Positions 1 through 64,000 of a stretch of DNA of 64,000 nucleotides are shown here, piece by piece; within the stretch, counting starts at the first letter, position 1, and each line of letters begins with the position of its first letter. The position numbers were made by a program, and so were the translations under genes. The notes under the pieces are model-generated. The model saw only the letters and a program-made list of their open reading frames with translations. It did no database searches and was not told the origin of the DNA. The DNA is from Bugula neritina (taxonomy: Eukaryota; Animalia; Bryozoa): assembly GCA_964035545.1 (NCBI GenBank), contig OZ037767.1, positions 25,188,628 through 25,252,627 of the forward strand, in the 5' to 3' direction.

Positions 1-98
1 AAATTAGTAGGCACTAGGAAATAACATTATTACTTAAAAGACCTATATATGTCATTTATTTGCAAGACTTAATGTATATAAACTATCTAATAAATTAC

Positions 99-3000
99 CT
101 TTAGCACTGAAGCCTGTTTTCATTCCCTCCAAGTCTTTAATTCGGCGTCTGAGTTCAGAGAGCGCCTCTCTTTGCCGATCAATAACAAGCTGGTGACGTT
201 CTCCTCTACACGCTAGTCCTAGAGAGGACAACTCCTGTTTTATCTGATTGTCTTCTTCTAAGACTCGTGTCTAAAGAATGAAATATCAATTGAGGCAGTG
301 TTGCCTGTGTGGCTAACAGAGAAATGAGGTTTGTGTATATAAGAAAAAGTACATTACACAAATTGTTACTTCATTGATACACTGTTCTTTACTCAAAAGT
401 AATTTTTGAATAAATGCACATTCCAACATTTGATTACCCAATAGAAACTAGTAGTAGCTTTCAGTCCAAACCAAAACATTTCCACGTTTTTCAACATAAG
501 TATAAAAATAAAAGCATCATATTGTGAATTTAAAGAACAAACTTTTAAATGAGAGCCTCATAAAAACCTTTGTCAACTACAAACATTAAAAGCACGTAAT
601 GAAAGTTAAAACAAAATAACAAAAAGATATGTAAATGAATGGTTTATGTCGATTAGATTTGTATGACAGTCCACATACCTGTTCACTGTGAGAATCATTT
701 GCTGCTGCCAGCTTCATATCCAGTACCCGCACCTGGTCTTCTCTATCACTCAGCTCCTTGCTCATCTTGTCCAACTTAGATTTCAGTTGGCTGTAAAACA
801 CGTGTAGGGTTACTTCAGCATCGATTTATTGGTTTAGTTAGCAATAGATGTGTTATTTGTAAAAAGCATTTTGTTCCTACTTCAATTAGTACCCAGATAA
901 ATTACAATGTTCAATTAATATTACTCATATTATAAACACTCCTGGTTTTGTTATTGTATCATTTACCAACAGGTTTGCCAATCAGTGGGTTTTGCAATAT
1001 ATCTATATTCAATTTACAAGGCGAGAGTTGATGCACTGTTTAAATAGACACAAGTCCTACTTCATTTCACTTGATGACCCGGCGACAGCGGCGGTCTTCT
1101 TGTCTACTATAGTTGACAGCTTAGCCAACTGCTGCTGAAGCTCCACCACTTCCTGTGACTTCTTTCTCACCAGGTCTCTGTTCATCTCTAGCTCTCGCTT
1201 GTGGGAGTCAGGAATCTCACCAGTCATATCCTAAAAACAAAAACAGCAGCTATGACAAAAGTAGCTATGGCAACAGTGAAATAAACTAGTTTTCTACTTA
1301 GTTTGAATCTTACTACTAACAGACCTACTCTATGAAATGAAACTTTTCAACAGGCCATAAAGTTGTGGAACCAGCCTAATTACACATAAAAAAACAGCTT
1401 TTTACATGAATTAATGGAAGTATATATACTTTTCATTGCAAATAAAAGAGAGTACTCTTTCAAGTTGATGAAACATTTGAAGAAAGATCTTTTCATTTAC
1501 ACTTTTAGGCATAACCTGGCCAGATCCTTTCTAGAATGATTTCTCAGAGAAAATTTGTATCAAAGGCTAACATCAAAAATCTCAAATCTTGCCAACGAAC
1601 TAAATCACTATACATCAACTTATTTATACATACTTCTTATGACAATACAATACTGAAAAATATCTTTCAAGAACATCAAATTATGCAGTCCATAGTTTTG
1701 CACACTTCTTATTTTATTATAATTTGGATTGACTAAACAATTCTATTTATATTAATAATAATATTTATATAACGCTGCTGTACACGAGACACTTGATATT
1801 ATTCCAAAATCTTCAGTTGAAAAACATTTTACTTTTGCAAGGAACTTGTCATTCTAGAACTAAAAATATTATAGAAGTAAAGATAACCTATAATAGTTGA
1901 AATCCTTGATTAAATAAACAATTTAATTATTTATAATACTAGTACAAAGCATTAGATATATGTAAAGGTTCAGTGAACTTCTGTGTTATGCAGTAGACAT
2001 AGCAAGGTGTTATTGTGTGAAATTAAAGTCAGTAGTAACTATAATAATATAATCAAAATTATTAATAATTAAAACAACTAATTCCAATGCCATCTATTTT
2101 CAAGTTATATTATATAATACCAACTGACCCTGTATATGTAGGTCAGATTAATTTGGGTACTTACACTAAGTCTAGCCTGAGCTCCAGCTAAGTCTTTCTT
2201 CAAACCAATTATAACATTCTGTTGCTCTTGGTTAATTTTCTTGAGATCAATACATTCTTGTCTACAGTATAAAACAATAGAGTGAGCCAGCTGTAAGCTT
2301 AATGTCTTTATCATCTAAAATCTATATGTTCACTCAAGTACTTGCGTTGATTGTCACAGCTTATATATTAATATAACGAAATACAGTCTCCAAAAAAGTT
2401 TTATGCTCCATAAAATGCCTTTGTTGAGAGTTTGTATTCTCATTTCAAACAGGCATTTGATACATCAGTAATAATTCAATAGTTCAGTGTTATTTGTATA
2501 GTACTTCCTGTGTCGTTTGTATGAATTGTAAAAATATTAGAATTAGTCATATAATTATCTGAGAGCTTAGAAAACCAAACTATAATACATGTTTACAAAT
2601 TTATTGTTATTTTTTTAATTAAAAGTTTTTAGCCACCCTAGGTAGAAAATTAATTTGCGCAGTTTTCATAATGGATGCCTGCACCCACTAGCTGAGAAGT
2701 TGAGGTGAAAGTAAATGTACAAAGTCTATGCCTTTAATAGTAGTACTATGATTTCATATTCTGAGACCATCAGTGGTTATTATTAAAAAGAGATCCTCTA
2801 ATCCAGTGCAAAAGAGATTGTTAAAATGATTATTTTCATTTTATGTGTTCATATCAGATGGGATCTCAAAAAGAATGAGTTCAAAGATAAAACAACAAGC
2901 TAGCCCAAGAAAAGCAGCTTGGGTCTCTTTGAATACAACATTTTCATCTTGCATGAGTGTTTTGTAATCAACTAGCAGAACATGACAGGTGTCCTAGAAT

Positions 3001-6000
3001 CTCTACCTGTGTTTTTCTGGATATTATTAGTAGTGTGTACTGAACTCATGCTGGCTATAGTTATAGCTGGAATCTACTTACTGCATTTGGTGTGGTAAGT
3101 AAGGAACTATATAGCTTCCATTATCAGAATATAAAATAATTGATGGAACTTGGGCAACACCAAGTCTAAGAGTTGAGTGACTATCAAGTGCCGTGAATTA
3201 AAAATGGCAGCTTTATTTAGCAATTAGACAACTAGTTATAAACTTATTTTAGCTAAAAAGTGTACAGCCTTTTTGAAGTCAAAAATATATTTCAATGGTT
3301 TCGAAAATTTAAATTGAATATGTTTTTAGCAAAAAGAGAAAGTCACTACCACAAGTGAGAGCAACCCGAAGATATGACCCCACATTCTATTTCAACATGG
3401 ATAGACCAGTGTATGCATTTGGTACACCTGAGGGGTCATCGGCAGCCCTTTCGGCAGCAACTAATCTTGGCTGGCAGCCCGACAGCGAAATGACTCAGCA
3501 TATCTGACAACTTACTTTTTATGGTGAAATGTTCTTCATCAATGACTTGAGAGTATAATTTATTTGCGGAATCAAATTTTTTTATATAGTATTACAATAA
3601 TTTTTTCAAATAATAAAATGCTACTTGCATGTATATATGAATAGCAAATGAGTTGATCAGTGTTAAATAAGCTGTGAGTTGAGAAAATGGTGAAATGCAT
3701 TTTACAAATAGTTGATGTTGTGTAGTAATGTGAATTCTAATTCAGTTTTAGGAAAAGGTTAACAACACTAACAGAGATTTGAAAATTTTACAGCAAAGAA
3801 TTAATTATCAGACACAATCTGTTCTCAATTTCATGTAGCTTAAAACCCTTCTTGGAAGCAAATGATATAATAAATATAAATATTTCAATAGTGAATATAC
3901 CATGTTTTATCTTTACTAAGATGAGTATAGCCAAACAGACTACTTACGAGATTTCCATGATAGTGTAACGAAAGTGACCAAGTAAAATTTGCACTGACTA
4001 AAATACAACTCCTGACACTTGTTTGTGTTGCTAACATTGAAACACAAACTGATGGCAATTGATTAACACAGTATTGGTGCCAGCACTAATAAATAATCAA
4101 TAACCTAATAGATTATGAAGCACTAGATTGAATTACTGTAAATCAGGTGTTATGCTGCACAAGTTGATAAAAAATTCTTTTGATGATTTAAGCTATTGAA
4201 ATAATGCAAGAAAAATAGCAAATCGAAATGCAGTGTATTGAGCATATTCATAGAGACGTGAAATTGACACCATAACCTTCCCTGAGCTGCCAACGTTGAG
4301 ACTTGGTTTACATAGCATCAACGGAGTGCAAGTTGAAGTGACAAAATCTAATAATGAGAAGGAATTCCCAGCAGAGATCATGGATAAGGTCTACCTGTAT
4401 TTCTACATGACCATTTGCTGTTTTTGGGCTTTCACTTATTTTAATTTATGTTTCAAATACTTGTTATACTAGATATATCAAAATACTGAAGCGTGTAGAA
4501 TCACTGAATTGGAAGATTATATTCCAATTCAGTGTGTAGAATTCTAACCAATTCCTAGTTTGTTTAAGCTATAAATAATTAATTTCCAACTTAAAAAGTA
4601 TATATAACAATCAATATAATGTAAATACAAGACAATCTCATGAACTTCAGAATATTATTAAAAGTAATGCAATATACTAAAACATATAAATAGATTCTAA
4701 CTTCTACTCATATATCTAAGCATTGAAACAGATTGTTTAAAAGTTATATTCATAGTCTCATACTATTCACCTTGTCTACTTTCTTACAAACAAGTTTTCT
4801 GCTTTTGTGCTAAAAGAAAAAATATGAAATCAAAAGTCCCCCCCCCCTACAATACTCAACTGTGATTGGCTATAGCAACACATATTAGAGTTAGCCTGCA
4901 GTTCTATAGTTGATGTTTAATTAGTTGTGTTTTCAGTACAACTGAGTTGCAGTGTGTGCCTCAAGAATTACTAACCTGACTGTAGCTACTGTGTGCTGTA
5001 GTGCCACAACGTCTGCAGTAGGTACTTGCTCTACAATCACTTTAGGCTTAGGCTGCTCAACAGCTGCTGCTTTCTTCGGAGGTGGACGGGAGGACAACTC
5101 TTGGAGCTTCTGTTTGAGAGAACTACAAGAGAGTGAATATTATGTGACCTTATATCTGGGTTGATGAATCTTCAAGCAAACATTCTTAAACAGCCACTCT
5201 TATTTTTTCGACTGCAAATGAGATTTTTTAGCAATAAACAAATTTATGTGCGCCAATATTATCTAAGCTGCATAGATAGCTAGAAGCAAAATGTCTAAAT
5301 CATTAGTTTTTTTTTCACAAATTATTAAGTGATTGAGTCAATATACAGCAATATACACATATTATTATTACAACAGTTTTATTATCCAAATGAGTAAAGG
5401 TTTTACTAAGTGGATATATTATACAAGGTTAACTTTACCAGGTAATTCCTTTTAAAAAATGATTCTTCGAAATAAAATGCAATAATTGCAGATTATAAAA
5501 CAAATTGAAATTCAAAACATAAAAATGCTGGTTAAATAAGATAACTTCCAATCATTTGATCATGGGCATTGCTTTCAAAATTTATATAAACTTTAATAGA
5601 ATTTCTGTTGACACAACTGTAATACAAGCAAAAACCAATGTGTAAAAATTTTGTTAATTTATCCTACTTACTTCCTATCAAGCTGCATTAAAGTTTGTAA
5701 AACAAAAATGTTTTGCAATAATTTACCTATTTTCTTGCTGCAGGGTTTTGCTTTTCTTCTGAGCTTTGTTCAGCCGTTCTTCCATGGAGCAGATGGTAAC
5801 AGAGTGCTGTCTGATTTGCTCCTTGTAGCTTTGCAGGTTCTCGTCTTCATTTAAAATCCTAGAGTCAAAATCGGCTTTAAGAGCTTCAATTTCCTCCACT
5901 TTGGATTGTTCTAACTCAGCCAGTTCCTTTCTTAAGTCCTCCTGTGATATTGTGTTGAATCAATGGATTAGAAAAGTTTTCTTAAGTATTCATCAAGTAG

Positions 6001-9000
6001 TTTAACCAACATTTCCTGAGTGTTATTAAATTGATTGACAATAAGTTGTGTAAGGGCTTTTAATTTATTCAAACTACAAACAACCAAAAATGGTTTTAAT
6101 TTATAATACCCTCGATAAATTACTATAAACTAAATCACAGACTCAAATGAAAAACTCCATAAGAAAAACAGAATTTCATTTCGCTTTTTCCATCATATGA
6201 ATCATAGTTATAGAATAAAATTGGCATAAACAAACAATAATAAGCCAATACATTTAGGTTACAAGCTTGAACTAAACTTTACTAGTAATTTGACATGAAT
6301 TCAAGCTGTTAACATACCTGAACCTTTTCACTGTCTTCCAGTAGTTTCAATGCTTGACTCGCAGCTTCCAGTTTGCTTTTCTCTGCTTCTTGCTGTTCAA
6401 GGAACGACTGTTTGAGTGCGGCCATATTGGATTCTAATTCTTCACACTTCTTTCTCTCAATCTCTACTGAACTTTCTCTTCTCTCACTTTCAATAGCTCT
6501 CAGGTCTTCAATGGTCTTGTTCATACGCTCCTCGACTGCAGGTCAATTTATTTAATTATATTATTACAGAAGAGTCAAAACTGCTTGTAAAAATGACTAC
6601 AAAAAAATTTTTGTGAACAAGAAAATGCTAATTAAAATTTGAGAAATGATTTTAATTTGGTAATTGCATACTAATATGAGATTCAGTTGCAACACAGGCA
6701 GTTGACTGGTTACATTAACTTCATTTTCACACCTATACAGAGGTGATCCTGTTAGGGTTCATTTATACTAATTTCATATTGCAGCTAAAGTAACGAGGAA
6801 ACTGGCTGTCTATACCTTCCCGTCTAGCCTGTTCTCGGGCCTCAGAAACCTTTTCAGTCATTTCCTGTTTGAGATTAGCGGCTTGTGTTGCCAGCTCAGC
6901 TTTGTGGTTAGCTTCAATGGTTCTTATAGTAGACTCTACACTATCTTTATCTTTAATAGCCTTTTCCCATTTGGAGAATAAGCCACTGATGTGTTTGGAT
7001 GGTGCTAAAACAAAATGTTTTCACATAACTTAAAATAACTTAAAAGAGGATTCATTTAACAATTTGAATGTAAAATTTGTAAAACTACAGCTATCAACAA
7101 AATTATCTGATTCCAGATAAAACACCAGTTTGGTAAGATATTTTAAAACTCAGATAATCATATCTCATAACTTCTAAGTTGGCCATCATACTAAGTGCTG
7201 ACTGTACTAAAACATACCATCAGTGGATAAGGCTACGTTGATGCCGCACTTCTCTAATGCGTCTTCAATATCCTGCTGCCAGTTGAGTTGAGCTTGTAAG
7301 TTGTCTACGAGCACCTGCTTTATGATCTGAATGGTGTCAGAAGCACCCAGGAAAGAGAGAGATTGCAAGAGAGACAACTCCTGTTTGAGTGGCCCACTTA
7401 GTAGGCCACTAGCTTGGAGACGACTCTAAATTAAAGCATTATAGATGTGTTTCTCACACTACAAACATTATGTTTAGCATATGATACGACAATCTGAACA
7501 CCCAAATTAAAAGGTCCAGTACGGTTATTAGGCTATTTTTACCAAAAGCATAAAAATAAAAACAAACATAGGATTTTATAGGAATCACTAGTACAAGATG
7601 CTGAACTGTAAGTAAAAAGTTCAATCGTGATTTAGTAGATGGAGGGAATACTCACATGCGACTCTGAAAGGTGCTGCTTCAGCGCTTTCAATGCCTTCTC
7701 TCCCTTCTTTTCTTGAACTCCCTGCTGTTTGATTTGTTCCTTCATTTCTGTGATTTGCTTTTGATTGGTTGTTCTCTCATCAATTAACTTCTTCAGAGCA
7801 TCCATTAGCTGGTCATCAGGCATTTCATCATCCGGGTATTTCACACCAGGAGTTGAGAAAGCAACTTGCACTACACGGTTTCGAAACCTCTCAGCCTAAA
7901 ATTAGTGAAAGCACCAAAATTAGTGAGTCAAGTTATTCAACATTTACGTAAGTAAATAAGACATTGTCAAGAAAATAGCACGTAAATGTGATTGGCTGAA
8001 TTTTTAAGAGGTGCAAATGTTTTTTCAACTTGTCTGACCGCCTTTGAAAATGAGCCTGTTCGGGTTATAGAAACTTGTGGCAATTTTTTTGTTAAAACAG
8101 GGAATGTTTGAACTGAACTTAAATAACCAGCTCACCTTCTTGTTGACCTGTTCAAGGTCAACTCTGATAGCTCGCTCAGCTCTCTGTGCGTCTAGAAACT
8201 CGGCCTTGCAGTGTTGAACCTCAGACTGTAACTTCATCTGCTCGGCACTAGACTCGGCTAGTCGAGCTTCCTTCCTGTCCATCTCTGCCTTCATCGTCTT
8301 CATCCCATCTGTGAGTTCTTGAATCTTATTCTCTGCATTTTTAAATTGCTACAACGAGTACATGAAAATGATTAGTAATCTGAAGATACTAGGCACACGA
8401 CACTATTGATACTGCATAACTATAATGCAGGTCAAACAGCCTTCAAATAATTGTTTAGTCAGTTTATATATTGCACTCTAAATATTTTTATAATATTAGT
8501 ATTCCATTCTCATTAATTGAAAATAATCACTTAAATCATTAAGTCAAAAGTTGTTTTTAGTAAAAAAATATGCAAATAAGGAATAATCTATCAGCAAGCT
8601 TGAGACATAATCTAAACTCTCATATGAATGTGTTAACAAGAGAAAACAATTCATAAAAAAGCTATAAAATGACTGTGATCACCAGTCGGGTCTGCAATCA
8701 GAGTGAAGCTGTTTTGCTTTTACTTGAAATAACAAGAGAGGGGAGATGAAAGATAGAAACAGCCTACAGGGTTTCTCATTAGGGAATTTCTAACATACTA
8801 AAGACAAAATCATACTCTTATTGGAATATAAGATTATATAATAATTATATTCATGATTAAATTCAAATATAACAAATATGTAAAATTATTAAACTCATTA
8901 ATCTTATTAACTGCATGCAATATGAGCCAAGCAACACCACTGCATGATAGAAACCGTGTACACAGTGTGTGTGCCCAACTTTCAACAAACTGTGTGTGAA

Positions 9001-12000
9001 ATAGCCATGTGTGATCTTGCATAAAAGTTGGTCCACTTAGCCCTCACCCCCTTTAATAAATTATACTTAAGCAGATACTAATGATCCATACAGAAATTTC
9101 TTCAAACAAAATGCATATACTATATCTCATATTATTTTGCTGTAATAAAAATGGTTATAAAATAAAACTGTCCATTGAGTAAAGGAAAGATATGCTACAC
9201 TTTGTGTACATCAGTAAACACAAGCATGCACATAAAATATGCATAAACCAGGAAAACTGTTTTTATGGCTGTCATTGCTAGAGCCAGTTTCGATGTAATC
9301 TTTTATGCAAGAGAAAGCATGGATAAGTGCAACAACATAACATACATGTAGAGCGTTGTGGTATGGCAGCATGAGGAAATAATAAACTAATACTAAGGGA
9401 TGAATCTAATTGGTAAAGTTAAGGTGAGGTGGATTTCTTACTCTTTTTTGTCTATAATCAGCCTATTGTAATCATAAAAACATGATTATAATAAATAATA
9501 GTTGAACCATTAGCTTACCTATACATGCAAAGACTATACAAAATACTCCAATGTTATGTCCAGTATAAAAAAAAGATTTTTATTCTCAAAGTACTTGCTC
9601 ACAACTAATAAACTATCTGATAAAATACCTATACACTTTTATACTCTGTGTAGCATGTTATGAAACAAAGATATATAGCAGCTTATAGCTATCGCGAAGT
9701 AACAGTAGCTGCACCAATCAAACCGACTCATTTCTCTACTACACGACACCAGAATAAATAGCTAGTTGAAAATACAGACATAATAAAATGTACCTAGATG
9801 TTAACAAAAATTCCACAAATGCAAACGCTTATTTCACAACAGACTCCACAAATGTATATTTCACAAGCCCTGACTACTAAGTACACACTGTACTCACCAA
9901 ACGGAGGCCAACAAGCTCCTTATCCCTGGCTGTTTCTTCACTGCTGTCCTGCGCTGACTGTTTTACTCGAGACATCTTAGATGTCAGCGTTGCTATCTGC
10001 ACATCTCTGTTTCTGACGTCTTTCTTTAACTGTTCAATTTCTCTAGTCAGTCTGCTGATGGATGTATCCTGACAAGATAGAACTCTAGAGTTGACCCTTG
10101 CAGGTAAGGTGATGCATACAGGTGATGTAAATGCCTATTATTAGCAAGCGAAGGTATTTCATCGCCTTCAGATGGTTATGTGCAAATGCAAGAGCATAGC
10201 GAGATACGAAATATATAGAAATGGTAAACCTTTCAGATATTAAGTTAAGCCCATGATTAATTTAACTGTTTTAATGTGATGCATCTCGTTGAAAACCTGG
10301 ATTTTCTCAACATAGCATTAATTAAATTTACCAATTGTTATATATTATAGTCAATAATAAATATTTCCTAGAGCTAATGAATAACAATCAGGTGGCACTT
10401 GAACAAAAAATAACTTGTTCATCCCAGACTCACAAAATTTTCCTATATTCTAGCATTTTCCATTCTATAATGCAATGCAAAAAAATGTTTTCTTGTCTTT
10501 AGTGTTGTGCAATAATTAAGAAAGATAATTGCGACTAAAAGAATTAGACTCTTGTTTCAAGGTGATAACTGCACAGATGTAATTAAAGAGAGAAGATAAC
10601 TTGAGAAATCAGAAATATCACAGCATACAGATGGAAAATAAACTCCTCTCTCATACCTTTAATGTCACATCACAGTAGGCCAAGCTAGCCTAGTTACAAG
10701 TAATTTAATAGATTGTGTAACTAGCATCGCCAGGCATTGTTCAAACTAAGTGGGAAAATTCACAAGACTAAGGAATAGTTGCATCCCGGAACTAGGGACA
10801 ACTCCAAATAAAAAAGTGCAACTTTACAGCTGCATACAACTAAAATCTTGTAACAACTGAAGCTGTAAATATTCAACCAGTTTTGGCTGAATTTTAAAAA
10901 GAAGACAAATTAGGTTTTATTGCACAAATTTCAGCTAATTTGTTATACCTACTGCAAGTATAAGATGTTTGAATGTTAAGGCGATTTAATATGAAGTAGT
11001 AAGAAATTCATTGTTTAAAATGTCAGCTATTGGCCAATTACAAATATTCTTACAAGAATGAAACCCGTAAATGGGACGTTAAATGCTATGCTATATATTA
11101 AATATTTGAGCAATATTGCCAAACCCCATCAATGAGCTACCTTTTCTTACAAAGTCATCGTTTCAAGTTGTATAAGTATCTGTTACTTCATCATTAGTTT
11201 TTAAACTATGAATATTTTTCAACAAAGATCACATGACTAACCTTAGAGCTCATATCTCTTTGAGTTTGATTCACCAGACCGGATATGATATTCTTATCCT
11301 TTCTAACTCTCTCCAACTCAGCTCTGACGGAGTGCAGCTCCTGCAACTTGTCATTAAACTCCTGCACAGTCACTGTATCTTCAGAGATCAAGTTCTTCCT
11401 CGATCTCTCCAGCTTGTTTACCTTTCAGTGGTTACAGAAATACGTGATTACATGAATACTTAATGCAATGTACCTAAACCAAGTTACAAAACTATTTTTA
11501 GATAGATTATTCAGACTTGATTAAAATATCTTACAATAAAAAGTGTCACCCATGTTTTTACAACAAACAACAATCAATATATTCATAGTCTGAATATAGA
11601 AAACAGGACTGACTTAAATAATGTTATTTTATTAAAGGAATAATAGCAAAGCTAACATAGTAGCTATATGCTATATGCTACTAACATATTATAGCTGAAT
11701 TGACATACACATATCTCCATATTATTTTTAAAAAAATATTCTTACACCAGCAAATATGGGTTACAATTTTATTATTAATTATTAAAACGAAGTGCTACAA
11801 GTTTTATAAATACATACAAATATACATCTGAGAAATAAGTTATGTAATTACATCAGCTGTGTCTTGAAAGTAGTAACAAAGATTATTTGAAAAATCAACA
11901 TATGTAATCAACATGCAACCCAACAATAGTTGTGATTGGCTCCGGCACTGAAAGCAACACTTTAAAAATATCACCAGCATTGCACAGTTAAACCTCTGCT

Positions 12001-14818
12001 GCTGTAGATATGCATCTGATATATACAATACAATCAATGTGCATAGGGAAATGTGGTAGTGTATTTTGTAATAGACATCAATATCTCCCAGCAACTAACC
12101 TAATCTCTTCCCCTCTACAAACATTAATTAATATAATGATTGAATTGTTAGTTGAAAAACATGGTGTTTGTTTATATGTGTTCATAACTGATTAACTGAA
12201 CACCTGATAGTCAATAGTATAATGTAGTGCCAGTTTGGTTATTGCTTTAGGTTAAATAACAAACCTTGTCTTTCAGCACAGCTATTTCTGTCTTTTTACC
12301 ATGTAACTCTTTCTCTAGCTTGTCCACCATTTTGTTTGTGTCACTATTCTGCTGCTGAGCTGCCATTTGTTGCTTTAGTTGAGTGAGTTCAGCGTTTAGT
12401 TGCTCTAAAATTGAACAAAGAAATGCATTAATTTTGTTATTAGCTTTATAACTCAACATTATAAGAAAGGATAAAATTACTCCCACCTTGCTAATACTAT
12501 TTGCTTTGTGTGCAAAAATAGTTATATTGTCATCCTTTCAAGAATTCAAATAAATTCGACACTTACATTTTAGTAAAAAATATATAATTGTTATTTAATT
12601 CTAAAAAAAAAAATTAAAAAATTTAGAAAAATATTATGATATTTGATTTAAAGAAATTTTATTTTAATTGTTTTATTATTCAATATATTTTCTCTAAACC
12701 AGCCATTATATAATGAACCATATCATAATATTAGCTTAGAAACAATGCTAGAAGACTATTATAATAACAAAGCAGCATTTGTAAGCTACTAAATTGATCA
12801 CTGCAATCACCTCACTCAATACTAATTGAAGCATTGAAATACTTTATAACATTATGAGAGGTCAATAATACTGCAACTTCCAATAACAATACAAGTTTAA
12901 ACTGGCAGCTAAAACTACTAGAAATTTGATTATTAGATTATTGAAAGACATTTCTCTTTCAGTTATAAATTAGATGCAACTCAATTTTCCAAGTCTTTCA
13001 AAACTTAAACTAATTATTTTTCTGACCGAATTTAATCATGGGAGAGCATGTGAGTCTATTAAATATTGGCAGCCTAATTATAACTAGTCAATTATAACAA
13101 GGAAATCAATTTATTATTGAATATTATAACAGGCCCTTAAGATTGCAATTTGCAATTGATGTCTAAAAGAAGATGTAATTTGAATGCATAATTTCTTATG
13201 TCATTTGTAGATCAGTCAGTCGCAGCTATTAAATTTGAATCAACTAATAAAATACTAAGAAAATATACCCAGCATACCAATTTTCAAGTTTTTCCTTTCA
13301 TAATCCTTTTGAATAGCCTGTAACCTCATCAGTTCATCATTTAGTCGAGCTATCTTTTGATCTTTCTCTTTTTGTAACGTAAGAATATCAGTGGTAGGAG
13401 AGTCAGCTGGTCTGTCACCGGCAGCAGGTGGACCAGTCACCCAAGACCCTGACAAGTAATATAATATATAAATAATATAAATACAGGTAAATATAGAATA
13501 TAAACACAGCTACATATATAATATAAATACAGGTAAATATAGAATATAAACACAGCTACATATATAATATAAATACAGGTAAATACATAATATAAATACA
13601 GGTACATATCTAATATAAATACAAGTAAATATATAATATGAACACAGGTAAATATAGAATATAAACACAGCTACATATATAATATAAATACAGGTAAATA
13701 TATAATATAAATACAGCTAAATATATAATATGAATACAGGTAAATAGATAATATAAATACAGGTAAACATATAATATAAATTCAGTTAAATATGTAATAT
13801 ATATTTTATGTTGTGTTGTAACTAACTTTATTTCCTTAGAATAAAAAAAATATACAAAAAGAAAAACTAGAAAGATTTTAACCTCTAATTGCTGTAGGAA
13901 TATCAGTCTGGTGCCTTCGAGCACCTGCACTAAGTGGTCGTGACCGAAGGGAAACAGTAGCATGCTGCGGTAATGCTGTGGGTGCTGAGGAAGTCCAGCT
14001 AGGTAGACTGGCTGGCTGGGTGTTCAGTGGCAAGTGTGGGAGTCCTTGCTCTTGAGGTGGGGGTTGATATGGGTTCCGTGTTATACTACTGTTAGCTTGC
14101 CACCCTCTTTGTTGTATGGACGGCTATAAACAGGCAAATACATTATATAGTAAATTATATTTTATATCAATTTGATATATCATTCTCAAAAATTTGTTCA
14201 AACATTTAAAAAATACATTTTAGATAAATAAACATAAATTGTCGCTGTTACCAAATTTAAGACTAATTTACTATTTGTGAAGTATATATTCTCTTACAAA
14301 GTCAAAATCCACAGCTTCCCACGTTATAGCTATACTAGGTAAAAGGAATTTAGCTTTTATATCATATTTGAACTTCCACATCAAAATTGAAATAAGCAAA
14401 CACACAGTGAAAAATAAAGCTGCTTTCATCAAAAGATTCCATTGATACTGTAATAATCGTTTGCTTTCACAAAATTTGATTGCTGTGAAGCAAAATAAAA
14501 ACAAAGATTATTGATTGCTGAACTTACATCATCCAGTTCGAACTGGTACACTGACCCTCCATAACCAAATCTGATTTGATCAAATGGAGCGAGTCTCACA
14601 GCTGCGTTTTGGATGCGAGTTTCATTGATATAAGTACCCTGAGCAGAGTTGAGATCTTGCAATACATAACAGTTTTCTTCTTCACAAAACTCAACTAATG
14701 CATGCTGAAGGTCAACACTGGGTGACTGAATGGTTATATCACAATTTTCTCTACCCACTGTAGTTATTTTTGGAGCTAGTGATAAGAGAGTGTCAGTTGA
14801 GCGGAGAAACCCTCTCAT
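99..14818 (-). CDS. FHAD1: Forkhead-associated domain-containing protein 1 (FHA domain + long coiled coil); 3' end lies left of the window
   Basis: 17 phase-compatible GT-AG exons: 14818-14528, 14123-13883, 13448-13278, 12404-12265, 11421-11242, 10068-9898, 8348-8136, 7895-7656, 7425-7218, 7004-6816, 6535-6318, 5941-5727, 5122-4976, 2261-2165, 1230-1061, 790-679, 270-99 (~1058 codons, no stops). N-terminal FHA domain ([31 protein letters not shown]). FHAD1-type blocks [56 protein letters not shown]. Confidence 0.92.
1261..1274. promoter_or_regulatory. RFX X-box-like motif in an FHAD1 intron
   Basis: GTAGCTATGGCAAC, a 14-bp near-palindrome fitting the X-box consensus; motif match only. Confidence 0.35.
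2982..3507 (+). CDS. Putative 96-aa single-pass membrane protein nested antisense in FHAD1 intron 2262-4975
   Basis: Exon 2982-3094 (ATG, ending TG|GTAAGT) joins in phase to exon 3330-3507 (TGTTTTTAG|C, TGA stop). Protein: [96 protein letters not shown]. Hydrophobic segment followed directly by C-KKRK; both exons are GC-richer than the flanks; AATAAA at 3612-3617. Confidence 0.7.
13455..13800. repeat. Intronic minisatellite, ~21-23 bp degenerate unit (AATATAAATACAGGTAAATATAT-like)
   Basis: Directly visible tandem array filling most of FHAD1 intron 13449-13882. Confidence 0.9.
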
Positions 14819-15817
14819 CTCTGAAAACATGAAAAATAATTTAGATTAGCATTTTGATATTTTTTATTTTTGACTGAAGCACCATATTCAAATAAATAAT
14901 ATAAATAAACAGCTTACATGCAGACTAAACTTAGAAACATTCAGTTAGCATTTAATTACAGACTTTTCTGATATCCAAAACTTTTTTCACCACTATAGAA
15001 ATTTTTTGGGACCAACATGAGATGTTTGAAGAACTAACAAAAATCATATAATATTATAAAATACATTTGCTGTCTATCAAATATATAAAATAAACATATA
15101 TACGTTATATACCTTATATTTTAATAGTAAGTTTGTTAAATATTTTCACTTTTCTACTTTTTTAACACTTAAGAAACATATGTATAATCTCATAGTCTAA
15201 TAAAAAGGTAAACTTAAATCTAAAGTTTTAGGCTATAAAAACATAGTAGCCTAATGGTAAGTAAAGTACGTATTTGCACTAAAATTGAAACCTAATCATA
15301 ATGTTTGTGATGTTATCTTTTTGTAATCTCCAGCTTTATTAGTATGACTATGAGTATTACAATACAAGTTAAAAGTTACATTTACATTAACTGCTGGAAT
15401 TTTATATTTTAGAGCGTTGACTACGTACTATTAATAGTATTTTACATTTACTTGCTAACTTTAAATATAAATGATATGATTATATTTATTATAACCATTA
15501 TCATAAGTTATACTAACACTAATAGTTATACTTATACTAATACTAATAGTAATACTAATACTTGTATTAACTTATACTAGTTTAAGTTATAGTTATAGTA
15601 TTAGTTATTCATACCTGACTCTTGTGTCTATAATATTTAGATATATTACTTGAGAAATGCTACAGTGTAATATTTTTAAAACCAAAATTTAAATGCCAAT
15701 CAACATCTTCCATTAAAGAGTGAGTGACATAATAATGTTTACTAAATAATATAATTTGTCCATAAGGATAAAGTGAAAGGGCACACTGCTAGCAGGTGTT
15801 ACTGACGCCTGCGCATT

Positions 15818-15830
15818 GTTGCTTAGATAC
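15818..15830. promoter_or_regulatory. RFX X-box-like motif in the FHAD1/GEMIN5 divergent promoter region
   Basis: GTTGCTTAGATAC next to a GCGCA (NRF1 half-site-like) motif in a local GC island. Further X-box-like strings at ~16103-16114 and ~16129-16142. A candidate FHAD1 5'UTR donor (CAG|GTATGA, minus strand) lies near 15614. Confidence 0.45.
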
Positions 15831-16504
15831 ATTATTTGGAAATACTCTCAATTCTTTTATGATCAGTATTTTAAATTTGGCAAAAATATTTACTAAATAA
15901 TTTTTAAATTATATTATTTTGACAAAAATATGTTTAATTTTTTTTTAATTTAAACTTCTTTTAGATATCAAAATGCAATTGCTTCATACGCTAAATCTTC
16001 ATAGCAATTTATAGCTAAGACTCCTACAACGTTTAGTAACGTAACAGCATTACGAAGGCTATAATCATTATTCACGATAAATTGTCCACAAACATTCTAC
16101 AAGTTTCATGGAACTAGGCTATTAAAGTTATTCCATAGAAACCGCTTGAAACAGCATTGAGTTGTTGGTCACTGGGTGCATTGGTTTAGAGTTCTTGTTT
16201 AGTTTTCCGGTTACAAGTCCACACACACATATGTCTATACTCTATACTAACTCTGCACTTAGTCACTCACAACATGGTGCTTCTTTTAGCGGTTTATGTA
16301 TGGTTTTGTTCGCATGCATAATGATAATGTCATGCTTGAATATGGTTAAGTTTGCTTTTTAACAAGTTCACTCTGAATCTCATCCACCCATAAAACTAAC
16401 TAATTAAGTATATTAAAAGAGTTTCTTTAGAATTCATTGAAAATCATTGCCTTTGCTCACCCTTACGCTATTCCTTGATTTGTTTTGACAAAAATTTACT
16501 GGTA

Positions 16505-16900
16505 TATCAATTTCAAATCAATATGAATATCATTATGATTATGATTATCACAATATCAATATGAATATGACTACAGACTCTAGGTATATCAATATCAATC
16601 AATCAATGGCCATGAGACTGAGTATCAGTATGACTATGGGTATCACTATCAGTATGAGATTGAGTATAAGTTCACTAGTGACTATCACTATTAGTATTAG
16701 TACGAGTAATACTAATGACTAATGAGTAAAATATAAATATTATTATTAATTAATATGTGTAGTGATACCCATGATAATGATGACTATCAGTGTCATCATT
16801 ATGTCATTATGATGGTGATCTATTTTATAACTAATAGTAACACTCACTCTCATACTTCATATTGATAGTGATACTGATACTCATACTGGTAGTCATTTTG
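16505..16900. repeat. Low-complexity degenerate hexamer tract (ATCAAT/ATGAGT/AGTATC-like)
   Basis: Visible 3/6-bp periodic sequence; a similar TACTAA tract lies at ~15480-15610. Confidence 0.6.
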
Positions 16901-17411
16901 ATTTATAAACAAGATCTCTTAACTTGCATAAATCAGAATCTTGATAAATTTTTGGTTGCAGCTAGTCTTGCAAACTTGCAGTTATAAGTTACTTATAGTA
17001 ATAGTTATTAAATTTTAGAAGTTTGATTTTTAGCTTGATTAAGCTCAAATTGGTGATTACTATTAGACGTGAATTATTGCTGTTTTTTAGGATTTCCTGG
17101 CTCTACAATCTGAACTGATAATTCAATAATTCAAACAAGAACATGAAACCAGTAGACATTTTTATCATCTACAACTGATGTACTTCTGACTGTTAAAAAC
17201 ATTAAGGGTACTGGTTTTAATTTCATAAATGTGACTGCTTTTTGATGTAATTCGCAGTAAACCTATGAATAATTAATAGCAGCTTTATAATTTCAACTTT
17301 GGTTAATTTTATGTGAGCATTTGATTTCAGTTTATATGTCTCTCACATAACAGCCACTGACTAAGTATATTTGTTTTTTTTTCAGTCAATTGCATCTGTA
17401 TTGGATTCAAC

Positions 17412-20400
17412 ATGACTCAGTCACTACCATCTTCTGCAAACTGGTATTGCACTAAAATTATAGATGTTCATGACAATTTTGCTGTTTACGGATCTCGAAG
17501 TGATATTAATATTTTACAAATCACATCCAATTTTAAACAAAATCACCTTCAAAATACTGGCTTCCCTGGAGCTGTTGACCGTCAATCTGCAGTGTCTGCT
17601 ACTCAAAGCAACCACCAATTTGAACGAAATTTAAATTCCCAGAAATTTGTTAACTGCTTACTAATTTCAACACTTACTCGACTACACAAAGAGAAAATTA
17701 CTGCCGTCCGTTTGTTGAAATATGTAAAAGACGACTACGCAGATAGTAGCGATCATTTAGAAAACAGTTGGAGGTATACAATGTTTACCGGGGCTGAAGA
17801 TGGAAAAATAAAGCTTCATTTTTTATCATGGACTGATTGTGCATCACAGAAACTACCAGTCGTGAAAAGCAAGCTTCATTCCGAGCATCAACTGCCCAGA
17901 AATGTATGTTAGTTTTGACTGAATATAAAATAATATTGAATATTTTAGTATACTTTCGTGTATTTGGCTATGTTATTAAGTTTTGCAATTATTTGTGTCA
18001 ATGTAAGTGTGCATGTATACATCATGTAATTAGGGTATTTCTGTGTGTATAAGATATTCTCAGCATATTTATGACATATTCTAACTTGATAATATATTAA
18101 ATTTTGCCATTACTATGTTGTATTATTTCAGTGTAAAGTTACATGTGCTGAGATTTGTGCTGGTCAACTGGTTATTGGGGATGATAAAGGAAACTTGAGT
18201 TGCTGGACATGGAAGACGGGCCTTACCAATCAAACTAAACTGGGAACCAATTCTATTCTTACCTTAGAGTTTAAAGAGTCGGAATTGTTATTAGCTGTTG
18301 GGTTAGTAATGGCTGGTGGGCTTTACAGTTGCAGATTTTGATTTTTGTAGATGACCATTATAGTTACTTTATTATATAAATTGTTGGATATTTACACAAT
18401 TTATGCAAATGAAGACTATATCTTTTATTATTTTAGAATTTACTTCTTCAAGTATTCAACTTTTAAGTAGTTTTACATTATAAATAATTTAGTTGTCGAC
18501 TAAAATATTTTGTCTATCATATAATTTATATTTGTTAGGACAAAGAACGGTGGCATATTAATATATAGTGTAAGCAATCATCAGGTTGTTCTAAAGCTCA
18601 AAGGTCATGATGAAGATGTTTACTCTCTACAGTGGAGGCCAGACTCTCTAGTTCACTCGTTTGCTGGTAATGGTGCTGACACTAGTTAATCTGAAGTTTA
18701 TTTTATGATACGTTGTTGATTAGTCAGTACCTTTAAGTTGAATGTTGCAATCCTAAATGGTAATAGTAAAAAAGTGTCAGGTTAGAGAACCTTAAAGTTA
18801 ATTGTTTTGTCTACAAAGCTTACCTAAACTGTATGGACTGATGTTTAATTCTAAAAGAAGCAACCTCGCATGATCATGCTACTCCAAACACTAAATTTAA
18901 ATTAAAAAACCAGAAATAGTAGTGGCTGAGAAATTTTAAAAGATTTCTCAGTCTCTATTATTTCCGGTTTTCTAGTTTAAATTTAGTATTTAAAGTAGCA
19001 TGATCATCCAGGAAGGGGGTTGCTTTCGCTACTTTGCTAAATATTTTGCTAGGACAGCTAATCTCTGGAAGTCGAGATCGAACCATCAGAATGTGGGATT
19101 TGGCCACCAGGCGCTGTGTTTCATACAACAAGCTGCCCAACGCAGTTAGTGGTTACAGTAAAGGGAGACAGGACAGAGAGAAGGTGTGGCTGAGTTTAGC
19201 ATGGCTGCCCACTGGCCAAGTTGTCTCTACAAGTCCAAGGTGAGAATGCTGACGGAATACACATATTCTTGTGGCCGGGCGGCAGAAAGCTCATGTTGAA
19301 AAATATTTTAGTTTGAAAATCACGTATATTTCTCTGGCTTGGGCTAAAGTCCTACATTTAGGTCTTTGCTGAAAAATCTAAATATGAATTTTCAATCATT
19401 TGTGTATCGAAAATGGTCTACCATATACCTAGTGCCTAAAATTTTTATAAACTAAAAGCTTTGTACTGGGAAACATATCGTCCCTTTATGCTAAAAGGAC
19501 TTGCACCACTGTTGTCTTTTAATTTGCATAATTTCCAAATTTGATTGTAAAGTCTAATTGGAGTTATGGTTCCAGTACTAAAGTTCTCATCTCAACTAGT
19601 TCAACTTAAAGATCCGGTATATATATTACAGTGGAGAGCTTCTAGTGTGGACATTCAGTACTAACTCTAGTCAGTGGCTCCCTCTGGTGACAAGTGGTCC
19701 TAAAGGTCATAACCGGCTGGTGTTTACCCTAACTCTCTTTGAGGGTGGCACTAAAATGATTAGCACTTCAATGGATAGAAGTTTAATCTTATGGGATATT
19801 TCTGCTACTGCCATAGCAACAAATGGGAATGCTGCTGCAGTGACAACTCCTTCGAGTTTATCTGAAATAGAGGCAGAAGGTCATATAGCTGGTATGTTTA
19901 TCTATATATATTATATATGTTGCAATAGAAGAGTTTTCCTGGAGAACTATAAATAGTAATCGATAGATTATAATCCTATGTTATGATTTTTTTGACAAAT
20001 AAATATATTTTGCACTTCATGCAATTGAAAATCTTGAAGATTATGAAATTGAGTGAAATTTTGGAAATCAGCATTTCTTAATGTGTTTAGCTAAAGTGCT
20101 TTCGCTTGGAATTCAGGACTAAATTCAGTTGAAATTGGTGTAAAATGTTCATATCGTTCTTCATGTTCTATGAAAAGTTAAAGTCTTTCATGTTTTTGCA
20201 TTACTTTGATGCCATTTGTAGGTTTCGACGTAAAGTTGATATAAATTTCCTTCAAGTTAATTAAAAGCCTTCTGTCATCTTGTATGAACATCTGAAATAC
20301 AACTTTTATAATACAATCAACGAAAACATCTCATGCATTATGTATATTAACTGACACGTTTTAGACACTTTTGTCTTCTCACATCACAGGATATATTGTA

Positions 20401-23400
20401 CAGTGTACGTAAGCCGTCATGACTAGAATTAGTAACTCTCAAGCTTATTTATATCCGGTAGGTAACCCATGATTATTTGTGTTTTCTTGCATGTCTCTGC
20501 CAGTTGATGATGATGGCATGTGGCAGAAAGTAGACGTGACCTCTAGACAACCTTCGGATTCTCAGAGGACTTGCTGTGCAAAAATAATCTTGAATTTGCC
20601 AACATTTGGTGGTTTTGTGTATTGTGTGCGGGCATCTTTAGTAGACCCAGGTATGTTATTGAACTTCTAGGTAGTATTATGACTAGGTAGCCGTGTGACC
20701 AGGTGGTGGTGTGACTAGGTGGTAGTGTGACTAGGTGGTAGTGTGACTAGGTAATAGTGTGACTAGGTAGTAGTGTGACTAGGTGGTAGTGTGACTAGGT
20801 GGTAGTGTGACTAGGTAATAGCGTGACTAGGTAATAGTGTGGCTAGGTAGCGGTGTGACTGGGTAGTACTATTGTCCTACTGATTCCTCAGGTAGACTTG
20901 CAGTTGGAGTGGGAGACAATCTCATCAGAGTGTGGAATGTGAATGAAGGAGCTGGACCATATGACTGTACAAGTATGTGGCAGGGCCTGAAGAGTAAAGT
21001 AACAGCAGTAAGTTAACTCGTGTTGTGATATTTGTGCTGTGGTATTGTTAGTCTATATATTGACAGATAGCTTAATTATCATTGCCAAACCCTAAACCTG
21101 GCGGTTTAGCAAAGTGTGAATAATGTGTCTTTGCTCTAAGAAAAATGCTCATTAATATCTTCTGGGTTAGATTATCTCATGCCATCCTTTCAAGAATGTT
21201 AAATCAAAGTTTAAAAATATTAATATTTTGAAGTAAGTGTTGGCCTACCTTAGCTGGAACAAGCAAAATATCGATGAAAATATTTGAAATCTGTGAGAAA
21301 CAAACAATGTTGCAAAAGTTACGACTTTCATCACCAACATATGAAAGTCATAATAAAACTGGGTTAAAGAAATATGAAATAATGTTAATAAGACCATTCG
21401 TATTGCATTGTTTTAGTTGGCGTGGCATCCATTTAATGAGAGCAAGTTAGCCTATGGCACTGATGATGGAAGGGTGGGTGTATTCCCATCCCTTAGTAAG
21501 AAGGCACCAATCATATTTGGAACTTACCATCAAAAGATTGTGTATGTTGTGTCTTGGGGCCCTCGCCCTTTTACAGATGGTAAGATTTCTGTTATATCAG
21601 TTAGCTGTTAAACCTTTCGCCTGGCTTGCATTTTGTATCAGTTAATAATGTGGAATAATGTGATTTAATGGCAACTTTTATGATGAAAATTATCATTATT
21701 TAAATGTCCTAATATTGATATCTTTCATTTTGTTAATATATTGAATGATTTTTCTGTTTAATTATTCCATCTATCATCTTCTACCCCATAACTGACTTCT
21801 ATCATCATTAGATTCTCTGTTCCTAGGTCAAGTAGATGGGGAGTCTATGACAGTGTACAGTGTTGGTGATGGTACAATTTTGGTACACAGTCTATCTAAG
21901 GCGGCCACTGAGCCCGCTAAAGACATCAATGCTATTCTCACTGAGGTCAACGGATCTTCAGTGCCTACGAAGATACGGAGTGAACTAGCCTGGTCTCAGG
22001 ATTACAGTTTGCTGTATCTAGGCAACGAGGATGGGTGAGTCATTCGGTTACTCTTCTCTGGTTACGCAATACAATGGAGAGCAAATGGTCAGGTTTTATT
22101 TCTTTGCTTGCTTATTAAACACCATACGTTTTTGGTTTGTTTTTGAGCCGATTTATAGGGCAACTGGTGTGATTTAAAAGATTAGACAATGATTAGTTGG
22201 TTAAATATAAACTCCTCGCCAAGTTCAAACGTACCAGTGGTTTATTGTTTGGAGTTCCGTTTTGTTGGTTGTTTTTGCTGACACTTCTGGGGTGAGGTTT
22301 TCCTTTAACTGCAGAGAATAATTATTACTTTCTATAATATTTCTTAATTACATTTTACTCACCATTCTATCATTGGTTGCTATAGTGGTTTACTCTGTAA
22401 TGTGTAGATCAGCAGTAAAATCACTATTTTGGTATTGGCTAGATTTCATTCGCATCTTCCTGTTTTTTTGTTATTTTAGGTCAGTTTTGGTTGTAAAAAG
22501 AAGTGATTTCAAGTGCATATGTGTAATAAACGTGTTCAATAAACTGGTGAACTGCATACGACCCCAGCCTTGTCAGCTTCCAGCAGGTTCTTGCTCATCT
22601 CTCATGGCTATCGGTAGTAACGGGCACCTGGTTAAGGTTGTCGACTTATCTGCTGTTAACCAATCACTCTCAGGTATGGGAAATTTATTTTAAAATTTTG
22701 TTAAATTAGTTGCTAGAAATCTTTAAATAGCCATCACATGTTGCACTTAAAACTGTTCCAAAAACTATTTTAATTAACTGAGTTGTCTTCAATTTTGTTT
22801 CAAGATTATTTTTATTTTTGAAAATGTATTTTTTCAATGACCTGCTAGTCATTTCACTACTGTTCAGCTTTTTCTACCACTTGCGGGTCACAGTATAGAT
22901 TACCATGTGTTTGTTACATTCTTTTTGTTGCTAAATGTTTTATACTGTCCAGAGAATGTACATGGTTCGTTTATTTATGCAGGGGAGACTATTCCGGTTA
23001 TAAACGAAGCTGTTGCTGTGCTAAAAGGCCACAAGAGTAGAATAACAGACATGTGCTGGCCAATATTTGAGCCTCACAAACTCCTGACTGTATCCTACGA
23101 CAGCAAAGCTTTGGTTGGTGTCAGCATGCATTGCTTACTTCAGCTATTCTAAAGTCAGCGCCATATTTTTAAATTTTTTAACTAGTTCCATAATATAAGT
23201 TTACACATATTTGAAAATTTTATTACTTCAAAATTATCTGATTTCAGTAAATCTTGTTAAAAAGAATCATGTTTTACTAAAAAATATGCTTAAAAAGGTA
23301 TTTTATGCTGCTAGTGGTGTCACATGAAGCTGCATTTATTTTAACTGTTCAAGTCGAGTTTGAATTGTTTTTCAATTAGATGATACATTAACCCAAACAT

Positions 23401-26400
23401 GTCTATTTAATTATAATGATTTAAAGACTGTAATATTTGTAATACATGAAGTGCTTTAAAAACGGCAACTATAGATTTTAAATATTTGTTACAAAATTAA
23501 AGATTTTATAACACATTTCTTATTGTTATGAGCATGTATTATGTTGATTGCAGGTGTGGGATACACAGTTGGGAGTTATCCTCTCTGAATATAAGCATCA
23601 ACATGGCCATCTCCTTTCCTGTCAATGGAGTCTCGTAGAGAAAGATCTGATATACACGGGTTCCGATGACTTCTCACTCCACAGTTGGCGGCCATCTTTA
23701 TACGAGAAAACCACCACCACTGGAAATGGTCTCCTCATGTCTACGTCTGCGACTCCATTAGCTGCAGACAAAAATGCTGATGGTAAGATAGGATTTAGCT
23801 AGCTAAATGCTTGTGTGCCTACTCACCTTGTTAATGGCGTCAGCCTATTTTTCTTCTCCAAATTTCACACCTCAGTCATTTTATCCGCTGTTTTAAAATA
23901 AGTGTTCCAATGTTTACCAGTTTTTAATGTGTAGGCCACAATTTTCTGCCAATTTATTTGATAAGGACAGTAAAAGGACGATATCTATTATCGATTTTTT
24001 GTGTCTAATTTGTTAAAACAAGGCAACTTTTTTGCTACTAGCTGTTAGAACTGAGCAAGTTTGTGTGTTTTTTTGTCAACTAAATAACTGCTGGTTTCTC
24101 TCACTAGTAATGCGTTTTACATATATTTATTTTCCCAGTTTTGTGTTATCTTTAATATCTTCAAAGTATGAACATGTTTGTATATTTAGCAATAAACTGC
24201 TGTGAAAAATAATTGGTTTGCTATTCAACTGTTTTCCTCCTGCATAACATTTCAGTGTTCATCATATTGAAATTGTTTCGACATACTTAACGTTGTAACT
24301 TAAAATTATCTGATATGATTGTAGCACCAGATATTAAAGATGGTGAAAGTGTGAACCTGTTGCTGGACCAGAAGAGGAGAGAACTGCTAAGTATGGCCGG
24401 GGATTCTGTAGAACTTAATCAATCACATATAGCATCAGGTAAATGCCTTTAGTTGTTGTTACTTCTATTTAGTTTTAGCAACTTTTATTTATTGTTTGTA
24501 AAACTGATATGCGTTGTGTATTCATTCTCACCTTTGTTCTTTACTTCTTACGCAATACATGTTTTGTTTATGCACTTTTGTTATGTTTTTTCTTGTTTAT
24601 ATGGTGTAGTTCTTGTATTTACTTTTTTCTTTAATTTTATCTTCAGTCACATAGTTTTGTCTAATAAATGAATGAATTCATTGTTATTTGTAACCTTATT
24701 CTAACTAACACTTATTTTTAATGTAGTATTTCTCTTCCTGGGTTGTTAATATAACTATTTGGCAACATTGCAGCTGTGGACATGAATACCTCTGAATCTG
24801 TGGATGGTGCTGAGATGGTCAAGTCATCGGTTGACGTCGAAATAGTTGCACCGACTAAAAAAGTCGTGTCCAAGATGAAAAAGAGAGTTGGGAGATCGAT
24901 GTTTCCCAACATGTCTGCCGCTGTTAGAGCGGGGAATGATATTAATGACCTTGTACATCTGCAGGAGAAGACAAGCAGTGAGTTACATATGACGTAGTTT
25001 TGGTTTATGGACACTGACAGTGTTATTAGTGTTGACTGTATATTCATAGCTGTTGGTGCATCAATATAACATGTGGGAGATGGTAAATGCGAAGCAATAA
25101 AGAAATAAATGAAAAAAATACATTCTCGATAATAGCTGAAATGTTGATCACTAATGGCTTGTGAATATTGTGAGCAATAGTGTACTGATGTACTCATGCT
25201 GTACTGATAGTGTACTGATAGTGTACTGATACTGTAATAATAGTGTACTGATGTTGTATCTGTTGGTAGGTGGAGATCCAGTGGTAGCTGACAAAGACAA
25301 AGCTCACCTGGGTATATTCTCTCTACGTGAAGATGACATGGAGAAGTTCATTTCCCTGGAAAGTATGGCACATTTCAGGGCTCTACTAAAAATTGGAGTT
25401 ACTTTCTCTTTACAATATTGCCGAATATAATTGGAGATTACTTGAATAAAAACAATTGCTTTTCCCCAGAGCTTTTATTAGGCCATAAATTTTGAAAACT
25501 TTAAAATTCTCTTTTATTCTGAAAAACTTTTAAAACTTGGGTGCTTTTCATAATGGCCAGCATTAATTTATATTATTTTGTGAAGTATAGTCAAGTTACA
25601 CTCGCGCAATAAATACATTTCTTGAACTTTGACAAAATTTTGTCGAGATTTTTAAAAAATGTTTAGTACTTTATTTATAATGAATGTGCATGCTTTTTAT
25701 TAATCTTCAAAATCATCCAACGTATTTAAGTTACTTGTCTATTCTGAAAAGCACATGCATCGTGCTGCCACTTCTCTAGTGCATACAGCCAACACAATGG
25801 AATAGCCTGTGATTCTGTTACAGAGAGTACCTTATACACTGATGGCAACATAGAGGGTGGATCCTACATCAGTCTGTGGGAGGGTAACGTTGAGGAAGGT
25901 CTCATCAAAGCAGCTGAGGCTAATTCCCTCACAGATTGTCTCGTCAACTCAGCCTCCATGTGTGAGTGTCAAGTCATACAATAGCACAGTGTGTGTAGTG
26001 GTGGTGTTCAGCTTTCATTTCTCTCTAATTAGAACTACCAGATGTGTGTGGCCATTAGATTGAAGAGTATTCTATGTGTGTAGTAGACAATGTTTTGTAA
26101 ACTTTATTATTTACAAAAATATTGGAAGATCATCTTTTCAGAGTGTTACATGTACAGCTGCATTTGAAATATGTTTTCAAACTTTAAGACTGAAAGTTTG
26201 TGTAGTTCTACCCTGTTTTATAAATCTTTATAAATGTTGATGAAAAGTGGCTTTTAAGAATTGTATAATTACCGAGATCTTTAAAATTAAAGTTGAAAAC
26301 TTAAATGAATTTAACAATCTCATATTACATGTGGAATGGTGAAACACATTTTATTTTTATGAATTTCATTAGTTTTTTGTTTGATGTCTTTTTCTCATAT

Positions 26401-29400
26401 AAAATTCACCTTCTCCAAAGTTTTCTTAACCTTTGTATATTTGTGTATAGTTTCATGTTGGTTCTGTTACGTAAAATAATTGGTAATAGTTCAATGGTTG
26501 CCATAGTAACCATCTAAACAATCACCTCTCTCTGACCCGCATGTTTACAAACATACCGTGTGATGAGCAGTTGCCCTGATTAGTTTTGCCTATGTTCACA
26601 TATTCTTTGTGTTCTGCTATTATATACTGGTGAATACTAGCAGACGTAGTGTAGTCTTAGCACAGTGTATCTGATAGTCTGCACACGCCTGCTTGTAGTA
26701 GGATATGCAGAGTGGACCAAGTACTGTAGACTGTATGCTCAGCAATTGAGAGCAGAAGGCAGCATTCACAAAGCTGTTGCCTACCTACTCTATACCCACG
26801 ACGTTGATACATCTGTACTCTGGCTAACTGAAAACAACCTCTACAGGTAGGAATTTTCTGTGTGTGTTGTGTGCGTAGAAAGTTGGTTAGAGATCTTTGG
26901 TTTGGTATTTAATCTGATTATTTATGTTGTTGACAGTTTAAGATCTTACATAGTTGATTGGTTGAACCTTAAAATGTTTTTATTGGCGGTTTGATTACTA
27001 CGAAGTGCTGAAACCAATGAGCTATGCAGGATATTGATAATGCCGTATATGGTAACACATAGATGTGCAGCTTGTTCCATTGTAATGATTATACTATCCA
27101 TTGGCAGGGAGGCCGTATGCATTGTACGTAGCAGAGATCCTACCAACACTGAAAGGATACTAGAATTGTACAACAACTGGGCCAAACAACTGAGAAAAGA
27201 TGCCAACTATGAGACAGGTGCTAAGTGGTGAGCAGACAACTCCTTCTTCATTTATTTTTGGTGATAATTACTAATATTATTAGTTTATTTTCAACCATGT
27301 CATTCCCTGCACATTCTGCTTGTGGATTATTTTTCAACACATTAACAATATTTGTTGTATATGGAAGGGTTTAAATATATCCTTGCGGGCTGGTAACTTC
27401 ATTAAAAATAAATAAATGAGATATTTTTTGTTTACTACTTTATTTATCTAAAGTAAACTTCTATTTTGGATACCACTGTATTCATCTTCAGAGTTGATTG
27501 AAGTTGCCATAGGCCCTTTACTTTCACTACATGATATTGATTTTATAAGTATTTGATATAAAGAAGTTTTTCTACTTTCTAGTCTAGTTGCACTCAAAGA
27601 ACCCCTCTTAGCTTTAGACCTCCTCAGAAAGAGATCTGATCGAGACGGGACACTGCGGGCTATTCAGTACGTCTGTTTATCTTATAGCTTGTCTTCCAGT
27701 ATATCTACTATTTGTCTTCCACCACTTTATTATGCTGTAGCTATTATTCTAATTATTAATTTTCATGGACCATTTATAATAATGATTTTGAAAGTTTTAC
27801 CAGTTAATTTCTGTCGGCAGATTTGCAATGAGCTCTCCCGACTGTTTGGATTCGTTGATGGACTTGTGTGATCAACTGACTAGGGAATGCATTCTCTCTG
27901 GAGATTTCCAACTTATAGAGAAGTTATGCTCCCCACACACTAAGCTTCATGTGAGTATATTAAACTCAGCAGATAGTCATAAGCAATAATATTAGTAGAA
28001 TAATACAAATGTAGAGCTCCAGAACAAGTATCAGCTGGAATCATAAGGTTGAAGCTGAAAATAGGAATTCAATTAATTTATAAAAATTTGTTAACCGCAA
28101 ACCAATTCCTAATAATTTCTGGTTTTTTTTGAAAAAATACATCAGACTGAATACCTCAACTTTTAACTTATATTGCACATAGCCTGTATTCTATGATCTA
28201 GTACTAACAAGTGGTGTTTGATATGTAGTTTTCTATATAGGAATAAAACCTGTCAGTTTTCTAGTAAATTGTAGTATCAGATTCTTATTTTTGTTTCAGT
28301 TAGAACTGCATGTAATGCGATAATAATATGCAGTGTGCATGTTGTAGCCTTTCTTAGCCTGGAGTTTAGTCTACCAGTCCTTATCACCGGTGCTAGCCTG
28401 CGGGGCGTCTACTGACTTCTCCACCTTAGGCATAATAGAGTATATACGGGAACTGCTGGCTAGTCATAACATAAAACTGGTAGATTGCAGGAAACAGTGT
28501 TCACTCTCCCAGCAATGGATGTCACCATCTCAGGTTGGCTCTAACAGCGCTCCTTCCTTTCTGCTCTGTTGTGTATAGTGCCTTGGTTAATATGTCCTGC
28601 TGTAACTGTCAAGTACAATATCTTCGGTCACTGGGCTGAGATTCAACATTTACTTTTTAGTTTGCTACAAAATATGCTTTTTCTCTTTTTTGTTATGTAC
28701 CAATGGTTGATGTACAGGTTTATAATTAAAGTATTTTCATGAGAAACTTGATAACATTGCATTCATTTAACTCAAAATTTCTATTTTATAGTTTTTACCT
28801 GTTGAGATAGGTATGGAATCAGAAAAGAAATTTTAAAAAGCAGAGAAAAATTTTAACACAAGCAGTAATATTCTCACTCTATGTTAATCGTCACATAAAA
28901 TTGATAAGCTTTGCTAGTAAAATCTCTTTTCTGCTTTAACTGAATTGTTGGTTACTTTTATTATGCAGTTATGACCGTTTCAAGTATTAGCTTTTTACAT
29001 TTAACAGCAATCTTCCGGTAGGGACTGCTTTAAGCCAACATGGCATTTATTAGATATTTTTATATTACGATACTCTGCTTACTAAATACGGATTATCTGA
29101 TTATCTAAATTTGTTAAATCATGTTGTATGACGTGATAACATAATACTGTTATGTACACTGTTACATACCTCACTTATATGTCACTTCTAACTAGGCGAA
29201 GGTAGCCATATGCGAGAGGATTATTGGTCTAGCAGTAGATGTGACTGAAGGAGTAGGTGACATGGAGTCAGGTTTAGTTGAGCTTTACACCATGATCATG
29301 ATGTTACCCAAGTTACCACTGTATACCGAGTCAACTCTCACCACTGCCAAGGTCATCCATCTGCTGCAGTTTCCTGGTGAGTCATACCAGTGTGAGGATC

Positions 29401-30933
29401 ACTGATCACTCATAGATAGCGTCTTCTAGCATCTGTAGATTTTGTTTATTTATAAATATTGGGTCATCAACTATTCAAATCTGTACCTTCATATTTGTTA
29501 TTGCAGCATTGTTGGTTATGTTGGTGTTTTATGTTTATTAAAACATCATTAGCTTCAGTCATTGGCTAAAACTAAGTGTCGGCTTTAATCATTGGCTAGG
29601 AATAAGTGTAAACTTCAATCATTGGCTAGGTATAAGTGCAAGCTTTAATCATTGGCTAGGAGTAAGTGTAAGCTTTAGTCATTGGCTAGGAATAAGTGTA
29701 AGCTTTAATCATTAGCTGGGATTTTAATTAACTAGCCTTAACTAGCCAGTACAACATCCAGTATGCCCGCTGCCCTTTCTTATCCCAGTCTTGCTATCTG
29801 TCTAACAGGATGTGATGTGGCACAGCGACTGACTGACTGCTCCTTCAAAGACACCCGGTTTCTCTCCGACTATGCATTGTACATATGCTACCTGTGGTCT
29901 GCACTCATTATAAATACTAGGTCGGGCTCCCGGGACTCCACCCTCATCAAAACTGATGCTGATGTATCCACAGTTGATAACTCTTCGGAGTTGTCACCCA
30001 CTGTATGTAATGGGGAGACAAAACCTAAAGCTAATGATATACTATCTGCTGTACAGAACAACATGCACCTGCTAGCGTTCTCCTTGTGTCATGGGCTGTT
30101 CATACCCTGGGCAGACAGCGATGCCCTGTCACAGTTTGCTGTGCACCTGTCAGACATTAAATCTGAATCTAGTCGTGACTATAGTGAAACAACTTCCAGC
30201 ATTGATCTGGTAAGTTTGGTTTCCAAAGCTGCTATTGATTACATGGTTATATTATGTAGAAGTCATGCATTTTTGTTCAAGTTTTTGTTGTGTGTACAAA
30301 CGAGTATGTTTTTGTTATCAAATAAGCTCCCCAGTGTATTTGTTTAGCTGTGTTATGTTATATGTACTCTCAATTTATTGTCTGGTATTTCGTCTTGCAG
30401 TGAAATTTGTTTGACATTGTGTGCCAGCAGTATTAGCTGTAGCTGATGTTCATTATACATGTAACTGAATTGTAGATGAAACTGGTATCCTTTGTTGATA
30501 AGGTCAAGCTGAATGAGAAGTTGGATAACAAGGTGAGTAGTCACTTCTAAGTTTCACACTATAAATATGGTACTTGCACTATATACTATAATACTTATAC
30601 TGTATATATTGCTTGCACTATATACTATAATACTTATACTGTATATACCTAAATTATATATAATGCAAGTTTGCACTATAATTTGCTGATCTATGAGATT
30701 TTTTGCAGGTGCTGAAATGTATCCTAGCTATGCTGCTGGACTTGCTGAGGGAACTGTACATATACATGTGTTCACACGACGACGCAGGGCACCTGCCCAA
30801 CCTGCCAGCCGGCTCCAAGATAATAGAGGAATGGGTGTCACTCCACACTATGTGTCAAGAAGTTAATATAGGATTAGATAGTAGCGTCACCAGTGCATCT
30901 TTTCAGGATGCGTCTAAACAGGTTACCGAATAA
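17412..30933 (+). CDS. GEMIN5: Gem-associated protein 5 (tandem WD40 propellers, TPR-like module, C-terminal region), complete, ~1501 aa
   Basis: 25 phase-compatible exons: 17412-17903, 18132-18301, 18539-18666, 19053-19239, 19632-19891, 20504-20650, 20892-21007, 21417-21579, 21827-22034, 22480-22673, 22983-23113, 23554-23782, 24325-24438, 24774-24977, 25270-25362, 25824-25961, 26699-26846, 27108-27227, 27583-27666, 27821-27950, 28348-28533, 29196-29376, 29809-30209, 30476-30532, 30709-30933 (4506 nt). Diagnostic motifs LPSSANWYC, STSMDR, LPTFGGFVY, GVGDNLIRVW, WQGLKSKVTALAWHP, YGTDDGRVG. AATAAA at 31164-31169. Confidence 0.95.
20678..20868. repeat. 16-bp minisatellite (GTGACTAGGTGGTAGT, ~12 copies) forming most of a GEMIN5 intron
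   Basis: Direct tandem array inside intron 20651-20891. Confidence 0.92.
25178..25255. repeat. 11-bp tandem repeat (GTGTACTGATA-like)
   Basis: Visible degenerate array just upstream of the 25270 acceptor. Confidence 0.8.
26497..26510. promoter_or_regulatory. Strong RFX X-box motif in a GEMIN5 intron
   Basis: GTTGCCATAGTAAC, with palindromic flanks ATG/CAT; motif match only. Confidence 0.45.
29557..29720. repeat. 30-bp minisatellite (AATCATTGGCTAGGAATAAGTGTAAGCTTT, ~5.5 copies)
   Basis: Direct array; the copy B counterpart (~50443-50517) has only about 2.5 units. Confidence 0.88.
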
Positions 30934-32209
30934 CAGTTTATGCCAGCTGCCACTTGCGATGCAGCTATGAAATATGAACATCTTCAAAATGCTTGTCTGA
31001 TTGATGAAATGAAGATAACTTACATTTTTTTACTTTCAAGCGATGTTTAACCTTGTTGCAGGTCCTATGTGTAAAGTTATTATTACATAGTGAATGTAGT
31101 AACATGACCCACAATTGTATTGTAAGAAAATTTCATTTGTATTTTTATAAATGCTTTTTGTTAAATAAAATAACAATTTATAATTTTTACAGTAACTGTT
31201 GTAGTAATTTGCAAATAACTTTTGGAAATTTGTGGTAAAAAATTTAAAGGAAACTTATAACGATATACAGGCTTTAAGGGTAGACTATTTCCCACACTTC
31301 AGAAAAGTATGTAGTTGTAGGTTGGTAATACATGGCGGCTTGTTTCATTGATCTCTGATATCTGCAGATATTTGTGAAAACAATATTGTTATGAAAAGCA
31401 ATCATAACCACCTGACTCTACTTGCTCAATATAGTCTTCTAAAGTCGGAGGAAACAAAGAAAGATCGAGGCCAAAGCCTTTTGCTCTTAGCTGCAAATGT
31501 GAAAGTAAGGCTATGGGCACCTGATGCTGGATAGGGTGAATGCTGCCAGCCACACTGCTCTGGTACTTGTCCTAAACTGGCAACTCCTTTTGCATTTATA
31601 TATTTTTATGGTTTTAATGTTGAAGTGAGTTTATATAAAAAGAAATGAAATTATGTAAATCTACGGTGCTCATAGCTATTGTAATAAACTGCAGTCTTCA
31701 TGAAGGGGTAGTCAAATATTGCTACAAAGGCTTCACTAGCTATCAGTGCCAAAATGTATGGCATAAATCAATTACTCAATTATAAGCATTTTAAGGCAAT
31801 GAATTTAGCAACCAGCACTTGCATTTCCCCAACATTTCAGCCAGCAATGTTCTCAACTAAAAATTGGGGGAAGTAGGAATATTCCGAACTGATAAAACCC
31901 GATTAAAGAGTAATAATATAACTCACCACACTGACTGGCCTCAACATTCATACCATTTATTATCCATAAAGGCTTATAAATAAAGGTTTGACTACATCAT
32001 GTAATGGCATCAATCTTTTATAGAAAAAAATTAAGTAATATAGAATTATATAGTTTGTATTAAATAATCAGAACAAAAACATATATATATATAATGTAAT
32101 AAGATACTACAACATGGCTATATAATATAATAAGGTAATACTGTATGGACTATTTTCGCATGCCTACGGAGAAGCTATACCTACAGCTTGACTGCAACAG
32201 CTGCAATTT

Positions 32210-35200
32210 CTAATGCCAGCTGTAGTCAAAGTACACTTTCTCTTCGTCTTCCCACGTCGAATAGGATTCTTGCACACTGTAACCCTCTTTGTGCTCCAGA
32301 ATTGTGTTTATTTCAGCAGGCGCTGTCAGGCCATGCTGTTCAATGCTGCTCATGTCATCAGTAGATGCTTCTGTTGGCAGCCAATTAGAAGAAAATGGAG
32401 TTTGCTCCCCGCTAGGGTAGTAACTGCAATATATGCTAGTATTTTAGTTTGTAAGGGTACAGTTAAATCAGAGTTTGTGTAGCAAGTTTAGGTTATTAAA
32501 ACATGCAACATCAATATAAAATATTTCTAACATTACTGAATATAAAAATATTTTATAGTTGTAAAATTGGACTCAGAAATTTGCAAATTTTCCATAAAAT
32601 ATACTGATCGGAACATATACTACATCTGATTTAAATGAATTATTATTCAAATTTCAGAAAATAATGAGCATCTAAATATAGCTGTGTATAAAATGGTAAA
32701 ATATAATAAAATTAAAGGGTGTGATGCAGATTTACCTGCTAAATCCAAATGGAGTGTGATAGACAGAGCAATTCAGGCGCAATGACTGGTCATACTCGGC
32801 TATATTTTGGCACTTGTTGTCTATATGCACCGCAGGTAAAGCTGACTGGGTGAAATCTGCAGCAGGATTGTTGTAGTACTGCATAGCTGATGTGTAGTCT
32901 GATATCTGGGCTGTGAGAAGGTTTGATGAAGACTGATATGGCTGTAATAAAAACAACAGCAGTTATAAACATGGTCCCATTCATATCGTACCTAGAGGCA
33001 CTATTTTACTACCTTGTGGTTATTGATTCTAATGTGGTCAACAAGTTTTGCTGTCAAATTTAACCTAAAATAATCGTTTGCTGCAATCATTATAATATAG
33101 CATAAATAGCATCTCATCATCAAAAAAGATGAGTTTATAAATTACTTAGGGTCATAATTAATAAGCATCTCAAATTTTAAGTGCCTGAAGCTCAATTGGC
33201 TCAACTATTGTTGGTAATAAATTAAAAGCTGTGAGAATGAGTTTTGCAAACGCACAAGTTATTTTCAATTAAATTAAAACAAGTGTTGCTATAACACACT
33301 CAATTCTTAGATAACCAAGTAATCAAGTCATAGCCTTTACAATAGTAGTTCTAATGTAGAAGTCTGTTTACTTCAATCTGCTAAGAAAATTTAAATCTAC
33401 TTCAACATAAAGACTTGCCATAAAAGATGAAGAGGCAGCAGCAGTTGATGCTGACGTAGCGGTGATGGCAGAGTTGCTACAGAATTCGTCAGCAGGTAGA
33501 GGGTAGGGGGCAGCGCTGTGAGTGTAGCCTGTATTTAACAACCCCACAGAGGGGCTATTTAACAAACCTGGTGACCCAGAGCACGGAAAGTTGGGGGAGC
33601 TGTAAATCGAACCTGGAAAATCTGAAAGAGAAAATTTGTGTTAGCAGTGTGTTGACATGACATAGCCTTCTCTGTGGGTTATTAATAAGGCAGTTTTCAC
33701 AAATCTTACATTGCATTGCTTCCTGACAAATGTTGGCTATCTAAGAATTTCACTAGACAAAAGAAATATTCATTATTGCAATGTTTTATAGAACTGACTG
33801 TTGACATTGAACTATTTCGACTATCTCTACAGCAGTGAGCATGCAGTGCATATGTGCTTTAGTACTTGAACAATACTGTTGATAGATCACCAAATAAAAC
33901 TTTGCTTGCAGTGATATAGACAAACAAGTGAATATCAAGTATTTCTGTCGCGATCATCACTCTAGTCCTTTGATTTAACAAATAAATGATGCTAACCGGA
34001 TGTGCAGTTCAACAATGTAGGTGCTGACATAAAAGTCATACTGGGTATGGAAGCAATCAACACACTAAAGGATATAAACGTGTGCAATGAAAGAACACCG
34101 CAAACAACTTTAACCAACTTTAAGAAATATTGCAATTAGTAGGGTTATGCTGGCCTTTTTATTTATGCCTGCATATTTATTTGTCAGTCACTTTGTAACT
34201 AAAGTTTTTGGCAAGGGTAAAAGAGAAAAGTGAAAACATCTGCAACCTGGTAGAGTTGTTCACACTTCAACACATAAATTAGTTATAGAATATGAATAAA
34301 GACAGATTTCTGATAGAAGCATTACATATTTAGAAATTAATGTGCTTATTTGATAATGCAAAATGATGAAAGATTTAGATTGTAGAAATCAAGAAGAACC
34401 AAAAGAACTTGTTTATATTTGGCAAAAGAACTATTAGATGCTAACATAGAAATCACTGAGCTTTCCAAGCATATGCAGTTGTGACTTATGAAAACTGATG
34501 ATTTTTATGAAATGATGTAATTTATATGATTTATAGCATTGCAACCATTACTTGTATGTTTGCTGTTAGGGTATCTTAGCATGTAGTGCGAAAAGTGCCC
34601 ATAGGCCCGGCTGCTGGACCGTCTTCTCTTTCTTCTCTCATATTTTCCTTCCTCAAACATTTCATCAACTTTACATCCTGACGACAGCGTCCAGTAGCTA
34701 CCCTAAACATATAAGTATTGTGATATATTTAATAGCTACATATCATATAACAGAATGGCTTTCAATTTTTAAAGTCATACATCATTTAATAACACATTTC
34801 ATAATTTGCCCAAGTTATAGGCATTCGCATAACTTTATATCCTGTTAGACAAGTTGCTAAAAGAAACTTTGCAAACATATTCATTTACATGCTGTACATT
34901 CAGCTACAACATGTATATTATCAGTTATACAGTAACAATTCAAACAAATTGTGTGGTCTCTAGCTGAAGGATCATGGAAACTAGATGGCAATTCTGGTAC
35001 AAATAAATTTTAAATCCCGCTATTATTGGCAATTTAAAATAATGAAAATGTTTTATAAATGCTTCAATTTGAATTTAATTTTAAATTATTGGGCTTTAAA
35101 TATAATTTTGAAACTTCTATGAACGTTAAATATTGTTCATAAAAAATATTGCGCAGTCTGGTTTTTGTGTACCTCTAAAGTATGCATGTATAAACATTAA

Positions 35201-38200
35201 AAATATAAGGTTTGCCTAAAAACCACTAAGCTAGAAGATAGCAATGATTTTTTGAAAACAAGTTGCGAAGCTATTCGCAGTGTTTATTATTTGTGTCAGC
35301 ATATAGAGTCAGCATAAGCTAGTAACGCGGCTAGACAGAAACCAACTGGCTCTCCACTCTCATACCTCAACATTCCGAGATAATTAATTTGTTGATTTTT
35401 ATGTAAGACTTGTAGTGTACTATGAAAGTGCTGGCATGAGCAAATACAATCTGAAGAAGTTTGACAAATTTAATTGCCCATCAACATTATCTGCCTGAGG
35501 TCAAAAGTCATCAGGTACTATTAGCTGTTGAGATTATCAGGCCACAACGTTGAGACAGCTTTCTCAAAACATTTGATATCCCAACTTATTTATTATTAGC
35601 TTGTTTAAAAATAGATCTTCATACCAGTTTATACACCATATTTATAGGCATGTAGAGAAGGTGTACTATACAGTTGTTTGGCTCAACAGATTAGATAGTC
35701 TCAATGATTAATTAACGGTTATACATAGCCTGTTCAAAATATGTCCCCTAAAATTTACTATTATGCCTCTACAGAAGAAGACAAGTTAAGTAGGCTGCGA
35801 GCAAAAAGATTCCTGCATTTAAATAAAATTACGAGTATTATAATGAATTATGATATTTTTTTCAACCAAAAATAATAACAATAAAAAAATATTTCCATGC
35901 TAGTTTATTATCCGTTTCAATTTCTAAACTATTGAATGTCTCCATTATAATTTCATCATTGTATTTGGGAATTTAAAGCCTCAGAAAACAAATCTTTATA
36001 AATAATTGTGAATTCTAGTGCTTTTTATTTTCAATTTGAAGTATTAATACAGATTATCGGTGATTAAGTCTGTTCAGTTTTAAAGTGTTAACCATCTCTA
36101 TTATGAATGTCATTGTGTACAGCAAACAGACAAACAGACCTTTTTATTAGCTGATCCTTGCTTGGCTATTTTTTCAAAGCAATTATTTAGACTCAGGTTG
36201 TGTCGAATGCTGTTTTGCCACTTAAAAGCTGGCGCATCTTTGTAGAATGTCCACTTATTCATGATTGCTGTGTAGATTTCACGCAGTGTTAGTTTCTTCT
36301 CTTTGCTTTCGTTCAACACGATCGCTATTAGCGCAACATAGCTGAAAAAACAACACTATCAATGAATAGAAAATAGACGAGTTCTTATATGTATAGACAT
36401 TCATTATATAAATGATACTGGTATAATGTCTCCTTTGATGCTAATTATTTATTATGTTTTACAATAGCAAATGTAATAACACCTAAGTTATAACATTATT
36501 TAAGTTTTTTAATTGCATTAAGAATATTTGCTAAAGTTTGTAATTTTAACTAATTACTAAAATTTAAAATATGGAGCATTACTATAATATTTATAGCATA
36601 ACATATAAATATAATAATTCAATTTAATTTATACCGCCATACATACTATAGCCAGTGAGTACATCTTTTACAAAGTATATTATATTAAAATAGATAAAAT
36701 AAAGTAGGTATTGAATTCCAGTTAAATTCTAATAATTATTTTGTCAACTATTTTAGCAAATATTTTTAACATCTACATATTTAATTCTAACAACTTATGT
36801 TAATATACAGTTTTGAAAGAATTCTTTGTGGGTGTCTGTTATAATTTACTATTTTTTGTTTGAAAAATAGTTTGCAAATTTCACCCAATATTTCTTCCTA
36901 TTAATCTATGGTAGCCAAATTTCTGCAGTACTCAAGGAAAGTTCTTCTAAATATTAACTTAAATAAATCTATCTTGCTTAAAGGTATGTGTATGATAAAG
37001 GACAATCAATATTTTGAGTGATCAATGCATTATGTATGATTAAAGAACAACCAAACAAATAAAACCTGGTTTTTAAATATTTTATTTTTATATATTGCAA
37101 GGTGTTTTCTTTTATGCTTGCAAAGATATTAGTTAGAAATAGGCTATTTTAATAAAAAAAAAATGCCTGACAACATAGTAATATCACATACGTATATGTG
37201 TGTTTGTGCGTAATACAACATGGATATTTCCCTACCTATATCGAGGTCTTTCACCCCCACCAGCCACCAAAGTTTTGGAGCACTTGTTACTTTTTGTGTG
37301 CTTGGGAAGGAAGTCCTTGTAGTATTTATAATTGCAGGGATCTTCTTTCTTCTCTGCTGTTCTACTTCCATCAGAACTTGAATCTTTGTACTCATCTTTA
37401 AATTGAACCTTTATTTGTTTCTTCTTACATAAATTGTTATTTTGATCCTCTTGTTTCAAGTCACCTAAAACACATTGGGGATGTAAGTCAAGTTGGCTTT
37501 AAAACATTTTATGTAATCTGGTTTATTATAGTTTAGCACAATTTTCATGCAATATAAGACCTCAATGTGGTTTATAAAATAAATGAGTTTATAATACAAT
37601 AGCAAAGGTGATATCTTAGCAAAACAACTTCAGTTTATTTGTCACGGTGCTGGCTTGGTTTGCACTAAATCACCATGCTGCCAAGAAAAGCATAGATCAT
37701 TATTATTTCAATGCTGCCGACACCATCAGCATTAAAACTATTTGGAAGAAAGCTTTACTTTCAGTTTTAAACGTGACAAAACATTTTTAGTCTCTTTCCT
37801 TTATCAACATGTTGTATTTGAAAAATTAGCCAAATGTCTTTTGCTGATAGGTAATAGCAATGGTGATTTTCATTTTCTAAAGTGTTGCAGCCTGATTGCA
37901 TATAATATACTACTTAAACAAACATATATATAGGTCAACAAATTGCATCTTTAAGTAATGAAATAAGTAAGCTGTGTATTGTGTATTTAATCTTATTCAA
38001 ATCACAAATATCCTTTTTAGTAAAATTCAAAAGTATAATGTTTTTTTTATTTGTTTACCAGAAGTGATTCAAAGATTTTAAAAATTCAACAAGCCTGTCA
38101 AACTATGTATAAATGTGTTATTGTCTTACAAACTCAAATATATGTAGCTGTTTATTTTTAAGTTAGACCAAAGACTTTTCAACCCTTATAATATCACTTG

Positions 38201-38535
38201 AGTAGCATTTATATAGGTTTATACATCGCGTAATATCAAAACATTATTTTATTATGTTGATATTATAGCAATCAGCAACCTAGTTATCTAACTCACAGTC
38301 ATAGTTGTTATGAAAACAAAATAGTTTTATAGCTAAACTTGTTGAAACATAGTGTACAAACAAACTTTCCACAGAAAAAAATTGCCTAGTCCCTTGAAAA
38401 CTTAATATAAAAAGACACTTTATATTAAAAATTTACAATTATTGTGAAAATGTGATTCTTATATACAATACCTTTCTTAAAAGCTGTAGACATTCTAACC
38501 TCTAACTCCAGGACTTGTATTGCAGTATAATCCAT
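32210..38535 (-). CDS. FoxL2-like forkhead transcription factor, copy A (408 aa from ATG 38493; 422 aa from ATG 38535)
   Basis: Exons 38535/38493-38472, 37464-37236, 36341-36140, 34702-34552, 33621-33419, 32941-32736, 32423-32210. Forkhead domain RPRYSYVALIAIVLNESKEKKLTLREIY...[66 protein letters not shown].LTL and C..MFE.G.Y.RR are FoxL2-class traits. Forkhead identity is certain; the subclass is likely but needs phylogeny. Confidence 0.85.
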
Positions 38536-41500
38536 TTCCAAGCTCGTTTCTCTAATTATATTATTGTCTTGATGCTTTGTTGACAGCACTAATAATAACA
38601 ACCACTAGAAATTAGTCAGCAGGCTGCTTGAGTTCAGAGGTCAAATGTTCTAAGCACCAATTAAACCATATAAAAGTTTGAAAAGTGTAACAAAGTACCA
38701 AAGCGTAGAAAAGCAAACAATAATTAATTTTTCTTCAATTAACAGAAATATATAAGGTTTTCTGCTGCCTAGCACATTTATTTTAATATTTATAACTATA
38801 TTTAACTATTATAATTATTTATATTATATAATATATTATAATATATATTATATATAACATAATATATCGTATAATGATATAATATCTTACATAATAAGAT
38901 TGTATATAATATATATTATTATAATTATAATTTAATTCTAGTTATTAATTATAATGTGGTAAGAATATGGGTATAAAATGTCATGCATATATGAATAATA
39001 CCTTGATAATAATACCATAATGATCCAATTTAAATTCTACAGTCCCCCCCTCTCCAGTTATTCTTTTAGCTCACACTAACTTATGTTAATAAAACCTCAA
39101 AGTATAGTTGAAAACTTGAAAAACTGTTCTAAATGAAGTGCAATATGGCAACTATTTAATTTTTGAATTTTGATGAGCAACATTTTTCTATATAAAATTA
39201 TATTCAAGTTAAAATAAATAAAATTGATATCTATCAAGGAAAATAAAAGGTGAGAAAAGTTATAGTAACTGCAAATATGTTTGATAAAATATGCTATAGG
39301 TATTATTTACAGGATGCTAATGTACATGTAAACTTTTCAATTTTTTTGTTTTAGAAGCATGTGAATTTTTTTACCTCGTTACTTAAAACTTATTATTATA
39401 GAGCAAATATTAAATAAGTTGTCTCACTTGTTAAACATTTTGTATGCTAGTTATTACAAATTGCCAAAAGATAAAATATAGATTGAGAACTTATATAATA
39501 TTTAAAATAACCGATGGTGTTTAATAAAATCTGCTACTATAGTAAAGCTAGAGCCATTATAAAACACATTTTATAGATTGTTTTTTGATTAAGTATTATA
39601 AAATCTGCAAAATACAATATGAGGGTTTTATAGTTTTTTATTTTATTAAATAGACACAATTAGCAATCTAACATAATATTATATTTTAATTCCCCTAAAC
39701 TGGCTTTCAAATAAATGATCTCAACAAAACAATTTTTGCAGCACCAGCATAAAAACGATATAAGCAGTATATAATCTTATTATAAATATCATTGCTGATA
39801 AAATTGTTTTGGTCTTAAAGTAATTAATCTATCCTAATTTAATTTTATTAATAAATTTGCCAATTGAAATAATATTACATATGTTGAAAAGTACAATTTG
39901 TCACCATTGCGACAAATACATGCAAAGCATAAACTACAATTACACTAGGTACTGCAGTGGCTGGGATAATGAATCAGGGTATGTTTTAATTATAAAGTTC
40001 TTGCAAGTTACACTCTATAGCTAGTTCTCATAATTCTTATTAAAGTTATATACATTATTATTACATGTATCTATGAGCACGTATAGATGTATATCATTAT
40101 GTTTAATGGCATTTTGAAAAAGAACTAGCAAATAAAGTTTACAACAATAATACTCCGTTGCCAAAATATATTAGCATTTGTTTGCGAATAATATAATTTA
40201 TGTATTTGTAGCTGTAAGCTTAGCTAATAATAACTTTAGACTTTGCAACATGTACAACTGGCATCTTGTTTTCTAAAGAACTGTAGAAAGCTATATGGGA
40301 GCGAGGGTTCAAAATTCTGAATTCTCACAGATCTAGATTGCTCCATCTGTGGTTGATATGTTGTACATTTCATCCATCAACTCTAGTCAAAGCAATGTCA
40401 CACAAAATGTATACCTCAGCCATTCTCAGCAAAAAGAAAAGCAAACGCTACCAAAGAACTTTAGCTTATCAGCTTGTGGAGCTTGCCACATTATGATTGC
40501 GCTCCACAGCAACCGAAGATAAGAAATTAAAATAAATACAAATTAAAATATGATGTATATAGCATGAGTTTGGTAAAAATACAGAAAATCCTTGGCCAAG
40601 CTAGTTCAGGTTATTAAGGTTAGTTACAACAGAGAGACAGAATTTTCTAAATTAGTTATTATTACTAGTAATTAATATTATTTATTTTGTTCAATGTTTT
40701 TGTAAAAATGTTTGAACAAATGGAAAGTTTGTCTATGTAGTTTTCGAATAAATGCAACGTTTTAGTAAAATTTATCACCAAGAGTGATATTCAGAAAGTT
40801 TTTTCTAATTTTTTTGTTAATTTAAAAAAATAATTACCTGTTCTAGATAAAGAGTCAATTTAAATTTAGAGGCAGCATAAATTAGTTGGTGGATATGACG
40901 CATGTGCTGTCTACAACTCTCATAGTGCTCACACAGTTTAGTAAACATGTACTGCATGAAGAATTACAATTTAAAGATAATAAAAAACTTGTAAGTATTT
41001 TTATTAAAATAATTTTTCAGAAAAGCTTAATTGGATTTGTTAAAATAGGGATTTTAAAAAAATAGTCTGTTCAGGTTTGGCCAATTTCTTTTTTCCAAGG
41101 GTGATAGTAAATTTTAATTGACTTTATTAAAGTCGAGTTTAGAAAAGGTAAGATTTTTTTGCATTCAATGCATTAACTTTCAAGCTACGAAATGTAACTT
41201 TGTTCTCTGCTTTTGTGTGATCTAAAAGTTGTTTTGTTAAGTTTGATATTATCATACAACATTTATACATATGCAAATTTCTAAAAGAAAAATAATTATC
41301 ACAAACACCACTGTAGAGTAACTAAAATTAGTTATATTATATGAAGCTTGTATACATTTGTAGTCATTAAGCAAGCCTTTGAACCCTATATTTGTTAGTA
41401 AAAAATCCAGCTTAAAATTGACAGATATGACTAACAGGCATAAACAATTTGTGTATATTATAACTGGTATAATTTAATATAAAATAAAAAAATAGTATAA

Positions 41501-41874
41501 CAAAATATATCAAAGTCTGGACTGACCCATATTTAAATTACAAGAGTTTAGTGCCAAGCACTTGTAAAAATAATATTATATTTAAATTTTACAGTGTAAA
41601 AGTAATGGAAAATCACAATATGTTCACTTTCTCATGGGTCCATATAGCATAGTAAAGAGAGTGGCAGGGTGCACAGCGTTGTAACGATGAGGGGAAAACT
41701 CCAAGTCAGAAGGTTTTACAAACTTCACTTCTAACTGATTCCTGGTGTTGAATTGAACTTGTAGAAGTGATTGATGATATTTACTATCAACATCTATGAG
41801 TATGAGTTGAACATATAGAGAGGTTTCTCTAAAGAGTAATTATAGACACATATAGACATGCACACACATAGAGA

Positions 41875-42434
41875 CAGACGCGAGAAAATAGTTTTACATT
41901 GAAAAAAATCTATCCTCAACACCAATTCTGAACAAGGGACAAAACATGACAGCAATTTTGATGTCACCATGAGAAAGTATGACAATGCTGAAGCCTGCCA
42001 ACTAACTGGAACTTACCTGCTAAGTTTGTTATTCACCGAAATAAATTTGGACTGCAACTTTGGTTTTATACAGATATGACGGACTTATAGTTTGCAAAGG
42101 AACACACCACAGTATTAAACAGAATAAGAAAAGAACTTGCTGCTTTTTCAGAAAATTAAATCTCCAATGTTAAACAAACCTTACACCAAACTAGGAAAAA
42201 CTACCCTTTACACACACAAACAATTAAGCAACCACCTTAACCTATAGCTGCAGTACTGAAAAGCTCACCAGAAAATATAAATAAAAGACTTAGTGCACTA
42301 TCATCCAGTAAAACTGAGTTCAATGCCACTGTGCGATGCTACCAAGATGTACTCATGAATAGTGGATACAACTTTATGTAAATTGAAATACAATCCAGCA
42401 TTGAAACCTATTAAAAATAGGAAAAAAAAACATA
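41875..42434 (+). mobile_element. Decayed Penelope-like retroelement reverse transcriptase fragment
   Basis: Translation across stops and frameshifts gives IVLH*KKSIL..., NFDVTMRKYDNAEACQLTGTYLLSLL, G(L)YR(D)DGLIVC, TLYTHKQ.SNH, INKRLSALSSSKTEFNATVRCYQDVLMNSGYN, KNRKKNI. These are colinear with the recalled invertebrate PLE pattern FDVTMGSYDGAE.CELVGLYLL / GLYRDDGL / LYIH..SNHP / INKRLS..S....F......YQ.AL..SGY. Confidence 0.8.
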
Positions 42435-42675
42435 AATCAAGCAGTTTGACATTTTTGAAAGATACTTTATAAATTTTATAGCTTTAGTTATGTTGGATTT
42501 ATTGGGAAAAGAAGGAATGCTTTTATAGTTGTTGTGTTGTCAGAATTTAAGGGAGAGTTTTGATCTTGCATTATTACAACTTGCAGTTTGTAAACCTTAT
42601 AAATCTCTTAATTGATTCACTATTTACCCTAGAAAGAGGTCGCTGGTTGCATTCAAACTGTAACTAAATAAGTAA

Positions 42676-45600
42676 ATGTTACCATCTCACTCTCCGCCTG
42701 CATACTGCATGATGTATAAAACAGAAGATTATACTGAAGAGCTGATCCCAGCAAGTAAGAGATATGAAGACGTCTCTCTCAGTGCTGAATATGTCAAGTC
42801 GAGAATCAGATATCCGAATTCTGTGTTTGAGACAGTCATGGGCTATGTTGAAGAATCGGTGAGACTCATATATTACTGTACACTATAATATGCATGCTAT
42901 ACGTATGCTATACATATTCTATACATATGCTATGCATATGCATATATGTATGCTATATCTATGCTATTATATACATACATTATGCTATATGTATGCTATA
43001 GATATATACTATGCATCTGATATACATATTTTTATATACGTGTTATACATATGCTACTAATATGTTATGCATATGCTATGCATCTGCTATACACTTTAAA
43101 CAGATTTAGATTTAAAAATATAAAACTTAGTGCAAATAAGCAGTTTTCTATAAATTGAAAAGGCTATGTGTACAACAGATAAAAAAACTGGAAAAAAGCT
43201 TTTTTAGATAAAAATGTCAACATGTAGATTGGTTGCACGTTAACAGAGCACTCTACTGTCAAATATAGTCTGAGGTACTCACAAGGCATGCAGGCACCTT
43301 GTAAATACGTTGATGATTATTTTAAATAATCCAATAGAGTTCTGACAACATTTTCAATTTTTTTATGCCTATAACTTATTATAGCCAGCATTTACACTGA
43401 ATTTCACGATGTGTTTTCATGTCTGTGATATGCAATAATTCCATCAATCAATCATATTATTGTATATTTTATCTTAACTACTTGATTGTTTATCTGATAA
43501 GGAGTTGACTGTTCATGAACACAATATCCCATATATTATATGTACATCACTAACTTACATTCAATATGCATTAGCTTGGTCAACCACCCAAATACCCCTT
43601 AGCTGTGGATGTTGGGTGTGGACCAGGCTTGATGTCTACAGTATTCTTAGCTCCATACTTTGATAAAGTACTTGGAGTATGTACATCACTAACTTACATT
43701 CAATATGCATTAGCTTGGTCAACCACCCAAATACCCCTTAGCTGTGGATGTTGGGTGTGGACCAGGCTTGATGTCTACAGTATTCTTAGCTCCATACTTT
43801 GATAAAGTACTTGGAGTAGACATCAGTGAGTCCCAGATAGAGCAGGCAACCCTTCAAAACCGGCATCTGAACATTAGCTATATGTAAGTGTTGTAATATA
43901 ATGAAGATAATAACTATAAGGATGTATTCTAATATAAACATCAACTACTGTATGTATTGTGATTTGAATTATCATTTCATTACTAGATAGCCGAAGTTTG
44001 AAAAGTAAAACTAATGAAATCAGACTGATTCTATGTAAATTTTGTTTATTTGTCAATTAAAGTCATACTACATGCATCCCTTCAGAGTTTCCCCAGGAGA
44101 GTCCCTCCCTGTAGAGGACAACTCCGTAACCCTGGTGCAAGCTGCTACAGCACTGCACTGGTTGGATCATGAAAAGTTCTACAGAGAATGTGACAGAGTT
44201 CTGGTTCCTGGAGGAGTTATTGCTGCCTTTAATTATAAGCTGGATATAGAAGTGATAAAACACCCTAACAGCAATCAGCTTCATCAAATCTTTTCAGAGG
44301 TTTGGCAAGACAATTTTTTCAAAAGCTTAAAATGCAGTCATGCATATATTCTAATATATGAATGAAATATAATCAAATTCAAGAATATATCACTATATTA
44401 TGTTCATAACACATTTGCTTTACATGAAAACTGCTGATAAAATGTCAAATTATTGCTTTAATAGACCCTTTTAGAGATTCCCAATGTCCCCCTTATACAA
44501 TTAAGAGTTGTGGTCCCTCAAAATGAAATTTGTCTAGCAAAGTAGGCTTGAACTCATTTTTGTGGTTTTGGTTGATGCATGAGCAATGCTTAAGTGCCAC
44601 TACATAAATGCATTCAAGGTTATGTCTGTCAAAATAATCTATGAAGAAATATTTTTAAAATTTCTTTGAACTGCTAATATGTGTGCTTATACCAAAATAT
44701 CTATCTCCTAAAATAATAATTATATAGCATAATTAGAATTCTAAGTAGCAACCAAACTTTAAATTGTTAATGAGTTTGTTTTTTATACAAAGGTTCAACC
44801 TTGTTCACTGTGGGAAACCACAACTCTTAATTGTAAAGGGGATATCAGGGACCTCTGAAAAGGGTCTATTGTCGTACTGAATGAGTATAACTGTTTACTT
44901 CAAATGTTTTTTCATTTAATAAAAATGTTTTCATACTTTTTAATGTTTGCTGTTGTGCTTTGCAGCTTACTATCAGTATAATATATTATAACTTTATTGT
45001 TCTATATTAGATAATGGACAGGATAACTTCATCCAGTGAGAATCCATATTTCTCAAAACACTGCAGAATGGTTTTAAACAAATACACTGACCCTTCAATG
45101 CAGATACCTTATGAAAGCAGAAAGAGGTGAAAATTTACAATTATATACATACAGTGATGCTTAGTCATACTGTTAGCAGTTAATTAATCTACTTTTAAGT
45201 TAACTTTGAGTCTCATAAAATAAAACTATATATTTAGAAAACGAAGGTATAGGTGCAGTAATGGAGAAATTGAGAAAAGCCTGTGTTTTAGATTAGAAAT
45301 GTAACAAAAGAAATTATGCTCTCACAAGAATTTCAACCTACGCCCCAAACCAAAATTTAATAATAAAATTAAAGAACTTGGGCTTTCTCAATTTCTCCAC
45401 TACTGTTCCAAGTGTAAAACAAAGCTTTCTAGTGTCTTTTGTCTGCATTCAGTTCCAATTATATGAGCTTGCTACTCAATCACTGGGTCTCTGTGATTGT
45501 TCTTCCAGACTAGACGGTCAGTACATGGAGGTCTCCAGCACGATATCTGATTCGTTGAGGTGTCTGATGACTGCTGCCTTTGTCAAACATTATGTCAACA

Positions 45601-46325
45601 GTTGTGAAGAAAATAAGAAGTGGTGGCAAGATTGTCATACAAGGTATATTTGGGTGTGCATATACGTATACAATAGCTAAGAATATATTGTACCTGCAAA
45701 AAAGCCAGCATGTTAATTGTATTTAGCAGCACTTCAGACTAGATAAGCAATTAATGTACTACAGAAAAAGTATGCAGTGAGAAAAAGTTGTAGCTTAAAT
45801 TTTTGGCTATAATCTAAGCAAAAGCTCTGGCTGGAAAGTTGGCAAGTAGATATGGACTTTCTTGCAGTTAGATTCGCCACGTGATGCAAGAACATGAGTA
45901 AGACACAGGAGTAGTCTTGTGACTTTGTGACAGTACGTTTTTATGACCTTGGGTTCATCTCATAGTGTTACCAAAGCATAGGTAGAAATAAATGATTTCA
46001 TACTACACCAACACCCCCTTATACTTTCGATATAATATCCTGTTTAGTGTATACAGCTAAATAATATCCTGTTTAGTGTATACAGTTATATAATATACTG
46101 TTTAGTGTATACATGGGTATAGGAAATAATGTTTAATATACACATGATACACTGTTGAGTGTATAATATACACTCACCAGCGTATCATGTATATACTTAC
46201 CATATATTATATGGTAAGTATTCTAACATTTTAGACTAATGGAGGCATATGGTACAGACGATCCAGATGCACCCTTAATTTATCAGCTCGAAGTCTTTAT
46301 GCTTCTGGGACAGAAACCAAAATAA
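42676..46325 (+). CDS. Class I SAM-dependent methyltransferase (Methyltransf_11 type), ~302 aa
   Basis: Exons 42676-42858, 43714-43883, 44086-44299, 45011-45126, 45509-45643, 46235-46325 (909 nt, in phase). Motifs Y.KSR..YP, AVDVGCGPG, VLGVDISESQIEQA, ESLPVEDNSV, ATALHWLD..KFYRECDRVLVPGGVIA, C-terminal FMLLGQKPK. Confidence 0.9.
42890..43092. repeat. Low-complexity ATATGCT-type tract in methyltransferase intron 1
   Basis: Visible degenerate short-period repeat. Confidence 0.7.
43539..43818 (+). repeat. Exact 139-bp tandem duplication spanning the acceptor and first 103 nt of methyltransferase exon 2
   Basis: 43539-43677 is identical to 43678-43816, with TA microhomology at the ends. Confidence 0.95.
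44460..44870. mobile_element. MITE-like non-autonomous element, ~411 bp, with ~55-bp imperfect terminal inverted repeats
   Basis: Left AATAGACCCTTTTAGAGATTCCC...TACAATTAAGAGTTGTGGT; right ACCACAACTCTTAATTGTA...GGGACCTCTGAAAAGGGTCTATT. No coding capacity and no clear TSD. Confidence 0.8.
46032..46113. repeat. ~29-bp tandem repeat (ATAATATCCTGTTTAGTGTATACAG-like, 3 copies)
   Basis: Visible in methyltransferase intron 5. Confidence 0.75.
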
Positions 46326-46857
46326 GCCGAAAGATCCTAAACAGTGAAAATGAGCATAAGTCTGTTTATTTTTCCATTTCATAGAATTTAGTTCTGTGTG
46401 GAGGTTCAAATAGCAACAGAACTCTGTCTACAATCTGCTATGATAACTACTTAATTATTTAGCATACAAAAGTTGAGTGTTGATTTTCCCACAAAGTTGT
46501 CTTTTCAACAGTATAATAAACTAGTACTATAAAGATTTACTTTAGCTTGCCAGTAGCTATATATTCTAAATAACATATCTGTTGAGAAAAACTGGGACTA
46601 GGACATGTGATCTAGATATGGTTATCTGAGAAGTATTACACAACAACTTAATGAATAAATAGCTAGTATAGTATTCATGTTGCTACATGCGCTGTTCAAA
46701 TTTATTTTTCTGTAAAACAAACTCAAGCTCACAACCATGTGCAACATACCAGTATGATCTAAATATACCATGTAGTACCGTATTAACACTCTCAAAATAC
46801 TGATACAGTTAAAAATCATACACGCACACACGCATGCTCGCGCACGTGACATAAGTT

Positions 46858-47026
46858 ATATTAAAAAAATAACAGCGTAAATTTACATTAAAAGACTCTT
46901 GTCTATATATACATATACATACACACACACACGCGCACGCGTGTGTGTGTGTGTGTGTGTGTATGTATATGTATATATAGACAAGAGTCTTTTAATGTAA
47001 ATTTACGCTGTTATTTTTTTTAATAT
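46858..47026. repeat. Near-perfect ~170-bp inverted repeat centred on a (CA)n/(GT)n microsatellite
   Basis: Left arm ATATTAAAAAAATAACAGCGTAAATTTACATTAAAAGACTCTTGTCTATATATACATATACATACACAC is the reverse complement of ~46957-47026, apart from one extra T in a homopolymer. Confidence 0.95.
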
Positions 47027-47573
47027 TACTCATGTCATACTTTGTTGTGAATTGCTAAATTGTTGCATGCTAGCATATTATGAAGATTCTCCATTAGAGA
47101 AGAAGGTGAGTAACTTTCCATGCTATGGCTGCAAATAGTCAAAAATTGGTAACTGGTTGAGGAAGTAAATGTTTTTGACTATAAAATGCTAGGGCAGATT
47201 TTACATAGTTGAATTTTCCACCTTAGGATACTTGATTTGATAGAATGGTATTTACTATGCTATGTATTCCTTATTGACTCATTCAAATCTGGGAATTCCC
47301 CTCAACAGAGAAAATGTAAACATAAGCTTTTGTTAATCAAACTAAAGCTTTAAATTTACATTCATTGATTTTATTCAACTTCAAATATTAGTTTTATTAT
47401 TGCCTATAATAAGAGCCTAAATGCTTAAACGTTTTGAAGTAAAAAATGTTTCCTTGTAAGCAGTTGTACTACTCACAAAAATTTATTCAGGAATTTTAGC
47501 AATCAATCAATCTAGCAGATGTAGTGTAGTCTTAGAACGGTGTATCTGATAGTCTGCACACGTCTGCTTGTAG

Positions 47574-50500
47574 TAGGATATGCAGAGTGGACCAAGTACT
47601 GTAGACTGTATGCTCAGCAGTTGAGAGCAGAAGGCAGCATTCACAAAGCTGTGGCCTACCTACTCTATACCCACGATGTTGATACATCTGTACTCTGGCT
47701 AACTGAAAACAACCTCTACAGGTAGGAATCTTCTGTGTGTGTTGTGTGCATAGAAAGTTGGTTAGAGATCTTTGATTTGGTAATTAATCTGATTATTTAT
47801 GTTGTTGACAGTTTAAGATCTTACATAGTTGATTGGTTGAACCTTAAAATGTTTTTATTGGCGGTTTGATTACTACGAAGTGCTGAAACCAATGAGCTAT
47901 GCAGGATATTGATAATGCCGTATATGGTAACACATAGATGTGCAGCTTGTTCCATTGTAATGATTATACTATCCATTGGCAGGGAGGCTGTATGCATTGT
48001 ACGTAGCAGAGATCCTACCAACACTGAAAGGATACTAGAATTATACAACAACTGGGGCAAACAACTGAGAAAAGATGCCAACTATGAGACAGGTGCTAAG
48101 TGGTGAGCAGACAACTCCTTCTTTATTACTTTTTGGTGATAATTACTAATATTATTAGTTTATTTTCAACCATGTCATTCTCTGCACATTTTGCTTGTGG
48201 ATTGTTTTAAACACACTAAAAAGATATGTTGTATATATAAGGGTTTAAATATATCCTCGTGGGCTAGTAACTTCATTAAAAATAAATAAATGAGATATTT
48301 TTTGTTTACTACTTTATTTATCTAAAGTAAACTTCTATTTTGGATACCACTGTATCCATTTACAGAGTTGATTGAAGTTGCCATAGGCCCTTTACTTTCA
48401 CTACATGATATTGATTTTATAAGTATAAGATATAAGGACATTTTTCTACTTTCTAGTCTAGTTGCACTCAAAGAACCCCTCTTAGCTTTAGACCTCCTCA
48501 GAAAGAGATCTGATCGAGACGGGACACTGCGGGCTATTCAGTACGTTTGTTTATTTCATAGCTTGTCTTCCAGTATATCTACTATTTGTCTTCCACCACT
48601 TTATTATGCTGTAGCTATTATTCTAATTATTAATTTTCATGGACCATTTATAATAATGATTTTGAAAGTTTTACCAGTTAATTTCTATCGGCAGATTTGC
48701 AATGAGCTCTCCCGACTGTTTGGATTCGTTGATGGACTTGTGTGATCAACTGACTAGAGAATGCATTCTCTCTGGAGATTTCCAACTTATAGAGAAGTTA
48801 TGCTCCCCACACACTAAGCTTCACGTGAGTATATTGAACTCAATAGACAGTCATAAGCAATAATATTAGTAGAATAATACAAATGTAGAGCTGGGGAACA
48901 AGTATCAGCTGAAATCAGGAGGTTGAAGCTGAAAATAGTGATTCAATTATTTCATCAAAACTTGTTAACTACAAACCTATTCCTATTAATTTCTGGTTTT
49001 ATTTAAAAAAGTACATTAGACTGAATACCTCAACTTTCAGCTTACATTGCACATAGCTTGTATTCTATGATCTAGTACTAACAAGTGGTGTTTGGTATGT
49101 CGTTTTCTATATGAATAAAACTGTCAGTTTTCTAGTAAATTGTAGCCTCAGATTCTCATTTTGTTTCAAAAAGAACTGCATATAATTCGATAATAATGTG
49201 CAGTGTGCATGTTTTAGCCTTTCTTAGCCTGGAGTTTAGTCTATCAGTCCTTATCACCGGTGCTAGACTGTGGAGCGTCTACTGACTTCTCCACCTTAGG
49301 CATAGTAGAGTATGTACGGGAACTGCTGGCTAGTCATAACATAAAACTGGTAGATTGCAGGAAACAGTGTTCACTCTCCCAGCAGTGGATGTCACCATCT
49401 CAGGTTGGCTCTAACAGCGCCCCTTCCTTTCTGCTCTGTTGTGTATAGTGCCTTGGGTATTATGTTTTGCTGTGACTGTCAAGTACAATATCTTCGGTCA
49501 CTGGGCTGAGATCCAACATTTACTTTTTAGTTTGCTACAAAATATGCTTTTTCTCTTTTTTGTTATGTACCAACGGTTGGTGTACAGGTTTATAATTAAA
49601 GTATTTTCATGAGAAACTTGATAACATTGCATTCATTTATCTCAAAATTTCTATTTTATAGTTTTTACCTGTTGAGATAGGTATGGAATCAGAAAAGAAA
49701 TTTTAAAAAGCCGAGAAAAATTTTAGCACAATCAGTAATATTCTCATAAAAAGTGTATCCTTCACTCTATGTTGATCGTCACATAAAATTGATAAGCTTG
49801 GCTAGTGAAATCTCCTTTCTGCTTTAACTGAATTGTTGGTTACTTTTATTATGCAGTTGTGACCGTTTCAAGTATTAACTTTTTGCATTTAACAGCAATC
49901 TGCCGGTAGGGACTGCTTTAAGCCAACATGGCATTTATTAGATATTTTTATAGTACGATACTCTGATTACTAAATACGGATTATCTGATTATCTAAATTT
50001 ATTAAATCACGGTGTACGATGTAATAACATAATACTGGTATGTACACTGTTACATACCTCACTTATACCTCACTCACTGTAACTAGGCGAAGATAGCCAT
50101 ATGCGAGAGGATTATTGGTCTAGCAGTAGATGTGACTGAAGGAGTAGGTGACGTGGAGTCAGGTCTAGTTGAGCTCTACACCATAATCATGATGTTACCC
50201 AAGTTACCACTGTATGCTGAGTCAGCTCTCACCACTGCCAAGGTCATCCATCTGCTGCAGTTTCCTGGTGAGTCATACCAGTGTGAGGATCACTGATCAC
50301 TCATAGATAGCATCTTCTAGCATCTGTAGATAATGTTTATAAATATTGGGTCATCAACTATTCAAATCTGGACCTCCATATTTGTTATTGCAGCATTGTT
50401 GGTTATGTTGGTGTTCTATGTTTATTAAAGCATCATTAACTTCAGTCATTGGCTAAAACTAAGTGTAAGCTTCAATCATTGGCTAGGAGTAAGTGTAAGC

Positions 50501-53222
50501 TCTTATCATTGGCTGGGATTTTAATTAGCTAGCCTTAACTAGCCAGTACAACATCCAGTATGCTCGCTGCCCTTTCTTAACCTGAGTCTTGCTGTCTGTC
50601 TAACAGGATGTGATGTGGCACAGCGACTGACTGACTGCTCCTTCAAAGACACCCGGTTTCTCTCCGACTACGCGTTGTACATATGCTACCTGTGGTCTGC
50701 ACTAATTATAAACACTAAGTCCGGCTCCCGGGACTCCACCCTCATCAAAACTGATGCTGATGTATCCGCAGTTTATAATTCTTCAGAGTTATCATCCACT
50801 GTATGTAATGGGGAGACAAAACCTAAAGCTAATGATATACTATCTGCTGTACAGAACAACATGCACCTGCTAGCGTTCTCCTTGTGTCATGGGCTGTTCA
50901 TACCCTGGGCAGACAGCGATGCCCTGTCACAGTTTGCCGTGCACCTGTCAGACATTAAATCTGAATCTAGTCGTGACTATAGTGAAACAACTTCCAGCAT
51001 TGATCTGGTAAGTTTGGTTTCCAAAGCTGCTATTTATTACATGGTTATATTATGTAGAAGTCATGCATTTTTGTTCAAGTTTTTGTTGTGTGTACAAATG
51101 AGTATGCTTTTGTTATCAAATAAGCTCTCCAGTGTATTTGTCTAGCTGTGTTATGTTATATGTACTCTCAATTTATTGTCTGGCATTTTGTCTCGCAGTG
51201 AAACTTGTGTGACATTGTATGCGTGAGACGGGAGATAACATTCTAGCACAAGCTTCTATACAGCAGTATTAGCTGTAGCTGATGGTTATTATACATGTAC
51301 TGAATTGTAGATGAAACTGGTATCCTTTGTTGATAAGGTCAAGCTGAATGAGAAGTTGGATAACAAGGTGAGTAGTCACTTCTAAGTTTCACACTATAAA
51401 TATAGTACTTGCATTGTATATAATACTTGCATTGTATATAATACTTGCACTGTATATAATACTTACACTGTATATAATACTTACACTGTATATAATACTT
51501 ACACTGTATATATTGCTTATACTGTATATAATACTTATACTGTATATAATACTTACACTGTATATATTGCTTATACTGTATATAATACTTATACTGTATA
51601 TAATACTTACACTGTATATATTGCTTATACTGTATATAATACTTATACTGTATAATATAATACTTACAATGTATATAATACTTACACTGTATATAATACT
51701 TACAATGTATATAATACTTACACTGTATATAGTACTTGCACTGTATATAGTACTTACACTGTATACAATACTTGCACTGTATACAATACTTATACTGTAT
51801 ATATTGCTTATACTGTATATAATACTTATACTGTATATAATACTTACACTGTATATAATACTTACACTGTATATAATACTTACACTGTATATAATACTTA
51901 CACTGTATAATATAATACTTACGCTGTCTATAGTACTTACACTGTGTATAATACTTACACTGTATATAATACTTACACTGTATATAATACTAACACTGTA
52001 TATATTGCTTACACTGTATATAATACTTATACTGTATATAATACTTACAATGTATATAATACTTACACTGTATATAATACTTACACTGTATATAATACTT
52101 ACACTGTATATAATACTTACACTGTATATAATACTTACACTGTATATAATACTTACACTGTATATAATACTTACAATGTATATAATACTTACACTGTATA
52201 TAATACTTACACTGTATATAATACTTACACTGTATATAATACTTACAATGTATATAATACTTACACTGTATATAATACTTACACTGTATATAATACTTAC
52301 ACTGTATATAATACTTACACTGTATATAATACTTACACTGTATATAATACTTACACTGTATGTAATACTTGCACTGTATATAATACTTACACTGTATATA
52401 ATACTTACACTGTATATAATACTTACAATGTATATAATACTTACACTGTATATAATACTTACACTGTATATAATACTTACACTGTATATAATACTTACAC
52501 TGTATATAATACTTACACTGTATATAATACTTACACTGTATGTAATACTTGCACTGTATATAATACTTACACTGTATATAATACTTACACTGTATATAAT
52601 ACTTACACTGTATATAATACTTACAATGTATATAATACTTACAATGTATATAATACTTATACTGTATATAATACTTACACTGTGTATAATACTTACACTG
52701 TATATATTGCTTATACTGTATATAATACTTACACTGTATATAGTACTTACACTGTATATAGTACTTACACTGTATATAATACTTACACTGTATAATATAA
52801 TACTTACACTGTATATAATACCTACACTGTGTGTATAATACTTACAATGTATATAATACTTACACTGTGTATATAATACTTACACTGTATATAATACTTA
52901 CACTGTAAACAATACTTACACTGCATGTAATACTTTTATTATATATAATACTTATATACTATATATAACATTTATACTCTGTTTATCTACGTTATCTATA
53001 ATGCAAGTTGGCCCTATAATTCAACAATCTATACTATGAGAGATTTTGCAGGTGCTGAAATGTATCCTAGCTATGCTGCTGGACTTGCTGAGGGAACTGT
53101 ACATATACATGTGTTCACATGACGACACAGGGCACCTGCCCAACCTGCCAGCCGGCTCCAAGATAATAGAGGAATGGGTGTCACTCCACACTATGTGTCA
53201 AGAAGTTAATATACCGCACTAA
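47574..53222 (+). pseudogene. 5'-truncated GEMIN5 duplicate (exons 17-25), frame intact but last exon cut by a deletion
   Basis: Exons 47574-47721, 47983-48102, 48457-48540, 48695-48824, 49218-49403, 50087-50267, 50607-51007, 51311-51367, 53052-53222. All splice sites are kept; ends ...QEVNIPH* instead of ...QEVNIGLDSSVTSASFQDASKQVTE*. No promoter or WD40 exons. Pseudogene status is unproven. Confidence 0.8.
51397..52930. repeat. 18-bp minisatellite (TATATAATACTTACACTG) x ~85
   Basis: Direct array inside intron 51368-53051. It explains the spurious 474-aa and 283-aa ORFs. Confidence 0.97.
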
Positions 53223-53498
53223 ATGGCCACATCAACATTCATACCATTTATTATCCATAAAGGCTTATAAATAAAGGTTTGGCTACATCATGTAATGGCA
53301 TCGATCTTTTATAGGGAAAAATTAAGTAATACAGAATTATATAGTTTGTATTAAATAATCAGAACAAAAACGTATATATATAAGTTAATAAGATACTACA
53401 ACATGGCTATATAATATAATAAGGTAATACTGTATGGATTATTTTTGCATGCCTACAGAGAAGCTATACCTACAGCTTGACTGAAACAGCTGCAGTTT

Positions 53499-56400
53499 CT
53501 AATGCCAGCTGTAGTAAAAGTACACTTTCTCTTCGTCTTCCAATCTTTCCCACGTCGAATAGGATTCTTGCACACTGTAACCCTCTTTGTGTTCCAGAAT
53601 TGTGTTTATCTCAGCAGGCCCTGTCATGCCATGCTGTTCAATGCTGCTCATGTCATTACTAGATGCTTCTGTTGGCAGCCAATTAGAAGAAACTGGAGTT
53701 TGCTCCCCGCTAGGGTAGTAACTGCAACATATGGGAGTATTTTAGTCTGTAAGAGTACAATTAAAGCAGAGCTTTGTGTATAGCAAGTTTATGTTATTGA
53801 AACATGCATCATCAATATAGAATATTTCTAACATTATTAAATATAAACATATTTTATAGTTGTAAAATTGAGCTCAGTAATTTGCAAATTATCTATAAAA
53901 TATACTAATTGGAACATATACTACAAATCTAATTTAAATAGATTTATTTAAATTTCAGAAAATAATGAGCATTTAAATATAGCTGTCTGTAAAATGGTAA
54001 AATATAATAAAATTAAATGGTGTAATGCCATTTTACCTGCTAAATCCAAATGGAGTGTGATAGACGGAGCAATTCAGATGCAATGACTGGTCATACTCGG
54101 CTATATTTTGGCACTTGTTGTCTACATGCATCGCAGGTAAAGCTGTCTGGGTGAAATCTGCAGCTGGATTGTTGTAGTACTGCATAGCTGATGTGTAGTC
54201 TGATATCTGGGTTGTGAGAAGGTTTGATGAAGACTGATATGGCTGTAATAAAAACACCAGCAGTTATAAACATGATCCCATTCATATCGTACCTAGAGGC
54301 ACTATTTTACTACCTTGTGGTTATTGATTCTAATGTGGTCAACAAGTTTTGCTGTCAAATTTAACCTAAAATAATCGTTTGCTGCAATAATTATAATATA
54401 GCATAAATAGCATCTCATCATAAAAAAAGATGAGTTTATAAATTACTTAGGGTCATAACTCATTAGCATCTCAAATTTTAAGTGCCTGAAGCTCAATTGG
54501 CTCAACTATTGTTGGCAATAAATTAAAAGCTGTGAGAATGAGTTTTATACAGGCACAAGTCATTTTTAATTAAATTAAAATAAGTATTCCTACAACACAC
54601 TCAATTCTTAGATAACAAAGTAATCAAGTCATAGCCTTTATAATAGTAGTTCTAATGTAGAAGTCTGTTTACTTCAATCCGCTAATAAAATTGAAATCTA
54701 CTTCAACATAAAAACTTGCCATAAAAGATGAAGAGGCAGCAGCAGTTGATGCTGACGTAGCGGTGATGGAATAGTTGCTACAGTACTCGTCAGCGGATAG
54801 AGGGTAGGAAGCAGGGCTGTGAGTGTAGCCTGCGTTTAGCAACCCCACAGAGGGGCTATTTGACAAACCTGGTGACCCAGAGTACGGAAAGTTGGGGGAG
54901 CTGTAAATCGAACCTGGAAAATCTGAAAGAGAAAATTTGTGTTAGCAGTGTGTTGACATGACATAGCCTTCTCTGTGGATTATTAATAAGCCAGTTTTCA
55001 CAAATCTTACAATGCATTGCTTCCTGACAAATGGTGACTATCTAGAAGTTTTACTAGACAAAAGAAATATTCATTATTGCAATGTTTTATAGAACTGACT
55101 GTTGACATTGAACTATTTAGACTATCTTTACAGCAGTGAGCATGCAGTGCATATGTGCTTTAGTACTTAAACAATACTGTTGATAGATCACCAAATAAAA
55201 CTTTGCTCGCAGTGATATAGACAAACAAGTGAATATCAAGTGTTTCCGTCGCGATCATCACTCTAGTCCTTTGATTTAACAAATTAATGATGCTAACCGG
55301 ATGTGCAGTTCAACAATGTAGGTGCTGACATAAAAGTCATACTGGGTATGGAAGCAATCAACACACTAAAGGATATAAACGTTGGCAATGAAAGAACACC
55401 GCAAAAAACTTTAACCAACCTCAAGAAATATTGCAATTAATAAGGTTATGCTTGCCCTTTTTATTTATGCCTGCATGTTTATTTGTCAGTCACTTTGTAA
55501 CTAAAGTCTTTGGCAAGGGTAAAAGAAAAAAGTGAAAACAACTGCAACCTGATAGAGATGTTCACATAAATCTCAAATTTGTTATAGAATATGAATAAAG
55601 GCAGATTGCTGATAGATGCATTACATATTTAGAAATTAATGTGCTTTTTTGATAATGCAAAAGGATAAAAAAGTTAGATTGTAGAAATCAAGAAAAACCA
55701 AAATAACTTGCTTATATTTGGCAAAGAACCATTAGATGCTAACATAGAAATCACTTAACTTTTTAAGCATATGCAGTTATGACTTCTGAAAACTAATAAT
55801 TTTTTAGGAAATGATGTAATTTATATGATTTATAGCATTGCAACCATTACTTGTATGTTTGCTGTTTGGGTATCTTAGCATGTAATGCGAAAAGTGCCTA
55901 TAGGCCCGGCTGCTGGACCGTCTTCTCTTTCTTCTCGCATAATTTCCTTCCTCAAACATTTCATCAACTTTACATCCTGACGACAGCGTCCAGTAGCTAC
56001 CCTAAACATATAAATATTGTGATATACTTAATATAACTACATATCAAGTAATAAAATTGCTTTCAATTTTTAAAGTCATACAGCATTTAATAACACATTT
56101 CATAATTTGCCTAAGTTATAGGCATTCACATGACTTTATATCCTGTTAGACAAGTTGCTGAAAGAAACTTTGCAAACATATTCATCTACATGCTGTACAT
56201 CCAGCTATAACATGTATATCATCAGTTATACAGCAACAATTCAACAACGAACAAATTGTGTGGTCCTTGAAGAATCATGGAAATACTAGATGGCAATTCT
56301 GGTACAAATAAATTTTAAATTATTATTGGCAATTTAAAATAATGAAAATGTTTTATAAATGCTTCAATTTGAATTTAATTTTAAATTATTGGGCTTTGAA

Positions 56401-59400
56401 TATAATTTTAAAACTTTTATGAACGTTAAATATTGTTTATAAAAAATATTGCACAGTCTGGTTTTTGTGTACCTCTAAAGTATGCATATATAAACATTAA
56501 AAATTTAAGGTTTGCCTAAAAACCACCAAACTAGAAGATAGCAATGATTTTTTGAAAACAAGTTGCAAAGCTATTCGCAGTGTTTATTATTTGTGTCAGC
56601 ATATAGAGTCAGCATAAGCCAGTAACGTGGCTAGACAGAAACCAACTGGCTCTCCACTCTCATACCTCAACATTCCGAGATAATTAATTTGTTGATTTTT
56701 ATGTAAGACTTGTAGTGTACTATAAAAGTGCTCGGCATGAGCAAAATACAATCTGAAGAAGTTTGACAAAATTAATTGCCCATCAACATTATCTGCCTGA
56801 GGTCAAAAGTCATCAGGTACTATTAGCTGTTGAGATTATCAGGCCACAACGTTGAGACAGCTTTCTCAAAACATTTGATATCCCAACTTATTTATTATTA
56901 GCTTGTTTAAAAATAGATCTTCATACCAGTTTATACACCATATTTATACGCATGTAGAGAAGGTGTACTATACAGTTGTTTTGCACAACATATTAGATAG
57001 TCTCAATGATTAATTAATGCTTATACGTAGCCTGTTCAAAATATGTCCCTTAAAAAGTTACTTATATACTATATATACTATATACTATATATACTATATG
57101 CCTCTGCAGAGGAAGGCAAGTTAAGTAGGCTGCGAGCAAAAAGATTTCCTGCATTAAAATAAAATTACGAGTATTAATATAATAAATTATAATGTTTTTT
57201 TCAACCAAAAATACTAACAATAAAAAATATTTCCATGCTACTTTATTATCCCTTTCAATTTCTAAACTATTGAATGTCTCCATTATAATTTCATCATTGT
57301 ATTTGGGAATTTAAGGCTTTAGAAAACAAATCTTTATAAATAATTGTGAATTCTGATGCTTTTTATTTTCAATTTGAAGTATTAATACAAATTATCGGTG
57401 ATTAAGTCTTTTTAGTTTTACAAGTGTTAACCATCTCTATTATGAATTTTATTGTGTACGGCAAACAGACAAACAGACCTTTTTATTAGCTGATCCTTGC
57501 TTGGCTATTTTTTCAAAGCAATCATTTAGACTCAGGTTGTGCCGAATGCTGTTTTGCCACTTTAAAGCTGGCGCCTCTTTGTAGAATGTCCACTTATTCA
57601 TGATGGCTGTGTAGATTTCTTGCAGTGTTAGTTTCTTCTCCTTGCTTTCGTTCAGCACGATTGCTATTAGCGCAACATAGCTGAATAACAACACTATCAA
57701 TGGGTAGAAAATAGATGAGTTCTTATATGTACATACAATTACATTCATTATATAGATAATACCGGTAATGTCTCCTTTGATGCTAATTATTTAAGATGTT
57801 TTACGATAGCAAATGTAATAACACCTATAAGTTACAAAATTGTTTAAGTTTTTCAATAGCATTAAGAATATTTACTTGAGTTTGTAATTTTCAGCTAATT
57901 ACCAAAATTTAAGATATGGAGCATTGCTATAGTATTTATAGCGTAACATATGAATATAATAGTTCAATTTAATTTATACCACCATACTCACTATAGCCAG
58001 TGAGTACATCATTTACAAAGTATATATTAAAATAGACAAAATAAAATGTAGGTATTGAATTCCAGTTAAATTCTAATAATTATTTTGTCAACTATTTTAG
58101 CAAATATTTTTAACATCTACATATTTAATTCTAACAACTTATGTTAATATACAGTTTTGAAAGAATTCTTTGTGGGTGTCTGTTATAATTTACTATTTTT
58201 TGTTTGAAAAATAGTTTGCAAATTTCACCCAATATTTCTTCCTATTAATCTATGGTAGCCAAATTTCTGCAGTACTCAAGGAAAGTTCTTCTAAATATTA
58301 ACTTAAATAAATCTATCTTGCTTAAAGGTATGTGTATGATAAAGGACGATCAATATTTTGAGTGATCAATGCATTATGTATGATTAAAGAACAACCAAAC
58401 AAATAAAACCTGGTTTTTAAATATTTTATTTTTATATATTGCAAGGTGTGTTCTTTTATGCTTGCAAAGACATTAGTTAGAAATAGGCTGTTCTAATAAA
58501 AAAAAATGCGCGACAACATAATAACATCACATATGTATATGTGTTTGTCGTAATACAACATGGATATTTCCCTACCTATATCGGGGTCTTTCACCCCCAC
58601 CAGCCACCAAAGTTTTGGAGCACTTGTTACTTTTTGTGTGCTTGGGAAGGAAGTCCTTGTAGTATTTATAATTGCAGGGATCTTCTTTCTTCTCTGCTGT
58701 TCTACTTCCATCAGAACTTGAATCTTTGTACTCATCTTTAAATTGAACCTTTATTTGTTTCTTCTTACATAAATTGTTATTTTGATCCTCTTGCTTTAAG
58801 TCACCTAAAACACATTGAGGGTGAAAGTCAACTTAGTGTTAAAACATCTTATGTAATCTGGTTTATTATATTTTAGCACATTTTTCATGCAATATAATAT
58901 CTCAATGTGGTTTATAAAATATAAATGAGTTTATAATACAATAACAAAGGTGATTATTTAGCAAAACAACTTCAGTGTATTTGTCACGGTGCTGGCTTGG
59001 TTTGCACTAAATCACCATGCTGCCAAGAAAAGCATAGATCATTATTATTTGAAGGAAAGCTTTGCCTTCAGTTTTCAACCTGACAAAATTTTAGTCTCTT
59101 TCCCTTATCGACATGTTGTATTTGAAAAATTAGCCAAACGTCTTTTGCGGATAAGTAATAGCTATGGCGATTTTGTTTTTCTAAAGTGTTGCAGCCTAAT
59201 TGCATATAATATACTACTTAAACAAACATATATATAGGTCAACAAATTGCACCTTTAAGTAATAAAATAAGTAAGCTGTGTATTGTGTATTCAATCTTAT
59301 TCAAATCACATATATCCTATTTAGTAAAATTCAAAAGTATAATGTTTTTTTTATTTGTTTACCAGAAGTGATTCAAAGATTTTAAAAATTCAACAAGCCT

Positions 59401-59799
59401 GTCAAACTATATGTATAAATGTGTTATTGTCTTAAAAACTCAAATATATGTAGCTGTTTATTTTTAAGTTAGACCAAAGACTTTTCAACCCTTATAATAT
59501 CACTTGAGTAGCATTTATATAGGTTTATACATCGCGTAATATCAAAACATTATTTTATTATGTTGATATTATAGCAATCAGCAACCTAGTTATCTAACTC
59601 ACAGTCATAGTTGTTATGAAAACAAAATAGTTTTATAGCTAAACTTGTTGAAACATAGTGTACAAACAAACTTTCCACAGAAAAAATCTGCCTATTCCCT
59701 TGAAAACTTAATATAAAAAGACACTTTATATTAAAAATTTACAATTATTGTGAAAATGTGATTCTTATATACAATACCTTTCTTAAAAGCTGTAGACAT
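53499..59799 (-). CDS. FoxL2-like forkhead transcription factor, copy B (411 aa from ATG 59799)
   Basis: Exons 59799-59778, 58804-58576, 57680-57479, 56001-55851, 54922-54720, 54242-54037, 53721-53499. Exon lengths equal copy A except an in-frame 9-bp gain in the last exon; no stops. Confidence 0.85.
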
Positions 59800-62700
59800 T
59801 CTGACTCTCTAACTCCAGGACTTGTATTGCAGTATAATCCATTTCCAAGCTGTTTCTCTAATTATATTATGGTCTAGATGCTTTGTTGACAGCACTAATA
59901 ATAACAACCACTAGAAATTAGTCAGCAGGCTGCTTGAGTTCAGAGGTCAAATGTTCTAAGCACCAAATTAAACCATATAAAAGTTTGAAAAGTGTAACAA
60001 AGTACCAAAGCGTAGAAAAGCAAACAATAATTAATTTTTCTTCAATTATCAGAAATATATAAGGTTTTCTGCTGCCTAGCACATTTATTTTAATATTTAT
60101 AACTATATTTAACTATTATAATTATTTATATTATATAATATATAATAATATATGTTATATATAACATATTATATCATATAATGATATACTATCTTACATA
60201 ATAAGATTGTATATAATATATATTTTTATAATTATAATTTAATTCTAGTTATTAATTATAATGTGGTAAGAATATGGGTATAAAATGTCATGCATATATG
60301 AATAATAACTTGATAATAATACCATAATGATCCAATTTAAATTCTACAGTCCCCCCCCTCCCCTGTTATTCTTTTAGCTCACACTAACTTATGTTAATAA
60401 AACCTCAAATAGTTGAAAACTTGAAAAAACTGTTCTAAATAAAGTGCAATATGGCAACTATTTATTTTTCGATTTTTGATGAGCAACATTTTTCTATATA
60501 GAATCATATTCAAATTAAAATAAATAAATTTGATATCTATCAAAGAAGATAAAAAGTGAGAAAAGTTATAGCAACTGAAAATATGCTTGATAAAAATGTG
60601 CTATAGGTATTATTTACAGGATGCAAAAGAGATGTACATGTAAACCAATAAATTTTTTTTTATTTTAGAAGCATGTGAATTTTTTTACCTTTTTACTTAA
60701 TACTTATTATTGTAGATCAGTAATTAAATAAGTTGTCTCACTTGTTAAAATTTTTCTATGCTAGTCATTACAAATTGCCAAAAGATAAAATAAAGATTGA
60801 TAACTTATATAATACTTAAAATAAGGGATGGTGTTTAAATAAAATCTGTTACTATAGTAACGCTAGAGCCATTATAAAACACATTTTATAGATTGTTTTT
60901 TTATTAAGTATTATAAAATCTGCAAATTACAATATGAGGGTTTTATAGTTTTTTATTTTATTAAATAGAAACAATCAGTAATCTAACATAATATTATATT
61001 TTAATTCCCCTAAACTGGCTTTCAAATAAATGATCTCAACAAAACAGTTTTTGCAGCACCAGCATAAAAACGATATAAACAGTATGTAATCTTATTATAA
61101 ATATCATTGTTGATAAAATTGTTTTGGTCTTAAAATAATTAATCTATACTAATTTGATTTTATTATTAAAGTTGGCAATTGAAATAATATTACATATGTT
61201 AAAAAGTACAATTTGTCATCATTGCAACAAATACATGCAAAGCATAAACTACTATTAAACTAGGTACTGCAGTGGCTGAGATGATGAATCAGGGTATGTT
61301 TTAATTATAAAGTTCTTGCAAGTTACACTCTATACCTAGTTCTCATAATTCTTATTAAAGTTATATACATTATTATTATATGTATTTATGAGCACCTATA
61401 TCTGTATATCATTATGTTTAATGGCATTTTGAAAAAGAACTAGCAAATAAAGTTTACAACAATAATACTCCGTTGCCAAAATATATTAGCATTTGTTTGC
61501 GAATAATATAATTTATGTATTTGTAGCTGTAAGCTTAGCTAATAATAACTTTAGACTTTGCAACATGTACAACTGGCATCTTGTTTTCTAAAGAACTGTA
61601 GAAAGCTATATGGGAGCGAGGGTTCAAAATTCTGAATTCTCACAGATCTAGATTGCTCCATCTGTGGTTGATATGTTGTACATTTCATCCATCAACTCTA
61701 GTCAAAGCAATGTCACACAAAATGTATACCTCAGCCGTTCTCAGCAAATGAAAAGCAAACGCTACCAAAGAACTTTAGCTTATCAGCTTATGGAGCTTGC
61801 CACATAATGATTGCGCTCCACAGCAACTGAAGATAAGAAATTAAAATAAATATAAATTAAAATATGATGTATATAGCATGAGTTTGGTAAAAATACAGAA
61901 AATCCTTGGCCAAGCTAGTTCAGGTTATTAAGGTTAGTTACAACAGAGAGACAGAATTTTCTAAATTAGTTATTATTACTAGTAATTAATATTATTTATT
62001 TTTATTTTTGTAAAAATGTTTGAACAAATGGAAAGTTTGTCTATGTAGTTTTCGAATAAATGCAGCGTTTTAGTAAAATTTATCACCAAGAGTGATATTC
62101 AGAAAGTTTTTTCTAATTTTTTTGTTAATTTAAAAAAATAATTACCTGTTCTAGATAAAGAGTCAATTTAAATTTAGAGGCAGCATAAATTAGTTGGTGG
62201 ATATGACGCATGTGCTGTCTACAACTCTCAAAGTGCTCACACAGTTTAGTAAACATGTACTGCATGAAGAATTACAATTTAAAGATAATAAAAAACTTGT
62301 AAGTAATTTTATTAAAATAATTTTTCAGAAAAGCTTAATTGGATTTGTTAAAATAGGGATTTTAAAAAAATAGTCTGTTCAGGTTTGGCCAATTTCTTTT
62401 TTCCAAGGGTGATAGTAAATTTTAATTGACTTTATTAAAGTCGAGTTTAGAAAAGGTAAGATTTTTTTTGCATTCAATGCATTAACTTTCAAGCTACGAA
62501 ATGTAACTTTGTTCTCTGCTTTTGTGTGATTTAAAAGTTGTTTTGTTAAGTTTGATATTATCATACAACATTTATACATATGCAAATTTCTAAAAGAAAA
62601 ATAATTATCACAAACACCACTGTAGAGTAACTAAAATTAGTTATATTATATGAAGCTTGTATACATTTGTAGTCATTAAGCAAGCCTTTGAACCCTATAT

Positions 62701-63177
62701 TTGTTAGTAAAAAATCCAGCTTAAAATTGACAGATATGACTAACAGGCATAAACAATTTGTGTATATTATAACTGGTATAATTTAATATAAAATAAAAAA
62801 ATAGTATAACAAAATATATCAAAGTCTGGACTGACCCATATTTAAATTACAAGAGTTTAGTGCCAAGCACTTGTAAAAATAATATTATATTTAAATTTTA
62901 CAGTTTAAAAGTAATGGAAAATCACAATATGTTCACTTTCTCATGGGTCCATATAGCATAGTAAAGAGAGTGGCAGGGTGTACAACGTTGGAACCATGAG
63001 GGGAAAACTCCAAGTCAGAAGGTTTTACAAACTTCATTTCTAACTGATTCCTGGTGTTGAATTGAACTTGTAGAAGTGATTGATGATATTTACTGTCAAC
63101 ATCTATGAGTATGAGTTGAACATATAGAGAGGTTTCTCTAAAGAGTAATTATAGACACATATAGACACACACATATA

Positions 63178-63738
63178 GACAGGCGCGAGAAAATAGTTTT
63201 AAATTGAAAAAAACCTATCCTCAACACCAATTCTGAACAAGGGACAAAATATGACAGCAATTTTGATGTCGCCATGGGAAGGTATGACAATGCTGAAGCC
63301 TGCCAACTAACTGGAACTTACCTGCTAAGTTTGTTATTCACCGAAATAAATCTGGACTGCAACTTTGGTTTTATACAGATATGACGGACTTATAGTTTGC
63401 AAAGGAACACACCACAGTATTAAACAGAATAAAAAAAGAACTTGCTGCTTTTTCAGAAAATTAAATCTCCAATGTTAAACAAACCTTACACCAAACTAGG
63501 AAAAACTACCCTTTACACACACAAACAATTAAGCAACCACCTTAACCTATAGCTGCAGTACTGAAAAGCTCACCAGAAAATATAAATAAAAGACTTAGTG
63601 CACTATCATCCAGTAAAACTGAGTTCAATGCCACTGTGCGATGCTACCAAGATGTACTCATAAACAGTGGGTACAACTTTATGTAAATTGAAATACAATC
63701 CAGCATTGAAACCTATTAAAAATAGGAAAAAAAACATA
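63178..63738 (+). mobile_element. Duplicate of the Penelope-like RT remnant
   Basis: Same sequence as 41875-42434; reads NFDVAMGRYDNAEAC, keeping the MG of the consensus. Confidence 0.78.
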
Positions 63739-63979
63739 AATCAAGCAGTTTGACATTTTTGAAAGATACTTTATAAATTTTATAGCTTTAGTTATGTTGG
63801 ATTTATTGGGAAAAGAAGGAATGCTTTTATAGTTGTTGTGTTGTCAGAATTTAAGGGAGAGTTCTGATCTTGCATTATTACAACTTGCAGTTTGTAAACC
63901 TTATAAATCTCTTAATTGATTCACTATTTACCCTAGAAAGAGGTCGCTGGTTGCATTCAAACTGTAACTAAATAAGTAA

Positions 63980-64000
63980 ATGTTACCATCTCACTCTCCG
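63980..64000 (+). CDS. Start of methyltransferase copy B (MLPSHSP...), truncated by the window edge
   Basis: Identical to 42676-42696. Confidence 0.75.

Follow-up and report, generated by a model that had tools for sequence, protein, structure and literature searches.

A probable single-pass membrane microprotein gene nested antisense in an intron of an FHAD1-like gene of Bugula neritina

Introduction

Does an intron of a Bugula neritina gene carry a second, small gene on its opposite strand, and what would such a gene encode? Small multi-exon membrane proteins are often overlooked, and at this locus both exons fall below the usual ORF length. A sequence-only reading of the 64,000-nucleotide stretch of DNA analysed here (the window) had proposed a hidden two-exon gene whose product might be a small adaptor or trafficking protein. 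The reading we favour, with a probability of about 75%, is that this is a genuine gene for a single-pass membrane protein of type III, located antisense within an intron of an FHAD1-like host gene.

Structure of the nested gene and its host

The 96-aa product is read from two plus-strand exons, and direct sequence reading with exon-by-exon translation matched the proposed model to the base, including its splice sites, stop codon and AATAAA. Direct reading also places an in-frame TAG (2973-2975, plus strand) upstream of the ATG at 2982. The coding part of exon 1 (2982-3094, plus strand) contains 37 whole codons (2982-3092), specifies an 8-residue N-terminus followed by a transmembrane helix, and ends in phase 2 with TG. 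The donor (TG/GTAAGT, 3094/3095) and acceptor (TTTTTAG/C, 3329/3330) bound a 235-nt intron (3095-3329, plus strand; GTAAGT ... TTTTTAG) that has stop codons inside, and the split codon (TG at 3093-3094 plus C at 3330) encodes Cys. After completing this codon, the coding part of exon 2 (3330-3507, plus strand) continues with 58 codons (3331-3504) for a basic cluster and a 58-residue disordered tail, and closes with TGA (3505-3507). A candidate polyadenylation signal, AATAAA (3612-3617, plus strand), is identical in both B. neritina lineages for which assemblies were compared. The exons are absent from the 60-70 aa ORF track because the ORFs that contain them are short (38 and 50 aa).

If any GT/AG pair is accepted as splice signals, thousands of two-exon ORFs can be built in the window. 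When an ATG start, a GTAAGT donor, five pyrimidines before the AG and a product of at least 90 aa were demanded, only four models were left in the whole 64 kb, both strands counted and the nested gene included. The other three begin on or overlap real-looking exon ORFs (an FHA exon, host exon B and the ORF at 44042-44365). GC content is 39% and 48% in the two exons compared with 29-31% in the intron and flanks. All three minus-strand frames of exon 2 are closed, and within the conserved exon 2 block the predicted frame is the only one open; the GC content of this block (0.46) is like that of the coding blocks of the locus, compared with 0.27-0.33 for conserved non-coding blocks. Each exon is single copy, with no paralogues in the B. 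neritina genome. A structured RNA was considered as an explanation and ruled out by the lack of any Rfam match and by ordinary folding z-scores (-0.2 and +0.5), neither strand being unusual.

The host gene lies on the minus strand and encodes an FHA domain and a coiled coil; the FHA domain is consistent with the name FHAD1. Host exon B (2166-2262, minus strand), on the 5' side of the nested gene, has an open coiled-coil frame between an acceptor (...tgtag/) and a donor (/gtaagt), and host exon A (4976-5110, minus strand), on the 3' side, has an open frame and the donor cag/gttagt. The nested gene thus lies wholly inside one host intron with minus-strand host exons on both sides, as the sequence-only reading had claimed, and an AUGUSTUS host model in contig L005 spans it.

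The same intron holds two conserved non-coding blocks. The first (2745-2950, plus strand), directly 5' of the start codon, shows ~98% identity between lineages against ~89% for the background; all its plus-strand frames are closed, its GC content is 0.316 and its copy number in the genome is 1. It may supply the nested gene with a promoter or 5' UTR. The second lies at 3985-4290, and its homology to a block downstream of the gene in two related contigs (L012 and L014) was not significant. Conservation in this intron is therefore no proof of coding by itself.

Database status of the predicted protein

The gene had been described as hidden and possibly unannotated, which proved incorrect: GenBank holds an identical model. 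Hypothetical protein EB796_002767 (P0002, assembly GCA_010799875.2) has 96 aa, the same two exons and the same nesting in the host, and belongs to a lineage with only ~89% DNA identity to the window at this locus. It carries no name, family or function in GenBank. The model is an AUGUSTUS prediction made with transcriptome hints and is not experimental (PMC7576161); the start codon selected by AUGUSTUS is the same ATG.

The window model was searched exon by exon, and P0002 was used for whole-length searches and for the fold. Pfam gave nothing above noise for either exon, for P0002 or for alignments of the exons. A word-indexed protein search with exon 2 returned B. neritina sequences only, and HMMER with P0002 against 1.84 billion representative proteins returned only B. 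neritina ORFs and one spurious match, a repeat protein whose score was built up by repeated matching of one 20-residue stretch. The earlier statement that no family could be recognised therefore agrees with both the Pfam and the 1.84-billion-protein searches. In the ESM Atlas, all look-alikes were small single-pass proteins of a generic kind, and their scores lay in the range of chance or distant similarity; its structural matches carry no meaning for a single helix, and a score under 0.9 backed by fewer than 170 shared features counts only as a lead. Logan/JGI contigs containing exon 2 (L002-L004, L006) were considered as transcripts and rejected, as they turned out to be genomic, unspliced DNA from the US lineage, and no product of a spliced transcript was found among Logan-derived proteins.

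Conservation between two B. neritina lineages

The window assembly was compared with the other B. neritina assembly (GCA_010799875.2, US lineage). Across the host intron, which serves as background, substitutions amount to 10.6% and indel events to 1.3 per 100 nt. Exon 2 carries four substitutions in 178 nt (2.2%) and no indels (P = 2e-5 against the 10.6% background), and most of it is covered by the longest perfect run in the 12.6 kb alignment, 176 nt at 3355-3530. The coding sequence has no indels over 291 nt (P = 0.024), the US lineage has an intact start and stop codon and intact splice sites at either end of the intron, and 91 of the 96 residues are identical. Both exons pooled show five nonsynonymous and six synonymous changes (Fisher P = 0.025), with pN/pS of 0.26 for exon 1 and 0.29 for exon 2. 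The small intron (3095-3329) has accumulated 25 substitutions together with 6-nt and 2-nt indels, a net change that is not a multiple of 3. Its 3' end is open in frame to an ATG in the US lineage and closed by a TAA in the window, and this opening gives rise to the 70-aa database ORF P0001.

The alternative that these exons are a conserved non-coding element (an enhancer, for example) with a chance open frame beside a neighbouring chance ORF that has good splice signals, the GenBank model being an ab initio false positive, has to be weighed at this point. The two other blocks in the intron are equally conserved and have no open frame, the conservation of exon 2 extends to its synonymous sites, 29% of shuffles leave one or more of the six frames open across 178 nt, and the public contigs found with exon 2 are all genomic. 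Against this, the particular frame that is required would be open by chance in 5% of cases and the GC content of the exons is coding-like. The recurrence of the gene in more distant relatives, described below, also speaks against a non-coding element, and we regard the explanation as very improbable.

Orthologues recovered through the flanking host exon

Contigs of more distant relatives (L011-L014) were recovered by a search starting at a flanking host exon. Host exon B has 80-83% nucleotide identity in all four, and exon A has a tblastn match at 1401-1541 in L014. In L012, L013 and L014 an ATG-started transmembrane exon lies antisense in the same host intron, adjoining host exon B, with a phase-2 donor in the same place; these exon 1 orthologues score z = 13.8 and 9.6 against shuffles. 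L014 shows full synteny, with host exons flanking on both sides, so the tblastn check for nested synteny suggested with the original proposal gave the same arrangement there and an exon 1 orthologue in each of the three. L011 showed no orthologue in the 285 nt of intron that it covers. No gene caller had produced the protein in the L012-L014 genomes, which explains why two very large protein searches were blank despite the existence of orthologues.

The intron has 64 nt in L012 and 70 nt in L014, with the position and phase found in B. neritina, and is followed by open tails of 62-63 codons to give products of 97 and 98 aa. In L013 exon 1 and its donor are kept and the tail is without an unambiguous model. 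The host introns of these relatives no longer align, yet the ORF, the ATG, the helix, the intron phase and a tail of ~60 codons recur, as would be unexpected of an enhancer with a chance frame. Synonymous sites of exon 1 are saturated across genera while the protein is preserved (pS 0.63-0.92 against pN 0.19-0.51; 0.83 against 0.19 for L012-L014), which further counts against a non-coding element. The dN/dS<1 proposed as a check is thus reflected in a pN far below pS, and the exon 1 protein is under purifying selection at the amino-acid level across genera. Eight residues (M1, W13, C19, E21, A29, Y32, L33 and L36) are invariant in the five sequences; their clustering on one helix face was not significant (P = 0.065-0.25).

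The tails behave differently from the helix. Between the two B. neritina lineages the tail is perfectly kept, synonymous sites included, yet alignments among L012, L014 and B. neritina gave no significant similarity between genera, a pattern that could reflect constraint at the nucleotide level. A [DS]-P-[TA]-F mini-motif common to the tails was noticed by eye and post hoc, and was set aside as alignment statistics gave no support.

The freedom of the tail sequence to evolve between genera is also what might be seen if the locus were transcribed without making a working protein, either as an antisense or intronic lncRNA regulating the host or with a functionless product. Antisense nesting is common among regulatory non-coding RNAs, and the arrangement here is of that kind. 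Such a transcript would hardly be expected to show purifying selection on the amino acids of exon 1 or to keep open frames of 58-63 codons in three lineages through sequence turnover, and no stable RNA structure was found. A transcript without a working protein is accordingly an improbable explanation.

The same sequences bear on where the gene begins. The two exons might be the 3' end of a longer plus-strand gene in which upstream exons for a signal peptide and an ectodomain are spliced at the CAG at 2976-2978 to give a type I protein, and there is indeed an AG between the in-frame TAG and the ATG, with a conserved block immediately upstream. The polypyrimidine tract, however, is poor, and the upstream block is crossed by no open frame and is disturbed by a 5-nt indel between the B. 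neritina lineages (2955-2959, just 3' of the block). All five sequences start with an ATG in one aligned column with in-frame stops before it (a TGA three codons upstream in L014, a stop 15 codons upstream in L012), L014 leaves only ~130 nt between the ATG and host exon B, and AUGUSTUS made the same choice of start. A longer gene is very unlikely on these grounds.

The two-exon gene nested in the host intron thus predates B. neritina and has no detectable relative outside this bryozoan-like genome group. Of the earlier suggestion that it is lineage-specific, the part that stands is this confinement to bryozoan-like genomes; a restriction to B. neritina does not.

The predicted protein and how it may act

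A single membrane helix followed by a basic cluster had been proposed and is well supported. The Kyte-Doolittle maximum is 2.75 (19-residue window), the hydrophobic stretch runs for ~28 residues from residue 9, and the net charge goes from -1 ahead of the helix to +7 over the 15 residues that follow. In the three species compared, tail residues 1-12 have net charges of +5, +7 and +3. AlphaFold2 with the GenBank orthologue P0002 gives a helix at 3-41 (pLDDT 92-98) and a tail with pLDDT of ~50. No cleavable signal peptide is predicted, only one bilayer-spanning helix near the N-terminus. By the positive-inside rule the probable topology is N-out/C-in (type III): a short uncharged N-terminus (8-12 residues) would face the outside or lumen, the helix would serve as an uncleaved signal anchor, and the basic, disordered C-terminal tail would be cytosolic.

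The original proposal would make the product of the same gene a transmembrane adaptor or a trafficking protein that is palmitoylated and works via Tyr-based motifs of the tail. The B. neritina tail contains YFNM, which we take to fit both YxNM (SH2 docking, as in DAP10/CD28) and YxxPhi (AP-2 sorting). YxNM is rare, occurring in 0.35% of shuffled tails in a post hoc test, and an adaptor would also suit the perfect preservation of the tail between the two B. neritina lineages, the DAP10/DAP12-like acidic residue in the helix, and the presence of LIME1 (0.88) among the language-model look-alikes, although these Atlas scores are too low to be more than leads. The motifs do not hold in the relatives: YFNM, VYAF and NLGWQPD are not conserved in L012 and L014, the aligned aromatic there being either Phe or missing, and the juxtamembrane Cys of the split codon, taken as a palmitoylation signature, corresponds to Thr in L013 and to Ser in the other two relatives (L012 and L014). 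The Tyr motifs are therefore specific to B. neritina and are not supported as the functional core; the conserved part is the helix with its Cys-x-Glu. We consider the adaptor mechanism improbable.

We suggest, tentatively, that selection acts on the helix (invariant W13, C19-x-E21, A29, Y32-L33, L36) rather than on the tail sequence; the protein would then most likely act within the membrane, as a small auxiliary or regulatory subunit. E21, an acidic residue inside the helix in all five sequences, would be buried and pair with a partner membrane protein, and the tail would mainly provide positive charge for anchoring and a linker that evolves fast. A more elaborate proposal is that this is an undescribed, bryozoan-only family of membrane microproteins, long kept in the same FHAD1-like intron, whose Cys-x-Glu helix binds or regulates a receptor, channel or transporter, and whose tail gained a strongly constrained function in B. 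neritina. We consider this version doubtful as a whole.

Implications

The locus serves as a worked example of how orthologues of a tiny gene can be recovered through the exons of its host. It also defines a small conserved family, recognisable by an invariant, putatively buried Glu in the helix, an intron in phase 2 at the membrane boundary and a tail free to evolve, and open to testing in a phylum where functional annotation is very scarce. The biology is not new in kind: nested genes are familiar, and so are orphan single-pass proteins.

Relation to known small membrane proteins

In overall plan the nested protein is like Stannin (SNN; PF09049/PF09050/PF09051), which has ~88 residues, an N-terminal membrane helix without a signal peptide, a Cys close to that helix and a tail in the cytosol. 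Stannin was the top language-model look-alike at 0.92, but with 150 shared features this is in the chance or distant range. The Pfam SNN models gave no match at E <= 10 for P0002 or at E <= 1 for the exon alignments, and Stannin is a chordate family of which the nested protein is not a member. The general build is also that of SMIM36, TMEM52, FAM163, opalin, LAT/LIME1 and DAP10, in which a very short segment outside the membrane leads into a single helix that is followed by basic juxtamembrane residues and a disordered tail. These small vertebrate single-pass proteins and adaptors have no sequence relationship to the nested protein. The palmitoylation Cys of the LAT type is not conserved in its relatives, a Tyr docking motif of the DAP10/LAT type (YFNM) is found in B. 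neritina and not family-wide, and DAP10, unlike the nested protein, has cysteines in its ectodomain and a signal peptide that is cleaved. DAP10 and DAP12 carry an acidic residue in the helix, and this feature, represented by E21, is common to them and the nested protein.

Gene model and existing annotation

The window (bryozoan Bugula neritina, G000 contig 3, 25,188,628-25,252,627; GC near 32%) very likely carries, judging from sequence comparison, a real gene nested antisense in an intron of a minus-strand host gene, between host exons B (2166-2262) and A (4976-5110). Its product would be a taxonomically restricted single-pass membrane protein, ordinary in kind. A sequence-only reading had proposed both exons, and when these were checked in the sequence and translated, every coordinate proved correct. 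On the + strand, an in-frame TAG (2973-2975) precedes the ATG at 2982, from which 37 codons lead to the donor TG/GTAAGT at 3094/3095. The acceptor TTTTTAG/C lies at 3329/3330, the split codon encodes Cys, and exon 2 contributes 58 codons before a TGA at 3505-3507, for a product of 96 residues in total; an AATAAA follows at 3612-3617.

The exon ORFs (38 and 50 aa) are both under the usual length cut-off. Loose splice rules yield thousands of two-exon ORFs in the window. When an ATG, a GTAAGT, five pyrimidines ahead of the AG and a length of 90 aa or more are all required, four models are left on the two strands, and the three others overlap, or begin on, ORFs resembling real exons. GC content is 39% and 48% in the exons of the nested gene compared with about 30% in the surroundings.

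The gene had been described as hidden, but a search with the exon 2 peptide retrieved the B. neritina hypothetical protein EB796_002767 (P0002), which has the same 96 aa length and an identical two-exon layout. The gene is thus present in public databases as a GenBank prediction, though uncharacterised, its entry having no name, family or function. In GCA_010799875.2, the P0002 gene lies on contig VXIV02000327.1, within a minus-strand gene model running on into an FHA-domain model, in an annotation made by AUGUSTUS with transcriptome hints (PMC7576161). The window exons were searched separately, and whole-length searches and the fold were run on P0002.

An FHA domain and a long coiled coil are the grounds for the putative identification of the host as FHAD1. 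In GCA_010799875.2 it is annotated as two models, at 4334-13539 (675 aa) and 13788-20522 (at least 698 aa) of contig L005, which taken together approximate one FHA and coiled-coil protein of FHAD1 size and probably represent a single gene split in the annotation. In this US lineage (L005 and L002-L004), an ATG opens an in-frame reading through the final 35 nt of the nested gene's intron (window 3296-3330), and gene callers therefore made a helix-less 70-aa ORF (P0001) there; a TAA shuts that frame in the window.

Elsewhere in the window, about 16 kb of sequence is duplicated in tandem (26633-42696 and 47509-64000, offset about 21 kb, 94-96.5% identity), and this segmental duplication doubles several entries of the ORF list. 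An 18-nt satellite at 51400-52954 (about 86 copies) is the source of an artefactual 474-aa ORF in the same list, and one host intron contains a tandem array at 13468-13801, with 14.5 copies of a 23-nt unit.

Comparison of two B. neritina lineages

The two B. neritina assemblies are only about 89% identical at this locus. Between window 983-13552 and L005 7995-20521 their non-coding DNA differs by about 11%, a divergence that exceeds within-species expectation and fits the known cryptic-species complex.

With conserved blocks excluded, the host intron background is 10.6% substitutions and 1.3 indel events per 100 nt. Exon 1 has seven substitutions in 113 nt (three nonsynonymous, four synonymous) and exon 2 has four in 178 nt (two of each), all in its first 30 nt; neither exon contains an indel. 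The probability of four or fewer substitutions in exon 2 is 2e-5, that of no indel in the 291 nt of the gene is 0.024, and a Fisher test of synonymous versus nonsynonymous changes gives P = 0.025. In the gene's own intron there are 25 substitutions, along with two indels that together change its length by a number not divisible by three. The longest perfect run of the 12.6-kb alignment, nearly twice the runner-up and longer than every host exon, is 3355-3530 (176 nt), and within B. neritina the last 50 tail codons and 23 nt past the stop show zero changes, synonymous sites included. Across 3355-3530 the predicted frame alone is open, with none of the three minus-strand frames open. Rfam returned no match to the exon 2 block, and its RNA folding on both strands was no better than shuffles.

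Conservation alone is no proof of coding, because the host intron also has two equally conserved blocks without an open frame. Their GC content is 0.32-0.33 compared with 0.46 in the exon 2 block, which resembles host coding blocks. The block at 3985-4290 (306 nt, single copy in the genome) begins about 480 nt past the nested gene stop and is about 98% identical between lineages against a background of about 89%; neither strand has an open frame, no Rfam match was found, its RNA fold is not unusual, and no significant counterpart was detected in L012 or L014, contigs of more distant relatives. The other block, 2745-2950 (about 200 nt, about 98% conserved), lies directly 5' of the start codon, has no usable frame and may be a promoter or 5' UTR of the nested gene. 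In L014 and L012 the start codon and host exon B are just about 130-150 nt apart, so any promoter there would have to be very compact or extend into the host exon.

Orthologous loci in relatives

Pfam gave no match to the nested gene exons or P0002, and a full HMMER search of P0002 against 1.84 billion representative proteins yielded, apart from ORFs of B. neritina itself, a single spurious hit to a repeat protein. A control query with the host FHA exon retrieved a graded series of relatives (96, 93, 89, 87, 83, 57 and 51% identity), so the protein database does include related genomes. Using the adjoining host exon as bait, contigs L012 (Logan SRR22824305) and L013 (SRR25569780) were recovered, in which DNA-level alignment is limited to that exon (80-82%). 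Just upstream of it, each has an antisense, hydrophobic, ATG-started ORF similar to window exon 1 (z = 13.8 and 9.6 against composition-matched shuffles, compared with 0.7 and 2.4 for control contigs). Neither of these ORFs had been called as a protein, hence the blank protein searches. L014 (ENA ERZ1740065, 8.6 kb) came from metagenome contigs, scanned with a degenerate pattern drawn from the aligned exon 1 sequences.

L014 has the full syntenic arrangement: host exon B at 155-247 (minus strand), an in-frame TGA followed by ATG at 380, 34 codons plus AG before GTAAGT, a 70-nt intron ending tgtttttag/C as in the window, 63 open codons before TGA, and host exon A at 1401-1541 with five more host exons past it. 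Its product is 98 aa. The L012 product is 97 aa, with a 64-nt intron unchanged in position and phase, while L013 has exon 1 and a phase-2 GTATGT donor, its tail being ambiguous as the contig ends 297 nt on. Just 3' of the stop, a 118-nt block (L014 840-957, L012 167-284; 75% identical) may be a 3' UTR element; the remaining intron is unalignable.

M1, W13, C19, E21, A29, Y32, L33 and L36 are invariant among the five exon 1 sequences. Synonymous sites are saturated (pS 0.63-0.92) versus pN of 0.19-0.51 (0.83 and 0.19 for L012-L014), a pattern that, at the sequence level, is the signature expected of a translated exon. The tails of different genera gave no BLASTP alignment and barely exceed shuffles by Smith-Waterman (z = 3.1, 1.4 and 1.1); what is kept across genera is an open frame of 58-63 codons, a basic start and the intron position. 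A tail whose last 50 codons are invariant within B. neritina, but which evolves fast between genera, could reflect a newly acquired, strongly constrained function or a nucleotide-level role.

Protein properties and proposed role

The hydrophobic segment scores 2.75 (Kyte-Doolittle, 19-residue window), with a charge of -1 before it and +7 over the 15 residues after. AlphaFold2 on P0002 predicted a single helix at residues 3-41 with high confidence (pLDDT 92-98), and the tail with low confidence. By the positive-inside rule the protein is predicted to be an uncleaved signal anchor with its N-terminus outside and its tail cytosolic.

The sequence-only reading, sound in its gene model, had drawn function from a juxtamembrane Cys and two tail motifs (one of 13 residues, and NLGWQPD). 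That part is not supported: the motifs are particular to B. neritina, as is the Cys, its split codon encoding Ser or Thr in relatives. An adaptor role through the tail YFNM, which fits YxNM and YxxPhi, is possible for B. neritina only, and is weakened by the lack of conservation of YFNM in relatives. Selection would instead have preserved the helix, in which a buried Glu follows a Cys by two residues, rather than the tail sequence, and for this reason action within the membrane is proposed. Tentatively, at roughly three chances in ten, the nested protein may serve as a small subunit, auxiliary or regulatory, whose helix pairs with a partner in the membrane; clustering of the invariant residues on one helix face was not significant. 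Among known proteins, stannin is a language-model look-alike, although no stannin Pfam model matches the nested protein. SMIM36, TMEM52, LIME1 and others are further look-alikes; like stannin, they are small single-pass proteins of a generic type, and all these scores fall within what is expected by chance or for distant resemblance.
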